In this document: one piece after another, positions 1-64,000 of the stretch
How the letters are laid out: each line of letters starts with the position of its first letter
How positions within the stretch are numbered: the stretch's first letter is position 1
NCBI RefSeq assembly: GCF_000142905.1
Contig: NW_013657645.1
Coordinates: 186,001-250,000 of the forward strand
DNA length: 64,000 nucleotides
DNA from: Thecamonas trahens ATCC 50062
Taxonomy: Eukaryota > Protista > Apusomonadida
Direction of reading: 5' to 3'
Made by a program: the position numbers and the translations under genes
Notes under the pieces: generated by a model
What the model saw: the letters and a program-made list of their open reading frames with translations, nothing else
What the model was told of the DNA's origin: nothing
The model's database searches: none

Positions 1-366
1 TCCTCGTCTACCTCTTCCTTCCTATGGCTGGGAATTGGGCGAGAGTGAGGTGGAGGGCGGTGGCCTGGGAGGAGGGGGGGGGGGGGGAGGGCGGTGGCGT
101 GGGTGATTGCGCGACACGGCGCCAAATGGTGCCAAAGGTGGAAAGCAAATGCGCTGGCTTAGGGGAGGGCGGGACGGCGGAGGGGATCGGATCGGGATGG
201 GTGGGGATTGGCCTTCGAGTTGGGTTTGCGTGTGTGTGTCGAGGGGGGGGGGGGGGATCGGGTTCAGAGAAAGTGGTCGTGGGCAGTCGGGCAGGCAGCT
301 GGAGAGGCCATTGGCTCGACACTCAACTCGGGCAGGTAGAGGAGAGAGGCGGAAGAGGAGGAAGTG

Positions 367-864
367 ATGATTCGGGCGGTGGCGGGGTCTTGGCGGTGTT
401 GGCTGCAGGGAGGAGGTGGAAGGAGCTTGGAGATGATCGTCGCCGGCAGAGCGGCGGGCGGCAGAGAAGCGGGACCGAGCAGCGGCAAGCGGCATCGCCA
501 CAAGGTAGCCGAGGATGAGCTGGAGGAGACGTTTCTGCACGGATCGGGGCCTGGCGGGCAGAAGATCAACAAGACGCAATCACGGGTCCGGCTTGTTCAT
601 GCTCCTACAGGCCTCACCGTGGTGGTGCAGGACACCCGATCCCGCGAGGCAAACAGAACCATTGCGAGGAAGCGTCTCGCCGACAAGGTCGAAGCCCAGC
701 TCAAGGGCAACGCGTCGCGGCTCGGGCGAAAGGCCCAGCGGAAGAGGCGGCGAAAGGCCAAGGCTGCTGCTCGTGCACGACGCAAGTACGCCGATGCTGG
801 CGATGCTGAGGCCGAGCCCGGTCCCGAGCCGCGGACAGACCTGGTCCCACGTCAGGCCGAGTAG
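367..864 (+). CDS. MTRFR: Mitochondrial peptidyl-tRNA hydrolase / rescue release factor (C12orf65/MTRFR family)
   Basis: GSGPGGQKINKT (GGQ motif), VHAPTG and SREANR..ARKRL motifs, basic C-terminal tail, no codon-recognition domain. ATG at 367; the ORF track starts at GTG 364. Confidence 0.85.
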   Translation: MIRAVAGSWRCWLQGGGGRSLEMIVAGRAAGGREAGPSSGKRHRHKVAEDELEETFLHGSGPGGQKINKTQSRVRLVHAPTGLTVVVQDTRSREANRTIARKRLADKVEAQLKGNASRLGRKAQRKRRRKAKAAARARRKYADAGDAEAEPGPEPRTDLVPRQAE

Positions 865-895
865 TCGCGTTTATGTGGGCGCGGCGAGAGCGCGG

Positions 896-2239
896 CTAAA
901 GCTTGCTCCGCCTCCCGCCGACGGCAGCACGATCGTCGACGGCGGCAAACGACCTCGGCGCCGGGCCGACGTACAGCTGACGCGGGCGGCCGATGACTCG
1001 TGTCGAGTCGGAGATCATCTCCCGCCACTGCGAGATCCAGCCGACGGTGCGGGCGACGGCAAAGAGGACAGTGTACATGTCGCGCGGGATGCCGAGGGCC
1101 CGGAGAATGATGCCCGAGTAAAAGTCGGTGTTGGGATAGAGGCCGCGGGAGACAAAGTACTCATCCTCGAGCGCCACCTTTTCCAGCTCGAGCGCCAGCT
1201 CCATCAGCGGGTCCTCCCGCTGCAGCTTCCCGAGCAGCTCGTGGCAGTACGACTTGAGGATGCGGGCCCGTGGATCGTACGACTTGTACACCCGATGGCC
1301 AAAGCCCATAAGGCGGAACGAGTCGGACTTGTCCTTAGCGCGCGCCACGGCGGCCGGGATCTGATCCACACTCCCAATCTCCTCGAGCATGCGGATGACG
1401 GCCTCGTTGGCGCCACCGTGGGCCGGGCCCCAGAGCGCGGTGATGCCCGACGCAATGGCCGCGTACGGGTTGGCTTCGGACGAGCCAGCAATACGGACGG
1501 TCGACGTCGATGCGTTCTGCTCGTGGTCCATGTGCAGGATCATCCACACCTCGAGCGCCCGCTCGGCAAGTGGATCGACCACGTACTCGGCGCCCGGCTT
1601 GGCGAAGAGCATGTGCAACAGATTGCCGCAGTGAGAGAGCGCGTCACGCGGGTAGACAAACGGCTCTCCCACCGCAGTTTTGTACGCCATAGCCGCCAGG
1701 GTCGGAAGCTTGGCGATGACCCGATACGCCGCCGCCACCTGATCGCCGGCGTCGAAAACGTCAAGCTTGTCGTGGTAAAACGCCGAGAGCGCCCCGACCA
1801 CGCCGACCATGATAGCCATGGGATGAGCGTTGGAGAGAAAGCCGGAGTAAAAGTGGATGAGCCGCTCGTGAACTCGTCGCTCGGCCACGAGCCGGGCTGA
1901 GTGCAGAGCCTTTGCCTTGCGATCGGGCAAGTCGCCAAAAAGGAGCAAGTACGATACGTCATCAAAGTCGCCATCAGCCGCCAACTCCTCGATGGCGTAG
2001 CCGCGATGGAGTAAAACACCGCGAGGACCATCGATGTAGGTAATGGCAGACGCACATGAGCATGTGGCCTTAAAGCCCGGATCGTAGCAAAAGCACCCTG
2101 TCGCGCTGTACACTCCGCGGACGTCGACCACGTCTGGCCCCGAGACGCCACCGTACACCGGCAGCTCCGCCGTCTTGCCGTTTGGCAGCGTCAGTCGTGC
2201 CGTACCCACAACCCGTCCTCCACGCGGTGCTGCTGCCAT
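896..2239 (-). CDS. CS: Citrate synthase (bacterial/type II-like) with C-terminal PTS1, probably peroxisomal
   Basis: YDPGF, ITYIDG..G.L.HRGY, HPM, DHEQNAST, LWGPAHGGAN, LMGFGHRVYK.YDPRA, YPNTDFYSG, RPRQLY; ends in -SKL. Confidence 0.95.
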   Translation of the reverse strand: MAAAPRGGRVVGTARLTLPNGKTAELPVYGGVSGPDVVDVRGVYSATGCFCYDPGFKATCSCASAITYIDGPRGVLLHRGYAIEELAADGDFDDVSYLLLFGDLPDRKAKALHSARLVAERRVHERLIHFYSGFLSNAHPMAIMVGVVGALSAFYHDKLDVFDAGDQVAAAYRVIAKLPTLAAMAYKTAVGEPFVYPRDALSHCGNLLHMLFAKPGAEYVVDPLAERALEVWMILHMDHEQNASTSTVRIAGSSEANPYAAIASGITALWGPAHGGANEAVIRMLEEIGSVDQIPAAVARAKDKSDSFRLMGFGHRVYKSYDPRARILKSYCHELLGKLQREDPLMELALELEKVALEDEYFVSRGLYPNTDFYSGIILRALGIPRDMYTVLFAVARTVGWISQWREMISDSTRVIGRPRQLYVGPAPRSFAAVDDRAAVGGRRSKL

Positions 2240-2445
2240 GGTTGCTGGAGTAAAGTCTGCTGGCTGTGGCTCTGGCTCTGGCTCCCCCCCCCCACCCGTG
2301 CCGCCCGTGCCACCGTGCCCCTGACATGTGCCAAAACCCCCGCACTGCTACAGGAGCCAGTCCCCGCTTTGACGGTGTTGGCCGCGAGATGGGCAGATTT
2401 TACAGATTATAGTGGGCGACGGCACGGGTACAGGCTGGCCGCTGC

Positions 2446-3341
2446 TCACTGGGGGCCAAAGACATCGCGCGGAGACACGGTCTTGCCAGGCTTGCGCTCC
2501 TTCCGCATCGTCGAGGCGCGCGTCGGCTTGGGGAGGACAATCTCGATGCTGGACATCTTGAGAGGGGGAGTCTCACACAACTCTGGGTCGTCCTCGATGA
2601 CACAGCCAGTCTCCTTCATGGCGCGCTCGTGCTCCAGGTAGATGACCGAAATCACGGTCGGAGCGGGGAGGCCATGAACGACATTGCAGATCTCAGGGTC
2701 GGCGCATCCGTACTCGCACACGTCGTCGTCGTCATCATCCCGGGTGCGTTTGCGGCCAGTGATGGAAGACGGTCCTGGCGGCGAGGACGCGTGCGAGTGA
2801 GCACTCAGCGCGGCCCAGTCCAGAGGCTGGGATGGCGGCGAGGTAGCCGGCACCGGTGGGCCACCAGGTCGCCGGTACAAGCAGAATCTTTGAGCGGATC
2901 ACCACCCAGGTACTTGACAATCGCCTTGAGCTGTGTGGTACACGGCTGGGCGCACGCGCTGGCCAGGGTACCGTGATGGTCGCTCAGCATGGCCTTGATA
3001 GCCTTCATCGCATCGGCGCCGCTCACCATGACGTCATCCCTATTCCACTCGGGGCTGAGCACGCACAGGAAGATCTGGATCATCTCAGGCTTGAACAAGC
3101 GAAGTGCATTGGAAAAGGCGTCGTTAGCCTTGCCCTTCTGGGGTCCATACGTGGGGAGAAACGTGTGCAAAGCAAGCAACAGCTGCCGGGACAACTCAAC
3201 CACGGGCATTGCGTCCAGACCAGCGATGTCCTTGAATACCCACACGAGAAGCCCAGCGAGGGACACAGCTGCGAGGTATTCTTCGGATGTCTCATTCAGT
3301 GTCGCAGACGAGGCCTTGGATGAGGTGGAAGACTTGGTCAT
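2446..3341 (-). CDS. Orphan protein A (helical N-terminal domain, Pro/Ser linker, RKRTR NLS-like motif, acidic patch); apparent frameshift near 2858
   Basis: ORF from ATG 3341 (MTKSSTSS...) overlaps ORF 2446..2880. One added base in GGCCCACC joins them (..DLVA-PPVPATS..GRKRTRDDDDDD). No family recognised. Confidence 0.55.
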
Positions 3342-3611
3342 GCTGGACTGGACGGCGGGGGGGGGGGAAGGTGAGCAAGGTTTGGGTGGGGGGTGCCAAA
3401 ATATTTTTTGTGCTGCACACACACCCTTGGCCAGCTTGGTTGACCATTTCGCCGCACGCCGGTTGACGGGTGTCTGGAGCCACCACCTCGAAAACAAAGA
3501 GCGGCGGAAAACGGGCGAGCGAACAATGTCCCCGAGCCAACCGCCACCTGCTGTACATCCCACGAGGGGGGGGCATGGAGACAATGGCCTACCACAACAC
3601 CACCAACAGGT

Positions 3612-4178
3612 GCATGCCGTGACGCACATGGAGGGAGGAACATGGCCGACTACCATGGCCATCCACCATCACTGCCACCCCCACATCCACACCACGTACA
3701 TGCTCTGTAACCGAGTGAGGTGTTGGCGAGTTGGGGTGTGAAGATTCTTGCCCTATGGTGTGTGGCATGGTGGGGAAGCGAGGCCATGGGAGGAGGGCAG
3801 GAGTGAGGAGGAGGGAATGGTGACGGAGAAGGGACCAGGCACCCAGAGGACGCCCATGGGGTGGGACTGTGGCTTGTGGATGGACTGTGGTGGAGGGTGA
3901 TGAGGGTGCGGGGGGTGTGTGTCGTCACAGCAAAGAATGACCGGCTTTCTACTGCTGCGGGTGGGCGCAGGCAAGGAGGGAGACGACGGCCTCGTGTCCG
4001 TGCAGCACAGCATGGGTACCGGAAAAGCCGGTTGGGGGAGGGGGGAGGGTGGGTGTATCGTACGGGTGGTGTAGAGGTCATAGGGAATGCATTATGTGAC
4101 TTTCACCTCTACGGCGCGTATACTTGCCGCGCTGTGGCCATGGGGGGCTCGGCGTGGTCGCCAGGGTGCCGTGGTGTG
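3612..4178. repeat. Left arm of 567-bp inverted repeat
   Basis: Reverse complement of 4482..5048 with about 10 mismatches by manual comparison. Confidence 0.97.
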
Positions 4179-4481
4179 TGTTGTTAACCTTGCGGAGGCG
4201 TCAGTGGCAGCAGCGGCGTCGTTTTGGCGTTCAGACGGCTGCGTTCGCGGCCGTGCGTCGATTGGCAAGCAAAGATGGCCGAAATCCAACGATTAAACTG
4301 GAGAATGACGAAATGAACGAGTGATAATCGAGTGACAAATAATGGAACAAATGACCAAAAAAATGGTGGCCCAGCCATTGGAAGGAATAATTTGCAATTC
4401 CGGGCCGTACGCCGAACGTGGCCTTCTGCGCGCGGAGAGGCACCCCAGCACCACCAGCAGACCCCTGCGGCAGCGACGAGG

Positions 4482-5048
4482 CACACCACGGCACCCTGAC
4501 GACCACGCCGAGCCCCCCATGACCATAGCGCGGCAAGTATACGCGCCGTAGAGGTGAAAGTCGCACAACGCCTTCCCTATGACCTCTACACCACCCGTAC
4601 GACACACCCACCCTCCCCCCTCCCCCAACCGGCTTTTCCGGTACCCATGCTGTGCTGCACGGACACGAGGCCGTCGTCTCCCTCCTTGCCTGCGCCCACC
4701 CGCAGCAGTAGAAAGCCGGTCATTCTTTGCTGTGACGACACACACCCCCCGCACCCTCATCACCCTCCACCACAGTCCATCCACAAGCCACAGTCCCACC
4801 CCATGGGCGTCCTCTGGGTGCCTGGTCCCTTCTCCGTCACCATTGCCTCCTCCTCACTCCTGCCCTCCTCCCATGGCCTCGCTTCCCCGCCATGCCACAC
4901 ACCATAGGGCAAGAATCTTCACACCCCAACTCGCCAACACCTCACTCGGTTACAGAGCATGTACGTGGTGTGGATGTGGGGGTGGCAGTGATGGTGGATG
5001 GCCATGGTAGTCGGCCATGTTCCTCCCTCCATGTGCGTCACGGCATGC
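4482..5048. repeat. Right arm of 567-bp inverted repeat
   Basis: Reverse complement of 3612..4178; the mirrored ORFs 3650..4081(-) and 4579..5010(+) confirm the symmetry. Confidence 0.97.
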
Positions 5049-5347
5049 GCCTCTTTCCTTGGTTGTGGTCTCCTCGACCATGGTCATGGTTGTGGTGGCC
5101 GGTGTGTACACACCAAGTGGCTGCAGAACATGCAGTCAGTCGAAACTGGCCGTTTTTTTGCACTTTGCTATGTGTGCCCTTGCACTTTTGCGCTCGGGGG
5201 CCGTACGACTGCGGGCTGAGAGTCCGTCGGTGCGGCAAGTTTTCACACTGAAAATTCTCCGCACAAGGCCGGTTGATTTTTTTCCCTCAAACCCCCCCTC
5301 ATCCTCACTCACCGTCCCTCAACCTCTCACCCACCTCCAGATCAAAG

Positions 5348-6190
5348 ATGGTCAACTCGAAGCGCGGACAGGGCAACGCCTCGGATTCACGTCCTTTCAA
5401 GCGCGCGCTTGTGCCGCTCACTCAGGGCGTCGAGGGCTCGATGTACAAGAAGAAGCTAAAGGCGCGCCTCGGAAAGGACTCTGTCCCACTCGCTGCTGCC
5501 CACGCACGTTGCTTGCAACTGGCCAAAGACAACACCGGCTGTGACTGGCCCCTTTCCAAGGGCGCTTTCAAGGACTTTGTGCGCGAGGCCTACAATGGTT
5601 ACAAGGATTTCAGTGGCCTGGAAGAGGCCGTGCTTGCTCTCGAGGTCGGCGTGGTCGACATGCGCGTCCTCGCCTTGAAGATCTGTGACAAGCATCACCG
5701 AGCGACCAGGACCGGCGTTAACAAGGCCGCCAAGAAGCAGGACACTACTCCGAAGAACCTCTCTGCTTTGCGTGCCAAGATCGAGGCCAGCGTCAAGGCC
5801 GATTATGACCAGCGTGACGCCGACGAGTGCGTTGCGCGCCTCAACGCCAAGCATGACGCTCTTGTCGAGCGTTTCCTTGCCGCCATGGGGTTCGCCGACA
5901 TGGACATTGCCGACATGGACATCGCTGTGCCATCCGTCACAGCCGCCCCACCTCCTTGCACCCCACACCCGGCTGCAGCGCCCGCCACCGTCGCAAGCGC
6001 CCCCGCCATCGCTAGCCTGTTGTCCTCCCGTATCAAACCACCCTGCCTCGAATCTCTCCCACCGACGTCCCTCACCGCGTTGATCGCGGTCGGCAGAGCC
6101 AGGGAGCGCCCCCAATGCCTCACAACATCCCCGGCTCACCACCACATCAGCAGCGATAACGGCCATGACTGGGTGAAGCTACCATTTTGA
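5348..6190 (+). CDS. Orphan protein B (basic, helical N-terminal ~190 aa, Pro/Ala-rich tail)
   Basis: ATG 5348 (MVNSKRGQG...), strong coding-type codon usage (AAG, GCC, GAC) and a protein-like helical pattern. No family recognised. Confidence 0.65.
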   Translation: MVNSKRGQGNASDSRPFKRALVPLTQGVEGSMYKKKLKARLGKDSVPLAAAHARCLQLAKDNTGCDWPLSKGAFKDFVREAYNGYKDFSGLEEAVLALEVGVVDMRVLALKICDKHHRATRTGVNKAAKKQDTTPKNLSALRAKIEASVKADYDQRDADECVARLNAKHDALVERFLAAMGFADMDIADMDIAVPSVTAAPPPCTPHPAAAPATVASAPAIASLLSSRIKPPCLESLPPTSLTALIAVGRARERPQCLTTSPAHHHISSDNGHDWVKLPF

Positions 6191-6377
6191 ATGCCCTCGA
6201 AAGCGCCAGATCAGTCCCGATGCCCCGCAATCCCCTCGCATCCATTGGCTCGACCAGCGAACTTCCAGCTGCCTTCCCTGCCACCCAGCCGGCTCGACAG
6301 CCGCGGACGGAGTCGACGACCGACGGTGGTACACACGACCCGGGGAGGGAGGCTTTTTGGTGGCTGCTCTGTGGGCA

Positions 6378-7824
6378 ATGCAAAGGACGATGTATGAGGA
6401 TGGGGGAGGGTATGGTCATGCTCATGGTGGTGGCGGGGGTGGCGGTGGGAGGGCTGGCGGGTGGCGGCAGGCCGAGGCAACTGCCAACGGTTCTGGAGGG
6501 TATAGGTATGGGCACGACTACAGAAGTGATGGGCGGAGTTATGGAGGCGATGGGCGGAGCCATGGAATGGGCAATGATCATGGTCGTAGAATTGCTGCTG
6601 ATGGCTCGGGCTACCACCGGAGCCAGGCTACGTCATCGGCTGCTGCCCATGCGCCGTACTCGCCCTCGCACGGCTCGCCCTCGGGCTATCAATCATATGC
6701 CGATGGAAGCGGGCGCAGGTCACGGGCGGGATACTCGCCATACGGTGAGCATGGCGGGTATCCATCGCGGTCAGCCTCGCGGCTGGCGCAGTATGAGAGC
6801 CCGAGTCGTGGTGCTGATGAGTATCGGGCGGCCGAGGCCGAGGCCGAGGCCGGTCCGTGCACGCGCCGCGGCGTACAAGGCGCAGCGGGCGGCGGCGCGG
6901 GAGAGTAGTGGCAACACACCGCGGCGTGGCCAGACGGCGCACATTCTTCCTGGGCGCGAGGTGGTGGGCGAGCCGCCGGCGCGATTTGCAGTCGGCGCCC
7001 ACAATCGATCACGGGTGTCGCGGGCTCTGCAAGCCTCCTCGGAGCCGTCGCCCGAGGTCCAGGCGCTCGATGCCCAGGTCATGGCACGATCGCTGCGGCG
7101 CGAGGCCACCAAGCTCGAATCTGCCGTGGAGACGCTCCGCCATCATCTGACCAACACCGATGACGCCGAGGATCGGCGGCGGATCCAGGCCCGGCTGGCG
7201 TCGCTGCAGGCGCGGGCGGCCGAGATCAAGTCGCAGCAGTCGCGGGTGGAGCACTCGACGCCACCGCGCGTTCTCATTGGTGTGCCTGGCCGCTCGCCGT
7301 CGCGACTCTCGCATGCCCCGCGCTCGGTCGTCCCGCGCGAGGAGCAGACGCGATATGCCCGCGAACTGCAGGCCCAGGTCGAGGAGCGGTCGCGCTGGCG
7401 GCGGCTCAACGAGCCGGCCGGCGATCTCGCAGCTGAGGCCAACGCCCGCAAGCAGCGCGAGAGCTATGCTGCCCGCTGTAACGCCGCCGTTGCAGCCGAG
7501 TCCAAGCGATTCACAAAGCCGGTCGGCGTTACCCTGGAGTCGCAGCCGCGCAAGTCGATCGACATAGAGGCGCGCCGCCAGTACAAGTTGATCCTCGACG
7601 AGCAGCGCAAGGAGCGCACCCGCCTCAAGGCCGCTCCACCGCGCGAGTTCCGCCTGCCCGCCAAAAAGGCCGAGTACATGGAGCCCCACAACTTGTACTC
7701 TTTCAAGCCACCACCGCCTGATCCCGACATGCCCTCTGTGCCCAAGCCGCCGCTCGTCACTCTCGCCACCATGGCCCGCCGCGAAGATCGCCGCCCGCCG
7801 TGGATGAAATCAGAGCGCCCGTAG
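6378..7824 (+). CDS. Gly/Tyr-rich N-terminus plus coiled-coil protein with Y..EL..Q..E motifs (CSPP1/CCDC66-like motif, weak); apparent +1 frameshift near 6850
   Basis: Frame 6357..6908 (MQRTMYEDGGG...EYRAAEAEAEA) continues into frame 6187..7824 (VRARAAAYKAQR...YARELQAQVEER...QYKLILDEQRKER) if one base is removed from GAGGCCGGTCC. Confidence 0.6.
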
Positions 7825-7883
7825 CAGCCCGTCTGTCGCCCGCGGTTAAACCACATGCGATGTTCATTCTAACACGCCACGGG

Positions 7884-10800
7884 CTACGTGCCGCCACGGG
7901 GGCGAACCTTGGGCTCCGGTGGATCCCACGGCATGCGCCGACTCTTGGGCTTGGCGCTGCCTCCGCGCCCTCGCCCACGCCCGCGCCCTCGCCCTCGCCC
8001 TTGCCCTCGCCGGCGCCCGCGTCCACGCCCACGCCCGCGCCCGCGCCCGCGCGTGCCACTGCGCTTGCGATCACTGGCATCGTCTCGCACACGGCTTGCT
8101 CGATCGGCGTGATCAGAGTTATTGCGGCTCGGCGTCCGCCCTCGACCCGTCCGCCCCGAGTTGCTGCGGCTCGGCGTCTGCTGCCGTCCCGAGTTGCTCC
8201 GACTCGGAATCCGCGAGCTTGATGCTCGTGACAGATTGCTCGGCGAAGTCAGCGAGGCATTGCTCGGCGCTCGTGAGCTGCAGCTCGGGGGTGTTCGCGC
8301 CCGAGCTCCAACTGACGAGCGCGACTTGCTGCGCGTCGGATCCCGCGAGTAACATCTCGATGAGTATGACCGATCCTGCGACCGCGACCGATCCTGCGAC
8401 CGTGACCGGTCCCTCGACCGCGACCGATCCTGCGACCGTGACCGGTCCCTCGACCGCGACCGATCCCTCGACCAGGAACGAGACCGCGTCCACGAGCGTG
8501 ACCTCGACCGCTCTCTCGACTGTTCCCTCGACCACGAGCAATCTCGCGATTGACTCTGTGGTGAGCTCCCCAGTGCAGCCCCTCCGCGCGCAGGCGTCTC
8601 GGGCCTCGCAAGAGACGAGCCGTGCGAGTCACTCGAGCTCGACGTCGGTCCTCGTGCAGACGACAAGCTCTCCCACACCTCCTCCGCCGGCTCGTCTGCT
8701 GCGCCGGGCGTGTTCCCGTGCCGAAAGTCAAGCGACGAATTGGGCGACGGTGCGTGATGCAGCGCCGTCTCAAATACCGTCCGCAGCGGCACGTCGTCGT
8801 CATCGTCGGCGCCGCCCGCCATCACTTCTGGGAACGTCGAGCTCAGGCCATGCTCGTCAGTGTTGCAGCGCGCCTTGCCAAACGGCGTCGACGGTGCAGA
8901 CGCCATCAGCGACGCTGGCCGCCGCATCCAAGCCTTCGACCCCGGTGTGGCCGGCGCAGGCGTTGCATACAGTCGAGACGCCACCGACGAGAGCTCGTTC
9001 GATGACGATGAGTCGGCTGTCGATGGCTCAGCCCACCGGCCGCTCGCCTCTACGACGGTCACATCGGCTGCAGGCTTGGGCGTTGTCACCACCTCGGGCG
9101 CCACACGAGTGTTCTTACGCGCCACATGCGTGGCCACAAAGTATGCTACCAGGCCGAGCAAAACAAGCACAAGCAAGAGAAGAAGCCACACCACCCAAAA
9201 CAGCGCAGAGGACGGGTTCTGAAGCGGTGGCAAAGGCGCAGGTGCAACCAGGCTCCCAGGCCCACCCGCGCTCGACGGTGCAGGGAATGGAGGCGCGGGA
9301 GACAGCATCGGTGGAGGAGGCGGTGGTGAACTGTCTCCCATTGGAGCTGGTGGTGCCGGCGGTGATGGTGGTGGTGGCGGCGGTGACGGCGGTGGTGACG
9401 GCGGCGGCGGCGGTGACGGCGGTGACGGTGGCGGTGACGGCGACGGAGATGGCGGTGGCGGTGACGGCGGCGGCGGCGACGGCGGTGGTGGCGGTGGTGA
9501 TGGCGGTGGCGGTGGCGGCGATGGTGGCGGTGGAGGGCACAGATTGGCACCAGTGCATGTGCCAAACGCCGAGCACACGTCTGGGCCGGTACACGACGAC
9601 CCGTCGTCGCATGGCGTGTTGGCTGGATCGAGCTTGCACTCGGACGAGCAGCAGTCCCCGTTGGCTGTGTTCCCGTCATCGCACTCCTCGTCGGCATCGA
9701 CCACGCCGTTACCGCACACACATGTCAGCCCGCCGGACTGGACGCACTCGCCGCGGCTACCGCACACCGGCGCGCCGTAACACGGCTCTGCAAACGAGCA
9801 GTCGCTGCCTGCAGCCATGTACCCGTCGTCCGGGCAGACGACCGTGCCGCCGGCCCCCACCACGCACGCTTCAGCCACATCGCATGGTAGTGAGCCGTTG
9901 ACTGGCCGACAAAGTGTGCCTACATCGAGGTACTGACACGTCTCCGCCGAGCAGCATCCCCACGGCCCGGCTGAGCCCGGATCGCACTCTTCGCCCGGCT
10001 CAAGTGCGCCATTGCCGCACTCGGCGTACGCCAGCAAGACACTCACCGTGTCGGCGTCCGAGCTCGGTTGCGTCGTCTCGTAGCCGGAAAGCACCCCGAC
10101 GCCAGGCACCCTGCTCAGCACCAGGGCAAGATCGGTCGTCGCTGCCCCGGTTGCAGCGGCAGCCAACATCGGCTGCGCCGCGCCCCACGACGCACCGCAG
10201 TCAGTCGAAACCGCCACCATGATGTCCGAGTCGGTTCCGGTCCCGCCCACGTCCGCTGTTGACTGCCACGCCGCGAGAACATGCCCACCGCCAGGGTACT
10301 CGGGCATCCACACCAGACTCGGCGCCGCATCGAGCGCGCCACTGTCGTCCGCCGCAGCATAGCTGTTGACCAGCGCCGGCGCGTTCCAGGTCACCCCATT
10401 ATCATGCGAGACCGCCGCGAGCAGATCCAGGTCTGATCCGAGGCTCAGTGGCCCGAGCGCCGTCCGAGTCGACGCCCATGCCACCGTCCACGTGCCGTTG
10501 CCAGCCGTCGCCACCACGGGCTGAACGTCAAACGCCGCCGAGCCGCCCACCACCACGCCGGGCTGGCACTCGAGCCGCCCGGCATCGCCTCCGGGCACCC
10601 AGCATCGCGAGAAGAGGATGTCAAAGTCGGTCCCGTCCCATCCGGACCCATACCATGCCACGCCAAACGTAGCATTGGCCGCGCCAAACGCCACGTCTGG
10701 CCCATGGTTCGACGTCCCAGACGCTTCCATGCCCGGACTGGCGGCAATTGGCGCCGACCATCCTCCGCTGCTTGCGCCCAAGGCTGCCACAAACACGTTG

Positions 10801-11420
10801 CCAGCCGAAGCGTAGGCAACAAGCGTGGCATCAACCTCAGCGCCATGACACATCGCCGGCGTCAGTGCCGGCGGGGGACCTGGAGCCACCACCTGTGGTG
10901 ACGCCAGCGAGACAATGCCGCTGGCGTTGACCTGTGCTGTTGACGCCACAAGCAACGGGCCTTCCAGCCATGCCAGCGCCACAGACTCTGCGCCAGGGCC
11001 ACGAGCAACAACCGGGAACGCTGCCGAGACGCCCGACGGAGACGGCGGTGAGGCCAGCGGCAGCGCCATCGTCCGTCGCCAGCTCGGCCCAGCATCATCG
11101 CCGTAAGCCGGCTGGCGGCTGGTTGCGAGGTGGACTGCAGTAGTCGACGCCGACGAGGCATTGGCTAGCGAGTACGCCGACTTGAAGACAGCAACAACTG
11201 AGCCTCCCGCTTCTGTTAGAGCCATCTGTGTATCCGGCGCAGCGTCCGATGTGCCATAGTGCGGGATCATGCCCGGGACAGGAGGCAGAGGATGAAGGAG
11301 GCCATCGGCAATGCCGGTCGCATCCACCGCTAGCACCAGCCCAGATCCATCCATCACCACCAGAGCAATCGCAGCCATAACCATTGTCATCCGCATCACC
11401 TCCCCCACCATCTTGCTCAT
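7884..11420 (-). CDS. Type I membrane protein: signal peptide, BNR/Asp-box propeller, disintegrin-like and Myxococcus-type Cys-rich repeats, poly-Pro stalk, TM, RS/RG-repeat cytoplasmic tail
   Basis: Hydrophobic leader from ATG 11420; Asp-boxes SHDNGVTW and STDCGASW; CGNGALEPGEECD..CC..TC..CR..CD..E.C..CPDD; CGNGVVDADEECDDGN; TM LFWVVWLLLLLVLVLLGLVAYFV. Confidence 0.8.
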   Translation of the reverse strand: MSKMVGEVMRMTMVMAAIALVVMDGSGLVLAVDATGIADGLLHPLPPVPGMIPHYGTSDAAPDTQMALTEAGGSVVAVFKSAYSLANASSASTTAVHLATSRQPAYGDDAGPSWRRTMALPLASPPSPSGVSAAFPVVARGPGAESVALAWLEGPLLVASTAQVNASGIVSLASPQVVAPGPPPALTPAMCHGAEVDATLVAYASAGNVFVAALGASSGGWSAPIAASPGMEASGTSNHGPDVAFGAANATFGVAWYGSGWDGTDFDILFSRCWVPGGDAGRLECQPGVVVGGSAAFDVQPVVATAGNGTWTVAWASTRTALGPLSLGSDLDLLAAVSHDNGVTWNAPALVNSYAAADDSGALDAAPSLVWMPEYPGGGHVLAAWQSTADVGGTGTDSDIMVAVSTDCGASWGAAQPMLAAAATGAATTDLALVLSRVPGVGVLSGYETTQPSSDADTVSVLLAYAECGNGALEPGEECDPGSAGPWGCCSAETCQYLDVGTLCRPVNGSLPCDVAEACVVGAGGTVVCPDDGYMAAGSDCSFAEPCYGAPVCGSRGECVQSGGLTCVCGNGVVDADEECDDGNTANGDCCSSECKLDPANTPCDDGSSCTGPDVCSAFGTCTGANLCPPPPPSPPPPPPSPPPPPPSPPPPSPPPPSPSPSPPPSPPSPPPPPSPPPSPPPPPPSPPAPPAPMGDSSPPPPPPMLSPAPPFPAPSSAGGPGSLVAPAPLPPLQNPSSALFWVVWLLLLLVLVLLGLVAYFVATHVARKNTRVAPEVVTTPKPAADVTVVEASGRWAEPSTADSSSSNELSSVASRLYATPAPATPGSKAWMRRPASLMASAPSTPFGKARCNTDEHGLSSTFPEVMAGGADDDDDVPLRTVFETALHHAPSPNSSLDFRHGNTPGAADEPAEEVWESLSSARGPTSSSSDSHGSSLARPETPARGGAALGSSPQSQSRDCSWSREQSRERSRSRSWTRSRSWSRDRSRSRDRSRSQDRSRSRDRSRSQDRSRSQDRSYSSRCYSRDPTRSKSRSSVGARARTPPSCSSRAPSNASLTSPSNLSRASSSRIPSRSNSGRQQTPSRSNSGRTGRGRTPSRNNSDHADRASRVRDDASDRKRSGTRGRGRGRGRGRGRRRGQGRGRGRGRGRGRGGSAKPKSRRMPWDPPEPKVRPRGGT

Positions 11421-11739
11421 CGCCTGCCTCCTCCCTCCTCGCCTCCTCTCCTGCCTTGTCGAAGGACTGCTCCTGCTCCTTTTCCTCCTCTTCCGTCCCG
11501 CTCCCACCATGCCCACCCGGGCTTGCCTCGGCTGCATGGCGCGCGCGACGGTCGACCGTGTGCGTAAAGCCTGTCTGGTGAGTGGTGCAGGAGACGGGTG
11601 AGCCGTGCTGTATGCCCGGGGCTACCCTTCTTTACCGCACCATGGCTTCTTCCTCCTCGCCTCGCCCGCTCACTCTGTGGCACATCGCGCGCTTCCAGCG
11701 AGCTTCTGCCTCCTGGAGGGTTTGGGGGGGGGGGGGGGG

Positions 11740-11839
11740 NNNNNNNNNNNNNNNNNNNNNNNNNNNNNNNNNNNNNNNNNNNNNNNNNNNNNNNNNNNNN
11801 NNNNNNNNNNNNNNNNNNNNNNNNNNNNNNNNNNNNNNN
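11740..11839. other. Assembly gap (100 N)
   Basis: N run following a poly-G tract. Confidence 1.
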
Positions 11840-12668
11840 TTCATCCCTTGCGCCGCCCCTCAGAGCGGATCCCCCCCTCTCCGTCCATTCTTCCCCGTCT
11901 TGTTTTGGGTGGGTGGTTGGGTGGGGGGGGGTGAGAGAGAGAGAAAAAAATTGTTACAGGCAACCCCCCCCCCCCCCCAACACACACACCACACAACCTA
12001 TGCGGCAGATACGCACATGCACATGCCGCGCATGCGATCTTGGAGAAATGAGGGTAAAGTGAGCCCATGTGATTGACTTGATCACGGCAGCATGTTGATG
12101 GCATTGCAAGAGAAAGGGCCATTGTGACCTCTGCCGCTGCACACAGTCGCACTGAAGCAACAACTCACCTCTGAAGACGGTTCCAGCCACGACCATGGAA
12201 AAATGTGTGCAACGAAAAAAAGTACTGGAACGAGCACCGTCGAGCTGGTCATGACCACAATGGCCACAGCCTGGTATGACCCCTGTACCCACCACCGCAC
12301 ACCGCACACACACCTCACCCCACATACACACCGCACACCAAACATACTACATACACCACACGCCACACCACACAACCTCTCCCTCCCCCCCCCCCCCCTC
12401 ACCCTCCCCTCACCTCCCCGTCACAACTCGGGCCGCAAGACCGGTGTCCAAGCAGACTGTTTGGCTTGCAAGGTCGGCAAGTAGAACGCCTTCCATGCCA
12501 GCAGCTACATTGCCAAGGTTGGCTATGGCGCAGTCGCCACGTCGTGTAGAGTCGCCGGCTTGTGTAGAGTCGCCATCGCGCTCATCAAGCTCTTGCTCTG
12601 GCGCAGGGTCGTCACGGACAAGACCGAGACCAGGAACAAGGCGGAGATCGGCGTCAAGAGATGCGGGT

Positions 12669-13220
12669 ATGCGCTTGGTGGTGATGGTCCTGGTCCTGGG
12701 CCTGGTCCTGAGCCTGGGCCTGCCTGTCAGAGGCCATCCGCCGACGGCTGAAGTTTGCAAGGACTGTGCTCCGTCGTCGGACGGGACAAAGCTTGCATGC
12801 TGTTCCGAGTCGGACGTGCTCATCCGATGCGAGTACTGGGACGACTCGCCGATGTGGGACATCAAATCCGACGGAAACTCTTGCTCGCGCGAGCGAAACT
12901 CACTGGCTGTCGCCGTTATCACTGTCTTTGCTGTCGTTGCATGCGCCGGCATGACGGCTATCACTCTCTGTATCTGCTACATGTGCGACTGCTGCCCGCT
13001 CAAGAAGCGCCGCATCGCCCGAGCCCGCATCTCCTCGCTCTCTCGCACCACCGGCGCAGTCGTTGGATACGATGGTAACGCCCAGGGCATGCACGCGCTG
13101 GGCAACAACTTGCCCACCGCCTCGTCTGTCCGGCCCTCGGTCAACCTCCCGCGCCTGCCTAACGGTCGTCAGCACCCGCGCCCGCTTCCGCCCATCAGCA
13201 AGACCACCGGGCCGCGCTAG
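12669..13220 (+). CDS. Shisa-like/STMC6-type small single-pass membrane protein
   Basis: Signal peptide MRLVVMVLVLGLVLSLGLPVRG; six-Cys ectodomain C-C-CC-C-C; TM followed by CICYMCDCCPLKKRR; Pro-rich tail. Confidence 0.7.
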   Translation: MRLVVMVLVLGLVLSLGLPVRGHPPTAEVCKDCAPSSDGTKLACCSESDVLIRCEYWDDSPMWDIKSDGNSCSRERNSLAVAVITVFAVVACAGMTAITLCICYMCDCCPLKKRRIARARISSLSRTTGAVVGYDGNAQGMHALGNNLPTASSVRPSVNLPRLPNGRQHPRPLPPISKTTGPR

Positions 13221-14452
13221 CTCTCGTCGAGCTTCTGCAGCCAGGCGTCGATCCGCTCCAGAGCATCCAGCCCGGTTGTTGCAATCGAGACAAAACCCCT
13301 GGTATCGTCATCCGAGTCCCGCAGCGGGTACGCCGGGTTGATACGGACTACCTGGACCTGGCCCGGGTTCTGCGCCGCGAGTATCTCGGTCATCCCGCGG
13401 AGCTTGGCCACAGTTATCCCAGCACCGATCTCCAGAATGACAACTTTAGCCGTCTCGGACGTCTCCAGCAAGTCATCAACTGCATCCCACCATGAGTGAT
13501 GGCGCTCGTCCTGCGCCTCGTCATCGAGCCACCCGCGGTCGTCAAACATGCGAATGGCCGGCCGGCCGGCAGCTCCACACTCGGCACACGCCCGCGGCAA
13601 TGAGCTGACGTCGCGGTCGTCGACCTCCCACCTCGCGCCCGCCCCGCCGCACGGCCTCGAGCATTGCCATCGGGTCACTCGGCCGTGCATCTCGCGCAGA
13701 TGGTCGTCGTCAACAACACCAGCCTTAGTAAAGTGGCCATCTACGTTGGTGGTGACCACAAAGAAGGCACCGTGGGATGTGAACCTCTCCTCCCGCCAAC
13801 GCCGCAGAATGTTGTAGCCATTATGCGGCCGCGCCCGCCCGTACTCGATCACAGACTCGCTCCAGAACGCCCAGAACTCGTCAGGCGCCGAGACCATGAC
13901 CGACTCGGAGCAGAGCCTGGCGTACGGCACGCCGGCCTCGACAAGCTCCGTATACGTGGGCAGGCCCGAGTCAGCCGACATGCCTGACCCAGCATGGACC
14001 ACCAACACCGATGCATTGGCCACCATCTGTCCCTCCCGCCCCACCCACACACCCCCAACCATCGGCAGCCGCCTGTGAGTACTCGCTTCTCTTGCCGCCG
14101 TCTCGTGGCGAATCTTCGTGAACCATCCGCATTGCCGGAGCTCGCTGCGCAACGCCAGTCCCGGCCCGGAAGCGCATGATCTCCACAGCGTAGTTCTACG
14201 CGATGGCCTAGTTCGTGTCTATATCATGGTGATGGGCTTAGGCGGGGTGCTGGTTGCACCCCTCCCCCCCTTCTCCACCTGCCCTCACCTCTCGTGTTGC
14301 GAACTCGACTACGCTGATTCTCTTGTGCTCTCGTTCTCAGCTTGCACAATGCTGTGCACTCGTACCTCTGCCGCCTCGCAACACGCATCATCAACATGGG
14401 CGCGGAGTGCAGCTAGTTGTTCTTCACTCGGTATGCTGCATGAGTTTCCCAT
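13217..14452 (-). CDS. Sir2-family NAD-dependent deacylase; join(14366..14452, 13217..14026)
   Basis: AGSGMSADSGLPTY, TTNVDGHF, EMHG, CSRPC/CAEC zinc ligands, RPAIRMF, LEIGAG, INP. Exon 1 MGNSCS...CEAAE splices in phase 0 via GTACGA...ACAG to MVANASVLVVHAG. Confidence 0.88.
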
Positions 14453-14646
14453 GATGGTCGCCGCGGCGCCGATGTCACCAACTCGCGGCTCCCACTCCCG
14501 TCCCGACCCAGTGTCGGAGACGAGTGTGCGCAACAAAGCTTCTCGGCGTCAAAACGGCGCTGCAGTAAGCAAGACAGCTCGCCGTGGCCATCAATGCCTT
14601 GCTACCGCTCGATCACCAGATGAGTCGGTTTGAGTCTCGTCCCAGC

Positions 14647-15597
14647 TCAGACGATAAAGGCTACCCGATGAGCAGTGGCCTCGGCGCGCTCGCCGTCGTT
14701 CTCGAGGTGGCCCGTTCCGCCGGCATCAAGGCGGATGTAGTCGCGTCCACGGCGTGGCGCTGACGGATCGGCCATCACCCGCTCCGAGCACGCTGGACAC
14801 CTTCCGCCGTCGGCGCAAACGAGCCCGAGGCACTCCTTGGCGCACACCACGTGGCCACACATCCGCAGCGCAACAGCCTTGCTCCCGTTGCGGAACGCCG
14901 TCTCACACACCGAGCACGCGTACGACGGCAGGGCGTGCCGCGACTCGCCGCCGGGTGTGCGAACCGGCGCATACTTGAGCGCAACCAACGATGAGAACGT
15001 CAGCTTGTGATCGCTTTCAGGACAAACAACATACGTGCGATCAGCCACCACCACACCCGACTCATCCGCATCAACGTTTGGCGCCATGTTGGGCAGCCAG
15101 TAGCCGCCGACCGAGTCGACCTCTTTCAACGCCGTTCCCTTGGCATTGGGCGCGCTAGCCAGCGACGATGCCGCCACTCCAACCGATGCCGCCACCGCCA
15201 GCGCATCAGTCCTGGCCTCCAACAGCGATCCAGTCGCCGCTGATGACAAGCCGCCGGTCGATGTGCCACCCACACCCGCGCCGGCAGCAGAGACAGCGGC
15301 AGAGCCCGCCGCCGCCTTGGCCGCCGCCTTGGCCGCCGCCTTGGCCGCCTTCTTGGCGCGCTTTGCGGCAGCCTTTGAAGCCTTTTTGGCCTTGGCCTTG
15401 CGAGCGACAAGATACTCGAGAACGCATGCCTTGCAGAACAAATGGCCTTCCTTGCACGCCATGGGCTCGCGAGCAGGAGCCAGACACAGCGCACACTCGT
15501 TGAAGCCACGGAGCGCCTCGCCGGTCAGCCGCCGCCGCTGCTCGCCATACTCGCTCAGGAGCGCCCGCTCCTCCCGTCCGAAGATGATCCTTGCCAT
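14647..15597 (-). CDS. NOSIP: Nitric oxide synthase-interacting protein (NOSIP), split RING/U-box spliceosomal E3
   Basis: YGEQRRRL..F..CALCL..AREP..C.EGHLFCKACVLEY, YWLP, CP.S..KL, C..C...CGHVVC..C..C..C, L..GGTG. Confidence 0.9.
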   Translation of the reverse strand: MARIIFGREERALLSEYGEQRRRLTGEALRGFNECALCLAPAREPMACKEGHLFCKACVLEYLVARKAKAKKASKAAAKRAKKAAKAAAKAAAKAAAGSAAVSAAGAGVGGTSTGGLSSAATGSLLEARTDALAVAASVGVAASSLASAPNAKGTALKEVDSVGGYWLPNMAPNVDADESGVVVADRTYVVCPESDHKLTFSSLVALKYAPVRTPGGESRHALPSYACSVCETAFRNGSKAVALRMCGHVVCAKECLGLVCADGGRCPACSERVMADPSAPRRGRDYIRLDAGGTGHLENDGERAEATAHRVAFIV

Positions 15598-15840
15598 GTC
15601 TCCTCTTTGCCCCGCTGCTGGTTGTGGCGTCGAGTGGTGGTCAATGGCCTTGCCGGTGCTGGCTGCCGAAAGGGGTGGAGGGAGAGAGCCAGGGGGAGGA
15701 TCGGCTGGTGTGGCGGGATCAGGGCGAGATCGGGCAGGGTGGGAGGAGAGGTAGCCGCTTTGGCAACACATGATGCATCAATCGCTTTAAGCTGCCCACC
15801 GTTCCGGCTATTGAGCAGAGGCAATGCGGTACCAAAAACA

Positions 15841-17688
15841 TCAATTCGCCAGCCCATTGTCGGGCGAGGCGTCGTCGGGCGAGGCGTCGTCGAGAGTGCC
15901 GCCATCGTCGAGGTCCTTGCCAGCTCCGTACTTGCGACGGAAGTAGGCCCTGATGCCGAAGCGGAGGGCAAAGAACATAATGATGAGGAAGATGGCAATA
16001 CCGACGAGGCCGAGGATGAGCGCCAGGGCGATGGAGCCCCCAGACGGCGGCGGCGGTGGCGGCGGAATGGGCGCAGCCGCAGGCGGCGGCGGAGGCGGCG
16101 GCGGTGGGAGGGCAAGGTACCCGCTGAGCTGACTCCACACATAGACCTTGTTGAGGCCTTTGGCGCCAATGGCCAGAACCTCGTTGTTGAGCTCGACGTC
16201 GAGACCAAACTCGTCCATGACCGACTGCTGGATAGCTGGATCGTAGCCATCGCCTGAGGCGTTAAAGGTGACGTCGAGGAAGCCCGAGCGGTGGTAGGAG
16301 AAGGCAAAGCTCGACTTGAAGACCTCGCGCTTGATCCAGATGTTGTCCGAGACGCCAACGTTGCGCGTGTAGAGGTAGGTCTGGCCCTTGCCGGTCTCGG
16401 CCTCGACGCCAAACGGCGCGCCGATGGCCATCATCTGCCCGTTGGGCGAGAGCGCCATGTCCTGCCCAAAGTACGAGCCGTCCGTCTTCCACGGCTGCAC
16501 ATACTCGTTGCAGTCTCCAAGGCCCGAGACGTCGTACAGCGCGGCGTTGCCCTCGGCAAAGGTCTGCACCACGCCGCCCGCGGCATCGTAGCGGAAGACC
16601 GTCGAGTCGTTGCGCGGCGCCGAGACGTACCACTCGCCCAAGGCGGCATCCATCATGATAGCCGAGCCATAGTTTTGCGACGCGAGCTTGGCTGTCGGCG
16701 CACGGAGCGGAGCAGCCTCGGTCCATCCCGAGCCAGCCGCGTACGTGTACCGCCGCACCAGAGTCGGCAGCAGCGGCGCGTACAGGTTGCCGACCGAGTC
16801 GCCGTTAGCCTGCACATAAGCCTCGTCGTACGACTTGATCACCACGGTGTTGCCGTCGGGAGAAACGCCAAATGGCTGGCCGGCGTGCGAGTGGAGGAGC
16901 GTCTCGTTGGTGAGTGAGAGCTCCGGCTCGAACGTCTGGATCTTAGCCGAGTACACGTACTCACCCACGCCAGAGTCGTAGTCCCACACGTGTATGCCAC
17001 GGTTGGTCGCGTTGGCGGTGTACGCATCCTTGCAGCTGTTATGCGTCGGTTCGCAGAACAGGTACATCGACATGGCAAAGATGCGCGAGCCGTCGGGAGT
17101 AACAGCGACCTGGAAGCCGAGGTGATCACGCGGCGCCGGATGCGGCAGACGCAGCACCTGGTCCGGCGCCGGCCCGTACTTGGACCCACTGGCATCAGCA
17201 TCATGCCGCGAGAAGACATAGACACAGCCTTCCGAGGTGGCGAAGACCGAGGTGCCCTCGCCGTCGCGATGGGCACCCACCACCAGCCGCGACGCGGTGG
17301 CCGTCATGGCGAGTGAGAAGCCGAATCCGTCCTTCTCCACCGCGCTCGTCGTCAAGTTGCCGATCATCTCCCAACCACCCGTTGCAGCATCCAGCTCGTA
17401 CACCCATGTCCGCCCAGGCATGGCCAGCGTCGCCGCCTCACCCACAGCGAGCACGTTGACATCAGCAGCCAGAGCGAGACCCTTGCCAAACATCCGCGTC
17501 GGGTTCCACTCGGGGAGAGCCCACGGCGAGTCCGGTTGCTCCAACACAGTCGAGGCATCACTTCGCACAGCCTCTCCACCGCTTGCCATGGCCAGCACCA
17601 CCGCAGTCACGGCGAGCAGCAGCAGACCAACAGAGCGAGACGAGGCCGACACACCGCCGGCCGCCCGTCCCCACGCCAGCTTCCGCAT
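15841..17688 (-). CDS. Membrane-anchored FG-GAP beta-propeller (integrin-alpha-head-like, no leg domains)
   Basis: Signal peptide; repeats FGKGLAL..LAVG, FGFSLAM..LVVGAH, LGFQVAV, YGSAIMM..VSAP, FGQDMAL..AIGAP, FGLDVEL..AIGAK; poly-Pro stalk; TM; tail RFGIRAYFRR then an acidic end. Confidence 0.8.
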   Translation of the reverse strand: MRKLAWGRAAGGVSASSRSVGLLLLAVTAVVLAMASGGEAVRSDASTVLEQPDSPWALPEWNPTRMFGKGLALAADVNVLAVGEAATLAMPGRTWVYELDAATGGWEMIGNLTTSAVEKDGFGFSLAMTATASRLVVGAHRDGEGTSVFATSEGCVYVFSRHDADASGSKYGPAPDQVLRLPHPAPRDHLGFQVAVTPDGSRIFAMSMYLFCEPTHNSCKDAYTANATNRGIHVWDYDSGVGEYVYSAKIQTFEPELSLTNETLLHSHAGQPFGVSPDGNTVVIKSYDEAYVQANGDSVGNLYAPLLPTLVRRYTYAAGSGWTEAAPLRAPTAKLASQNYGSAIMMDAALGEWYVSAPRNDSTVFRYDAAGGVVQTFAEGNAALYDVSGLGDCNEYVQPWKTDGSYFGQDMALSPNGQMMAIGAPFGVEAETGKGQTYLYTRNVGVSDNIWIKREVFKSSFAFSYHRSGFLDVTFNASGDGYDPAIQQSVMDEFGLDVELNNEVLAIGAKGLNKVYVWSQLSGYLALPPPPPPPPPAAAPIPPPPPPPSGGSIALALILGLVGIAIFLIIMFFALRFGIRAYFRRKYGAGKDLDDGGTLDDASPDDASPDNGLAN

Positions 17689-18373
17689 GTTGCCATTCCG
17701 GCAGGTACTCGGGACAACACACATCATCTTCCGTCCAAACACAACCGAGGTGTTGATAGTCGGGAGAGAAACGAATGCGTCTCCCGACCTTCCCCTCCTC
17801 TCCCGCCCCCGCCCCCGCCCCACCCCCGCTGCCCTTGCTCCCGTCAAAGACGACATTGATTCGTTGCCGACAAACTGGCTGCCACCAACAATCGATGCCA
17901 ATTGATGACAATACCTTCGGTGTATTATCATTGAGGAACGTTTTGCACGGTCCGGTGTGTGTGCCTCCACGTCAGCAATGGCAGCATGCCGTACGGGATG
18001 CGCTACAGGGGGATACGAGGGTGTACAAGTGCGGGAATGTCACGCAAGGGTATTGGCAAACACTCTGCTTGCTCTTTGACTGGTGGTATATACGTCATAC
18101 ATGGTGTAGCCTTCACTACGGGCATGGAAGCTTGCCCCCCCCCCTGTGCTATCAATATGCTCGCTCACGTTCATTAGTCATCGGGTCGGACTCAGCCGGA
18201 CAATCAAAACGTTGCCAAGACAGAGGGGGAGGGGGGGAGGGGGGAGGCCGGCGGGGGTAGCGGGGAAAGGGCGTGTGGAAGGCATTCGTGTCTCGTTAAC
18301 CTGGATAACTTCGGGTTAGTGACGACTTTCCCTGTGGTTGCTTTGCTCTGTGTTTCTGCGCGTGGCTGCTGTC

Positions 18374-19765
18374 ATGGGTGTGTTCAAGTCCTTGGCCTCG
18401 GTGACGGACGTGGTGGTGGTGGTGGTGGTGGTGAGCCTTGTGTTAGTGACTCTTGCCGGCGAAGCGGATGGACGGACGGTGCTGTTTTCGGCGGTGGTTC
18501 GCGACTTTTCTGTGGATCACACCGACTTTGAACGGTATGGAGGCGGCGGCGTGGACTGCGGAGCTGTGGAGGATGAGCTCGGCGAGGACCGCAAGCCGAT
18601 CATGTGGGGTGGGAAGACGGCGACGGGAAAGTTCCTCGACCGGCCGTGCCCGCAGGCCGGCACCGGACGGCCGCGCCGGGTCGAGTACTTTCAGAACTTC
18701 TTCCGCGACGTGCCGGGCGTCAACATCCGCATTCCCATCCAGCTCAAGTTTGAGGAGCAGCCGCCAGGCTCGGGCATCTTTGTCTTTGATCGTAACAAGG
18801 ACGCTACCGGCATCAACCAGTACTTTCCGGTCGATGGACTCGGCTGGGGCGCCGACGTGCGGCGGCTGGGTTTCTTTGGCAACGTTCGCAACTTTCTCTT
18901 CACCACCGAGATCCACGCCGAGTTTGTGTACCGCGGCGACAACGAGTTCTTTAACTTTGCCGGCGATGACGACGTCTGGGTCTTTGTCAACAACAAGCTG
19001 GTCGTCGACGTCGGTGGCCTGCATTCGCAAAGAACCGGTGCCGTCAACTTGACGAACATTGCCGGCAAGCTCGGTCTTGTGCCTGGCGAGCGGTACCCTG
19101 TGTTTGTGGGCATCGCCGAGCGCCACTCGACCCAGTCCAACTGCCGGATCGAGACGACGCTTGCGCCCATCAACCGGCGGCCGTCAACGCAGCCAGCGGC
19201 GTACTCGGTCAAGGTCGGTGAGAACGTGACGGTCGAGTTTGTGGCGTTTGACGAGGACGGCGACAACCTCGTGTACACCCATACCATTCCGGACGAGCTA
19301 GCGCTGCTGCTGGACATTGCGCCCGACTCGCAGACGGCGCGGTTCCACGCGCCAGACTCGCTCGACCTGTACCTGCCTGCCAACGAGACGTCGTACACGT
19401 TCTCGATGGAGTTCACCGTCTCTGACGGTGAGTACACGGCGTGTCCGTCGACAGTGACCATCACCGTCACGCGAACGCTGGTGGCCCCTAGCCCGCCGGC
19501 TGCGACGCCGGCGCCGACGGACAACACCACCACGGTTGTCATCATCTCGATTGTCGCCGTCCTTGCAGTCATCGGCATCATCGCCCTCATTGCGCTCATC
19601 TTCTACGTCCGCTCGCAGGCCGAAACCTGGAAGGCCGAGATCATGGCCGAGTTTGCGGATGACAACCTCTCGATGAACCCGCTGTACACGGGGGCAAACA
19701 CTGAGTTCTCGTCACCGCTCTACGACGATGGCGGTGGAGACTCGGTCCAGATGTCGCACTTTTGA
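18374..19765 (+). CDS. PA14/fibro-slime domain + Ig/cadherin-like domain + TM + integrin-beta-like NPxY tail
   Basis: RDF..H.DFE, FFRDVPGVN, YFPVDG, NFLFTTEIH..F.Y.G, F.GDDDVWVFVNNKLVVDVGGLH, AERH..SN; AFDEDGDNLVY...FTVSDG; TM; tail NPLY-TGANTEFS-SPLY. Confidence 0.88.
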   Translation: MGVFKSLASVTDVVVVVVVVSLVLVTLAGEADGRTVLFSAVVRDFSVDHTDFERYGGGGVDCGAVEDELGEDRKPIMWGGKTATGKFLDRPCPQAGTGRPRRVEYFQNFFRDVPGVNIRIPIQLKFEEQPPGSGIFVFDRNKDATGINQYFPVDGLGWGADVRRLGFFGNVRNFLFTTEIHAEFVYRGDNEFFNFAGDDDVWVFVNNKLVVDVGGLHSQRTGAVNLTNIAGKLGLVPGERYPVFVGIAERHSTQSNCRIETTLAPINRRPSTQPAAYSVKVGENVTVEFVAFDEDGDNLVYTHTIPDELALLLDIAPDSQTARFHAPDSLDLYLPANETSYTFSMEFTVSDGEYTACPSTVTITVTRTLVAPSPPAATPAPTDNTTTVVIISIVAVLAVIGIIALIALIFYVRSQAETWKAEIMAEFADDNLSMNPLYTGANTEFSSPLYDDGGGDSVQMSHF

Positions 19766-20086
19766 AGTCATTGTTACCTGTTGCATGCAGTGTAGCCTTG
19801 CCCACCTACCTGCCCCTGTTGCCGTCCATGTAGATCGACATGAACTCATCACCCAAGGTCTTCTCTCCGGCTCGACCAACCAAACTGCCCCCTCCCTCCA
19901 AGACAATTAGCCTCAAATCTGTCTGTCCTCTCCTCTGACATACTCTCCCCCGTCAACTCTGGTCTGATCACCCCGGCTCCCCTCCACCTCACCGTGCGTC
20001 GCTCCGTGCCAGCCAAAGCCCCCCCCTCCCCCTCCGAACCACCTCCGCCAACCACCACCACTTGACCCCCCCCCACCCCCCACCCC

Positions 20087-20130
20087 ACCCACACCCACAC
20101 CCACACCCACACCCACACCCACACCCACAC
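20087..20130. repeat. (CCACAC)n microsatellite upstream of the SAM-PH gene
   Basis: Visible hexamer repeat. Confidence 0.85.
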
Positions 20131-20169
20131 ACTACATACACAACCAAGAAGCGCATCCAGGAGGCAAAC

Positions 20170-21375
20170 ATGGCATTCCGGTTGTGGAGTGCAGAAGAGG
20201 TCGGAGCATGGCTGGAGAGCCTTGGCTATGGCGAGTATGGTCAGGCGTTTGTGGAGAACGAGGTTGACGGCGAGGCTCTCGAGGGGCTAGACACAGAGAT
20301 GCTGAAGGAGATGGGTCTGGTCAAGGTTGGTCCGAGGGCAAAGGTGCTCCGTGCTGTGCGTGAGCTTGTGGCGGAGGCTGCAGAGGCTGCCGGTCAGCAA
20401 CAGACTGCTGCCGCTGCTAGGCTTGCCGGGGACAGACACGGCAGCCATGGAGGAGATGACGGTGAGGATGGGGTCGTCAGAGCCGCAGCGAGTGAGGATG
20501 TCGGCGGAAAGAAGAAGGGCAAGGCGAAGAAGGGCAAGGACAAGAGCAAGAGCAAGAGCAAGGGCAAGGGCAAGAGTGAGGCTGTCGACCAGAGTGCTGC
20601 GGCGGTGGCCATCGTCGAGGCCGCCAACGGGACGGCGTCGGCCATCTCGAAGCAGGGCTGGCTGACCAAGGAGGGCGGCAAGCGAAAGAACTGGAAGCAG
20701 CGGTGGTTCACCCTCGAAAACATGGTGCTCTCGTACTACAAGGCCGAAGCCGACGTCGGCGTCAAGAACCCTCTGGGACGGATCCCGATTCCGTCGTACG
20801 AGGTCGATCTCGACAACAAGAAGCCATTTGGCTTCAAGATCTCGCACCCCGGATGCCGGACATACTACTTTGGGGCCGAGTCTGAAGCCGAGCGGCAGCT
20901 GTGGATGAAGGCCATCCGTGAGCAGGGTCTGGCCACGGCGTCCAAGACCTGGTTCAACGCCGAGGCCAACTTCTTTTCGGTCGAATACGCGCCGTCACTG
21001 GATCTTTTCGAAGTTGCCATGACAATGGATGCGCCCGAAGAGTCGGTGCGCCTGGTGCCGGGCAAGACGTACCGGTACCATGCCAAGCTGCGGCGGTCGG
21101 ACGGGTACTCGGAGGTGCTACTCGACGCCACCAAGACCGGCATTGTGGTCCGCGACGTGACCGCCACCGACAAGCTCTCGACCCACCACTACACAGCACT
21201 CCAGCGCTACACCATTGCCGCCCACGATCCGGTCTTCTCCATTCTCGAGGTTAAGGCCGGCCTCAAGTCTGTTTTCTCCTTCCACATGGGCAACTTTGCC
21301 ATTGCCCGCCACCTCAACTCGGTCGTCACCGCCCACATCGGCGAGCTTGTCGGCGTCATCCGCTCCATGCGATGA
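20170..21375 (+). CDS. SAM + PH + C-terminal PTB/FERM-F3-like adaptor protein
   Basis: SAM: WSAEEVGAWLESLGYGEYGQAFVENEVDGEAL. PH: KQGWLTKEGGKRKNWKQRWF..YYK...WMKAI. C-terminal LLDATKTGIVVRD...TALQRY...helix, resembling talin F3. Confidence 0.85.
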   Translation: MAFRLWSAEEVGAWLESLGYGEYGQAFVENEVDGEALEGLDTEMLKEMGLVKVGPRAKVLRAVRELVAEAAEAAGQQQTAAAARLAGDRHGSHGGDDGEDGVVRAAASEDVGGKKKGKAKKGKDKSKSKSKGKGKSEAVDQSAAAVAIVEAANGTASAISKQGWLTKEGGKRKNWKQRWFTLENMVLSYYKAEADVGVKNPLGRIPIPSYEVDLDNKKPFGFKISHPGCRTYYFGAESEAERQLWMKAIREQGLATASKTWFNAEANFFSVEYAPSLDLFEVAMTMDAPEESVRLVPGKTYRYHAKLRRSDGYSEVLLDATKTGIVVRDVTATDKLSTHHYTALQRYTIAAHDPVFSILEVKAGLKSVFSFHMGNFAIARHLNSVVTAHIGELVGVIRSMR

Positions 21376-21536
21376 AGCCCGCAGCGCCAGCTACCGAGGG
21401 CCGCCACGTCTGCGTCTTCGAAGCCGCCCGACCGGCCATGCGCCCAACCAAGCAAGGGCGATCGAACAGGCCCCAGAGTGAACACGGGCCGGAGGTCGAG
21501 GCGATGAGTGCAGAGACGGGACGAGTGGGCAAGCGA

Positions 21537-21636
21537 GAGTGATCGAGTGCAGCCAATGAGCGTGAGTGATCGAGTGCAGCCAATGAGCAAGAGTGATCGA
21601 GTGCAGCCAATGAGCTAGAGTGATCGAGTGCCGCCA
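21537..21636 (+). promoter_or_regulatory. 27-bp tandem repeat (~3.7 copies) carrying three CCAAT boxes upstream of UPRT
   Basis: Unit GAGTGATCGAGTGCAGCCAATGAGCNN at 21537, 21564, 21591 and 21618 (partial); the UPRT ATG is at 21710. Confidence 0.7.
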
Positions 21637-21709
21637 GGGAGCCGTGGCGACAGCACCGGCACCCGTCTCACTCCTTCCCCTCCCAGCTGCGACCCGGTCA
21701 ATCAAGGCA

Positions 21710-23028
21710 ATGGCATCGGAGGCGGCATCGAGCGCAAGTGTGACAGATGCAGTGGCGGTAGCCTCTCCTGACTCTCTGCTTGGACTTGATGAGTGTGAGG
21801 TTGTGGACGACGAGACATGGGTATGTGTAGGGACAGGGGGGAGGGAAGGGAAGGGGGGGGGGAGGGGAGGTGGCGGGGATGGAGGGAGGAGGGGGACAGT
21901 NNNNNNNNNNNNNNNNNNNNNNNNNNNNNNNNNNNNNNNNNNNNNNNNNNNNNNNNNNNNNNNNNNNNNNNNNNNNNNNNNNNNNNNNNNNNNNNNNNNN
22001 TCTGTCCCGCGCGTTCCTTGGCACGTGTAGGCCCAGATTGGGGGGAAGGATACCATTTTGAGCGGATTGCCGGGATGAGGAGAGGGGGACACGGTGACAT
22101 GGTCAGTGGAGGGGCGGGGGGGATGGGGAGGGGGGAGGGGGGAGGGAAGGGAAATTGATGGGACAGGAAAGGGGGAGGGGGGGGGGGAGGGGGGAGGGGG
22201 GAAGAGGGTTGCACTGGTGGGGGGAGGCCGGAGGGAAGGGGAGGTGTCGGGGGCATGGCTCGCTGGAGCGCGACTCATTGGCGGCCGTGACGATGGTTGA
22301 CGATGGATGCGATGGATATGATGGTGGGTGTGATGGATGCGGTGGTGGATGTGGGGTTGGTGGGCGGAGAACGGGTGCAGGCCACTGTCCTGCCGCACAT
22401 CCACGTGCTGAGGTCGACGAACCAGATCAAGGGCATGTTCACCATCATCCGTAACCGAGAGACGGTCCGGTCGGACTTTGTCTTTACCTGCGACCGGCTG
22501 ACCCGGCTGGTAGTCGAGTTTGCGCTGTCGTTGCTTCCGTATGAATCCAAGACAGTGATCACGCCGACCGGCGACGAGTTTGTCGGCCTCTCGTGGGCGT
22601 CGTCGATCTGCGGCGTGGCGGTCATCCGGTCCGGCGAGTCGATGGAAGACGCTCTGCGGTCGGTCTGCGGGCCGGTTCGCATTGGCAAGATCCTGATCCA
22701 GAAGAACACCGAGGAGAACTCGCGCGACCTGATCTACGCGCGGCTCCCGGAGGACGTCTCGTCGCGCAAGGTCCTGCTCATGGATCCGGTTGCCTCATCG
22801 GGCCGCACCATCATCCGCGCCATGAAGGTTCTTCTCAAGTCGGGCGTGCCTGAGGAGAACGTCATCCTGGTTACTCTCGTTGCCTCGCGCCGCGCCGTCT
22901 GCTCCATCCTCGCCGCCTTCCCGGGCCTCACCATCTGTGTCGGCGAGGTCGATGAGGCCGTCAAGGGTGACTACGTCGTTCCTGGTCTCGGCACCTTTGG
23001 CGACCGCTACTACGGCACGGACATATGA
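21710..23028 (+). CDS. UPRT: Uracil phosphoribosyltransferase family; join(21710..21820, 22381..23028)
   Basis: TIIR...DFVF..DRL.RLVVE, ICGV.VIRSGESME, RIGKILIQ, LLMDP..SSG, YVVPGLGTFGDRYYGT. GTATGT...GCAG intron in phase 0 spans the gap. Confidence 0.9.
21901..22000. other. Assembly gap (100 N) inside the UPRT intron
   Basis: N run in a G-rich intron. Confidence 1.
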
Positions 23029-23039
23029 ATGAACGCGAT

Positions 23040-26000
23040 TTACTCCGACTGTGCGCTGCTTGCTCCGGCCGAGGCTGAGAGCAGCCGCTTCACGTCATGC
23101 GAGACAAAGAGCGACGAGAGCCGCGCCAGCCGGCCTTGCATGCCATCGAGCCGGTTGCGGCGGACGGTCTGCGCCTCAACCTCGAGCTGCCGCTCAACAA
23201 CGGAGAGCCGCACAGCGCTGGCCGCTGCAGCCGCCACAGGCGGAAACTCGACCTTGAGCAGCGCTTTGGACGGGATGGGCAGGCCGACGTCAACGTCACT
23301 CACTGCAGCTGCTGCCTCGCGGTCGAGATCCGCGGCCGAGAACATGCCAGCCTCGCCGCGCGATTCGCCGCAGCTGTGGCTGCCGGGCCCGGAGCGCTCG
23401 CCGAGGTCCGTAGCTGAGACCAGCGGCGGTGGCGGCGAAGGAACGGCAAACGGTGCACCCGTTCGCGGCACAAGGTGTTGGGACGGCTTGGAAAAGGCTT
23501 TGGCGTGCGCGAGCGACGCCTCGATGCGGTTGCGCGAGGCGGCAAGGCCTCCGGCGTCAAGCGCCCGCGGCCGGAAAAGGTGCGCGTCGTCGACCTCCGA
23601 GTAGGGAACGAGCGGAACGCAGCTCGGAAGTTGCGGCGCGGGATTGAAGATGTGTAGCTCTGGCAGAAGCGGCGGTGCGCGAAGGACCGCCGGAAGCGGC
23701 TCGGGCAGGGCCGGCGCAACAGTGTCCGACTCGCGCCAAACGCGGCCAGCGTCAGCCGAGCGCACGACTGCATCAGCCGGTACCGACCGCGAGATGTCCT
23801 CTTCTTCGGCGCCTGTCCGCAGTTCGCGTTCCTCCTCAAACGGCACCCAGACCGAGTGCTGCGGCAGCGGATACGGCCGGTAGTGGTTGACCTCGACGTA
23901 GACATGGGCCTGCAGCTTGTGCGGCTGCAGATCGAGTGCATGGCGCATGGTGGTGACCGGTAGGGGTGCGAGGTCGACACCGTCGGCGCCGCGCCCGCCC
24001 AGCAGGGCGGCATCTTCACCAAGCACAACGGAAGGACGTCGACAAGAACCTGGGAGGCGCGAGCTGTCAGCGGCAGCGTCTCGGCCTTTTGCTGATGGGC
24101 GACGAGCGCAGCCTCTTGCTGGCGCTTCTCGTCCTGGACAATAGCAGCGATCTTGTCTTTGTCAAAGCCGACGACAGTGAGAAAGGCGCGAATCTTGGCC
24201 AGCCGCTTGTTGGCGCGCGCTCGGACAATGAGCGTTCGCACCACGTCACGGAGGCGGGTGAGTGCGCGGACACGGCGCTCCCACTCGACTGACATGAGCG
24301 CATCAAACTTGGGATTCCGCACCGCAAACGGGAGGCCGGCCTGAGTTAGCGTGGGCCGCTCCGACGACGACCAAGGGATACGGGCCGCGAGCGCGCGCTC
24401 GGTCTCCACATCAGCTACCTGTTCGTCGTGGGCGTCCCGGAGCTCCACAATGCGCGCGAGTTCGGCGTCTGATGGCAGGTTTGCGCCACGGGCAACCGAG
24501 AGTTTGAGCTCGTTGGCGCGGCGGATGGCGGCTTGCTCGGTAAGCACTTCGGAGAAAGCATACTCCTTGACCTGGCGCGACTCAAAGGGGTCGGCAAAGA
24601 GCTCGTCGAGCGACGACTTGAACTGCGAGGCCCGCGCCTGTGCCTCATGTTTCTCCGCGATGGCAGTGCGAAGAGTCTTAGAGCGCGAGCGGCCACGTCC
24701 ACGCTGGGCGAGGATAGCTACCACATTGCCGTGCGACGAGAGACGCTCCAGCTCTTCGGCATCGCTGGTGTGCACAGCAATGGGTCCGCGAGCGCGCCCG
24801 GGTTCGCTCCCGCTTCCAGCTGGCTCATGACTCCGCGGATCAACACCGGCAGCACGCAGTGTCCGCCTCCGCATTGAGGCCTTGCGCTGAAGCTTTCGGG
24901 TGTACGGGTCACCGTGGCCGGCGCCGCCGCCCGAGTGGACAATCTTGACGTTGGTATCGTACGAGTCGACAGCTTGGGTAACAACTACTGCGGCGCCGCC
25001 GTAGGTCACCCGCTTGAGATCCTCGGCAAGGACCGCGGTCCGCTCCTCGGCAGCAGCGTTCATGCGGCGAACGAGCGCGTCGCGCAGAAGGCCTGGCTGC
25101 GACGAGCCGGCCAATGAGCAGCGGCGCGGCTCAAAGTTGAACTGCGAGACGTTGAGCTCAAGTTGCGCCGACGCAGTCACGTACTCGAGCGGAGTGTATG
25201 TGATGGTGACGGTGACAGAGCCCTCTGCAGGGATGACTCCGCTGGCCGGCGAGACATCAAAGCATGGCGAGAGCGGGACGCCGCCAGCCGGCGTAATGGC
25301 GTAGTCAAACTCGATCGGCACGTCGGTGGCAAGCTGGAACGAGCGCGACGCGTGATTGCCGAGCTCAACAATGCCAAAGTCGACAACCTTGGGAAACTCG
25401 ACTTTGGCCACCACTGGGTAGCCGTGGATGGGGACAAGGAGGTTGGCGCCAGGGCAGTGAAGCCGGATGCAGTCGTAGTAGTAGCGCAACTCGGTCGGCT
25501 GGAACGAGACCCTGAGCTTGAGTGCCATGCCAGGAGCGATGAACGGCGCCTTCTTGACGTAAGTCAGCGAAAAGTACGCAGACTGCGGCGGGACGATGTG
25601 CAGCCGCTGCGGAACTGACGATGTGTTGACCACCGCCACCACAAGGCTATGCGAGTTGTTTGGTGTAAAGCCGCCAAAATGGACTGTGGCGGGACGGACC
25701 ACAAACGCCTCATTGCCTCCCGTCTGCTGATAGACTTCTGCAGTGTGTGAACAGGAGGGAGGCCGAGATCGGTGCGATGATGACCAGCATGAGGGGATGA
25801 CCAAGTTGATCGGGACATACACGCACGCATACACACGCATACACACACACGCATACACACACACGCATACACACACATACACGCATACACACACGCATAC
25901 ACACACATACACACACATACACTTGTGAGGACACATCGACCATCATGTCGCCCTCCTGACCACAGCCACCACCAGAGCCACCACCACAGCCACTACAGCC

Positions 26001-26286
26001 ACTACAGCCACTACAGCCACCACAGCCACTACAACCACCACCACAGTACACATTCACCCTCCCCTTCACCCTCCCTCCCTCACTCCCTCACTCCCCCCCT
26101 CCCTCCCTCCCTTCCCCCCTCTCTCTCTCTCTCAGTGTTGTCACAGACCGGACCGAGGGAAGGCGCCGTTTGACAAGGCAGGGGCTACGTACGATGGTCT
26201 AGGAGGGGATAGGGAACTCGTGGACGAGGTGCAGGCTCTACAAGCTGCAGCTCCTTCACTGCGGGGGCAAGCTCTTGTACTGCCAT
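23040..26286 (-). CDS. CFAP221: Cilia- and flagella-associated protein 221 (PCDP1); join(26193..26286, 23040..25737) with apparent frameshift near 24030
   Basis: LVEP...VPYPLLDHQVY...RPATVHFGGF...RLHIVPPQS.YF...APGM...RYYYDCIRLHC...LLVPIHGYPV (ASH/Ig domain), RQVKE..F. Phase-1 GTACGT...TGCAG intron. Confidence 0.88.
25815..26045. repeat. CA/CATACA microsatellite and CCACTACAG 9-mer repeats in the CFAP221 intron
   Basis: Visible low-complexity repeats. Confidence 0.85.
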
Positions 26287-26728
26287 GCCCCTGCGAGTGT
26301 AGTGTGTGTGTGGGGCGGGGGGGAGGGGGGAGGAGGGGGAGGAAGAAGGAGAGGGAGAAGGAGGTGAGGAAGGTGGGCGGGAAGTAAGGGGGGGGGAGGA
26401 CGCTGTGTACGCCCCCCTGGTGACCCGCCCAGCTACGGCCAAGTTGACAAGGCACGACATCCATGGCGATGGAGGGCCAAATATGGGGTGCCTACTCCTA
26501 TGGCACAGCCATCAACCAACTTGAGCATCTGGTAGTCGACGGGGTGTGGTCTGATGGAGAGTTGCCATGCCAGCAGGCCAGGCCAGGCCAGGGCGATGCC
26601 GTCGGGGTGGCCCACGGCAGATGTGCGACAGGGCCGGCCGGCCCTAGCTACCGCTGGGAGACGGCGACGGTGGAGGCGAAGACACTTGACAGGCTCACAC
26701 AAAAGACATAGAGTACAGGTAGAAGACG

Positions 26729-27235
26729 ATGTGGTGGCTAGATGCTGTGTTTCTGGTCTACTTTGCGGTCCACATTCCGACGACGGCCCTCATTGACGCC
26801 CAGTGCCTGCCGGTGGTGGCCGAGCTGGTTCCCGGATTTGCCAAGGAACTGCTAGCGTACCATGTGGAGACCTTCCACGACCCGCTGGTTGCCGACCCGC
26901 CGCGGTGGTTTGTCTCGCTGGTGGTCTGCGAGGCGCTTCTTCAGCTGCCGTTCTTCTTTGTCGCCGTCTACGCCTTTGTTGCCAAGCGCAACTGGATCCG
27001 CATCCCGGCCATCATCTACGGAGCTCACGTGGCGACCACGCTCGTGCCCATCCTGGCAGAGATCGCCTACGCCGAGCCCAAGGCAGACTCGCCCGGCGGC
27101 GTGCTCACTCCCGAGCTTCGGGCCACACTAATCGCCATTTACATTCCGTACCTGCTCGTTCCGATCACACTCGTCGTCCGCATGGCCTGTGCCGAGCACC
27201 CGTTCGGTGAGCCGGGCAAGGCCAAGATGGCGTAA
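26729..27235 (+). CDS. TMEM97: TMEM97 / sigma-2 receptor (EXPERA domain)
   Basis: YF..HIP.T.LID.Q, DPL...P.WF....CE..LQLPFF, WIRIPAIIY..H..TT..PIL, Y.PYL..P; C-terminal KxKxx ER-retrieval signal. Confidence 0.9.
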   Translation: MWWLDAVFLVYFAVHIPTTALIDAQCLPVVAELVPGFAKELLAYHVETFHDPLVADPPRWFVSLVVCEALLQLPFFFVAVYAFVAKRNWIRIPAIIYGAHVATTLVPILAEIAYAEPKADSPGGVLTPELRATLIAIYIPYLLVPITLVVRMACAEHPFGEPGKAKMA

Positions 27236-27367
27236 CGACGCACTCGCGAGCTTTGCAAGCCATAAAATGAAACCACAACCACGCCGCCAACAACAGGCTT
27301 GGGCTGAGCGCTCGAGGCTTGGCGACTAGGGTCACGGCTTTTGGCCGTTGGCCCGCATACGACTGAC

Positions 27368-30300
27368 TCAGGCCACACCACCGGCCGGCAGGCCGGTGAG
27401 CGACTTGCGCCTCTTTCCGGCACGCTCGTGCTCGGCAACTAGACTTGGGACGCCGCTCTCGCCGTCGTCATCGGATCGTGCGCGGGACGACTTGGATGAA
27501 CCTGAGGCCGATGACGATGACGAGCCGGTCTCCGAGGTGACCTCATCGTCAACAGCGAGAGAGGCTGAGCCCGAGACCGAGGACGATGCTAGCGAGTCGT
27601 CGTCGTCGGATGACGGCGGGCCGCGGTCGAGAGCGGTGGCGGCAGCAGCACCAAATAGCGCACGCTGCTCCTGTGTTGACGACTTGGACCGGCGCATGGC
27701 CTCCGAGGTGACCTGGACCGGGAACGGGTGGCGCTCGGCGTTGTTCTCGCGCTTCTTGCGGAGCTGCTCGGCCGTGGTACGCAGGTCCTCAAACACAAAC
27801 GAGAACGGCGAGCAGTTCAGTCGCGGCATATACGTCATGATGTGCTCGATGATGGATGAGACGCCGGTCCGACCCACAAAGTTAAGAAGCTCGGCGACGG
27901 CGGCAGTGTAAAGGTTGTCACGGGCGCCGTTGAGCATGAACCGCTCGATGATGGGCTCGAACAGGCGGTTGTTGATCATGTAACGCCAGTAGCGCACGTC
28001 ACCCACAGCGAGGAAGGCGCGCATAAACCGGACAGCGGCAAGGGCGAGGTACATGTCTCGCGAGAGCGCAAGCTTGAGCACGTTCGACGCAATGTTGTTG
28101 CTCAGAATAAAGTACTTGCACCGGTAGCCGTGCTGTTGGATGCAGAACGAGAGCAGGTCCGACACGTTGTTCTTGATGAAGCCGTAGAGCCGCGAGTTGG
28201 CGAGCGTCGACCCTTCGCCTCTGATGCCTGCAGTTGCCGACTCGCCTTGGCCGGCCACCGCCGCGCCCGACGACGGCCCGGCCGCCTCGCCAGCATCAGA
28301 CTGGAACGGCGCGCACAGGATGTGGATCATCTTGTCGTAGAAGAGGGTGAGGAACTCCTCCTGCTGCGGGCAGTCCTTGAGCGACTCCATGTCCAGCAGG
28401 ACCCGGAGCGCCTCGGTCAGCTGTGTCTGGACCCCATTTTCCGGGTCGCACGTCAGCTGGACCATGATCTTGCGCAGCAGCGGGTAGTCAACGGCCTCCT
28501 GACCCAGCAGGTAGGCAATCATGATGTTCGGATCGTGGGTGACGACGCAGGCAAAGATGTCTGTCGACGCCATGCGGACCGCGTTCTCCGGCGAGTCAAT
28601 CGTCGGCTCAAAGATGTCGAGCAAGCCCTTGGAGCACAGGTCGCGGTACATCTCTGTCCGCCGCTTCAGCTGCAGCATCTTGGTGAGCGAGAAGAACTCG
28701 TCCAGAAACAGGACAAACTCCTTGATTCGCTCCGGCTGCGCGTCGGCGGCGACGACCTGCTGGAAGACCGACGGCAGGTACTGCTCATCGGCGTAGACCT
28801 GCTCGATGATTTCCACGTTGTTAAAGTAGATGAGCGTGTTGAGTGTTGTAAAGGTAGCGTCGTCGAGGACACGTGGCAAAACCACGTCCTTGATGTACGA
28901 GACTTTGAACGTCTGGTGGATGGTGTCCTCCAGCTCAGGCGAGGCAAACGGGAGCACCTGCTTGAACTTGGCCTTGGAGAGGAGGAACTCGCGGTGCCGC
29001 GGCCGCGTCGGGAGTTCGGGATCGTACTCGAGCGCACCGATGACACGCACAATGTAAGCCTTGGAGAGCAGCATCTCGATGAGCGCCTGCTCGTTAAGCA
29101 GAATGAGGGCCTTGAAGACAGCAAAGACCTCGTGCAGCTTGTCAATGTTGCCTGCCTCTTCCAGCGTGTCAAACAGCATCAGCAGCTCGTCGACATATCC
29201 CTGCGTGAGCACAATCGACGCCACAGCCTGCCGCTGCGCCATTGGCACGTTCTCTAGCGTGCTGGCCAGGGCGCCCAGTGTTTCCACACTCACCGGCGGC
29301 ACTTCCATGTACATCGACTCCTCGTCCTCAAGCCGCACAAACGGCGGAAGGGCGAGATCGAGAACGAGCTCCCGCTCGTACCCGACGCTGGCGCCACCGC
29401 AGCCTGCCCACCGCTTCCGCTTCCACCCTGTCCTCCTGTGCCAGCTGCACCCGAGCTCCCCACATCAAGCTCGCGCTCGTCCTCTTCCTCGTCATTGTCG
29501 CCCGGCGACTCAAGCTCCATCGCCTGCGGCCCGCCGTCCTGCTGCAGCCGCTGCGCCTGGCAAATGTCTTGGAACACAATGTCGCGCCCGCGCGGCTCCT
29601 GAAACGAGATTGCAAGGTCCAGCTTGTTCTCTGAATCTGCCCACACAATGAGCGACTCTTCTTGGATCTGGAAGATGGCCGAGTCGTCGATTGCTGTCCA
29701 CACCAACACCGAGTCCGGCTTTTCCTCCGACACAATGACCAGGTAGTACCGCCCATCCGCCTGCAATCCGGAATCATCACCAGCACCACATCCCACACGC
29801 CCAACACCAGCCCGTCCCGAGCCACGCATCAACCCCACAACGCCAGAGCCCACCACCGCCCCGCCGAGCCGAGCCGAGAATCGCCGACGTGCCGCCCCAG
29901 CCACGGCCGCACAGCACCAGACACCATAAACAACAACAACCACATGTGAGTCCATTCCCCACGCCCAGCACCCCGCCCAACACCAGCCCCTACCTCCCCA
30001 CCCAGCTCCCACCCACTCCCCCGGATCCGGACACCATTTCCCAAGCCAGTTCCAGCCTGGCTAAGCAGCGGGAGAGCTGAGGGCAAGAGGTCAAAATTGG
30101 TGTCAGGGAGTGGCCACCTAGCAGCAGCGACAGGGAGGGGGGGGGGAAGGGGAACAGGAAAGGAGGAGGTATGGATAACGACAAACAGAGGCATACAGAG
30201 GCGCAGTATACCCCCTTTCCCCTCCCCTCCCCTGCAAGCACACCCGTGCCAGCCCCAGCCGTTGCCACAGCCGCAACCGCAGACCCACCAGCACCTTCCT

Positions 30301-30514
30301 CCCTCCTCCCCTTCCACCACAGTCACTCACGTACAATGGAGGCTACCGAGGCAAAGCCAAAGCCCATCTCCTCCCACTTGCCACTGGTAGGCTGCAGCTG
30401 GAAGAGCTTGACCCGTGAGAGGAACGAGTCCTCGTACAGAGGGTCAGCAGCAAGTTCTCCATGGCCTCCACTCCCGTCCCCGCCCACAGACGATGGGCCT
30501 GCTTCAGATGCCAT
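27368..30514 (-). CDS. PPP4R3: Protein phosphatase 4 regulatory subunit 3 (SMEK/Psy2); join(30335..30514, 27368..29760) with apparent frameshift near 29330-29400
   Basis: EVH1: RVKLFQL...W...G.G, Q.ESLIVW...DLAISFQE..G. SMK-1: IGALEYDP...HREFL..KAKFKQV, IHQTF...YIKDVVLPRVLDD, LLSFCIQQH, NL..AAVAEL..F. Confidence 0.92.
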
Positions 30515-30957
30515 GCTCGTCGAGTGAGGTGGAGTCCTTTGCCTTGCCCGCCGTCCCGCCCAACACCACCGATCCCAGGTCCAGCCCCACTCAGCGGCAA
30601 CACCCAGCGGAGCATGCCGCGCATGGTGGCATGCAATCCCTGCATGTCGCCGCCGTCTTTAGACCGCAAGCATCTCGAAATAGTTGGGCATGTGTGGCTA
30701 TCTCGATCCGGCCGGCTAGAGCTGGCGGGCCGAGCCATCACTGGCCAACACACACACACCCACAACCGCCCAACTTGTTGGGAGAGCGAGCATCTCGTGC
30801 AAGTTGGGGATGAAAGGGTGAGTAACCTGTCCCGATCGGTGCGATGGCCACCTTGATGATATGCGGCCGACCTGGCTGAGACGGTGCCATTTGACGGACC
30901 CGGGGGGGGTGGGCGACGGCCGGCAGCTGGAGTGGGAACAGATGACCGGTGACTGAC

Positions 30958-31337
30958 GGATGGCAGGCAGGGCAGGGTGATGGATGGCTGGTAGGGCAGG
31001 GTGATGGATGGCTGGCAGGGCAGGGTGATGTATGGCTGGCAGGGCAGGGTGATGGATGGCTGGTAGGGCAGGGTGATGGATGGCTGGCAGGGTAGGGTGA
31101 TGGATGGCTGGCAGGGCAGGGTGATGGATGGCTGGCAGGGCAGGGTGATGGATGGCAGGCAGGGCAGGGTGATGTATAGCTGGCAGGGCAGGGTGATGGA
31201 TGGCAGGCAGGGCAGGGTGATGTATGGCTGGCAGGGCAGGGTGATGGATGGCTGGCAGGGCAGGGTGATGGATGGCTGGCAGGGCAGGTGGTCAGGTGGC
31301 CAGGCGGCCAGGCGGCCAGGCGGCCAGGCGGCCAGGC
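30958..31337. repeat. 24-bp G-rich minisatellite (~13.8 copies) followed by GGCGGCCA 8-mer repeats
   Basis: Unit GGATGGCTGGCAGGGCAGGGTGAT from 30958 to 31288, in the divergent intergenic region. Confidence 0.95.
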
Positions 31338-31394
31338 GGGCAAGCTGCTCTCTCACCGACTCTCTTTGTCGCTGTGGCCGAGAGCTCGACAGAG

Positions 31395-33612
31395 ATGGCG
31401 GGACGAGAGGGAGACGAGAGCGCATGGTCATGGTTCCGCGGGGACAACCATCCGACAGCCACCCGTGCTGACACCTCCTATCTCCGTACCCTCCCCTCCG
31501 GAGGGAGTCCAGGTGCCCGCCACCGCCGTGCCCCGCATCCGCCCTCCTCCCTCACCACCGCAGACATATCCGGCGCACGCCCACGCCGCCGCTACGACGC
31601 ACTGCCCCGTCCTCCCCTTGAACCCATAGACAGGTACGCTCCTTCCAGTCCCCTCCCCCTCTTCCTTCTTACCCTCCCCCCCCCCCCCCCTCCCCCTCCT
31701 CTTCCCCTCCCCTGCCATTGGCGCCTGTTTTCGACCGTTGGGCTGAGGTGGTGGCGGGGCCATGGGCCGTGGGGATGGGGATGGGGAGCAGAGTGGGGTA
31801 CAACCATATGATGGAGACTCATATGTGTGGTTGGTTTATGGTGTGTCTACGGGTGATGGTCTCGTATGGTGGTGCTTTGGCGGTGTATTGGCCTTCCTGG
31901 TGGTCTGCCATCGCTCCCTCATCCGCCCCCCCCCCCCCCGCCGTCGCTTGCCATTGCCGCCCCGTCGCCTGCGCTTCCGATGCACGCCTCCTGCTCCGCT
32001 TTGGCTTGGCTACAGGCCGCGTCCGCTGCATCGAGCAAGAACGAACGCGCCAGCATACGCCCTCTCCAACAAGGACATTGCCGGCTCGCAGCCGCAGGTT
32101 GTTCGCTTCCAAACCCGTCGGCACACCAACCCGCTGGCCCCTTCGTACGGGAAAGTCGGCGGTGAGCATCGCCGGGCCGATGGCTCACTCCCGCCAGGTA
32201 TGTCCGAAGAGGCCGGTGGCATTCTTCCGCGCATGCCGGACCACGCAGCCGCCGCAGCGAGAGCAAGTGCCACCGCCCCACCGCGCAACGTCCTCGCCGT
32301 CGACGACATCCAAGGCGCAAAGTCCAAGTCACACTACGCCTCGCGCTCGATCCGCAACCCGCTACAGACTGACGACATCGACGGCGCGCACACAGCCCCG
32401 GCTCCTCCCTTTCGCCGCAATCCGCTCGCCGTCGCCGACATCAACAACGCCTGCGCCTGGCGCTCCACCCGCCAAACCAACCCGCTCAACCCGCAGTACG
32501 TCATGGGTCCACCGCGCGTCGATGACTACATCATCTCGCACGCCCCACGTGCCCTTAAGTACACCAAGGCTGGCATGGTAGAGGACATCGATCGCTCGCG
32601 CGCCATGCTCCCGGCCAAGGTGGTCATCGGTGATGTGGATGGCTCGCACCCGCCCCCACCGCCACCTGCTGCCCGTCCACCCACCTCTTCGAACACATCC
32701 GCCTTTGCTCACAAGACGGTCGACTCGCCGCGCATCCGCCGCATGAAGGGCGATCGCAAGGGCAACCCGCTCGACCCGGACTATATCCTTCTCGATGGCC
32801 ATCACCACGCCGACGCCCCGGCCGCAACTTCGCTGCCTATGCTCAACGGTAGCGCTGCAGCCGCCCCGCAGCTCGAGCTTGTCGCCTCACCGCCCAAACC
32901 AGAGCCCAAACCAGCTCTTTCTCCGCCGGTCGCTTCCGAGCCCCCTGCGCCGGTGCCTGCCGCGACACCTGCCGCTGCTCTACCAACCCCAGCCCCTATG
33001 CCCGCACCCGTACCCAAGCCGGCGCCTCCTGCCCCACACCCGCCCAAGACCCGCCCAACAACCGCCACTGTCACCCGCCGCCGCAGCCGGCGTGGCAAGC
33101 GTCTTGTCGGCCCGCATCGCTCCGTGGTCGCTCCGCCGCCGTTTGCTGTCGACTCGGCCAACGGTGGGGCTGCTGCACCCGCGCCCAAGCTCCGCCCCGC
33201 TCTTGTTGACGACTACTATCCGTCTTCACAGCGCAACGTTTACATCCCACCAGCCCGCGGGCGCAATGGCGACAGGCAGCACGCCGTCCGGCCGGGCACA
33301 GGCCACTCGACCATGCCGGGCTTTGGCATTGTGTCGGCCGAGGGTGGGACTATGTTCCGCCGCGACTCTCGGCCAGCCACGGCCGCTAGCCCTGGACGAT
33401 CATCACGACGCCCGGCGGCGGCCACCAACCCATTCATGGTTCAGGAGCTGGCGTACGGCGCCAAGACGACCTCCATCCCACCGGCGTACTACAAGCCGTT
33501 CATGCCCAAGAGCCAGACCACCATGCACGCCTCGCACATGACCCAGCGCCAACGCAGGCAGCAAGCAGAACGCCAGGCAGACATCGAGCTCGTGGCATCG
33601 CTCCCGCTGTAA
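31395..33612 (+). CDS. DIxGA / NPLxPxY repeat protein, possibly axonemal or microtubule-associated; join(31395..31633, 32016..33612)
   Basis: Repeated L.T.DI.GA.P and (T)NPL.P.Y motifs; C-terminal RQADIELVASLP; phase-2 GTACGC...TACAG intron. Confidence 0.7.
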
Positions 33613-33821
33613 ACCAAGTGAGGAACACCAAACGACCGCACTGCCACGGACGGAACAGGAGAACTCGCTGGGTCATTGCTCCCCGCAGCAACCAGAGACA
33701 AGCGATCGGACAGACCAGACCCATCCCACGACCATCTCAAACGCCCCGACACTGGTATAGCTCAGTCCAGCTCGCCTCTGCTTCAGCAGATAGCGCCTAC
33801 CTAGCTTTGCAGCTCTGCAGC

Positions 33822-34185
33822 TCAGTCGCGGCGGCGGGCACGGCCGCGGAAGGCCGACGGCGGGCGGGCGGTGGCTGTCGTGGTCGTCGCTCCACCACCC
33901 GCGGCACCTCCGGTACCCGGGCCAGCAGCCATGGCGCCTGCAGGGGCATCACGGTCATGGCACTTGCGCGACGACCGGTTCATGAACATCAGCAGACCAC
34001 CGACCACCGCTACCAATACTGTGTGGGGTTGGGGAGTGAGTAGGCAGAGGGCGGGTAGGGGGAGAGGGCAAGGGAGGGGATCACGGGCAGAGGGGCGGCG
34101 AGGAGAGGGAGGGGGAAGAGGACATACGGGCGAGGTTGAGGACCACGGTGGAGAGGGAGAGCTCGGCAATAGCGTCAATGGACAT
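33822..34185 (-). CDS. 84-aa single-pass membrane microprotein; join(34128..34185, 33822..34018)
   Basis: MSIDAIAELSLSTVVLNLALLVAVVGGLLMFMNR...SAFRGRARRRD; phase-1 GTATGT...CTCAC...CACAG intron joins the TM helix. Confidence 0.65.
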
Positions 34186-34227
34186 GGGGAAAGAGGGAGG
34201 GGAGAAGAGACCGAGGAAACGTTGTCA

Positions 34228-34732
34228 AGTATGAGCTGACGAGAGAATGAGCAGTTGGTGCGTTGCCAGCAGTTGGCGGAGGAATGTACGATCATCGACC
34301 GGTTGTTGCCACTGTGTGAGTGGTGCAACACACACAAATGTGCTTGACAACATCGACAACACCATCAGATCGTGCATCGGGGTGCAATAGCAGTTTTCAC
34401 AAGTCGATGTCTATGGCAGTCAAAGGAATAACTGAGAGAGTTGCAATTTTACACCTCGCTGCGCGAAAGTCGAGGAGATCGAGCATGTGTGAGAGTATGA
34501 GCTGACGAGAGAATGAGCAGTTGGTGCGTTGCCAGCAGTTGGCGGAGGAATGTACGATCATCGACCGGTTGTTGCCACTGTGTGAGTGGTGCAACACACA
34601 CAAATGTGCTTGACAACATCGACAACACCATCAGATCGTGCATCGGGGTGCAATAGCAGTTTTCACAAGTCGATGTCTATGGCAGTCAAAGGAATAACTG
34701 AGAGAGTTGCAATTTTACACCTCGCTGCGCGA
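34228..34732. repeat. Direct duplication of 239 bp (34228..34466 = 34494..34732), period 266
   Basis: The two copies appear identical and are separated by 27 unique bp. Confidence 0.95.
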
Positions 34733-34871
34733 GTGGCGGGCGGCGTCTGGATCAGCTCGAGCCGGAGGCAGAGCGCGGGGATGTTGCCTCAAAGCCGTGC
34801 GAGGCAGGCGGCCGAGCAGCGCCAGTGCAGCACCACTCGACTTATTAGCCCGTCGGACAGATTGAGCGTAT

Positions 34872-37800
34872 TTACACCAGTGCACGACCAATGTGATCAA
34901 CAACATCGACGACTCGAACAGAACCGTCTGATGCCCCGATCCAAAGCATATGGTCGTCGGGAGTCGGGGCCTGGACCACAACAGTAGGGACTATATGGTC
35001 ACCAACATCGAGAAGAGTGCAAAGGAGTCGCCCGGTCTTGGTATCCCACGCTCGAACAGTGCCGTCGGTCGAGGCTGTGACTACTGTGGCGGTGGCGGTG
35101 AGGGCGACGATAGCGGTGAGGGCGGCAGCGTGTGCATCGATGAGCAGTCGGACCCGCGGCGTGTGGCCGAGCAGATCCCAGACATGTACGATGCCGCGGA
35201 GAGGAGCGGCATCGGTGCCCTGGCTCGCAGCGACGGCGGCTGGGGTTGGCATCGGCGTTGCCGGCGAGAGCGCAGGATGAAGGTGCCACGGGGTATCCAG
35301 AGGTGTGGCAGACCACGGTGAGTGTCTCGCATGAGCTGCCGATGCAGTCTCTGAGAACGCTTTCTCGGGTGAGTAGGCGTACGAGAGCGACGACTCGTCG
35401 AGCACTCCGCCGCGCTCCGCCAGAAGTTCATCATGCAACAGCTGGTTGAGAACAGAGACGCCAACTGCAACGCTAATAGCGCCACCGGCTTGATCAAGCA
35501 GCGGGGCAGCCGGAAACGCGTCAGGGCTTGGTTGGGCATACACCACCCAGTTGACGCACCAGTCTTCAAACAGCAGATCAACAATAGGGCCAGCCAGCGT
35601 CGCCTCGGACCACGCCACGCGGAGCCCGACGAGGCGGCCGAGCCGAGGAAGCCAAACAAGGACCAAGTGCACGTTGGCTTCCCACGGCGCGAGCGGAACA
35701 GATCGAATCCGTCCGTTGAGTGCTCCTGAAGGCGTCGGGATGGGATACACAAGCTCTGCTGTCGACGAATCGAGGGGGCACCGCCATCCCGCCAGCGTAC
35801 CATCACCAGCAAGGGCGTAGACCACACCGTCAGGTCCGGGACAAACATCGACCACCGCACCGGCCGAGTCGGGAAGCCAGAGGCCACGTACAAGAGCCAG
35901 TGACGAGAGCGACCAGACCTTGACCGAGTCCTCGCTGACGCCAAACGAGATTGCAGCCTCGGTGTCAGACTGCAAGGCGAGGAGGTGAAAGGCGGCGACG
36001 CCATGTGGATGGGCATCCTCGATGACAAACAGTGGGTTACGTGGATGGAGAAGGATGTGCCGTCCTGACAGTTCCGGGTTACCCTGCGAGCTGGCGAGAA
36101 CAACAGGCGTAGAAGCGCGCGACGTGGTACCCGGGAGCGAGAGTGACGAGAGCGAGACGAGAGCAACCATGTTGCGGACCCGCGGAGCGCCGATGCGAAG
36201 CGAGTGCAGTTGCGATGCCGACTCTGCGTCCAACCGGTTGCCCAACGTCGGCGCAAGGTGCCAGACCATGACTGAGCCGTCGGCTGCCAGCGTCGCAACC
36301 ACTCGACTGGCGCCGCATGTAAGCGAGACAATACCGCTGACAAGGGTGAGGTGCTTGGTGGGAAGGGCGGGCGCTGGATCACCAACCTGAGCAGGAAGAT
36401 GGATCGCAAGCGAGTCGACAGTGATGGCGTCGTGGTCGACGAGCGCAGCGGCGACGAGCGCGTGGGTGCCGGCAGCGGCAGCGGCAGCGGCATCCTCAAG
36501 CAGCGCAAGCGCGTCTGAAGCTGAGATCCGATGCTGCGGATCGACCGCCAGCGCCGAGAGAACTAGCGTTCGTAGCGGCGTTGGCCACCATGTTTGGTGC
36601 CGCGGACGCAACCAGCGATTCTCTGGATCACGCCATGACACCAGCGGCAAGCCTGCCAGCACTTCATGGGCGAGGAGGCCAAATGCGTACATGTCAGCAG
36701 CCGCAGTCCGCGCGAGACCTTCAGGAGGCGCATAAGCTTGCGGCTCCACGAGTGTTGCCCACTTGTCACGTCCGACCCGGGATTCGAGCGCGGCCGCCAG
36801 ATCGAGTTCGAGCTCGAGACTTGTTTCTGGCCCCGAGAACTCAGCAGCCGCTTCGGGCGTTGTAGCCGTGACAAGACCTGCATGGACGTGAGTAAGATGG
36901 GCAGCGACGGTCTCGGGGCTTGAAATAAGCGCTGGTGGAACGACCAGGCGGAAGATCCAGCCGTCGCCACGGGGGGATGCCCAGACCATCGACGGGCAGA
37001 TGGCGCCATGGACGGCTCCAAGAGCATGCACTGTCTTGAGCGCAGATGCTAGGTCATGCAGCGCAGCGATGCGAGCAGAGAGGGTGGAGAGTGCACCGCT
37101 CGCCATTGACAGTGCAAGCGGCCGGTCGTCGGGCATGTGGTCGTACCAGACCCAGGCAAGTGAGCGCGGCTGATGCGGAAGCAAGTGAGCAAGGCCAACA
37201 CCCATGTCGGGTGATTCTGCCACGTGTGAGACGGCGACGAGCGGAACAATGTGTGGCGATGCCAGCGAAATGATGTCGGCCAAAGGGTGGAGTTGAGTCG
37301 AGTCCGACTGCGGTGGTAGGTCGAGGCCGGCAACCAGAAAGCCCTTGGCGTGGAGGGTGGTGGCGAGTCTGACGGCTGCAAACGGAATTGAGGCGAGCGA
37401 GCGGGCGAGCGGAAGTGTGGTCGGTGCAGCCATGTCAGCATCTGTGACGAGAAGCGGAACCAAAATGCGGGTAAGCGTCTGCTGGAGCACATCAGGTTGT
37501 GACGAGGCAAGAAGAGCCGGATCAAACGGAGGGAAACGATCCGGATACATGGGTGGAACCGCGATAGCCTGCGTAGGTGAGAGCCGCTCCGCAGCGCCGA
37601 GCGAGGCGAGAAAGGCAAGCGGGAGAGTGGACCAGGCAACGCCAAGGCCCTGATGACCAACAGCTAGGACATGGCTACTTCCGAGAAGGTAGAGCGAGGT
37701 GAGTGGCGCCGGGAGTGCGGGGAAGGCGTAGATCTGAGTTCCAGACTCAGGCTGCCACACCCGCAGCGTACCGTCGGCGCCAGCTGAGAAGACAAGGCCA

Positions 37801-40367
37801 GACTGAGTGAGGGTAAGTGCGTGGACAGGGCCGATGACATGGGCTGGGCTGCTGCCAAACCAGTGGTTGCGGATCGCGCGTGTCGGCCAATCCCATGCAA
37901 CAAGCGAACCATCGTCTGCGCCAGCAAGGACAATGCCCGCGTCTGGCACAAAGATCAAGGAGCGCAGGCCGATCGGGGTTTCTGTCACTAGCGCCGCGTC
38001 TTCGGTGAGAACATCAACGGAAGCAGTGTGGCCATCAGCCTCGATCTTGCATACAATGTGAACCGGTGTGACAGTGCCGACCGACGACGCGACCAGCAGA
38101 GTAAAGGTGTCTTCGAGGTCGGGGATGGCAGCAAGGTGCAGTGCAGTGACGATAGCGGGTGGGGCGACCGGTTCCGGAACGAGGCCAACAAGGATGCGCG
38201 AGTCGAGGTGGAAGACCAAGAGCGGCTCAAACGGAAGGCGGCGGTGAACGACAAGAAAACCGCCACAAGTTTGGAGAAGGGCGTTGGACGATAGCTCTGG
38301 AAGATGTGGCGAGGAGAGGGCGCGCCACCGCGAGGCACGGGTGAGCAGCGTGGCGGCATCGGCGTCGGAGGTAGTAACGAGAACGAGAACGCCATTAGAA
38401 TACCCGAGTACAAGGGTGCTTGTGGCGGCGGAAAAGGTCATGCCTACGGCATGGACGCGTGCATTGGCGGCAGTGCCAAAGTCGATGACCGAGCGCGGTG
38501 GATTAGGGCGTGATGCGAGAAGCTCACCCGAGCTTGGATGAAGGGCGAGGAGCGCGCCGTCGTCGAGCGCCACAAGAAGGACGGTCCCTGCGTCGAGGAG
38601 ATGCATGGCTGTGGGGGATGCGGTCAGCGGATACTGCCACGACGAGCGTAGTCTACTGGCAGTGGCGGCGAGTGAGAGGGCAATGACGGCCGGCGACGAT
38701 GACGAGGCGAGAAAAACGCGGCTGCCTGCAACGCAGATGGCGGCGAGTGAGCCAAAGGCTGGCAGCGAAAGCGGAGGCAGAATGCGGTAGAGCGCGTCCG
38801 GGTCACTGATGTCGGGCCGCCAAGCGAGGAGCCGTGTTGCGGATGGCGTGTCCGCATGAGAAATGGCGTCGAGGAGGGCAGCGGGCGAGCCCGCGGCGGC
38901 GTGGCGGATGAGGGCGAGGTAGCCTAGGATGCGGGCGGGAGAAGCGCGACGAGACGGAACGAGCTGAAGGCACTCGTCAATGAGCGAGCAGACAAGGGCC
39001 GGCCAATGATCAGCGAGCGGCGGACGCTCGTTCCAGGCCTTGGTCCTGTCAAGTGAAGTGGGAAAGGGCGGCTCGCCGGCCCAGAGGGCCCAGACAAGGA
39101 GGCCAAAGGAGAAGACGTCTGCCGCCGGGGTCAGCGGAAGCTTGCGCTGAAAGGCTTCAGGCGCAGCGTAGGCGTATGCCGGCAGGATGACGCTGTTGAG
39201 GCCCGGGGCGAGGTGCAGAACAGCGACCGAGGTGCGATCCAGCGAAGCGTAGAGTGCTTCGAAGCAAAGCGCGCCGTGAACAATGCCCAGTGAGTTGAGG
39301 TAGTGCAGTGCAGCGGCGGCGGCGGTAAGGGTGGTGAGGATGGCGTCGAGCGAATCGGCAAGGGCGAGGGCTGGCAGCGAGAGCGGGGCCGATCCGTGAA
39401 GGAGAAAGGCCCACTGGGCGGCTGAGTTTGCAGCGAGGCCTTGAAAGGGAAGAAGTGAAGGTGATGCAAGACGATGGCGGATCTGGGCTTGGGCCTCGAG
39501 CTGGGCAGGGCTGACCGCACCCGACAACATCAGGGGGTCAAGTGAAAAGGTGGCGACGGCACGGTTGTTGAGGTTAGACGTGTGCAGCTCGCCCTTACTC
39601 GCCGTGGCAGACGAGCGTAGTCCGAGGCGCGAGGCAAAGGCCACCAAGGCGCGGGCGCGGGTGGACGGCAAGATGTAGGCGCTTAGCGAGTCGGATAAGG
39701 AGGGTGACGAGGGCGCAGACGATGCCGACGACGATGGGTGGGGAGTCGGGCCCGATGCGAGGAGCTCGTAGCGGTCAACAGAGTCGAGAGGCACGTGAAT
39801 GCCTGCGGGTGCTTCGTGGCTGTATAGAGTGGCTGAAGGTGTGTCGTGGACAAAGAGCGGGAGGTCGAGCTGAGCGGCGAGGTCTGCGACAGCCTGAGCG
39901 GCAAGCGGGCGCAGCGAATCTGGGCAGCGGAGAGGGGCGATGCCGACGTGTGTGAGATCTGGCGAGTCCGGAAGGGTGCTGACCCAAGCAACATCGCCGA
40001 TGATGGGCGCGCGAGATTGTGCAGGCGAGGAAGGGCGGCAGAGGGTGACGAGCTCGCCGATGTCGAGCGGGCGTGCCGCGAGGGCGGCGGGAGCGTGGGG
40101 TGCGGCGGGCGGACAGACAGCGGCGGGGCGCACAAAGACGACGCGGGCGGTGCGCGAGTGAGGGAAGAAGAACCGCTCGCCGCCGAGGGTACCTGGCGGC
40201 TCGTCCGCGCGCGGGAAGATGCAGTCAGCAGTGGAGGGCGGTGGGGCTGAGGCGGTGAGCTCGAGGCCGAGCCAGGTGCCGCGGAGCGAAGGGAGCGAGC
40301 CGACGTAGCGGATGGTCCCGCGGGTCTTGGCAAGCCAGACGGTGGTGCCGAGAGCAAGCTGCTCCAT
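34872..40367 (-). CDS. CAP-Gly + pseudokinase + WD40 + pseudokinase + WD40 protein
   Basis: GTIRYVG.....GTWLGLEL...GTLGGERFF (CAP-Gly); LHYLNSLGIVHGAL..YAAPE..ADVFSFG and VHALGAVHGAI..YAPPE..ADMYAFG; WD motifs AGADDGSLVAWD, SAGADGTLRVW, TASTDGTVRAWD. Confidence 0.8.
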   Translation of the reverse strand: MEQLALGTTVWLAKTRGTIRYVGSLPSLRGTWLGLELTASAPPPSTADCIFPRADEPPGTLGGERFFFPHSRTARVVFVRPAAVCPPAAPHAPAALAARPLDIGELVTLCRPSSPAQSRAPIIGDVAWVSTLPDSPDLTHVGIAPLRCPDSLRPLAAQAVADLAAQLDLPLFVHDTPSATLYSHEAPAGIHVPLDSVDRYELLASGPTPHPSSSASSAPSSPSLSDSLSAYILPSTRARALVAFASRLGLRSSATASKGELHTSNLNNRAVATFSLDPLMLSGAVSPAQLEAQAQIRHRLASPSLLPFQGLAANSAAQWAFLLHGSAPLSLPALALADSLDAILTTLTAAAAALHYLNSLGIVHGALCFEALYASLDRTSVAVLHLAPGLNSVILPAYAYAAPEAFQRKLPLTPAADVFSFGLLVWALWAGEPPFPTSLDRTKAWNERPPLADHWPALVCSLIDECLQLVPSRRASPARILGYLALIRHAAAGSPAALLDAISHADTPSATRLLAWRPDISDPDALYRILPPLSLPAFGSLAAICVAGSRVFLASSSSPAVIALSLAATASRLRSSWQYPLTASPTAMHLLDAGTVLLVALDDGALLALHPSSGELLASRPNPPRSVIDFGTAANARVHAVGMTFSAATSTLVLGYSNGVLVLVTTSDADAATLLTRASRWRALSSPHLPELSSNALLQTCGGFLVVHRRLPFEPLLVFHLDSRILVGLVPEPVAPPAIVTALHLAAIPDLEDTFTLLVASSVGTVTPVHIVCKIEADGHTASVDVLTEDAALVTETPIGLRSLIFVPDAGIVLAGADDGSLVAWDWPTRAIRNHWFGSSPAHVIGPVHALTLTQSGLVFSAGADGTLRVWQPESGTQIYAFPALPAPLTSLYLLGSSHVLAVGHQGLGVAWSTLPLAFLASLGAAERLSPTQAIAVPPMYPDRFPPFDPALLASSQPDVLQQTLTRILVPLLVTDADMAAPTTLPLARSLASIPFAAVRLATTLHAKGFLVAGLDLPPQSDSTQLHPLADIISLASPHIVPLVAVSHVAESPDMGVGLAHLLPHQPRSLAWVWYDHMPDDRPLALSMASGALSTLSARIAALHDLASALKTVHALGAVHGAICPSMVWASPRGDGWIFRLVVPPALISSPETVAAHLTHVHAGLVTATTPEAAAEFSGPETSLELELDLAAALESRVGRDKWATLVEPQAYAPPEGLARTAAADMYAFGLLAHEVLAGLPLVSWRDPENRWLRPRHQTWWPTPLRTLVLSALAVDPQHRISASDALALLEDAAAAAAAGTHALVAAALVDHDAITVDSLAIHLPAQVGDPAPALPTKHLTLVSGIVSLTCGASRVVATLAADGSVMVWHLAPTLGNRLDAESASQLHSLRIGAPRVRNMVALVSLSSLSLPGTTSRASTPVVLASSQGNPELSGRHILLHPRNPLFVIEDAHPHGVAAFHLLALQSDTEAAISFGVSEDSVKVWSLSSLALVRGLWLPDSAGAVVDVCPGPDGVVYALAGDGTLAGWRCPLDSSTAELVYPIPTPSGALNGRIRSVPLAPWEANVHLVLVWLPRLGRLVGLRVAWSEATLAGPIVDLLFEDWCVNWVVYAQPSPDAFPAAPLLDQAGGAISVAVGVSVLNQLLHDELLAERGGVLDESSLSYAYSPEKAFSETASAAHARHSPWSATPLDTPWHLHPALSPATPMPTPAAVAASQGTDAAPLRGIVHVWDLLGHTPRVRLLIDAHAAALTAIVALTATATVVTASTDGTVRAWDTKTGRLLCTLLDVGDHIVPTVVVQAPTPDDHMLWIGASDGSVRVVDVVDHIGRALV

Positions 40368-40541
40368 GCCGCGTATGTGTGTGTGTGTGTGTGTGAAAGT
40401 CTTAAAGTCTTTGGTCTTTGACAGTGAGATGGGGCACCGAGCGAGGCGGCCGTCGAGTTCCCGAGTTGACTCGAGCGGCACGGAACGGTAGGTAGGGGTG
40501 GGGGTGTGTGTCAGGGATCGGAACGAGCAAAGGGAAGTGGC

Positions 40542-41127
40542 TCAAGAGCCGTCGAGGGGGCTATCGCCGAGAGTGTCGATGTCGTGGTCGTGGTCGAGGG
40601 CGAGGCCGGTGGAGATGTCGAAGCGGACATTGACACAGCCGACCTGGGCGAGCGAGGAGTTGCTGAGGATGATGTTGGTGACGTACGGTCCCGTGGGCGC
40701 TTGGCTGGGAAGGATGGCCTGGAAGACAAAGACGGCGGAGGGATTGGGGGGGACAGGGCATGTTGCAATGTCGCAGACCGAGACGGTGGTGCGCGAGACG
40801 GGGACGTCTGCGAAGGTGAAGTTGACGGAAAACTCACCGGCCGAGATGGCCTCAGACAGGTCGCCAGTGATGGTGACGGTCATGTTCTTCCCAAGCACAG
40901 GCGGGTCCGGGCTGAGCGAGAGGTTGGTGACGGTGAAGCCGTGCGAGGTGTTCGAGCACTCGGTCCTGGAGGGAGGAGGGTGGGTGAGTGGGAGGAGGGA
41001 GGGGGGGAGGGAGGGAGAAGGCGTACCACAGCGGGGTGGGGGCGTCGACCGAGATGGTAGTTGCGGTAGCGTGGGCCAGACATGCCAGGACGCAGGCAGC
41101 AAGGACGAGGTGCAGGTTGGAGACCAT
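40542..41127 (-). CDS. ML-domain (NPC2/PG-PI transfer) lipid-binding protein; join(41027..41127, 40542..40965)
   Basis: Signal peptide; W..C....F.V..LSLSPDPP..GK..TV.I.G; C....CP; P...P.G.Y; GC; 61-nt GTACGC...CTCAC...CCAG intron. Confidence 0.88.
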
Positions 41128-41540
41128 GGCTGTGGGTGGTGTGTGCGGGGAGGAGGAGGAGAAGGAGGGGAGGGTGTGTGTGGACTTGGTAGTTGAATGT
41201 GTGTGTGTGGTGTGTGTTGTGTGTGTGCGGGTGTGAGAGAGGTGTAAAGTAGAGAGGGAGAGAGTGTGTGTCGAGAGTGTGTGTGGGGGTCGAGTGTGGG
41301 TGGCTGTGGGTCGTGTCGTGCGCGTGCAGTGCGGCGGCGGAGGGGTCACGCGGAGCAGCCCTTTTTCGCGTTCGATAGATGATTCCATTGGTGGGTGGCA
41401 TGGAATTGGTTTGGTTTGGGTTGAGAGGGTGAGCGGCGACGAGGGGTCTGTGGTTGGTGAGGAGACCGAGGTAGAGGTGGACGCAGGATAGTACTCGTCC
41501 CCGGTGCAGAGGCGGCGGGAGGAGGCCGGGGAGAGAAGAA

Positions 41541-42745
41541 ATGGGTCAGGGCGCATCGTCGTTTGGGTATCAGGTGTTCAAGGTAGGTGGAGGTGGGTAG
41601 TGGCGGGAGAGGAGGGGGTGGGAGAGGAGGAGGGGGGGGGAGAAGGTGAATAGCGAGGGGAGGTGGGCAGTGGGGTAGCGGGGCGAGACTCTGGGAGAGC
41701 AGCAGCGGTATGACTCACTGGGAGGGAGGGATGGGATGGAGGAGGATAGGTACATCCGCAGTCGCCGGCTGCTGCCGCTGGACTGGAGCCGTTCTTTGAC
41801 TTTATTGTGGCTGCGGACGGGGTGACGCTCGAGGCCGAGGACGAGACGTTTGTCAACATCCTCAAAGCCTTTGTGGGGCGGCCGCTGGTGGTGCAGGTGT
41901 ATTCTGTGAAGACGGGCCTTGTGCGGGACGTGGTGCTCATTCCGTCGCAGACCTGGGGTGGGACGGGCCTGCTGGGGCTCTCGATCCGGTTCTGCCCGTA
42001 CGAGAAGGCTGACGAGCTGGTGTGGCACGTTCTCAACGTGCAGGCCAAGTCGCCTGCGGCCGAGGCTGGGCTCATATCCGAGCTGGACTACATTGTGGGC
42101 GCACGCGATGCGATTTTCAGCTCTGAAACGTGCCTGTTCAAACACTTGGACGCACACGTGGGACGCGCTGTGGCGTTGTACGTGTACAACAGCGTGACCG
42201 ACGAGGTCCGCGAGGTCCAGCTGCGGCCGACTCCCAACTGGGCTGGCCCGGACAAGGCGTGTGGGACGCTTGGCTGTTCGATTGCGTTTGGGGTGGAGCA
42301 TCGGATCGACTTTAGCGCAGCCAGGCAGCCGCCGCGTGGGCCGACCCCTGAACTAGCGCTGGTGGCGTCAGCGCAGCCCGGTGGGGGCAAGCGGTCGCGG
42401 GCGACCGAGCACACGACGCTCTCACGGCTGCCTGATGCGCACCAGTACGACCGCGGCGCGGACCTTGAGCCTGAGCCTTTGACGCCTGACGGCGATCTTC
42501 CGCCGGCGGCGCTTGGCAACTCGGCCCCATCCGCCACTGCGGGCGATGGGCGCCAGACCATCCGGAGCGCCATCCAGTTTGACTACACCTACGACTACCG
42601 GCTGCCTGGTGAGGTTGTCCAGCTGCCAGACGACCTTGTCTCCTACCGTGACAATCCGCGACTCTTCCTCGCTTCGGCTCGCGACGGCAATGACGGCTGG
42701 GCGTCGGGCAGTGACGAGGTCTTTTCATACACCGAGTCGTCATAG
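41541..42745 (+). CDS. GORASP: GRASP55/65 Golgi reassembly-stacking protein; join(41541..41582, 41750..42745)
   Basis: MGQGAS (myristoyl), GYQVFKV...SPA..AGLEPFFDFI, WGG.GLLG.SIRFC, VWHVL.V...SPA..AGL....DYIVG, LYVYNS..D..REV, LGC.I.FG..HRI. Confidence 0.93.
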
Positions 42746-42817
42746 CCACATGTCAGAGGTGGCAAGTAAAACCTCGGGCCGGCACACTTGTCGGCGCAGG
42801 CGGCGGAGGCGACGCGC

Positions 42818-45800
42818 ATGGAAGGTACCGTAGGAGGCGACGACGACGCGCGCTGCACGCCCGCAGGTGGAGACGCCGCACGTCCCACCGAGGAGCTCCT
42901 GGCGATCATGCGCACGCTGGCGGCAGCCGTCGTTCGTATGGCGGGCCACCCCGTCGACGCTGTCGAGCGCGCACTCGGCACACTCGCCCATGCAAGGGGC
43001 GAAGCATTTGTGGCAAGCCTTTGTGAGCCACTGGCGGCTCTTGTTGCTGAGTTAGCCGCACCCGAGGCGTCTGGGAGCGGGGACAACAACTGCCGCCATG
43101 CGGTTTTTGGCGAAAGCGGCGAATGCGGCGAAAGCACCGCTGCCACGGGTGATAGCAGCAACGATGACGGCGAGTTGAGCTTCCATGATCCGCTGGCGGC
43201 GCTCCTTGCCGAGCTTGGGGACGACGAGGAAGAAGGTGACCGCGGGGCGGTTACGGCTGACGAGGCTGGGGCTGTGGTTGAGGCCGAGGCCGGGGCTGAG
43301 GTTGATGAGGTGGAGGTGGAGGTGGAGGTCGAGGCCGAGGCTGGGGCTGAGGCGGATGCAGGTGAGACTGGAGCCGAGACCGAGGCTGAAGTGGAGGCCG
43401 AGGTGGAGGTGGAGGTCGAGGCCGAGGCCGAGGCTGGGGCTGAGGCGGATGCAGGTGAGACTGGAGCCGAGACCGAGGCTGGGGCTGAGGCTGATGCAGG
43501 TGAGACTGAAGGCGAGGCCAAGGCTGAAATGGAGGCCGAGGCCGGAGCTGATGTTGATAAGGTCGAGGTGGAGGTCGAGGCCGAGGTCGAGGCTGGGGCC
43601 GAGGCTGATGCGGTTGAGACTGGAGCCGAGACCGAGGCTGAAATGGTAGCCGAGGCCGGGGCTGAAGTGGAGGCCGAGGTCGAGGTTGAGGCCGAGGCTG
43701 GGGCCGAGGCTGATGCGGTTGAGACTGGAGTCGAGACCGAGGCTGGGGCTGAGGCCGATGCAGGTGAGACTGAAGGCGAGGCCAAGGCTGAAATGGAGGC
43801 CGAGGCCGGAGCTGATGTTGATAAGGTCGAGGTCGAGGTCGAGGCCGAGGCCGAGGCTGGGGCCGAGACTGATGCGGTTGAGACTGGAGCCGAGACCGAG
43901 GCTGAAGTGGAGGCCGAGGTGGAGGTGGAGGTGGAGGTCGAGGCCGAGGCCGAGGCTGGGGCTGAGGCGGATGCAGGTGAGACTGAAGGCGAGGCCGAGG
44001 CTGAAATGGAGGCCGAGGCCGGAGCTGATGTTGATAAGGTCGAGGTCGAGGCCGAGGCTGGAGCCGAGGTTGATGAGGTCGAGGCCGAGGTCGAGGTTCA
44101 GGCCGAGGCTGGAGCCGAGGCTGATGCGGTTGAGACTGGAGCCGAGGCCGAGGCTAAAGTGGAGACCGAGTTTGTCGTTGAAGATCAGGCTGAGACTCAG
44201 GCCAAGACTGAGATCAGAGTGGAAGCTGTGGGGCCACCTGCTGATGGCGAGTCGGTCAACCACGAGGCCGAGAGCGGCGCTGGGGATGCGAGTGCTTCTG
44301 CTGCCCTTGCAGCCGGCGTGGTGGCTACCGGCACAGCAGTGGGTCTCGCTGTAGCCGCAACCAGCCAAGTTGAGCCTCACTACGACGGTGAAGTGTGTGA
44401 TGCGGCCGACGGAGGGGAGACCGAGGGCGAGACCGAGGGCGAGACCGAGGGCGAGACCGAGGAAATGAGGTATCGCCCAGCTTCGCCGTGGACTGAGTCG
44501 ATCCTATCGGACTACTCTGATGATCTCGAGCTGGAAGTTGTGGAGGTCGAGCAGCACGGCAACGATGTGGCGCGATCATACACGACGCTCATGGAGATCG
44601 ACGACGCCTTGAACGCCAGGCTTGACACCGAAGACGACATTGATCCTGCCACGCTCATCTCTGAGTGCAGCGGCGTCCACTCATCCGACGACTCTGACTC
44701 GGCCGACCTCGAAGTTTTTGCCACGTTTGCGCTCGAGGATGAGATCGGCGTCCTGCCGTTGGAGCAGCACCGCCGCCGATCGTCAGGCCTGAGCGACTCG
44801 CTAGCTGACGCTGCCAAAGCTGTTGCGTCCGCAGCTGTTGATCCTGTTTCGGATGAAACAGTTGCCGTCGACAACAACGACAACAACACAGGCCAGGCGC
44901 CAAAGACTGCCGCCGAGAAGAGGGAGGTCGTTGAGGATGCCTCGGCTGATGGTGGCTCTAGCCCTGGTGCTGACGCGCCGTCCAGCAACGAACTGGAGCT
45001 CAAGTCTGGCTACATGTCGAAGCGCGGTGGCAAGTTCTCCACCAAGTGGCAGAAGCGCTGGTTCTCGCTCACCGCCGAAGAGTTGATGTACTCGGAAGCA
45101 CCCGACAAGCCGCTCAAGGGCTCGATTGCTATTTCGCGGATCAACCTCGTTACCCAGGTCCACTCACCCAAGCAGGTCAAGGAGCGCCAGCACTGCTTCT
45201 CGGTTGCCGTGCCCGGCAAGACGTACTACATTGACGCCGGCTCCGAGAGTGAGCTCGTGGCCTGGCTCCAGGCTCTCTACCCGCTGCTGGGGCCCACCAT
45301 TGTCGTCGCCGACTGTGTCGGCGACAGCGACGATGCATCGCCACAGGCCTTGCTCCCGGACTCGCCAGGCAAGGACAGCAGCGCTCCTGCCACCCGTCGC
45401 CGCCCGGACAGCCTCGACGACACCACGGTACTCATGTCTGGGTATCTTGTTAAGCGATCGGCGAGCGGTGGGAAGCTGCAGTCGCGGTTTATGACGCTCA
45501 CGCCCAGATTCCTTCGCTATGCGGTCAAGGAGGGCAAGCCAATCAAGTCGGCACTTGCCACCGCCGTCATGATCTGCACGAGGCGTAATGCTGCGGCCGA
45601 AAAGCCGCCGTATGGCTTCAAGATCGCCACCGCAGCGCATGTCGTCTCGCTTTATGCGCCTGACGAGGACACGCTGATCAAGTGGCTCATGGCGCTCGAG
45701 CGTGCCATCGGCGTTCCGGCACCGCCGAGCGATCCGCTTGAGTGCTACACCATCTGGCGCAAGGCCTTTGAGTGCGAGAACCTCGCAACCATGTGCGCAT

Positions 45801-47206
45801 ACCGCAAGAACGGCAATATTGACCGTCTCGGCTTCTTTGAGCTTGCCCGCAGTGGCGTCCCGTGGCTTGAGGACATTGCCATCGACAAGGCTCGAGTCGA
45901 GGTGGCCAGCGACGGCCAGTCAGCCGTCCTCGCCCTTCCTGCTCGCAATGTACTCGTCGACGGTGATGCGCTGGAGGGCATCGTCTCCCTCATCCGAAAG
46001 CCGTACGGCGCCAAGGGCTGGCTAGTTGACACTGAAGACTGGTCTGCAGTTATCAACCACGTCCGCGACGCTTGGAAGGGGGAGCCGGTTGCCACTACCG
46101 GCGCGGCAAGTGCACCCGTCGCCCCCACTCGCTCCAGCGCCACTCGCCGTGTCACCTTTGACGTCCTCTCCGAGCGCGACGAGATCAAGTGCGGCTATCT
46201 CCGCAAGCGCGGCGGGGCCAAAAAGGTCTGGCGTGAGCGCTGGTTTGTCGTCTCGGCTGAGAACATCACCTACGCACCGGCGCCCGACAAGCGCATCCGT
46301 GGCCTCATCAAAATTCGGGACGTGACCCGAATGATGGTCTGCCGCAACACGGCCGAGGTGGGCAAGCGCAAGTTTGCCTTCTACATCGCCACCCCGAAGC
46401 GAACGTACTACATCGACGCCGGCAACGAGGTCACCATGTTTGAATGGCTCGGCATGTTCCAGAGCGTCCTCGGCACCGGCATTGTGATGAAGTTCCGTCC
46501 GGACGCACCAGCCGCCCTCGCTCCGCCGGCCGACCTCGATGCACCAGTTCGTCTTCCAGCCTCGCTCGACACACTGCCGGCTGACATCTTCAAGACCGGC
46601 CCGCTCAACATCCGCTGTGTCACCGAACCGGCTTACCGCAAGCTGTGGGGCGTCCTCACCCGTGATGGTCTTCTCCTCACCGCCAAGGACTCTGATCGCG
46701 CTGTCGTCCTCGCCGTGCCCATGGACGACATCACCGCCGTCATGCCCTCCGAGGCCGAGTCCACCTCTGCAAGCGCATACGTCATCGAAATCGTCACCTC
46801 CGAGCCGTTTCTCTTTGCCTACGCCTCGTCGTCTGCAGACACCCGCGCCTGGCTGCACAACATCAACGCCGTTGTCGGCATGGACGTCAACCGCGAACGA
46901 CGCCGGCGCCGCTCGCTCCGCCTTTCAGCACAGTTTGGCGCCGCTGCCGCTGTCGCTGGCGCGAGTGGGGCCGGGGCCACTGCCGAGGTTGACGAGGCCA
47001 ACGCTCGAGTCGCGACTGAAGATACAGTTGGAGCTGATGCTGAGAACGGGGTCGAGGTTGAGACTGGCGCTGAGACCAAAGTGACCCTCACCGAAGCAGG
47101 CGCTCCGGCGGTAGGTGACGTGGAGCGCTCTGACTCGGTCGTTCTCGCTGTCGGTGAGGAGGCAGGCGTCGCGGACGCGATTGATGACGATGGCGCCGGG
47201 GAGTAG
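42818..47206 (+). CDS. Multi-PH-domain protein with long acidic Glu/Ala repeat region
   Basis: Four PH-like domains (KSGYMSKRGG..WQKRWF; SGYLVKRS; CGYLRKRGG..WRERWF; KTGPLNIR...W), a possible NTF2-like domain between PH2 and PH3, and EAEAG repeats. Confidence 0.85.
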   Translation: MEGTVGGDDDARCTPAGGDAARPTEELLAIMRTLAAAVVRMAGHPVDAVERALGTLAHARGEAFVASLCEPLAALVAELAAPEASGSGDNNCRHAVFGESGECGESTAATGDSSNDDGELSFHDPLAALLAELGDDEEEGDRGAVTADEAGAVVEAEAGAEVDEVEVEVEVEAEAGAEADAGETGAETEAEVEAEVEVEVEAEAEAGAEADAGETGAETEAGAEADAGETEGEAKAEMEAEAGADVDKVEVEVEAEVEAGAEADAVETGAETEAEMVAEAGAEVEAEVEVEAEAGAEADAVETGVETEAGAEADAGETEGEAKAEMEAEAGADVDKVEVEVEAEAEAGAETDAVETGAETEAEVEAEVEVEVEVEAEAEAGAEADAGETEGEAEAEMEAEAGADVDKVEVEAEAGAEVDEVEAEVEVQAEAGAEADAVETGAEAEAKVETEFVVEDQAETQAKTEIRVEAVGPPADGESVNHEAESGAGDASASAALAAGVVATGTAVGLAVAATSQVEPHYDGEVCDAADGGETEGETEGETEGETEEMRYRPASPWTESILSDYSDDLELEVVEVEQHGNDVARSYTTLMEIDDALNARLDTEDDIDPATLISECSGVHSSDDSDSADLEVFATFALEDEIGVLPLEQHRRRSSGLSDSLADAAKAVASAAVDPVSDETVAVDNNDNNTGQAPKTAAEKREVVEDASADGGSSPGADAPSSNELELKSGYMSKRGGKFSTKWQKRWFSLTAEELMYSEAPDKPLKGSIAISRINLVTQVHSPKQVKERQHCFSVAVPGKTYYIDAGSESELVAWLQALYPLLGPTIVVADCVGDSDDASPQALLPDSPGKDSSAPATRRRPDSLDDTTVLMSGYLVKRSASGGKLQSRFMTLTPRFLRYAVKEGKPIKSALATAVMICTRRNAAAEKPPYGFKIATAAHVVSLYAPDEDTLIKWLMALERAIGVPAPPSDPLECYTIWRKAFECENLATMCAYRKNGNIDRLGFFELARSGVPWLEDIAIDKARVEVASDGQSAVLALPARNVLVDGDALEGIVSLIRKPYGAKGWLVDTEDWSAVINHVRDAWKGEPVATTGAASAPVAPTRSSATRRVTFDVLSERDEIKCGYLRKRGGAKKVWRERWFVVSAENITYAPAPDKRIRGLIKIRDVTRMMVCRNTAEVGKRKFAFYIATPKRTYYIDAGNEVTMFEWLGMFQSVLGTGIVMKFRPDAPAALAPPADLDAPVRLPASLDTLPADIFKTGPLNIRCVTEPAYRKLWGVLTRDGLLLTAKDSDRAVVLAVPMDDITAVMPSEAESTSASAYVIEIVTSEPFLFAYASSSADTRAWLHNINAVVGMDVNRERRRRRSLRLSAQFGAAAAVAGASGAGATAEVDEANARVATEDTVGADAENGVEVETGAETKVTLTEAGAPAVGDVERSDSVVLAVGEEAGVADAIDDDGAGE
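43260..44170 (+). repeat. Coding GAGGCC/GAGGTG-based degenerate tandem repeats (acidic linker)
   Basis: Repeated blocks encoding EAEAGAEADAGETGAETEA. Confidence 0.9.
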
Positions 47207-47611
47207 TAGCGTGGTCCTCCTGCGTAGTTGTAAATGACACGAATTTGCTTTGGCACAGAGCACAAGTGCAACCATTCAGCCGTGATGGTCCACGTACTGA
47301 GCGCTGTGGAGTTTGTGTCGCCTTGCTCCCATTGCGCTGCGTGGCCTGATTCAGGCCGTCTGAATCAGCAACTCGCAGCGCACCTGCGGCAGGTGCGCTG
47401 TGAGTCGCTGCCCGCCGATCGTTTACGGGAAAATGCGGGATTCCTCGAGATTTACGAGAGATGGACACGACAGCATACATCTACAATTACACAGCATGAC
47501 CCACAGTGTACAATGTACGGCATGTTGGTGGCTCTAACGATTAGGCTACATGCAGTTGCATCTCGCACTGGGTAGGCGTAGCTATCATGAACGCAAAAAA
47601 ACATGACAAAT

Positions 47612-47775
47612 AGGCCCTCATGCACCAAATATAATACTTTTAATTTTACTACATTGACTTTTTATAACAAATTCAAATTATCACTCTACAAAATATATTT
47701 TCATAGTATTACAATTTTGAATATATATATTTCTATAGTTCACAACACAGCAGATGTACAAGGCCCTAATCCAAC
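47612..47775. other. Extreme AT-rich island flanked by imperfect 15-bp direct repeats
   Basis: 47631..47740 has 17 G+C in 110 nt; AGGCCCTCATGCACC (47612) and AGGCCCTAATCCAAC (47761). Confidence 0.85.
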
Positions 47776-48033
47776 TCTGTGAAACTCCCTCGCCGCCCTA
47801 GCGCACTACATACAAGTAGGCATCTTAATAGCACCTCGTGATCATTGCTGCATTTTACACTTTATGCTTGCTGCATTTGATGGTCTACCAAAAGTCTACC
47901 CATGGAGATATAGGTGATCGCGCCGTCTCGCGAGCTTGGGTGGGAGGGCATGTCGGACTCGTTTGGCAGACATCCGTGCGAGCAACTCCTGTCCTCTTCC
48001 TTCTCACACATCTCTCTCTCTCTCCTCTGCCAA

Positions 48034-51000
48034 ATGTCGCGGCCCCACTCGCACTCGACCCAGGCTGCCTTGGTTGCTCTGCTGGTCGTCCTGCTTGTCG
48101 CCACGCCGGCCATGTGGGTCTCTGCCGCCACCTGCAGACAAGCCCCGCTTCTCCCGCCGTCGCTCACTCTCGCCCCGCACAAAGGCAGCGAGCTGCGGAC
48201 CCTCTTCTCGCTCCCTGCCACCGGGCCTGATGCCGCGGGCAATGGCCTGCGCCCTGTCCTTCACTTTGCGCCTGCCACGACGTGGCTCGCGCTCGCGATC
48301 CAGCCGCTTGGAGACGCTCCGCCGCTGGGCATCTCCGCCACCCCACACGGCATCGACGACGGCCTCCAGATCGTCAGCGAGTCGGCCGCCGACCGCTCAC
48401 AGCGCCTGCTGATTGAATTAGCCGCGCTCGACGCACCTGACCCCATCCTGGACCTAACATTGTCCCCTCACTATGGCCACGACGCGTCTCTTTGCTCGCA
48501 CGTCTACGTGCTGGTCGCCACCGCCGCCGACGCCGCCCCGGACCCACACCACCGGCCAGTGACCGCCCTCACACCGCGCTGCCTGCTCTCCCCATTCCGT
48601 CTTCGCGTCCTATTGATGTTGGCTCACTGCCGCTCTTCTTTGACTCGACCGACGCCTGGCTTGCGAGTGTCGACGCTGTCCACCAGGTGGTGCTACCTGC
48701 GCAGCCACCCACGGCACCACACCTTGTGCACACCTACTCGTTTACTACCCCATCTACCGGCGCCTCCGAACTGGGTCTCTCCACTACACTGCGCAGGCCA
48801 GAACACATCGGCTCGTCGCTCACCCTTGTTGTGGCCAAGGGCATCATCACCTCGCATTCGCTCGCCACTTGCACTCAGTCTGACGCCTGTACCTACGCCA
48901 CGCTATTGGCTGCATCGTCTGGTGTTGCGCTTGATGTAGTTCTCGAGTCGGCAACTACATACTCACTTGCGCTTGTTCTGCTCCCCCGCCATCTGCTGCG
49001 CCACGCCCTGCCAACGCCAACGCCACGGCCCTTGCCTTTGACCTCGCCTTCTCGCTCAAAGAGCTCAGCTACGCCGCAGGCGCCGCGCGTTTTGCCTGTC
49101 CGTACCCATCTACACTCCCACTGACTCTCAATGCCTCTCTTGGTGTCGAGGTTGAGCCAGGTGCATTGGCCTTTGCCACCTATCTTCGTCCGCGACTCCA
49201 TGCACCCACTACAACCTCCTGGTTGCCCTCGCGCTCGGGCTGGCTCCGCATTCATGTGACTGCGCCACCGCACGTCACCCCACTCATCGCCGTCAGCTAT
49301 GCCGACGCCTCACAAACCCGCCGCTCTGTTGCCGACGAGTTGCTGGTGCCGGTCGCTGCTGGCGTCGACGTCTCGCTCACGCTTGACTTTGTGCACCACG
49401 CCCCAACCGAGCTCGCTTGTTCGCCGGCCTTTCTGCGTCTCGCCTTCCTCCCGCTGGACGTTCCGCCTACAGACTGCGCCGCTACTCCGCGTGGCCTCGC
49501 ACCCGCTCAACTCGCGCATCGTCTCAAAGACGGCACTACCCACCACGATGCCATCGAGATGTTTGCCCTGCCGCATGGCACCTCGCACGCCTTGCCTTTC
49601 ACTCTCAGCACGAGGTCTCGGATCACCTTTGAGCTCCACGCTGTCTTTGCCCTTGTTTCAGCTGAACTCACGCTTGTGCTGGCGAGCACGCCTCACTCGC
49701 CGGCCCGCCGCCTGCAAGTCTCGAGCCTCAACGTCAACGTTATGACCGACGTCTTGGAACCAGGAGTGTATACCGTCAGCGTCATCGCGCCGTCGGACCC
49801 CGGCCCCGCCAACGTGACCTGCATCCCGTACGGCTTCCGCGTTGCCGTCGACCCTATGCCTGCCACTACGCCTCTCTGTCCTCCTCACCTGCTCGCTAAC
49901 TTGCCCCACACACTCGAACCTCGACTCACCTCGCCATCAGGCACTGCCATCGCACTGGACATCTCGCTCCGCCTCCCGGACAACATCCCGGTAGTAGGAG
50001 AGGTGGCCACCACGTCGCACGCACCGCACGCCAAAACCCACTTTCGTCTCGCCATGCCCAGCATCATCACGTTGATGCTCGGACCTGCTCCGATTGACGT
50101 TGACGTGCGCCTTGAGCGCCGCAGCCACGGCAAGTGGATTGGGGTAGCCGAGATGGCCGAGCGGCTCGGCCTCGATGCCCTTGTTGCCGCTGTAGAGGCA
50201 GACACAAGCTACCGCGTCGTCATCGATTTTGTCGCTTTCCCAGACACTAACTATGACCCCGATTCGGAGCGGTGCGCCTCAATCGAGCTCTCGTTCCACT
50301 CGCTGCCTCTCGCCGCCCTCCATGAGCCGTGCTGCTGCCAGAGCCTGCCTCCCGCGTATTCGCTCACTATGCTTGCGCTTCCATCGTCGGTGGCTCCCGG
50401 CTCGCCGTTCTCGCTAGGCAGCACGTTTGTGGCGCTTGACTCCCCAATGCCCATCGAGATTCCTCTTAACGTCGACTCGGACGACACGTACGTTTCTGCC
50501 TCGGTCGCCTCTGACCTTGTCCGCACTCGCGCCTCGATAGAGCTGATCAATCTCGACTCGGAAGTTACAGTCTCGGCAGGCCTCCACGAGTTGCCGGCAA
50601 CGCTTCTCGAGCCCGGCACTTCGTACGCGCTTCTCATCCGCTCGACCCTCATCGAGCTTGACTCGGATTTTGTGCCCGAGTGTGCCGTCCTTGCATTCGA
50701 TCTCTCGCTTTTTGCGGTCTCTGCCCAGGACACCGTGGTAGACCCGATGTTCTGCACCTCGCTCTCGCTGCCAGGTTTGATGCTCTCCGGTCCGCGCTCG
50801 AGCGCCTTGTCGACGGTTATCGATCTCGGCCACGCCGGCGTGCAGTACTGGGCTGGGATGGCTCGACTCCCTCCTTCGTTCACCACCGACTCGCCAATGT
50901 CGCATCTCTATACCGCGTTCCACTACATGGTTGTGGCTGTCTCGCCGCCCTCGGCCTCGCTTCGGGTCTTTGTGCCTGACGCTGGCCTCCTCGACCTCGA

Positions 51001-54000
51001 CCTTTTCGTCACCCGGCTCGATCCTGCAGCCGCCCGAAGCGACGCCCATAGCGGTGCGCTCTCGCCGCGAGACATGTGTGTTCACTACTCCACTGGCCGG
51101 TTTCTTGCCCTTGAGCTGGGCTCGACCACCGAGTCGCTCGTCCTGGATCTTGACGAGGGCATGTACTGTCTCGAGATCGCGTTTTCGCGCTTTGACTTTG
51201 AGCAGCTCGACTATAGCGCCTGCTTGGCAGCATGGATTGAGATTGTTCTCGCTGCCGGCCCCGTTCTCGCCGACACGCCGTTGATTTGTGCGAGCGAGGG
51301 CACAATGCATGCTCTTCCTACTGCTCTCAGCCTTGGCGAGCCGCTCGCTCTGGCACTCCGCCTCCCCACTCCACCCGGCAGTGTCAACGCCTCGACTACG
51401 TCGACGCGGGCGGTCTTCACCACACCACGGACGTTCTCCGGTGTCGCTCTCATCCACGTCAGTTACGATGTCGCCATGGGTCCTTGGGTTCCGGCTCTCA
51501 CCGCCGTTCACGCCTCGTTTGCAACCCCGAACCCGTCCCGCAAGCTCATCACACCAGCTCATGCGCCGGGGCGCGTTGTCTACCACCTTGAGCTTGCTCC
51601 TGAGACTCGCTACGAGCTGAGCCTCACCGATCCGGCAACTACCCATGGGACGTGGCCGCGACTGCACCTTCCCTGTGCACAGCATGACATTGTCGGCGGC
51701 ATCGCCGCCCCCGGACTTCCGCTGCCTCCAGCTACCGGTCTCCCTAGCTGCCTCTTTGGCGAGCCAATGCCGACCTCGCTCCAGCGCGGTGGCTGGTATA
51801 TTCCGCCGATGGTCGGCTTGCCGCGCTCGGCACCGAGCATTGCGATTCCCCTCACGTCCAGCGCCGTTGTTCGTGTGGTTGCCTCGTGGGAGCCTCCACT
51901 CGCCGGAATGGCTCTGACCCTGCGGGCATCAAACAGCTCTGGGCCGCGGCTTGCGGTCTCCCAGACGTTCGCTTCACGCGACGAAGCCATCGCGCTTGTT
52001 GTCTCGCCGTCAGCGTGGGGTCACTCTACTTTGACGATGCTGGAGCTGGGCATTGAGCTCGCATGGCAGCTTGACGCCACCGACGCCCTTGCTGCCAACA
52101 ACTGTCCCTACGTCTCGTTGCAGAGCGCAGTTGTACCGATCAGAGTCATGGCTCAAGCTCTTGATTGTGGCAATGCCAACGGTCCACCGTTTGGTGACCC
52201 TGCGCCGATTGCACTCCCTCCAGTCGGCCTGCTAGCCGACATTCGCGCCGGCGCCTCGGTCCACTTTGAAGCATCACCCGACGGAGGACACATCAGCTCC
52301 AAAGTGCTGACATCGTGGGCGCTTGCTCATCCCGACCGTCGCGAAAAGTGGGCTGCCTCGTTTGCTCTTGACCCTCAGTGGGCTTCAGGCCTCGAGACGC
52401 TAGATCTCGACCTCGAACTCGCCTTTCCGCTTGCAATCGCTCTCCCGCAGATGAACGTGGTCGCTGTTGACGAGAACGGCGCTGAGGTTGTGCTTGCTGC
52501 CTCGACCCCTCGCTCGCTTGTGATGCTACCGGAATGGCCGCTTGACGCTGCCCGCCGGCTGCAGGTAACTCTCCGTCGTGGATTTTCCACCTACCGCATC
52601 GATGTTTCCGTGCCGCACGACGACATCTCGGTCAATCTCTTCCTAGCCTCGTTTGATTCGTACTGTATCCCCATCTCGCTCTCGATTGTTGGTCTTGCCG
52701 TCCCGACTGACAGCCCACCCGGGGTGGAGCTGGTGTCAGTCTCACCCCCATCTGCTGTAGTTGAGCTTGATGAGGATCTTGTTGTTGAGCTCGTGTTTTC
52801 GCCGCCGGGAGTCGCTGGTCCTGCGGACGCCCCCTCACTCCTTGCGGCCATTCTCCTTCACCGCACTGTGGTGCTCGGCGATGGCCTCACTCCTCTCTCG
52901 GCGGCCATCGACGATACAGATCCGACCCGCATGGTCGTTGTTTTCCCAGCAGCCACCCTGGCTCCGGGCTCAATTTATCCTCTGTCTCTCGTCGTGGAGA
53001 GTCTGGCAGTTGCGGGCGACCTGTCGCTCTCACCGAAGCCATACGATGGCCCGCTTCCGGTCTACACAACGCCACCGTGCTTTTGCTATGGCCACGGCAG
53101 TTGCACTGTCGATGGCTTGTGTCAATGCAAGCCACCATACGCTGGCGATCATTGCCTCGAGTGCCAGTCCGGCTGGGTTGCCAGTGGCGACGCCTGCCTA
53201 CCTGCTACTCGCTGCCCTCACGTTGCGTCGGCGGCTGACATTTGCTCGGGGCATGGTTACTGTGACGATGCCTCAGGCCTTCCGCGGTGCGTTTGCTCAC
53301 CAGGCTACGCGCGATTGAGCCTCGATCCTGCCCGTCTCGAGTGCTCGGCATGCGCTCCCGGTTTCTCCGGCTTTCCACGATGCACAGCCAACGCAGTTGA
53401 TCCTCAAGAGCTGAACCTTGCCTGCGCCGGCCTTCCGCTTCCCACCGTGGTCGAGTTCGGCTTTCGGGTGGTCGGCGCGCTCTCACCACAGTGGAGACAT
53501 ATCGCTACGATACCGATGTGGTCAGCCATGTCATGGCCATAACTCCGCTCCTTGCCGCACCCGAGCCGATCTTGTTGAGGCTCCGCGTCCCGCCTGCTCT
53601 AGTTGCTAACGTTGGGGAGAGCACTGAGCTGGTGCAGCCATGTGTCACTGCAGCTGTTGTCCAGCTGGCGCAGCCTCCACATCCAGGCGAGGCCAGCAGC
53701 AGTCGGCAAGACTCGGTGGTCAAGACGCTTTCGAGCTGTGGCAGCGGTGAAGGCTCGGACGCCGATGCCTCATCCGGCCCTCACCTTCTTGCGGTTCTCC
53801 TCCAGCCGCACACCAGCTACGAGCTGCGCTTTGAGTTTTCAGCCCCAGAAGATATCGATGTCGACGCCGTCGGCGCAGAGTGTTCTCGAGTCCGCCTCTC
53901 ACTCGCCCTGCATGCCATCTCGGACCTCGCCGATGCGGTTGAGCTTGCGGCGACGACGCGTCCGGCGGCAACCATTCTGCCACCGAGAGCTTCAATCAAG

Positions 54001-57000
54001 TTTCCCATCAACGACGCTTGGGTGGACGACTTGGTGTACACGCCTTCGACTGCCGACCGCCGCACGATGGATGACATGCCTGTATCCGGTATCATGATCT
54101 GGTCATCGGCTTTCGACGTTCCTGCGCTTCCCGGCATGCTTGGGCGCCTCAACGCGCACGTGTGGTTCAATCCTGCACTGGCAACCTTGGACTTGGTAGT
54201 TCGCGAGGCGTCGCTCGCGATCTCTTCGACCATCCACACCGGCGCCTCACAGCTCGAGATGGACCTGCCACCTGGCACTTACTCGCTGGAGCTATGGATG
54301 AGCTCAGCAGTCCCACTTGCTGTCTCGACCCGCACGCTTGTGGTGCCGCTGGGCCTGACGATCGATCTTGGAGTAGCAGAGGTCAACGACCAAGTCATTC
54401 CGCTGGTTGCGCAATGTGCGCCTGTTCCGGCCTTTCCGGCCCATCTCTCGCCCGAGATGCCGGCTCTGAACGGCGCGTTCCTGGCCGGCCTACGTTCCGG
54501 TGCCGGCCTGCCGCTGGCGGAGACAAGCCATACGCTGGCTTTTGCTGATGGCGCCCCGACGGTAGTCCGTGTCGAAACAGGGTACCACAAGGAGCTGGAC
54601 ATCGACGTCAGTGTCATAGGTCGCAGTCACATGGGCGGAGAACAAGTTGTGGCGTCTGCGAGCACCAAGGGGCATCGTGGGGAGTCGCTCTTTGTCTCGC
54701 CACCGTCAGGTGTGACGCTGACCGGTGTGCGGCTGCACGTGCAATCCTTGACCAGTGCAGCCGATCCATGTGCCGCTTTTCAAGTTTACGTGGCCACTGG
54801 CTACGATGCTGTCGAACCGCGACCGTGCCCAGCGTCCAACTCGCTGCCAGGTGTGGTCCAAGCTGCTACATCCAACTCGCCGCTGCATGCGCCGTTTGTC
54901 ATCGCACCGCCGCGGCACGAGGTGTTCTGGCTGGTGAGCAAGGTGGTGCCGGAAAAGGCAAGTGGTCGCGAGACTCTTGCCTCGTTTACCTTTGACATTA
55001 CCGACCACCTCCAGTTGATGCTTGAAGTGCTCTCAGACCCGCTGCTCTCACCCGTTGACATAGTACTCTACAGACATGTGGACGGCGCCGACTCGCGGCC
55101 TCGCGTGATGGCACGTTCAGTGCGGAGTGGACCGTCGGCTCGGATTGATCGACGGTCGCTCAAGCCGGGTCTGTACGAGGTGGCCTTTGCGGCAAGGACT
55201 GCGATGTGGGGTGCGCGATGCGCGCCTGTTGCGCTTGATCTTCGACTTGGTGCCCCAAGCATTCCACCACCACTGGCGCGCAGGCTGCCGGACGCACTTG
55301 TGGAGCCGTGGTTCGAATTGCCTGGCCTGCGCCCGGCGGTGTACGCATGGCAAAGCGACAACGCTGTGCTGCCCACGCCTGGGCTTGGGCGTGACTCGTC
55401 TGCTGTGGTCCACACCATGGCCATCACCGCAGTAGGACCGAGCGAACTTGTGGCCATTGCTGCGGCATGGGACTTTGATGTCGAGCTGGTGCTCTATGTT
55501 GCTGACAACTCCGAGGTCCCGCTGTTCTCGGCAGTTTCTGACTCTGCCGACGCGCCGGCAGCACTGCGTCTCGCACTTGATCCTATGCTTGCATCCGAGT
55601 ATGTGTTGGAGATTCGGGCGTCGAGTCGAAGTGACGGCCGGCACGTTGTCGTCGATGGGCTGCAGCTGGCACTGCAGCTGTCGCCTGCAGCGAGAGCTCC
55701 CACGACAAGCTGCCCTCCGAGCGCAGGACCAAGCCTCCCGACTCAGGTCCCGTTCGCCCCACCTGACTGGCCCTTTGTCCTGGCGCCAGCCCAGCGGCCG
55801 TTTGTGCTTGCCGGCGCCCGTGGCGGTGGTGCCAGCATGGACATGCCGTTCACGGTGACCTCCAAGGGCACAAGCCTGTTTGTCGAGCTTCGAGCGCCGC
55901 TGGCTTTGCCGCTGGTGGTGGCTGTATACACCAGCGGGGATGAGCGTCTTGTGGCGGCGGGGCGGCTCGGTGTGCACGCCGACATCACAGCCACCCTCTC
56001 GGTGCCACATCTAGAGGGTGGCTCATACCTGCTGCGCGTTTCGGAGCCGTCACAAGCCAGCAACGTCCGACCGACCTGTACTATGTTTGGCGCTACGGTT
56101 GTCTTTGCATCACGGCCCGAGGCGAGCGCGCAGCTGCCTCTCTGGCAGCACGATGCTGCGCTCCATGCAGTCGGAAGCTCGGGTGCAAACGGGTGGCTCC
56201 CAATTGATACAGAGGGATCGGTGTTTACCCGGTTCAGCTCACCGGACCTCGTTCTTCCGATGTCTGTGGCGCAGCCATCTGTGTTGAGCATGGCGGCGCA
56301 TGCGCTTTGCGACGAGCTCGAGTGCGAGATTCCGCAACTGGAGCTGCACCAGATTGATAGCGACGGGACACGTCGATGCTTGGCATGCACAACGTCTGAC
56401 GGCGCCGGCGCACGGGCCTTGGCCATGCTGCAACCTTTGCCGACGACGTACGAGGTCAAGCTGTCTGGCCGTGGCCTCGTCGGAGTGGAGTGGGCAGCGG
56501 CACGCCTGGATGCTGTGGAGGACTGGGCGAGAGCCCTCAATAGAGCCGACACGACCGATGAGGTCAATCACCCACTGGTGGATGCTGCGGCTGGGCTCGA
56601 ATCACTGGCACTACGCGCAGGGGCTACAGGCGCCACGTTACCACGGACGCGAATCCGAGTTGCTCCGGGCTGGGGCCGGCTGGTAGGCGAGCTGCCACTC
56701 AAAATGACGAGCGGACAGCCTGGCGTTCTGGAGGCGTCGTTGTACTACGATGCAGAGTTTGGGGCGCTTGAGCTCGAGCTTGTCGGCGTCGGTGGGAGCG
56801 AGGTGCTTGAGTTTGAGCACGAGTATGGACAGAATCGAGTCGTGGTGCGCGGCGTGATGGCTGGCCATGGCGAGTATGTGCTGCGCATCTCTGTGCCCGT
56901 TTGGGCGGATGGCGAGAAGCCGACCAGTCTGCAACGGCTAGGATTCTCGTTTTGGCTGGCAGCCGATGTGCTTGTCGACAACGACGACGGCCAGAGCCCC

Positions 57001-58959
57001 AGCCCCTGCTTGCCAACCTCGGTCCTCCCTATTGGGGGTATCGAAAGCGGTGCCGGAGAGAAACTCTCGTTTGTCGCCGACGCGGTGGAGCTGTCGAGCT
57101 CGGGCCGGCTTTCATCTTGGCTGACTCTCTCGGACGAGATGATGGTGATGGTGATGGTGACGCTGAGTGACGATCTCGTGGCCGCCTCCCATGGAGAGGG
57201 CAACGCTGTCGGTGTGGCGCCGATCAGCATCGAGTTTTACGCTGAAGGCGTGACATTGCTTCCCCAGGCAACTGCGTATGTGGGTGGACAAGCAGTGGCA
57301 ACGTTCCGGTTAGCTCAAGGGACAATGCAGCTCTCACTTGCTTACGATGCACACCTTGTGCGCGACGCTGAGTGCGCCACGGTTGCGCTGGCGGTGGAGG
57401 GGCGAGCTGCTGGCGCGGCAGCGGTGGATGCGCTTTGTCCGGTGTTGGGCGACACAGGCGTGCCATCCAAACCCCAAGTCCTGAAGGTAGGCGTCGGGGG
57501 CGAGACACAGGCGCAAGCTTCGTTTGTAGCATCGGTTCCACTGGATGTGCAGACTCTCGTGCCTCACCGAATCGAGGTTCCGATCCAGATTACCGGTAGC
57601 GAGTCACAGGCGCGGGTTGTGGCAGCGATTGGCTTCTCGCCGTTTGCTTCGCTTCTCGAAGGCGGAGTGTATGACGGCGGGCGACTTGTAGCAGAGTTTG
57701 AGCTGAGTCCAAACGGGCTGGGATCTGACCTGGTGGCTCGACTCGACACCGAGCTCAAAGCAGGCTTGTACACGCTGGTGGCCAACGCGGTGGGGATGTC
57801 GGACCTGGGGCTTCGAGCGCCACTCTGCGGCGAGCTCGACATTGATGTGGTTGTCACACTCGATGGAGCACAGGTGGTCGCTGCGGTGTCACCAGCACGA
57901 TGGCATGAGCTCCGACCCGGACTCGGGTTTGTGGTTCGGGTCACGCTTCCAAGTGTCTACCACCAGCTAGCTGCATCGGACGTGGCCAGTGCGTTTGCAC
58001 TCGATGTAGGCATGCTGCCGTCGCCTGAAGAGGCGCGGAGAGTAGACGATGTCGAGTGGGAGCTCGGATGGGGCGCGAACCAGATCCCGTGGCCGGACCA
58101 GCCGTCGGCACTGAGCGAGTTTGGGCTTGTGCTTGTGCCCGGATCCCAGCTCGAGGGAATAGAGCTACAACTGACGACCTCGTATGGGGCTGTGGATTGC
58201 GGCGGGCACGGCCGGATGGACCCTGCCGACGCAGCAGTGGCATGCTTGTGCGATATTGGATACGGCGGGCACCACTGCACAGGATGTATGCCCGGATTTG
58301 AAGCCGGGCCGTCCGGCACAAGCTGCATCCGACCGGTGACATGTAGGCCCGGTGAGTGCGGGGCACACGGGACATGTGAGGTCGCTCCCGGCGGCGATGC
58401 CAAGGCTTGTCAATGTCGAGACGGATACACAGGGAGAGTCTGCGAAATCGTACCATACCCCTGCCTGTGGGGCTGTCAGACCGGTGTTGGGCGATGCGAC
58501 AGCGCGATCGGGCGTTGCATTTGTCCGTCAGAGCACTTTGTCAACGACGGTACGTGCACACAGTGCAAAGACGGGTGGTCGGGCACAACGTGTGAGGTGT
58601 ACTCGTTCGAGGCCGAGACGTCCACGCAGGCCAAACAAGAGCTGGGCGGATGGATCGGACTCGTGGCTTTTGTGGTTGTCCTCCTCGGCGTCGGCGGAGG
58701 CGCGGCGTGGTCGCTGCATCGCTCGCTTCGGCGGGCGCGGCAAGCGCACTCGTTTGCCCGACTGGACGATGTCGAGGGCGCGGCTGAGCTCGAACCACTC
58801 TCCGACCTGATCGATGGCCTCGAATCGTCCATCGAAGGCGAAGTCGGCGAGCGTGTTGAAGCTGGCGAGGCCGAAGAGGGCAGCCATGATGGCGGTGGCA
58901 GCGATGGTGACATCGGTAGCGGCAGCAGCGGCAGCGGCGCTACAGCGGCGTTTGAATGA
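48034..58959 (+). CDS. Giant (~3600 aa) type I surface protein with beta-sandwich modules, Ig-like and EGF/laminin-EGF domains; three apparent frameshifts (~48540, ~48985, ~53460)
   Basis: Signal peptide in ORF 47914; protein-like sequence continues through frames 48492, 49166 and 53491; EGF clusters CFCYGHGSC...C.C.PPYAGDHC and CGGHG...C.C..GYGG.HC; TM WIGLVAFVVVLLGVGGGAAW. Confidence 0.75.
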
Positions 58960-59110
58960 ATCCTGTCCGCCCCCCCCCCCCCAATCGAACGAATGGGCGG
59001 GTCGAACGGGTTCGAGGGAAGAAGGGTGAGGAACAGGAGTGGTGGTGGGGGTGTGTGGGTGGCGCGGGCTGGGGTTGAAGGGGACACGCTCAACTCTAGC
59101 AGAGGACACC

Positions 59111-60165
59111 ATGAGCGCCAGTCTTCCGAAGCGCATTGTCAAGGTATGAGCTGCTGCTGCTGCTTCTGTGTGTGTGGGGGGGGAGGGGGGGGGGGAGGGG
59201 AGGGAGGGAGAAGGTGGGAGACTGTGGAAGGTGGGGCGGGGAAAAAGTGGCAGGGGAAGGAGGAGGAGCTACGGAACGAGGGAGTGGGGCATGTGCAGGG
59301 AAGGGAAGAGGGGGAAGGGCGGTGATAGTGGCGCCGAGTAGGAGGATGGAAAAGGCATGGGCGTGTGCGGGGTGGTGGCGGAGGGCGTTGGCGTATGCGT
59401 GTGTGTGTGTGTGTGGTGGCGTGGGAGGTGGCGTGGGTAGGCACACGAGGGGAGTAGGGCGGGGGAGACGAGTAAGTCAGCTAGCTGNNNNNNNNNNNNN
59501 NNNNNNNNNNNNNNNNNNNNNNNNNNNNNNNNNNNNNNNNNNNNNNNNNNNNNNNNNNNNNNNNNNNNNNNNNNNNNNNNNNNNNNNCAAAGTACAATCC
59601 TACGCATAGGGGGGGGGGGGGGGAGAAGGGCGGCAGGATGGGGGCGGGAGGAATGGCAGGATGTGAGCTGGCGATTGCTCACGCACAAGACCTGGCTGAT
59701 CTGGTGGGGGTGGGGGGGTGGGACATGGGGTGAGAGTAGGAGACGCAGAAGCTTCTGTCTGCGCCGCCGCCGGGCATCTCTGCGACGCCGCACGAGGACA
59801 ACCTGCGGTACTTCCGGGTGATGATTGCGGGCCCGTCTGCATCTGCGTACGAGGGCGGGATCTTTGTACTGGAGCTCTTCCTGACGGACTCGTATCCGAT
59901 GGCTGCGCCCAAGGTGCGGTTCCTGACCAAGATCTACCACCCGAATGTGGACAAGCTTGGGCGGATCTGCCTGGACATTCTCAAGGACCGGTGGTCGCCT
60001 GCGCTGCAGATCCGGACGGTTCTGCTCTCGATCCAGGCACTGCTGTCTGCGCCGAACCCGGACGACCCACTTGCCAACGATGTGGCAGAGCATTGGAAGT
60101 CGGACGAGGCCGACGCCATCCGGACCGCCGGCGAGTGGACGCGGATGTATGCTATGCCCGAGTAG
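59111..60165 (+). CDS. UBC13: Ubiquitin-conjugating enzyme E2 N (Ubc13); join(59111..59143, 59740..60165)
   Basis: [11 protein letters not shown]|ETQKLL...GISATP.E.NLRYF...[62 protein letters not shown]. Confidence 0.97.
59488..59587. other. Assembly gap (100 N) inside the UBC13 intron
   Basis: N run. Confidence 1.
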
Positions 60166-60337
60166 GGACGGCGCTAAGGAGCGAGCGCAGAGTGCGGCCG
60201 CGCCGAGCCTGCTGTCGGTGAGCGTGGCGAGTGGCCAAGCTTGTTGGCAAGCGCGGGTGCGCGCCTCAACCCAGGCGCGGAGTCGATAAAGAGTTGCTGT
60301 AGGCGAGGGGGGGGGGATGGGACACGATACCGACCAT

Positions 60338-61954
60338 TTACTCGTTGGCGTCGGCAGGCACGCCGACTTGTGTGACCCGACCAGCGGGGACAAAGGCGTC
60401 AGGGCCAAGATGCGAGCCGACCTTGCGCAAATAGTCGATGAAGAGGGCAGAGATATGCGGACCGTCGTCGCCAAGATCCTCGACAATGGTGCCGCGCAGC
60501 CACGAGTCGACCGAGTCACCGCCGACGGCCATGAACGACGTGATGGTGATACGGATGGTGTCGGTGTTGTCTTCGGAGAGGTCGAGCGGGACCGAGCCGA
60601 GCTTGATGGCGAGCACGCGCTCGCCGACGGGGAGGCTGGCGTCAAACTCCATGGCCAGCGACGAGGAGAGGTGCGGGAATGAGCCCGCAGCGTCGGGAGC
60701 ATTGATGAGCATCTGCTCGAGCGCTGCCTTGAAGATGGCGGGCGTGAGTTCGATGAGCGAGATGGTCTTGGGGAACGGCAGCTCATACTGCAGGTCGCCA
60801 GCGGTGATGTCGCACGGCCCGGGGTATGTCTTGTTACCGCGGACAAAGCCGCCATTGATGATGCCGCCGACGGCACCCTTGCCAGCAAAGTAGGCATGCA
60901 TGCAGTCGGCGATGAGGTTGCAGATCGGAGCCTCACGACGGCGGATGACTTCGGAGCGGGTGTCGAGGACGCAGCCGTCGGGGACGGAGAAGAGGACCTC
61001 GTTGCCACCGTTTGCAGCGATGCGAGCTGCCTGCTCGGCCTTAAACTTGGCAAGGACGGCGGTGATGTCCGGGTGCGGAACGCGCGAGTGGTTGGCAAGG
61101 AGAGTAGGCGAGGCGACGACGTTGACGGCGCCGTCGTGGTGCGGATGGAAGACCACGTCAATGATGCCCAGGTAATGGTTGTCCATGCCGGTCTTGACCA
61201 GCAGTGTCTCTTCCTCATACGAGACCATAGGTGCATGGTCGTGGCCGCCGAGGAGGAGCTTGATGGCTGGCACGCCCTGGGCGAGGGCACGGTCGCCGGC
61301 CTCGCGCAGATGGGTGAGGGCAAAGACGGCGTCGACCGAGGGAGCGAGCTCCGCGACGGCAGCGGCAGCCACGTCAACGGGCTGGCCAAAGACGATGTCT
61401 TCCGAGGGGAACGAGAGGTTCGGGGTGGCTGGAGTGCAGAGGCCGATGAAGCCGACCTTGACACCAGCGGCGTCGGAGCCTGCGGCGGGCGGCGGGTTGA
61501 CGTCGACAACGTGCCAGCGGGCGGCGCCCGGCATGAGATCGAGCTCGCGCCAGTCGGCAGGCGTCGCAGACGAGCCTGCGGAGCGGACAAAGACGTTGGT
61601 GCCGAGCCACGGATACGACGAGGCCTGCATGTAGCGCGAGAGGACCTCGTCGCCAAAGTCGAACTCGTGGTTGCCCACCACCACCATGTCCGGCGCAAGC
61701 ACCTCGAGCATCTCCACCACGTGCCGGCCCTCAAAGGCCTCCCCGAGCGCCGATCCGCCCAGAAAGTCGCCGCAGACCACAAAGAGCGACGGAATGCCCT
61801 CATTCGCCGCCCGCGCCCGCTCCTCCTCCAGCAGCGATGCGAGCTGGGCCCATCCGCCGAGCCCACGCCCGTTGGGGCCCTCTGAGTACACATCGTTGAC
61901 GGTGAAGATCCGCAGCCGCGGCACGGCCGGGGGCGGACAGGGGGGTGCCGCCAT
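60338..61954 (-). CDS. Bifunctional metallophosphatase / 5'-nucleotidase (no signal peptide)
   Basis: NDVY, GDF, GNHEFD, LTH, GGHDH motifs; C-terminal R..E..ICNLIAD, INGGFVRG, ELPFP, FMAVGGD. Confidence 0.92.
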   Translation of the reverse strand: MAAPPCPPPAVPRLRIFTVNDVYSEGPNGRGLGGWAQLASLLEEERARAANEGIPSLFVVCGDFLGGSALGEAFEGRHVVEMLEVLAPDMVVVGNHEFDFGDEVLSRYMQASSYPWLGTNVFVRSAGSSATPADWRELDLMPGAARWHVVDVNPPPAAGSDAAGVKVGFIGLCTPATPNLSFPSEDIVFGQPVDVAAAAVAELAPSVDAVFALTHLREAGDRALAQGVPAIKLLLGGHDHAPMVSYEEETLLVKTGMDNHYLGIIDVVFHPHHDGAVNVVASPTLLANHSRVPHPDITAVLAKFKAEQAARIAANGGNEVLFSVPDGCVLDTRSEVIRRREAPICNLIADCMHAYFAGKGAVGGIINGGFVRGNKTYPGPCDITAGDLQYELPFPKTISLIELTPAIFKAALEQMLINAPDAAGSFPHLSSSLAMEFDASLPVGERVLAIKLGSVPLDLSEDNTDTIRITITSFMAVGGDSVDSWLRGTIVEDLGDDGPHISALFIDYLRKVGSHLGPDAFVPAGRVTQVGVPADANE

Positions 61955-62471
61955 GTGTGTGTGTGTGGGAACGGGAGGGGAGGGAGGAGGGAGTTGTGTG
62001 TGGGGGGGGTGGGTGGGTAGTGGCGGGGTGGGTGTGTGGGGGTGGGGGGGGTGTTCGGTGGCTGTTCGGCGGGTGGGCGGGTGTTCGGCGGGTGGGCGGG
62101 TGTTCGGCGGGTGGGCGGGGTGAAGGGGAGGGGGGGGGTGTGTGACCAGGTGATGACGGAGCAGAAGCAATGGGCATCATGCCGATGGAGGGGAGGGGGA
62201 TGGTGGGATAGTGGTGGTGGATGGGATAGTGGTGGTGGATGGGATGGTGGCTGTGGTGGCTGTGGTGGCTTTGGTGGTGCTTGCTACTGGCGATGACACC
62301 ATCGACCATCCAGGTGGGCTGTGGAGGATGGGGGAGGGGGGGGGGGGGGTGGTGGAGGGGAGGGGAGGGGAGGGGGGAGGGCGAGGTGGGCTGTCTCTCC
62401 CTCCTCCTCCTCCCCCTCCTCCTCCTCCCCTCCCTCCACCCCTCCACACTACCCGTCTCGGTATCTCCGCC

Positions 62472-63862
62472 ATGGCTGCTGCCACACGCACAGGCTTTGG
62501 CCACGAGCACGACGCCTTTGTCCGTGCGGTGCCGGTCAAGCACGTACGTCCCGGGAGGAAGGGAGAGGGGGAGGCAGAGGAGGCACACCCCGCCATGGTG
62601 GCACACACTCACACATGCGACTGCAACACCACCCCGGACTGGCATGGCACCACCACGGACTGGCATGGCACCTCCACGGACTGGCATGGCACCACCACGG
62701 ACTGGCATGGCACCACCACGGACTGGCATGGCACCACCACGGACTGGCATGGCACCACCACGGACTGGCATATGACACCCTCACGGGCTCGGTTGCCCTG
62801 TTACCCACTCGGATGACATCGCGCACGCTACGCCATGCGAGGAGACAGGCCACGGTGGACGACGAGTACGTGACGTACTACGATGTGGGCCCACGGAGCG
62901 TGACCGGGGCAGAGACGAGCAGCAGGCTCGAGGGCGACGAAACCACTCCGCCACTGATATGCATCGGCGGCCTGGCCGAGTCGGCAGCGTGCTTCTTCCG
63001 ACAGCTGCTCTCGCTGGGATCGCTCGGCTATCGTGTGGTGGCCCTCTCGCTGCCGCCGCGCCAAACGTTTCCAGGCCTGGCAGCTGTGGTGATCGGCCTC
63101 TGCGCCCACCTTGGCATCGACCGCGCTGTGCTTGTTGGCTCGGGCCTCGGCGGGTTTGTGGCTCAGGTCGTTACGCAAGAGTGTCCGGACCTGGCTGCCG
63201 GCCTGGTCCTCATCAACGCATTTGTGGACCTGGCGCACTTTGCCTCTGACCTCTCGTGCGTCCCACTCATCGGCTTTATGCCCGACGTCATCATCCGCCG
63301 CAAGCTGCTCTCGCGGCTGCCGTCGGGGCTTGTCGCTCCCGAGGTGGCCGACTCGATCGACTTTATGGTCGAGCAGGTTGAGCAGCTCCCGCGCAACGCC
63401 ATCATCTCCCGCTGCCGGGCTCTGGCCTCGCACTACGACCTCGACGGACCGGTCCCGCTCGATGAGGACCACATCCTCATCATCGACGCACTCGACGACG
63501 TCGCTGTCCCGCCCAAAGCCCGCGCCGAAGTGGTCAAGTTTTATCCCAACGCCCGGGTTGCGGAGCTCAAGACCGGCTCCAACTTTCCGCACCTAGCTGT
63601 CGCCCTCGACGTCCACATGCACATGCAGGTTTTCTTCCGCGCCTGCGGCTGGGCTCCGGCCAACTCGGAGCCCGACGAGCCCGAGCCAGCTGACCACCCG
63701 TCGAACTCCGAGCCGCTACCGGATGCGTCGAGCATGCCGTTCCCCACCGCCACGCTCCCGTCGTGGTCTTCGGCCTCGGCCGCACCCGCACCCGTTGTCT
63801 TTGACTCGTTCTCTGGCGGCTTTGACGAAGCCGACGACGAGGACGCCGCCGACTTTTTCTAA
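62472..63862 (+). CDS. SPG21: Maspardin (alpha/beta-hydrolase fold); join(62472..62543, 62849..63862)
   Basis: F...VP.K, YD.GPRS, PLIC.GG, FFRQLL.L...GYRV, G..LGGF.AQ, SIDFMVEQ, Y.NARVAELKTGSNFP.L; phase-0 GTACGT...ACAG intron. Confidence 0.9.
62635..62771. repeat. 21-bp minisatellite (~6.5 copies) in the SPG21 intron
   Basis: Unit CGGACTGGCATGGCACCACCA in tandem with no spacers. Confidence 0.95.
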
Positions 63863-64000
63863 CTACAACTCCCTTTGTGGCACGGTCATTGAGGCGTCGG
63901 TGACGCGAGGTCCATGCTCACGACTTGGGCCCGTCCGCTCTGCTGGCGCGGCACGGCGCCCTGCTCCTGTACGCCGCCATTCCATGCTGACGCCGACGCC

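What the first reader, a model, noticed from the sequence alone, without database searches (positions are those of the whole stretch)
2446..6190. Two unrelated orphan genes pointing away from a 567-bp inverted repeat: duplicated promoter or flip-flop switch
Seen: arms 3612..4178 and 4482..5048 (~10 mismatches) enclose a 303-bp spacer with an asymmetric A-rich core (~4270-4400). Orphan A starts 271 bp outside the left arm and orphan B 300 bp outside the right arm, both reading outward. The two proteins show no similarity to each other. Known: recombination between inverted repeats inverts the enclosed DNA, as in flip-flop mating-type switching in methylotrophic yeasts and in phase-variable promoters. 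IR-core-IR is also the centromere layout in Komagataella. Inference: the arms give both genes the same upstream region, and the orientation of the spacer could select which is expressed. A two-state locus (mating-type-like or toxin/antidote) is one possibility; a centromere or hairpin-RNA source is another.
Basis: partly seen in the sequence, partly recalled or inferred. Interest (0 to 1): 0.78.

Follow-up and report, generated by a model that had tools for sequence, protein, structure and literature searches.

The report
Mirrored first exon serving two genes
In the marine protist Thecamonas trahens, two unrelated genes of unknown function point away from a 567-base mirror repeat and, in one RNA-like dataset, both are spliced from the same first exon inside that repeat, so they likely share one duplicated promoter and are likely switched on together rather than alternately.

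Summary
The repeat is real (arms 3612-4178 and 4482-5048, 10 mismatches) and both outer junctions recur in an independent sample. The window is Thecamonas trahens (AMSG_07635/07636). One cDNA-like run shows two mirror-image GT..AG introns (3348-3699, 4961-5340): each orphan gene is spliced from the same donor inside its own arm, so the arms hold a shared leader exon and probably the promoter. Both genes appear transcribed in that run. Both have second, distally diverged versions (one is AMSG_10914, on another contig), and arm alleles are reshuffled between samples, pointing to recombination among arms. Two metagenome contigs join the spacer the other way round, but an assembler could have chosen that path, so flipping is possible, not shown. 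The start site is unmapped, so an orientation-dependent promoter in the spacer is not excluded. The genes lie outside the invertible part, unlike yeast flip-flop mating-type loci; the arms are transcribed, unlike Komagataella centromeres. No protein homologue or fold was found. Best reading: an inverted promoter/first-exon duplication co-regulating a fast-changing gene pair.

The parts
3612..4178 (.). Left arm of the inverted repeat; carries the leader exon, splice donor and first 88 nt of the intron of gene A
4482..5048 (.). Right arm; carries the same leader exon, donor and first 88 nt of the intron of gene B
4179..4481 (.). Unique 303-bp spacer; candidate invertible segment; 1-5 substitutions in other samples
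4304..4366 (+). Seven A[AG]TG[AG] words 8-12 nt apart in the A-rich core; candidate protein-binding array (inferred, motif chosen after seeing the sequence)
   Evidence: 7 observed, 0.8 expected, 0 of 20000 shuffles; next densest place in the window has 6
3700..3734 (-). Seen part of gene A's leader exon (5' end not mapped)
   Evidence: run X5 record 17
3348..3699 (-). 352-nt GT..AG intron of gene A, acceptor 6 nt before the ATG
   Evidence: joint 3347|3700
4926..4960 (+). Seen part of gene B's leader exon, exact mirror of 3700-3734
   Evidence: run X5 record 20
4961..5340 (+). 380-nt GT..AG intron of gene B, acceptor 7 nt before the ATG
   Evidence: joint 4960|5341
4579..4596 (+). Further upstream exon implied by the database model AMSG_07636 (with exon 4908-4960); not seen in RNA contigs; doubtful
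2446..3341 (-). Orphan gene A (AMSG_07635); frame broken at 2867-2899 in the window, one 301-aa frame in run X1; second version diverges below 2800 (AMSG_10914)
5348..6190 (+). Orphan gene B (N-terminal part of the fused model AMSG_07636); 280 aa in the window, 222 aa in X1/X4; second version diverges after 5964
896..2239 (-). Left neighbour: citrate synthase (not part of the cassette)
   Evidence: PF00285 E 1e-127
6378..7824 (+). Right neighbour: gene of unknown function, fused to B in the database model; probably separate (inferred)

Best explanation
The two arms are mirror copies of the front end of a gene: in one cDNA-like run both orphan genes are spliced from the same donor inside their own arm, so they share a leader exon and likely an identical promoter, likely kept alike by recombination between arms, which would make the two genes a co-expressed pair rather than a two-state switch. 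Shown: the repeat, the two mirror introns, spliced contigs for both genes in one run, second versions of both genes, reshuffled arm alleles. Inferred: that transcription starts inside the arms; that an old inverted duplication of promoter + leader exon + intron start created the layout; that gene conversion and occasional crossover homogenise the arms and, as a by-product, sometimes invert the spacer; that a second cassette (A' = AMSG_10914 and B') exchanges its central ~3.2 kb with this one; that the two small, predicted helical proteins with basic, NLS-like patches work together in the nucleus as a fast-changing two-component module.
For:: joints 3347|3700 and 4960|5341 are exact mirrors (3700+4960 = 8660, the repeat's axis), both GT..AG with donor GTACGT, in run X5 only (1 of 7 runs laid); contigs of X1, X4 and X8 cross the B intron acceptor unspliced and X1 the A acceptor. 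The database model of B uses the same donor and acceptor (may rest on the same cDNA). Codon model trained on 11 window genes scores B positive at the low end of those genes (0.063 vs 0.065-0.146), the two halves of A weakly (0.015), and most arm windows negative. Recombination among arms: alleles at 4134/4138 are swapped relative to the spacer in X1, X7, L002 and L004, and X4 holds both forms on the 4481 side; X1 has one collapsed arm contig with 9 substitutions and 1 deletion against the window; X2 has two arm haplotypes at 4845/4869 that match neither window arm. Second copies: AMSG_10914 on another contig; three of its residue changes and its end match X5's variants and loose end at 2800 (read by eye); B runs into a related but different tail after 5964 in X5 and X11. 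The unique intron parts align better than any of 4906 control windows, suggesting older, longer homology.
Against: The transcription start is not mapped: only 35 nt of the exon are seen, and the database model places another exon at 4579-4596, closer to the spacer. Splicing rests on one run, one contig per joint, and that run is listed as 'DNA?' with no library record; I call it cDNA because of the joints. Contigs are collapsed graph paths, so the A transcript may come mainly from the second copy, and expression of this locus's own B is not shown (X5's B contig takes the other tail). That A' and B' sit together in a second cassette is not shown. Co-expression in a culture is not co-expression in a cell. 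No function for either protein was found.
Confidence: 0.6

Rival explanations
1. Flip-flop switch: an oriented promoter or enhancer in the A-rich spacer fires through one arm; crossover in the arms turns it towards the other gene, and because the leader exon and donor are identical either gene is spliced correctly. Two cell states (A-on, B-on) would result.
For: L002 and L004 (2 of 2 contigs from this locus among 4 pattern hits) join the spacer's 4179 end through an arm to the B flank, the reverse of the window. Reciprocal allele swap at 4134/4138 is what crossovers would leave. The core is strand-asymmetric with seven same-direction motif copies. Donor-like sites and a modelled exon lie nearer the spacer.
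Against: The arms hold identical runs of up to 241 bp, so a short-read assembler can join either spacer end to either flank; L002 and L004 disagree on the outer-arm haplotype and may not be independent. 4091-4097 and 4161 stay with their spacer end in L002/L004, so one simple crossover does not explain the swap; exchange among four arm copies would. Both genes have spliced contigs in one run. No recombinase among the 25 window ORFs scanned. The modelled upstream intron is C-rich throughout, unlike the two seen introns.
Confidence: 0.14
2. Selfish or mobile two-gene element (toxin-antidote pair, or a transposon-derived unit with promoter-bearing repeats turned inside out), inserted next to citrate synthase and copied to a second locus.
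For: No homologue outside this species; second copies; 8 of 8 substitutions seen in B change the residue and none is at a third position (p 0.04, post hoc, one is a single low-depth contig); one allele of A is frame-broken; identical promoters suit a fixed-ratio pair. MuDR repeats carry promoters for two different genes (PMC10401008, passages).
Against: No transposase or viral match; no target-site duplication at the arm ends (longest shared word 4 nt); no repeat at the genes' far ends; the cassette is tied to the same flanks in X4 (to 6287) and X2 (to 6134); 2 of 6 substitutions in A are silent. Not exclusive of the best explanation.
Confidence: 0.16
3. Small inverted-repeat centromere (repeat - core - repeat) with the two genes as bystanders.
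For: Layout and possible core-orientation polymorphism resemble Komagataella centromeres (PMC5010909, passages).
Against: Those are 2-kb arms around 1 kb in 6-9 kb without transcription; here the arms are 567 bp and supply spliced exons.
Confidence: 0.03
4. Hairpin-RNA source: read-through across both arms yields double-stranded RNA that regulates the two genes.
For: A transcript across 3612-5048 would pair over 567 bp.
Against: The joints seen run outward from each arm; no contig of X5 crosses the spacer (absence in contigs proves nothing); no Rfam family at threshold.
Confidence: 0.04
5. Assembly artefact: one arm is a spurious duplicate.
For: The window has local differences from every run that covers them (5227; 2867-2899), so the reference is imperfect here.
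Against: X1 has both outer junctions (2696-3641, 5019-6056) and a contig with arm sequence on both sides of the spacer (4098-4562); so do X7, L002 and L004 for the spacer; both mirror splice joints exist.
Confidence: 0.02

Closest known systems
MuDR (maize Mutator) terminal inverted repeats
   Same: Two near-identical inverted repeats carry the promoters of two different genes, mudrA and mudrB (PMC10401008, passages read).
   Different: MuDR's genes lie inside the repeats and one is a transposase; here the genes lie outside and read away, there is no transposase match and no target-site duplication.
Flip/flop (FF1/FF2) mating-type switching of Ogataea and Komagataella
   Same: Recombination in an inverted repeat can invert the enclosed DNA (PMC6692504, passages read).
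   Different: [quoted passage not shown]
Komagataella phaffii inverted-repeat centromeres
   Same: Repeat - unique core - repeat, near-identical arms, core orientation differing between isolates through recombination in the arms (PMC5010909, passages read).
   Different: About four times larger, untranscribed and CenH3-bound; here the arms are exonic/intronic.
Bacterial invertible promoters (fim switch, Hin) - recalled, no call
   Same: An enclosed oriented element could point at one of two neighbours.
   Different: Those use short repeats and a dedicated site-specific recombinase; here the arms are 567 bp and no recombinase was seen in the window.
Concerted evolution of palindrome arms and head-to-head duplicated genes (e.g. 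inverted hsp70 pairs, sex-chromosome palindromes) - recalled, no call
   Same: Inverted copies kept alike by gene conversion, with occasional inversion of the spacer.
   Different: In those cases whole genes are duplicated; here only the 5' regulatory end is shared and the coding parts are unrelated.

Membership tests
Flip/flop mating-type locus | Two alternative genes lie inside the invertible region | tested here: not met
   Both genes lie outside the arms; the spacer is 303 bp
Flip/flop mating-type locus | Both orientations occur through recombination in the repeat | tested here: inconclusive
   L002/L004 inverted, assembler choice not excluded; reciprocal allele swap seen
Flip/flop mating-type locus | One gene set silenced according to orientation | tested here: inconclusive
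   Both genes spliced in one population-level run; second copies confound
Flip/flop mating-type locus | Genes encode mating-type regulators (HMG, homeodomain, alpha box; recalled) | tested here: not met
   No Pfam hit above cut-off for A or B
Inverted-repeat centromere (Komagataella type) | 6-9 kb untranscribed region | tested here: not met
   Exons inside both arms; whole intergenic span about 2 kb
Inverted-repeat centromere (Komagataella type) | CenH3 bound on the core | not testable with these tools
   Needs ChIP
MuDR-like / TIR DNA transposon | Repeats at the element's ends with genes inside | tested here: not met
   Repeats are central; none at the far ends
MuDR-like / TIR DNA transposon | Target-site duplication | tested here: not met
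   Longest word shared by the 30-nt outer flanks is 4 nt
MuDR-like / TIR DNA transposon | Transposase gene | tested here: not met
   No family, sequence or fold match; models too poor to exclude a remote fold
MuDR-like / TIR DNA transposon | Repeats supply the 5' ends of two different genes | tested here: met
   Mirror splice joints; the promoter itself is inferred
Dispersed MITE / foldback family | Many copies across the genome unlinked to these genes | not testable with these tools
   No genome held; no further copy in the 64-kb window; extra arm haplotypes exist
Toxin-antidote element | One product toxic, the other rescuing; presence/absence between isolates | not testable with these tools
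   No empty site seen in the 7 runs laid, but cover is partial

The most novel reading that the evidence does not exclude
A eukaryotic invertible-promoter switch: a 303-bp oriented core flips between two arms that encode the same leader exon and splice donor, so that one promoter is spliced into either of two unrelated nuclear proteins, giving two heritable cell states (mating-type-like or self/non-self) in an apusomonad, the sister lineage of animals and fungi (recalled).
Probability: 0.12. Interest if true: 0.88.

Novelty: new variant of a known kind. Interest (0 to 1): 0.52.

Why it matters
Each ingredient is known (promoter-bearing inverted repeats, conversion between palindrome arms, spacer inversion), but a mirrored promoter-plus-first-exon feeding two unrelated genes outward was not found in my paper searches (listings only). 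It offers a simple way to lock two genes to one regulatory input and keep them locked as it evolves. It also picks out a species-restricted, duplicated, apparently fast-changing gene pair in a lineage where my searches showed no title on mating types or selfish elements, and a flip test needs only four PCR primers. It corrects two database models (a probably spurious intron in AMSG_07635; a probable fusion in AMSG_07636).

Tried and rejected
Whole-genome copy count: no genome is held. Rfam on 2200-6400: 2 matches, both far below threshold; no tRNA in the window. Protein searches: B gave no hit among proteins of 154-490 aa and, among 1.84 billion representatives, only its own fused model and one 28% match to B's Pro/Ala-rich tail, dismissed as compositional; A gave only itself and AMSG_10914 (lengths outside the searched ranges not seen). 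Pfam DUF7726 at E 0.016-0.03 is below cut-off; PHROGs none; PDB by sequence best E 0.12 and 0.29; viral contigs none for either; prokaryote genomes none for an arm pattern. Single-sequence folds had pLDDT 45.5 and 40.1; the fold search of B found nothing at E <= 0.001 and is not meaningful; A's model was not searched. Atlas: A best 0.80 (chance level), B no usable hit. A-B complex prediction: no verdict, score 0.00, no evidence either way. L001 and L003 match only about 32 nt and were dropped (2 of 4 loci). Contig depth was not used as copy number or expression. Gaps in X5 cover (spacer, most of the arms) were not used to place the start site. An ankyrin-like reading and a 155-aa ORF across arm and spacer (4293-4760, minus) were rejected: negative codon score and 1-nt indels at 4726 and 4512 in other samples. 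Residual symmetry inside the spacer is weak (32 of 2000 shuffles, 63 of 4230 control windows reach it); spacer RNA fold z -1.5. Earlier-findings look-ups by place and sequence were empty.
Full report
OBSERVATION. The inverted repeat is as described: arms 3612-4178 and 4482-5048, 567 bp, 10 mismatches, 303-bp spacer. Nothing comparable lies elsewhere in the 64 kb. Mismatches crowd towards the spacer (8 of 10 in the inner 122 bp, p 1.4e-4). The core is among the 0.3% most AT-rich 131-bp windows and holds seven same-strand A[AG]TG[AG] words at 8-12-nt spacing (motif picked after inspection). The neighbours are ordinary eukaryotic genes, citrate synthase on the left. Gene A matches AMSG_07635 of Thecamonas trahens ATCC 50062 at 100% and B is the N-terminal part of AMSG_07636. 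A and B are not alike.

THE ARMS ARE THE FRONT END OF BOTH GENES. I laid 7 of the 24 listed runs. One, X5 (coded organism A, presumably the window's species; listed as 'DNA?', library not on record), has two joints: 3347|3700 (352 nt, GT..AG on the minus strand) and 4960|5341 (380 nt, GT..AG on the plus strand). 3700 and 4960 are mirror positions of the repeat; both donors read GTACGT and both acceptors lie 6-7 nt before the ATG. The other six runs show no joint, and several cross these places unspliced, so I read X5 as cDNA. Each joint rests on one contig with 35 nt on the short side. The database model of B uses the same donor and acceptor, though it may derive from the same data. Thus the outer 88 bp of each arm are intron, the next stretch is exon, and what lies inward is further leader or promoter. 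The start site is not seen. The model adds an 18-nt exon at 4579-4596, but the intron it needs is C-rich throughout, whereas both seen introns go from G-rich to C-rich, so I doubt it. An ATG at 4892 and its mirror would be in frame with A and out of frame with B; the modelled leader is in frame with B and stops on A's ATG; so the shared exon cannot code in the same way for both and is most simply a leader (inference).

NOT AN ARTEFACT; MORE THAN TWO ARMS. Run X1 has both outer junctions and a contig with arm sequence on both sides of the spacer; X7 has the latter too. A has a second copy, AMSG_10914, on a 184,978-bp contig, this locus being on a 361,230-bp one. X5's A contig carries variants that match three residue changes of AMSG_10914, and forks at 2800 into the window's 3' part and one that reads as AMSG_10914's end (by eye). 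X4 and X11 hold a 41-nt match at 2412-2452 with related but different flanks, a diverged 3' end that keeps A's stop. B forks after 5964 into a related tail in X5 and X11, while X1, X2 and X4 follow the window. The forks lie 1530 and 1634 bp from the axis. X2 has two arm haplotypes at 4845/4869, neither equal to a window arm. The simplest reading (inferred) is a second cassette whose central ~3.2 kb is nearly identical to this one; that A' and B' are neighbours is not shown, and alleles of a diploid cannot be excluded for B.

EXCHANGE BETWEEN ARMS, AND FLIPPING. In the window the spacer's 4179 end is flanked by G4134/C4138 and the 4481 end by the mirrored A/T. In X1, X7, L002 and L004 it is the reverse on both sides, and X4 has both forms on the 4481 side; these sites are close enough to the spacer to be phased in the contigs. 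X1's arm is one contig with 9 substitutions and 1 deletion against the window, as if both arms had changed together (bubble removal could mimic this). L002 and L004 join the 4179 end through an arm to the B flank, i.e. inverted. Against reading this as proof: identical runs of up to 241 bp let an assembler take either path, the two contigs differ in outer-arm haplotype and may not be independent, and 4091-4097 and 4161 are not swapped, so a single crossover is not enough. Recombination among arms is well supported; inversion is plausible and would be expected as a by-product, as at Komagataella centromeres (PMC5010909, passages); regulated switching is not shown. The unique intron parts score above all 4906 control windows when aligned (38 vs best 29 and 33), hinting that the repeat once reached further; few controls are introns, so this is weak.

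THE PROTEINS. In the window A changes frame at 2867-2899; both runs covering the spot have a version 10 nt longer, and applying X1's variants gives one 301-aa frame. No run laid supports the window's version, and X5 shows no joint where the database model places an intron, so it is an assembly flaw or a patched allele. B is 280 aa in the window and X2, 222 aa with a basic tail in X1 and X4. Both have basic NLS-like patches and A a Cys3-His cluster (read from the sequence; motif names recalled). No homologue, family or fold was found; the models are poor. All 8 substitutions seen in B change the residue, 4 of 6 in A: no sign of constraint on B, a weak post hoc hint of diversification.

MECHANISM. 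Most likely (0.6) an old inverted duplication of promoter, leader exon and intron start placed two genes under one regulatory input, and recombination keeps the copies in step, giving a co-expressed pair. A selfish two-gene element (0.16) is compatible with this and fits orphan status and duplication but lacks transposase, target-site duplication and terminal repeats. A true flip-flop switch (0.14) needs a start or enhancer in the spacer acting in one direction; the oriented motif array and the inverted contigs keep it alive. Centromere, hairpin RNA and artefact are unlikely.

COMPARISON AND NOVELTY. It works like MuDR's repeats, which carry promoters for two different genes (PMC10401008, passages), but turned outward; it is not a member. 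It fails membership of flip/flop mating-type loci, where the genes are inside the inverted region and move to a silenced site (PMC6692504, passages), and of Komagataella-type centromeres. Paper searches for Thecamonas with inverted repeat (2 papers), transposable element (12) or ploidy (2), and for this architecture (1), showed no title on this locus; I saw listings only, and the library lacks most subscription papers. The scan's own notes hold nothing on this DNA; one loosely similar bacterial case was listed and not tested. Verdict: real, new variant of a known kind, interest 0.52.

Noticed in passing
window 4088-4097 / 4563-4572: Four arm mismatches exactly 3 nt apart; in the outward frame that contains ATG 4579 both arms give the same residues across them. 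Relic coding exon or chance; unexplained.
   Followed up: partly
window 4404-4413: A palindromic site in the spacer gives a GTACG donor-like word on both strands (4407 plus, 4410 minus).
   Followed up: no
window 3411-3573 and 5138-5366: Run X5 also has contigs inside the unique parts of both introns: unspliced RNA, alternative starts or DNA carry-over.
   Followed up: no
window 34228-34732: Perfect 239-nt direct repeat, 266 nt apart; possible assembly overlap or recent tandem duplication.
   Followed up: no
window 47511-47842: Strongly AT-rich island in a 63% GC window; candidate centromere, origin or foreign insert.
   Followed up: no
window 30882-31385, 62606-62794, 43169-44212: Tandem arrays of 24-nt and 21-nt units, and a long Glu/Ala-rich coding repeat in a multi-PH-domain gene.
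   Followed up: no
window 896-2239: Intron-less citrate synthase whose N-terminus looks bacterial-type by eye, with no obvious targeting peptide; origin not tested.
   Followed up: no
window 5227: All 7 runs laid read G where the window has T: likely reference error.
   Followed up: yes
window 3612-4178: CATG words are about three times denser in the arms than in the window (17.6 vs 5.2 per kb) and CpG is lower.
   Followed up: no

What the first reader, a model, noticed from the sequence alone, without database searches (positions are those of the whole stretch)
15841..21375. Candidate non-canonical integrin-like adhesion cassette: FG-GAP alpha-like gene head-to-head with a PA14 receptor bearing a beta-integrin tail, followed by a PH + F3/PTB adaptor
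Seen: three adjacent genes. Gene 1 (-) is a signal peptide, about six to seven FG-GAP repeats, a poly-Pro stalk, a TM and the tail IRAYFRR plus an acidic end. Gene 2 (+) starts ~690 bp away in divergent orientation and has PA14/fibro-slime, Ig-like and TM domains, then NPLY-x8-SPLY. Gene 3 (+) is SAM-PH plus a PTB/FERM-F3-like domain. Known: integrin alpha chains have an FG-GAP propeller head and a KxGFFKR juxtamembrane motif. Beta tails carry NPxY-x8-NPxY, read by the F3/PTB domains of talin and kindlin, and kindlin pairs F3 with PH. Inference: these genes encode a co-regulated 'short' heterodimeric receptor in which a PA14 (often glycan-binding) module replaces the vWA/beta-I domain, plus its own cytoplasmic adaptor. 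This would be a parallel or remodelled integrin system that I do not recognise as described.
Basis: partly seen in the sequence, partly recalled or inferred. Interest (0 to 1): 0.9.

Follow-up and report, generated by a model that had tools for sequence, protein, structure and literature searches.

The report
Lectin-headed integrin-like receptor pair
In a single-celled relative of animals, a gene for a surface protein with a likely sugar-binding head and an integrin-beta-type inner tail lies head-to-head with a gene for a stripped-down integrin-alpha-like protein, and the two likely work as a remodelled integrin-like receptor pair, though their binding is untested and the third gene's part is unproven.

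Summary
The three genes are real (Thecamonas trahens). Gene 2 is a fibro-slime/PA14 head, a cadherin-like Ig domain, a Pro-rich linker and a membrane helix. Its helix and tail give integrin beta-3 as top PDB hit (E=0.0047, in register). The doubled NPxY-type motif is kept in all four relatives compared (shuffles about 1e-4).

Gene 1 is a seven-bladed FG-GAP_2 propeller on a poly-Pro stalk, with integrin alpha-E as top PDB hit (E=0.014). It has no calcium loops and no legs, and its GFFKR-like motif survives in only 3 of 5 orthologs. Neither gene is a canonical integrin.

Head-to-head layout alone is ordinary here (5 of 18 neighbour pairs). It is, however, how integrin alpha/beta genes lie in Capsaspora and Corallochytrium. 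Near-identical RNA contigs cover both genes in 4 of 4 runs laid. The heterodimer could not be modelled and linkage in other genomes is untested: about 45%.

Gene 3 is SAM-PH plus a weakly supported PH/PTB-like domain. It is Dok-like rather than kindlin-like and probably a bystander. New variant of a known kind.

The parts
15841..17688 (-). Gene 1, 615 aa, intronless: signal peptide, seven-bladed FG-GAP_2 propeller, poly-Pro stalk, membrane helix, short tail (integrin-alpha-like)
   Evidence: colinear RNA contigs over 15794-17787
16117..17571 (-). Seven-bladed beta-propeller (res about 40-524), no integrin calcium loops
   Evidence: AlphaFold2; VIA Z about 28 to seven-bladed propellers; motif scan 0 of 5 orthologs
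16045..16107 (-). Poly-proline stalk replacing the thigh/calf legs; 29-36 residues with 14-17 Pro in 5 orthologs
15964..16032 (-). Membrane helix of gene 1; conserved core lies 22 residues before the first basic residue in 5 of 5 orthologs
15928..15963 (-). Juxtamembrane RFG-IRA-YFRRKY: like KxGFFKR with a 3-residue insert; motif kept in 3 of 5 orthologs
   Evidence: (non-significant third stretch, -2 bits)
17689..18373 (.). 685-bp divergent spacer, likely a shared promoter (inferred)
   Evidence: RNA contigs reach 17756-17787 and 18295-18327
18374..19765 (+). Gene 2, 463 aa, intronless: signal peptide, fibro-slime/PA14 head, cadherin-like Ig, Pro linker, membrane helix, integrin-beta-type tail
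   Evidence: colinear RNA contigs 18295-19857
18962..18973 (+). GDDD motif (G197-D200), nearly invariant in 114 relatives; candidate DcisD calcium/glycan site
   Evidence: meaning of the motif from PMC6218569 and PMC3325183 passages
19535..19609 (+). Long membrane helix of gene 2 (25 uncharged residues in 4 of 4 relatives)
19610..19762 (+). Cytoplasmic tail, gapless match to the integrin beta-3 tail; NPLY at 19676-19687, SPLY at 19712-19723; RSQ in place of HDR
20170..21375 (+). Gene 3 (NCBI AMSG_07642): SAM (res 5-66), PH (160-251), C-terminal PH/PTB-like domain (about 258-401, weak); link to the pair unproven
20393..20482 (+). Annotated in-frame 90-nt GT..AG intron of gene 3

Best explanation
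Genes 1 and 2 likely encode the two halves of a remodelled integrin-like receptor, likely transcribed from a shared divergent promoter: gene 2 has a fibro-slime/PA14 head and a tail that matches the integrin beta-3 tail, and gene 1 has a seven-bladed FG-GAP propeller on a poly-proline stalk. Shown: the domains, the tail match and its conservation, the layout, and RNA cover of both genes. Inferred: the PA14 head binds a surface glycan through a calcium held by its DD motif, taking the place of the beta-I/MIDAS domain. Inferred: the proximal NPLY binds the F3 domain of talin and links the cell surface to actin for adhesion or prey capture. Inferred: the propeller and the two membrane helices pair side by side, held at similar height by two short Pro-rich stalks. 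With no hinged legs, no calcium loops and no HDR salt-bridge motif, the pair would act as a short static tether rather than a bent-to-extended switch. Gene 3 is probably not a dedicated part.
For: Gene 2 alone ranks the integrin beta-3 TM-tail 2nd of 4 PDB hits (E=0.55). A six-row profile ranks it first of 8 (E=0.0047), with four more beta-3/beta-1 entries among the rest, gapless from the first cytoplasmic residue to the second motif. The distance from that residue to the first NPxY is 22 in 4 of 4 relatives, as in beta-3. The TM-tail relatives form one clade, support 0.977, among 113 fibro-slime rows. The gene 1 profile ranks integrin alpha-E (E=0.014, 0.028) and alpha-5 (0.25) 1st, 2nd and 4th of 8 PDB hits. 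HMMER lays its tail on the alpha-E KxGFFKRKY with a 3-residue insert, though without significance. Membrane helix length and register are fixed in both families. [quoted passage not shown] Near-identical contigs lie on both genes in 4 of 4 RNA runs of 3 studies, with partial cover in X9; these runs were found with this stretch, and contigs give no level or strand. T. trahens is reported to have the integrin adhesion complex (bioRxiv 10.1101/2020.04.29.069435), and a proximal NPxY binds talin A in SibA (PMC9197732).
Against: Head-to-head pairs are common here (5 of 18). The GFFKR-like motif and the acidic end are lost in 2 of 5 gene 1 orthologs (KFAVQRFMRKR, RWAIRRWIVRR). A profile of three gene 1 tails finds no integrin alpha among 5 PDB hits at E<=10. 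AlphaFold2 draws the segment as one unbroken helix, not the backbone reversal of alpha tails (PMC3771934). Gene 2 lacks the HDRxE alpha-contact motif in 4 of 4 relatives. The nearest relatives of the gene 1 propeller, after its three full-length hits among the best 150, are giant multi-repeat FG-GAP_2 proteins, not integrins. Structure searches rank WD40 propellers first. Beta-type tails work without an alpha partner in SibA, and integrin-like tails are reported on Entamoeba and Acanthamoeba lectins (PMC12686525). No fusion or neighbourhood of the two heads was seen in 154 FG-GAP proteins, 119 fibro-slime proteins or 25 loci.
Confidence: 0.45

Rival explanations
1. Gene 2 is a stand-alone, SibA-like talin-coupled lectin receptor; gene 1 is an unrelated or only loosely associated propeller protein on an extensin-like stalk; their adjacency is chance.
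For: Divergent pairs are common here. The alpha-tail likeness decays in 2 of 5 orthologs and finds no integrin alpha by profile. The HDR motif is absent. Monomeric beta-tailed receptors are known. Amoebozoan alpha-like proteins with Pro-rich extensin stalks occur, many in species with no beta.
Against: One specific alpha-like gene sits in the very orientation reported for protist integrin pairs; both families are small and similarly restricted; both genes are covered in the same 4 runs.
Confidence: 0.35
2. One reading: gene 3 is the pair's own adaptor, its PH domain binding the membrane and its C-terminal PTB-like domain reading an NPxY, in the manner of Dok1.
For: The C-terminal 144 residues score IRS-type PTB at E=0.0042. 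All ten Atlas rows shown are clusters, mostly of the PH-like clan (syntrophin PH 0.87, IRS PTB 0.82). A single-sequence model gives beta strands plus a C-terminal helix. Dok1 binds the proximal NxxY of beta tails (PMC4479986, abstract start).
Against: The PTB score is below cut-off; Atlas scores are under 0.9, a lead only; the model has pLDDT 43. No relative of this domain was found beyond the protein itself (1 hit among 211 candidates). There is no FERM domain, so it is not kindlin-like. PH proteins are common: another gene with four PH domains lies in the window.
Confidence: 0.12
3. Gene 2 is an uptake receptor whose NPxY motifs act as sorting or endocytic signals rather than a talin anchor.
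For: NPxY is a general PTB-binding motif; a lectin head suits cargo uptake (inference).
Against: The match covers the membrane helix, the 22-residue spacer and both motifs in integrin register. The PTB-type clathrin adaptors DAB and NUMB are described as arising in metazoans (PMC4824007, passages).
Confidence: 0.08

Closest known systems
Head-to-head integrin alpha/beta gene pairs of Capsaspora and Corallochytrium (PMC5560861)
   Same: Divergent layout of an FG-GAP propeller membrane gene and a gene with a beta-type membrane helix and double NPxY tail.
   Different: No beta-I/vWA, MIDAS, PSI or EGF stalk; no alpha calcium loops or legs; no HDR motif; chains of 615 and 463 aa; pairing not shown.
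Dictyostelium SibA-E, and the Entamoeba and Acanthamoeba lectins with integrin-like tails (PMC9197732, PMC9453864, PMC12686525)
   Same: Single-pass receptor with a non-canonical ectodomain and NPxY tail; in SibA the proximal motif binds talin.
   Different: SibA has a vWA domain; none is reported with an alpha-like partner in the passages read; here the head is fibro-slime/PA14.
Amoebozoan 'Type II' integrin alpha with Pro-rich extensin motif (bioRxiv 10.1101/2020.04.29.069435)
   Same: Signal peptide, FG-GAP propeller, Pro-rich stalk, membrane helix.
   Different: Those carry 1-5 cation motifs and mostly lack GFFKR; gene 1 has no cation motif and hits FG-GAP_2 (PF14312) rather than the PF01839 model that study screened with.
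Fibro-slime (TIGR02148) / PA14 lectins, including Dictyostelium PsiA and DicA1, yeast Flo/Epa, myxobacterial TraA
   Same: Same head family; conserved acidic DD motif.
   Different: Of 119 relatives listed, only 2 have a C-terminal helix with an NPxY tail. From recall, unverified: some Dictyostelium Psi proteins also end in a membrane helix and two NPLY-like motifs, which would make gene 2's plan older and less new.
Dok/IRS adaptors and kindlin (for gene 3)
   Same: PH followed by a candidate PTB-like domain, the Dok/IRS order (architecture recalled).
   Different: Extra SAM domain; no FERM, so not kindlin, which has PH inserted in a talin-head FERM (PMC4325847); PTB call weak.

Membership tests
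Integrin alpha (canonical) | Seven-bladed FG-GAP beta-propeller | tested here: met
Integrin alpha (canonical) | Cation-binding loops in the last 3-4 blades | tested here: not met
   0 matches in 5 orthologs; pattern
Integrin alpha (canonical) | Ig-like leg domains | tested here: not met
   29-36 residue poly-Pro stalk instead
Integrin alpha (canonical) | KxGFFKR tail | tested here: inconclusive
   Exact motif absent; [GA][FY][FY][KR][KR] in 3 of 5 orthologs; profile finds no alpha tail; non-significant in-register alignment
Non-metazoan integrin alpha, minimal definition of Kang et al. | Membrane-docked protein with several FG-GAP propeller blades | tested here: met
   definition
Integrin beta | vWA/beta-I head with MIDAS, ADMIDAS, SyMBS | tested here: not met
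   Head is fibro-slime/PA14
Integrin beta | PSI and cysteine-rich EGF stalk | tested here: not met
   One cadherin-like Ig and a Pro linker
Integrin beta | Membrane helix plus tail with two NPxY/NxxY motifs 8 residues apart | tested here: met
   second motif SPLY here, NPLY or NLIY in relatives; Pfam Integrin_b_cyt only E=0.032, below cut-off
Integrin beta | HDRxE alpha-contact motif | tested here: not met
   RSQ or RSR in 4 of 4
Integrin heterodimer | Alpha and beta chains bind each other | not tested
   No complex model was obtained
Integrin beta / Sib | Tail binds talin F3 | not testable with these tools
   No talin sequence or genome available
Sib proteins | Extracellular vWA domain | tested here: not met
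   definition
Fibro-slime / PA14 lectins | TIGR02148 domain above cut-off | tested here: met
   102.6 bits against 45
Fibro-slime / PA14 lectins | DcisD calcium/glycan site | tested here: inconclusive
   Acidic run D198-D200 nearly invariant; cis geometry, third ligand and sugar not tested
Kindlin | FERM domain with PH inserted in F2 | tested here: not met
   SAM-PH-C-terminal domain, no FERM hit; definition
Dok/IRS adaptors | PH followed by an IRS-type PTB domain | tested here: inconclusive
   PH met; PTB 17.5 bits against cut-off 22; Atlas leads under 0.9; low-confidence model without match

The most novel reading that the evidence does not exclude
A second, remodelled integrin in an apusomonad lineage. 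A head-to-head alpha/beta pair kept its integrin-type membrane helices and tails, but the beta chain carries a fibro-slime/PA14 lectin head instead of the beta-I domain and both legs are reduced to proline stalks. This would be a sugar-reading, talin-coupled heterodimer, showing that the propeller-plus-partner design does not need a vWA domain.
Probability: 0.45. Interest if true: 0.85.

Novelty: new variant of a known kind. Interest (0 to 1): 0.68.

Why it matters
What integrins bound before animals had an extracellular matrix, and whether the alpha/beta dimer or the talin-binding tail came first, are open questions (PMC12686525 and the Kang preprint say so in the passages read). A small, intronless pair with a lectin head names a candidate ligand class (glycans on prey or substrate). 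Both questions then become testable: ectodomains of about 490 and 340 residues, a 51-residue tail, and a cultured organism. Even if the dimer fails, gene 2 adds an obazoan example of a lectin coupled to an integrin-beta tail.

Tried and rejected
Complex prediction of the two ectodomains was not available: no verdict either way. No whole genome is held, so the numbers of FG-GAP membrane genes and double-NPxY receptors, the talin sequence and the place of the canonical integrin pair are unknown.

Linkage in other genomes: scans with gene 1 alignments found nothing in metagenome, viral and prokaryotic contigs. A gene 2 alignment found nothing in viral contigs. A gene 2 relative gave 25 loci matching only the fibro-slime head, none with a gene 1 relative nearby. 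These collections hold little protist DNA.

RNA: no cover was seen between 17788 and 18294 in any of 4 runs, and gene 3, the NOSIP-like gene and the UPRT gene had only short pieces. Contigs cannot show absence or level and no DNA run was laid, so this is not used for or against co-regulation. A 320-nt joint 19174-19495 (non-canonical ends, 22-letter side) was rejected as a repeat artefact. Other runs, including transcriptome libraries, remain unexamined (one search gave no result).

Gene 3 C-terminus: PDB sequence search gave 2 unrelated weak hits; Foldseek on the pLDDT-43 model gave none at E<=0.001; the second aligner was never reached. Profile comparison of the two families with each other shows no homology. 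Integrin alpha-M at Foldseek rank 7 does not stand out from WD40 propellers and is not counted.

Not-in-print check: searches (listings and abstract starts only) showed no paper on such a pair; 'fibro-slime' gave 23 papers, 22 listed, by title all bacterial or microbiome work. The primary papers on apusomonad integrins, SibA and DicA1, and the journal version of Kang et al., were not held. The preprint's supplementary integrin lists could not be seen, so I cannot exclude that gene 1 is listed there as an alpha paralog. Earlier-scan look-ups by place, sequence and words gave nothing in 4 of 5 calls.
Full report
Source and genes. The window has no genome on file. The search with gene 3 returned a 100% match named AMSG_07642 of Thecamonas trahens ATCC 50062, an apusomonad. 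Gene 1 is 15841-17688 (-), 615 aa; gene 2 is 18374-19765 (+), 463 aa; gene 3 is 20170-21375 (+). Their GC3 (0.77-0.81) lies within the range of the eight neighbours compared (0.71-0.83), so nothing marks them as foreign. The NCBI model of gene 3 is 371 aa, explained by an in-frame GT..AG intron at 20393-20482.

Gene 2. The head is a fibro-slime domain (TIGR02148, 102.6 bits against a cut-off of 45; Pfam PA14 E=7e-7), followed by a cadherin-like Ig domain, a Pro-rich linker, a 25-residue helix and a 51-residue tail. The homolog search found 226 proteins among 7,993 candidates and listed 120, the query included. Only two others, P0004 (52%) and P0005 (39%), extend past the head and carry a C-terminal helix with an NPxY tail. 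With their cluster members they form one clade (support 0.977; 113 of 114 rows used, fragment P0128 dropped). Their tails read NPLY-x8-SPLY, NPLY-x8-NPLY (two) and NPLY-x8-NLIY, always 22 residues after the first cytoplasmic arginine. The doubled motif arose in 10-22 of 200,000 shuffles per tail and in none of 277 other fetched proteins. Without any narrowing, the protein ranks the integrin beta-3 helix and tail second in the PDB (E=0.55). The six-row family profile ranks it first (E=0.0047) with a gapless tail alignment. The HDR motif that pairs with the alpha chain (beta-3 Asp723 with alpha-IIb Arg995; PMC3771934, passages) is replaced by RSQ or RSR. In the head, G197-D200 is nearly invariant across 114 rows. 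Paired aspartates hold the calcium of sugar-binding PA14 domains (PMC6218569, PMC3325183, passages); that these are the same aspartates, and so glycan binding here, is inferred.

Gene 1. Pfam gives FG-GAP_2 only. AlphaFold2 on four rows gives seven four-stranded blades, a disordered Pro stalk and one helix from 550 to 586 (mean pLDDT 64, pTM 0.68). Structure searches confirm a seven-bladed propeller but rank WD40 proteins first. The family is small: P0123 and P0124 (about 50%) and, from a full scan of 1.84 billion representatives, P0132 (an EukProt transcript) and P0134 (38-39%). The other 147 of the best 150 match by several short stretches, and the seven checked are multi-repeat FG-GAP_2 proteins. 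No ortholog has an integrin calcium loop or a leg domain; all have a 29-36 residue poly-Pro stalk and a helix of fixed register. The six-row profile ranks integrin alpha-E and alpha-5 at the top of the PDB by their blades (E=0.014-0.25), and places the tail on alpha-E's KxGFFKRKY with a three-residue insert at -2 bits. The three-row tail profile and the four-row full profile found no integrin. The motif holds in 3 of 5 orthologs; in the two most distant only two hydrophobic residues followed by basic ones remain, and the acidic end is gone. Gene 1 thus meets the minimal non-animal alpha definition of Kang et al. and resembles their extensin-stalked type II (parts 1-5 of 7 read), but it is not a canonical alpha chain.

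Are they a pair? Divergent layout by itself means little: 5 of 18 neighbour pairs in my ORF list are head-to-head, three with gaps of 660-792 bp (intron-rich genes may be missing from that list). What matters is which genes are paired. [quoted passage not shown] Here an alpha-like and a beta-tailed gene lie in that arrangement. Near-identical contigs, colinear and so without introns, cover gene 1 (15794-17787) and gene 2 (18295-19857) in 4 of 4 RNA runs from 3 studies, partly in X9 (4 of 20 listed runs laid). These runs were chosen for holding this stretch, and contigs show neither level nor strand. A rough chance estimate is my inference, with assumed numbers and a recalled gene count of about 10,000. 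With 10-30 FG-GAP membrane genes and 30-100 double-NPxY receptors, 0.01-0.15 such head-to-head pairs would be expected per genome. That is low but not negligible after a wide scan. Against pairing: loss of HDR, decay of the alpha motif, and the existence of beta-tailed receptors that work alone (SibA; integrin-like tails on Entamoeba and Acanthamoeba lectins; PMC12686525, PMC9197732, PMC9453864, passages). No complex model and no second genome could be had. I put the heterodimer at about 0.45.

Gene 3. SAM and PH are firm (PDB relatives). The last 144 residues give IRS-type PTB at E=0.0042, below cut-off, Atlas leads mostly in the PH-like clan, all under 0.9, and a pLDDT-43 model of strands plus a terminal helix without a fold match. 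No relative was found. A PH-like fold is plausible; a PTB function is not shown. The order PH then PTB is that of Dok/IRS adaptors (recalled; Dok1 binds beta-tail NxxY, PMC4479986, abstract start). It is not that of kindlin, which is a talin-head derivative with an inserted PH and was found only in metazoans (PMC4325847, passages). Only adjacency links it to the pair.

Mechanism. Shown: domains, conserved tails, layout, RNA cover. Inferred, in falling order of confidence: talin binding at the proximal NPLY (about 0.8); calcium-dependent glycan binding by the head (about 0.65); pairing of the two chains (about 0.45); a role for gene 3 (about 0.12). Lacking hinged legs and the clasp residues, a pair would be a short tether rather than a switch. 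Whether it descends from an integrin pair whose outer parts were replaced, or was built in parallel from heads whose nearest relatives are bacterial-type, is open.

Comparison and novelty. It works like an integrin beta or SibA on the inside and like a PA14 lectin on the outside; it is a member of neither the integrin beta nor the Sib family, since the vWA head is absent. Eight paper searches (listings only) showed no description of such a pair. Several primary papers and the preprint's supplements could not be seen. I recall, without being able to check, that some Dictyostelium Psi proteins join a PA14 head to a similar tail. PA14 families are large in dictyostelids and Physarum (PMC4931340, table), and a PA14 gene lies next to an integrin beta gene in Mastigamoeba. 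An earlier unchecked note of this scan reports an archaeal pair of similar logic; it is a lead, not support. PMC6889452, PMC4739763 and PMC4824007 were read in passages; only the last bears on a rival. Verdict: new variant of a known kind, interest 0.68; 0.85 if the dimer is real.

Noticed in passing
window 34872-40367 (-): 1831-aa ORF joining CAP-Gly, a protein kinase domain and WD40 propellers; unusual combination, gene model unchecked.
   Followed up: no
window 42818-47206 (+): 1462-aa ORF with four PH domains.
   Followed up: no
window 23040-25936 (-): HYDIN/CFAP65-type Ig-domain gene read in two overlapping frames (23040-23948 and 23300-25936), implying an intron or frameshift.
   Followed up: no
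window 21532-21636: 27-bp tandem repeat, 3.9 copies, 93% matches, behind gene 3.
   Followed up: no
window about 12690-13220 (+): Small single-pass protein with a cysteine-rich outer part and a cysteine cluster after the helix; no family found.
   Followed up: no
window 13217-15597 (-) and 22303-23028 (+): Flanking genes are housekeeping: Sir2-like, NOSIP-like RING protein, uracil phosphoribosyltransferase; no wider adhesion cluster.
   Followed up: partly
window 49559-53542 (+) and 5348-6190 (+): 1327-aa ORF with one EGF-like hit, and a 280-aa ORF with no Pfam hit.
   Followed up: no
proteins P0006, P0094, P0110: Fibro-slime relatives with two heads in tandem (P0006, P0094), or with head plus precomputed PF00200 and PF20597 domains (P0110).
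   Followed up: no
window 16045-16107 and 19484-19534: Both stalks vary by only about 7 residues across relatives, and one relative of each family has the longer form; whether they covary within a species is unknown.
   Followed up: partly

What the first reader, a model, noticed from the sequence alone, without database searches (positions are those of the whole stretch)
19590..19765. Integrin-beta-type cytoplasmic tail on a PA14/fibro-slime receptor
Seen: the TM (..IVAVLAVIGIIALIALIFYVR) is followed by a helical segment SQAETWKAEIMAEF and then NPLY-TGANTEFS-SPLY. Known: beta1 integrin has NPIY-KSAVTTVV-NPKY, the same 8-residue spacing with Thr/Ser between the motifs. Dictyostelium Sib proteins also put NPxY tails on non-integrin ectodomains. 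The fibro-slime proteins I know (PsiA-like) are mostly secreted. Inference: a domain-shuffled talin-coupled receptor, possibly for prey or substrate glycans.
Basis: partly seen in the sequence, partly recalled or inferred. Interest (0 to 1): 0.75.

Follow-up and report, generated by a model that had tools for sequence, protein, structure and literature searches.

The report
Lectin-like receptor with integrin-beta tail
A single-celled eukaryote makes a surface protein whose outer part is a fibro-slime domain that likely binds sugars and whose inner tail has the layout of an animal integrin-beta tail, kept across a small family of relatives, so it likely anchors captured surfaces or prey to the actin skeleton through talin.

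Summary
ORF 18374-19765 is an intronless, transcribed 463-aa type I membrane protein: signal peptide, fibro-slime/PA14 domain, Ig-like domain, Pro linker, TM, 51-aa tail. All 7 aligned family members (38-55% identical) keep NPx[YF]-x8-[NS]xx[YF] exactly 22 residues from the membrane, ungapped against integrin beta3. A tail profile ranks beta3 first in the PDB (E=1.9e-4), but the tail misses Pfam's Integrin_b_cyt cutoff. It is not an integrin: no vWA, PSI or EGF stalk, no talin-contact Trp, no clasp Asp; the Thr/Ser linker is not conserved. Talin coupling is inferred (0.55); the distal motif also fits a sorting signal. The idea is known (SibA, Entamoeba and Acanthamoeba lectins); this family was in none of my paper searches. 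This scan earlier noted a similar pair in an archaeon and an NPLY tail in another protist (unchecked AI notes).

The parts
18374..19765 (+). Gene for the 463-aa fibro-slime/PA14 + Ig-like + TM + double-NPxY receptor; intronless
   Evidence: RNA contigs 18295-19811 without gaps
18410..18454 (+). Hydrophobic core of a likely signal peptide (residues 13-27)
   Evidence: hydropathy 3.46; inference
18887..19162 (+). Fibro-slime/PA14 core (residues 172-263) with GDDD, a candidate calcium/sugar site
   Evidence: TIGR02148 102.6 bits; PF07691 29.6 bits; GDDD in 6 of 6 members that cover it
19181..19471 (+). Ig/cadherin-like stalk domain (residues 270-366)
   Evidence: Big_9 E=7e-4, below cutoff; conserved in family
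19472..19534 (+). Pro/Thr-rich linker
   Evidence: sequence; present in 7 of 7
19535..19609 (+). Single transmembrane helix (residues 388-412)
   Evidence: hydropathy 3.38
19610..19675 (+). 22-residue membrane-proximal segment; conserved R-S, Trp/Tyr at -16, acidic at -13 and -5, Leu at -3 relative to the first Asn; predicted helix
   Evidence: aligns ungapped with beta3; Atlas model aligns to integrin beta TM-tail under its naming bar
19676..19687 (+). Membrane-proximal NPLY, likely talin-type FERM site
   Evidence: N-P-L invariant, Y/F in 7 of 7
19712..19723 (+). Membrane-distal SPLY (Nxx[YF] in relatives), preceded by an aromatic or aliphatic residue at -2
   Evidence: Asn in 6 of 7, Y/F in 7 of 7, hydrophobic -2 in 6 of 7
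15841..17688 (-). Head-to-head neighbour, 615 aa: signal, seven-bladed FG-GAP_2 propeller, Pro linker, TM, AYFRR, short acidic tail; possible alpha-like partner
   Evidence: PF14312 41.1 bits vs 23; AF2 model pLDDT 61 matches 7-bladed propellers, Z about 27; RNA contigs cover most of it in 3 of 4 runs; two homologs at 52-53%
15934..15948 (-). AYFRR, a GFFKR-like juxtamembrane motif of the neighbour
   Evidence: AY[FY][RK]R in 3 of 3
17689..18373 (.). Divergent intergenic region (686 bp between start codons), likely shared promoter region
   Evidence: RNA contigs end at 17756-17787 and begin at 18295-18327

Best explanation
This is a single-pass surface receptor of a protist whose fibro-slime/PA14 domain likely binds glycans on prey or substrate and whose conserved integrin-beta-type tail likely docks talin at the membrane-proximal NPLY, coupling the bound object to actin. 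Shown: the architecture, transcription, the family-wide tail geometry, and its match to integrin beta tails. Inferred: calcium-dependent sugar binding through GDDD; talin F3 (or another FERM/PTB domain) binding the first motif as in SibA and Capsaspora integrins; the second motif serving a sorting or recycling adaptor rather than kindlin. Without the clasp Asp it would act as a mechanical anchor, not as an inside-out activated integrin.
For: 7 of 7 aligned members keep TM-exit +22 to NPx[YF], x8, [NS]xx[YF] while their fibro-slime domains form one side of a branch with SH-aLRT 99 and end branches of 0.45-1.16 (6 members; quick tree). The 3-sequence tail profile ranks beta3 first among 177,635 PDB sequences (E=1.9e-4) and also hits beta1 (E=0.064); in 1.84 billion proteins it found 4 new family members, a mite integrin beta (E=1.6e-4) and two fragments with the same geometry among 14 hits. 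Papers (passages read): SibA binds talin through its proximal NPXY (PMC9197732; PMC4325847); Capsaspora tails recruit human talin in an NPXF-dependent way (PMC6450878); SibA-talin bears force (PMC12686525); fibro-slime proteins mediate adhesion to cellulose (PMC4668043); PA14 lectins use a two-Asp calcium site (PMC6852018).
Against: Integrin_b_cyt 14.5 bits, below cutoff 23.4; with the full-length 7-member profile beta3 drops to E=0.018. The Trp before NPxY, called critical for talin in PMC12637224, is Asp/Glu in 7 of 7, although the mite integrin P0141 lacks it too. This protein has Ser for the second Asn, and P0146, a cluster-mate of P0135 left out of the 7, has Thr for the first Asn. NPxY is read by many PTB/FERM proteins. 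4 of the 14 profile hits lack the double motif and look spurious. Host identity and talin content were not determined. No binding was tested or modelled.
Confidence: 0.55

Rival explanations
1. It is an endocytic or recycling lectin: both motifs are sorting signals read by SNX17-type FERM or PTB adaptors, with no force-bearing link to actin.
For: The distal motif fits the hydrophobic-x-Nxx[YF] sorting consensus (PMC11339278) in 5 of 7 members; SNX17 binds both beta1 motifs (PMC11772769); the talin-contact Trp is absent; the downstream gene has a weak IRS-type PTB hit (E=0.034).
Against: A sorting signal does not need a fixed 22-residue distance and 8-residue spacing, yet both are invariant and match beta3; the most conserved motif is the proximal one, whose -2 position is variable; this protein's distal motif lacks the Asn.
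Confidence: 0.25
2. It is the beta-like half of a miniature integrin-like heterodimer with the head-to-head FG-GAP neighbour, the fibro-slime domain standing where beta-I stands. Compatible with the best explanation.
For: The divergent neighbour has a seven-bladed FG-GAP propeller, TM with SxxxAxxxG, AY[FY][RK]R and an acidic tail in 3 of 3 homologs; 57-131 of 100,000 shuffles give such a motif (pattern chosen post hoc); both genes have RNA contigs in the same 3 of 4 runs; amoebozoan alpha-like proteins with Pro-rich stalks are described (bioRxiv 2020.04.29.069435).
Against: The propeller is of the FG-GAP_2 type common in bacteria, diatoms, green algae and giant viruses; no integrin cation motif in 0 of 3; no Ig legs; the TM-tail profile finds no integrin alpha in the PDB at E<=10 nor Pfam; the motif lacks the Lys of KxGFFxR; the beta-like tail has invariant Ser where beta3 has the clasp Asp.
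Confidence: 0.15
3. The tail resembles integrin beta by convergence or chance and binds some other partner or none.
For: Sub-cutoff Pfam score; short motifs; Atlas feature hits are all under 0.9 and non-integrin.
Against: Conservation in 7 of 7 with invariant geometry excludes a functionless tail; ungapped register with beta3.
Confidence: 0.07

Closest known systems
Integrin beta cytoplasmic tail (Pfam PF08725; beta3 TM-tail, PDB 2knc_B)
   Same: Ungapped register from membrane exit through both motifs; NPLY-x8-NxxY; Gly at the matching TM position.
   Different: No vWA/PSI/EGF ectodomain, no HDR clasp Asp, no Trp before NPxY, TM two residues shorter without the buried Lys; below Pfam cutoff.
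Dictyostelium SibA-E
   Same: Non-integrin type I receptor with two NPXY motifs; proximal motif binds talin.
   Different: Sib has a vWA domain and a glycine-rich TM and is reported only from dictyostelids; this protein has fibro-slime + Ig and one TM Gly.
Entamoeba Gal/GalNAc lectin and Acanthamoeba mannose-binding protein
   Same: Lectin ectodomain with an integrin-like tail, proposed to use talin (PMC12686525 discussion).
   Different: No match of this ectodomain to them was seen; talin binding there is also only proposed; the full double-motif geometry is not described in the passage read.
Fibro-slime (TIGR02148) / PA14 (PF07691) proteins
   Same: Domain above both cutoffs; GDDD and other near-invariant residues kept.
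   Different: Of 150 stored proteins only the family, one integrin and two fragments carry the double motif; the bacterial hits cover only the N-terminal half; Fibrobacter members are extracellular or outer-membrane.
Type II (non-canonical) amoebozoan integrin alpha, for the neighbour gene
   Same: FG-GAP propeller, Pro-rich stalk, TM.
   Different: No cation motif; FG-GAP_2 type; GFFKR only approximated.

Membership tests
Integrin beta | beta-I/vWA domain with MIDAS | tested here: not met
   Pfam scan at E<=1 finds PA14 and Ig-like only; the ectodomain is accounted for by fibro-slime + Ig
Integrin beta | PSI and Cys-rich EGF stalk | tested here: not met
   four Cys in the whole protein; no such Pfam hit
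Integrin beta | Two NPxY/NxxY motifs, 8 apart, at the beta3 distance from the membrane | tested here: met
   7 of 7; ungapped with beta3; Ser for the second Asn in this protein
Integrin beta | Pfam Integrin_b_cyt above gathering score | tested here: not met
   14.5 bits vs 23.4; P0136 16.0
Integrin beta | LLxxxHDRKE alpha-interacting motif | tested here: not met
   R-S in place of H-D; Ser invariant in 7 of 7. Also absent in amoebozoan and breviate integrins
Integrin beta | Trp 4-5 residues before the first NPxY | tested here: not met
   0 of 7; Asp/Glu at -5, Leu/Ala at -3
Integrin beta / Sib | Talin binding through the proximal NPxY | not testable with these tools
   no host genome; no eukaryotic reference chain offered
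Integrin alpha/beta pair | Heterodimer with a propeller subunit | not tested
Sib | vWA ectodomain and GxxxG TM | tested here: not met
   no vWA hit; one Gly in the TM
Fibro-slime/PA14 | TIGR02148 and PF07691 above cutoff | tested here: met
   102.6 vs 45; 29.6 vs 24
Fibro-slime/PA14 | Asp-cis-Asp calcium/sugar site | tested here: inconclusive
   GDDD in 6 of 6; cis geometry and sugar binding not tested; no PA14 structure was hit in the PDB by sequence
SNX17/endocytic cargo | hydrophobic-x-Nxx[YF] | tested here: inconclusive
   distal motif fits in 5 of 7, not in this protein (Ser for Asn)
Integrin alpha (neighbour gene) | Seven-bladed FG-GAP propeller | tested here: met
   PF14312 41.1 vs 23; model matches 7-bladed propellers, best Z 27.6, rmsd 2.7, 287 aligned
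Integrin alpha (neighbour gene) | Cation-binding loops in the blades | tested here: not met
   consensus found in 0 of 3
Integrin alpha (neighbour gene) | Ig-like thigh/calf legs | tested here: not met
   propeller ends near residue 525, Pro linker, TM from 552
Integrin alpha (neighbour gene) | KxGFFxR after the TM | tested here: inconclusive
   I[RK]AY[FY][RK]R in 3 of 3; no integrin alpha hit by profile

The most novel reading that the evidence does not exclude
The two head-to-head genes encode a legless integrin-like heterodimer: an FG-GAP propeller chain with a GFFKR-like motif and acidic tail, and a chain in which a glycan-binding fibro-slime/PA14 domain replaces beta-I above an integrin-beta tail. 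That would be a second, modularly built integrin-type receptor that reads sugars and pulls through talin.
Probability: 0.15. Interest if true: 0.85.

Novelty: new variant of a known kind. Interest (0 to 1): 0.55.

Why it matters
Whether talin first served integrins or a wider set of receptors is an open question (PMC12686525 discussion). A small, old family that joins a bacterial-type adhesion domain to a tail with full integrin-beta geometry gives a compact test case: the 51-residue tail can go straight into the CEACAM3-tail clustering assay used for Capsaspora integrins. It supports the view that the double-NPxY tail is a portable module. If the neighbour is a partner, the alpha/beta design itself is more modular than thought.

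Tried and rejected
Proteome-wide scan for TM + double NPxY: impossible, no genome held; only the window was scanned (1 hit). Homolog search on residues 262-463 returned only self and one bacterial Ig protein of 1478 candidates, missing even P0005, so it is insensitive. Synteny of the two genes in relatives: four collection scans found no locus (metagenomes; 69 prokaryote genomes; 70 viral), so linkage is untested, not refuted. Complex prediction of the two ectodomains was not available. Single-sequence fold of the neighbour failed (pLDDT 39.8); the 3-sequence model (pLDDT 60.9) matched generic 7-bladed propellers, and no integrin alpha was among the rows shown, which does not exclude it. The C-terminal part of the downstream SAM-PH gene had no PTB hit in the PDB at E<=10 and little RNA cover. 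A second read-laying on other runs gave no result. The careful tree did not finish; only the quick tree is used, 3 of 86 rows dropped as too short and 6 domain rows added. The original SibA paper was not held; SibA facts come from passages of later papers, and its motif spacing was not checked. Rejected: artefact or wrong frame (RNA contigs, homologs); integrin beta or Sib membership; the Thr/Ser-kindlin argument (not conserved; kindlin reported absent outside animals). Paper searches 'NPxY'+'fibro-slime' and 'PA14 domain'+'NPxY'+'transmembrane'+'talin' gave 0 papers; 'apusomonad'+'integrin'+'PA14' gave 1, which mentions PA14 only as an ORF on an amoebozoan integrin scaffold. Subscription papers and the supplements of the bioRxiv integrin survey were not seen and could list this protein or its neighbour.

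Full report
The observation. The quoted residues are at the stated place. They end an ORF at 18374-19765 (+) of 463 aa. One RNA contig without gaps spans the ORF in 2 of 4 metatranscriptome runs laid, and pieces cover it in the other 2, so the frame and lack of introns hold. The window is from a gene-dense, intron-poor flagellated eukaryote (PP4R3, citrate synthase, CFAP65-like Ig genes). No genome is held and the host was not identified; the gene style recalls an apusomonad, which is a recalled impression only.

Anatomy. Hydrophobic N-terminus (13-27), fibro-slime domain (TIGR02148, 102.6 bits; PA14, 29.6 bits), Ig-like domain (Big_9, E=7e-4, under cutoff), Pro linker, TM 388-412, 51-aa tail with NPLY at 435 and SPLY at 447. 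It is the only double motif in the window's six frames; 22 of 200,000 tail shuffles reproduce the pattern (post hoc pattern).

Family. Of 226 hits (120 listed), two non-self proteins covered the C-terminal half and both keep the tail. A profile of these three TM-tails searched against 1.84 billion proteins gave 14 hits: 3 training or self sequences, 4 new family members (3 with PA14, 1 fragment with the Ig domain), a mite integrin beta, two fragments of unknown ectodomain with the same geometry, and 4 without the double motif. In the 7 aligned members (38-55% identity) the first Asn lies 22 residues after the first charged residue and the second motif 8 residues after the first, 7 of 7. N-P-L is invariant; the second Asn is kept in 6 of 7. 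One cluster-mate outside this set, P0146, has Thr for the first Asn. On the fibro-slime domain, the 6 members long enough form one side of a branch with SH-aLRT 99 among 89 rows (quick tree only), so domain and tail have stayed together over deep divergence.

How integrin-like is the tail. Integrin_b_cyt is the best Pfam hit but under cutoff (14.5 vs 23.4). The 3-sequence profile ranks beta3 TM-tail first in the PDB (E=1.9e-4), ungapped from the TM end to the last Tyr; the full-length 7-member profile gives E=0.018. The Atlas structure search lists integrin beta clusters in its top four rows, all under its naming bar, while its feature search gives none. These tests share one signal. Missing: the Asp of HDR (Ser, invariant), the Trp before NPxY (Asp/Glu at -5 in 7 of 7) and a conserved Thr/Ser linker (none in 3 of 7). 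The ectodomain has nothing of an integrin. So it works like an integrin-beta tail at most, and is neither an integrin nor a Sib.

Mechanism. By analogy with SibA, whose proximal NPXY binds talin (passages of PMC9197732; PMC4325847) and bears force (passages and abstract of PMC12686525), and with Capsaspora tails that recruit human talin (passages of PMC6450878), the invariant proximal NPLY at fixed height is most simply a talin-type FERM site. Kindlin is reported absent outside animals, so the distal motif needs another reader; it fits the hydrophobic-x-Nxx[YF] sorting consensus (passages of PMC11339278 and PMC11772769) in 5 of 7. Outside the cell, fibro-slime proteins serve cellulose adhesion in Fibrobacter (passages of PMC4668043) and PA14 lectins use a two-Asp calcium site (passages of PMC6852018); GDDD is kept in 6 of 6. 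Glycan capture, talin docking and actin coupling are all inferred. The Trp loss counts against mammalian-style talin binding (passages of PMC12637224), though the mite integrin lacks it too.

The neighbour. 686 bp upstream and head-to-head lies a transcribed 615-aa gene: signal, FG-GAP_2 repeats (41.1 bits), predicted seven-bladed propeller, Pro linker, TM and a short tail. Its two homologs (52-53%) keep SxxxAxxxG in the TM, AY[FY][RK]R after it and an acidic tail, recalling the alpha motif KXGFFXR (passages of bioRxiv 2020.04.29.069435). Against an alpha reading: no cation loops (0 of 3), no legs, no integrin alpha hit by profile, and nearest Atlas clusters are generic FG-GAP_2 proteins of bacteria, diatoms, green algae and giant viruses. 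Linkage in relatives and binding could not be tested. I give the pair 0.15.

What is known. Non-integrin receptors with integrin-like tails are in print: SibA, the Entamoeba lectin and Acanthamoeba MBP. This fibro-slime family was not found; the 22 papers listed for 'fibro-slime' were by title bacterial or microbiome studies (listing only). Earlier notes of this scan describe a doubled NPxY tail beside an alpha-like partner in an archaeon and an NPLY tail on another protist receptor (unchecked, not counted as support); none matches this sequence.

Verdict. Real and conserved; a new variant of a known kind. Interest 0.55, rising to about 0.85 if the head-to-head pair is a heterodimer.

Noticed in passing
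window 15841-17688 (-): Head-to-head FG-GAP_2 propeller + TM protein with conserved AY[FY][RK]R and acidic tail; only two homologs found.
   Followed up: yes
window 20170-21375 (+): SAM-PH protein with a C-terminal domain that has a weak IRS-type PTB hit (E=0.034), directly downstream of the NPxY gene; no PDB support.
   Followed up: partly
window 47914-58959 (+): Very large beta-rich surface protein(s) with EGF-like repeats and a C-terminal TM in overlapping long ORFs (47914-48939, 48935-53542, 53401-58959); likely one intron-split gene or tandem paralogues, mostly without Pfam match.
   Followed up: no
window 7884-11621 (-): TM protein with BNR-like region, Cys-rich DUF4215-like module, Pro stalk and a long Ser/Arg-rich tail.
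   Followed up: no
window 34872-40541 (-): 1889-aa ORF with weak CAP-Gly, kinase-like and WD40 regions.
   Followed up: no
window 42770-47206 (+): Protein with four PH domains behind a long Glu/Ala/Val-rich repeat.
   Followed up: no
P0140 and P0143 (other sources): Two fragments outside the family have the same TM +22, NPx[YF]-x8-NPx[YF] geometry; their ectodomains are unknown.
   Followed up: partly
window 11740-11839, 21901-22000, 59488-59587: Three 100-base assembly gaps; none touches the gene pair.
   Followed up: yes
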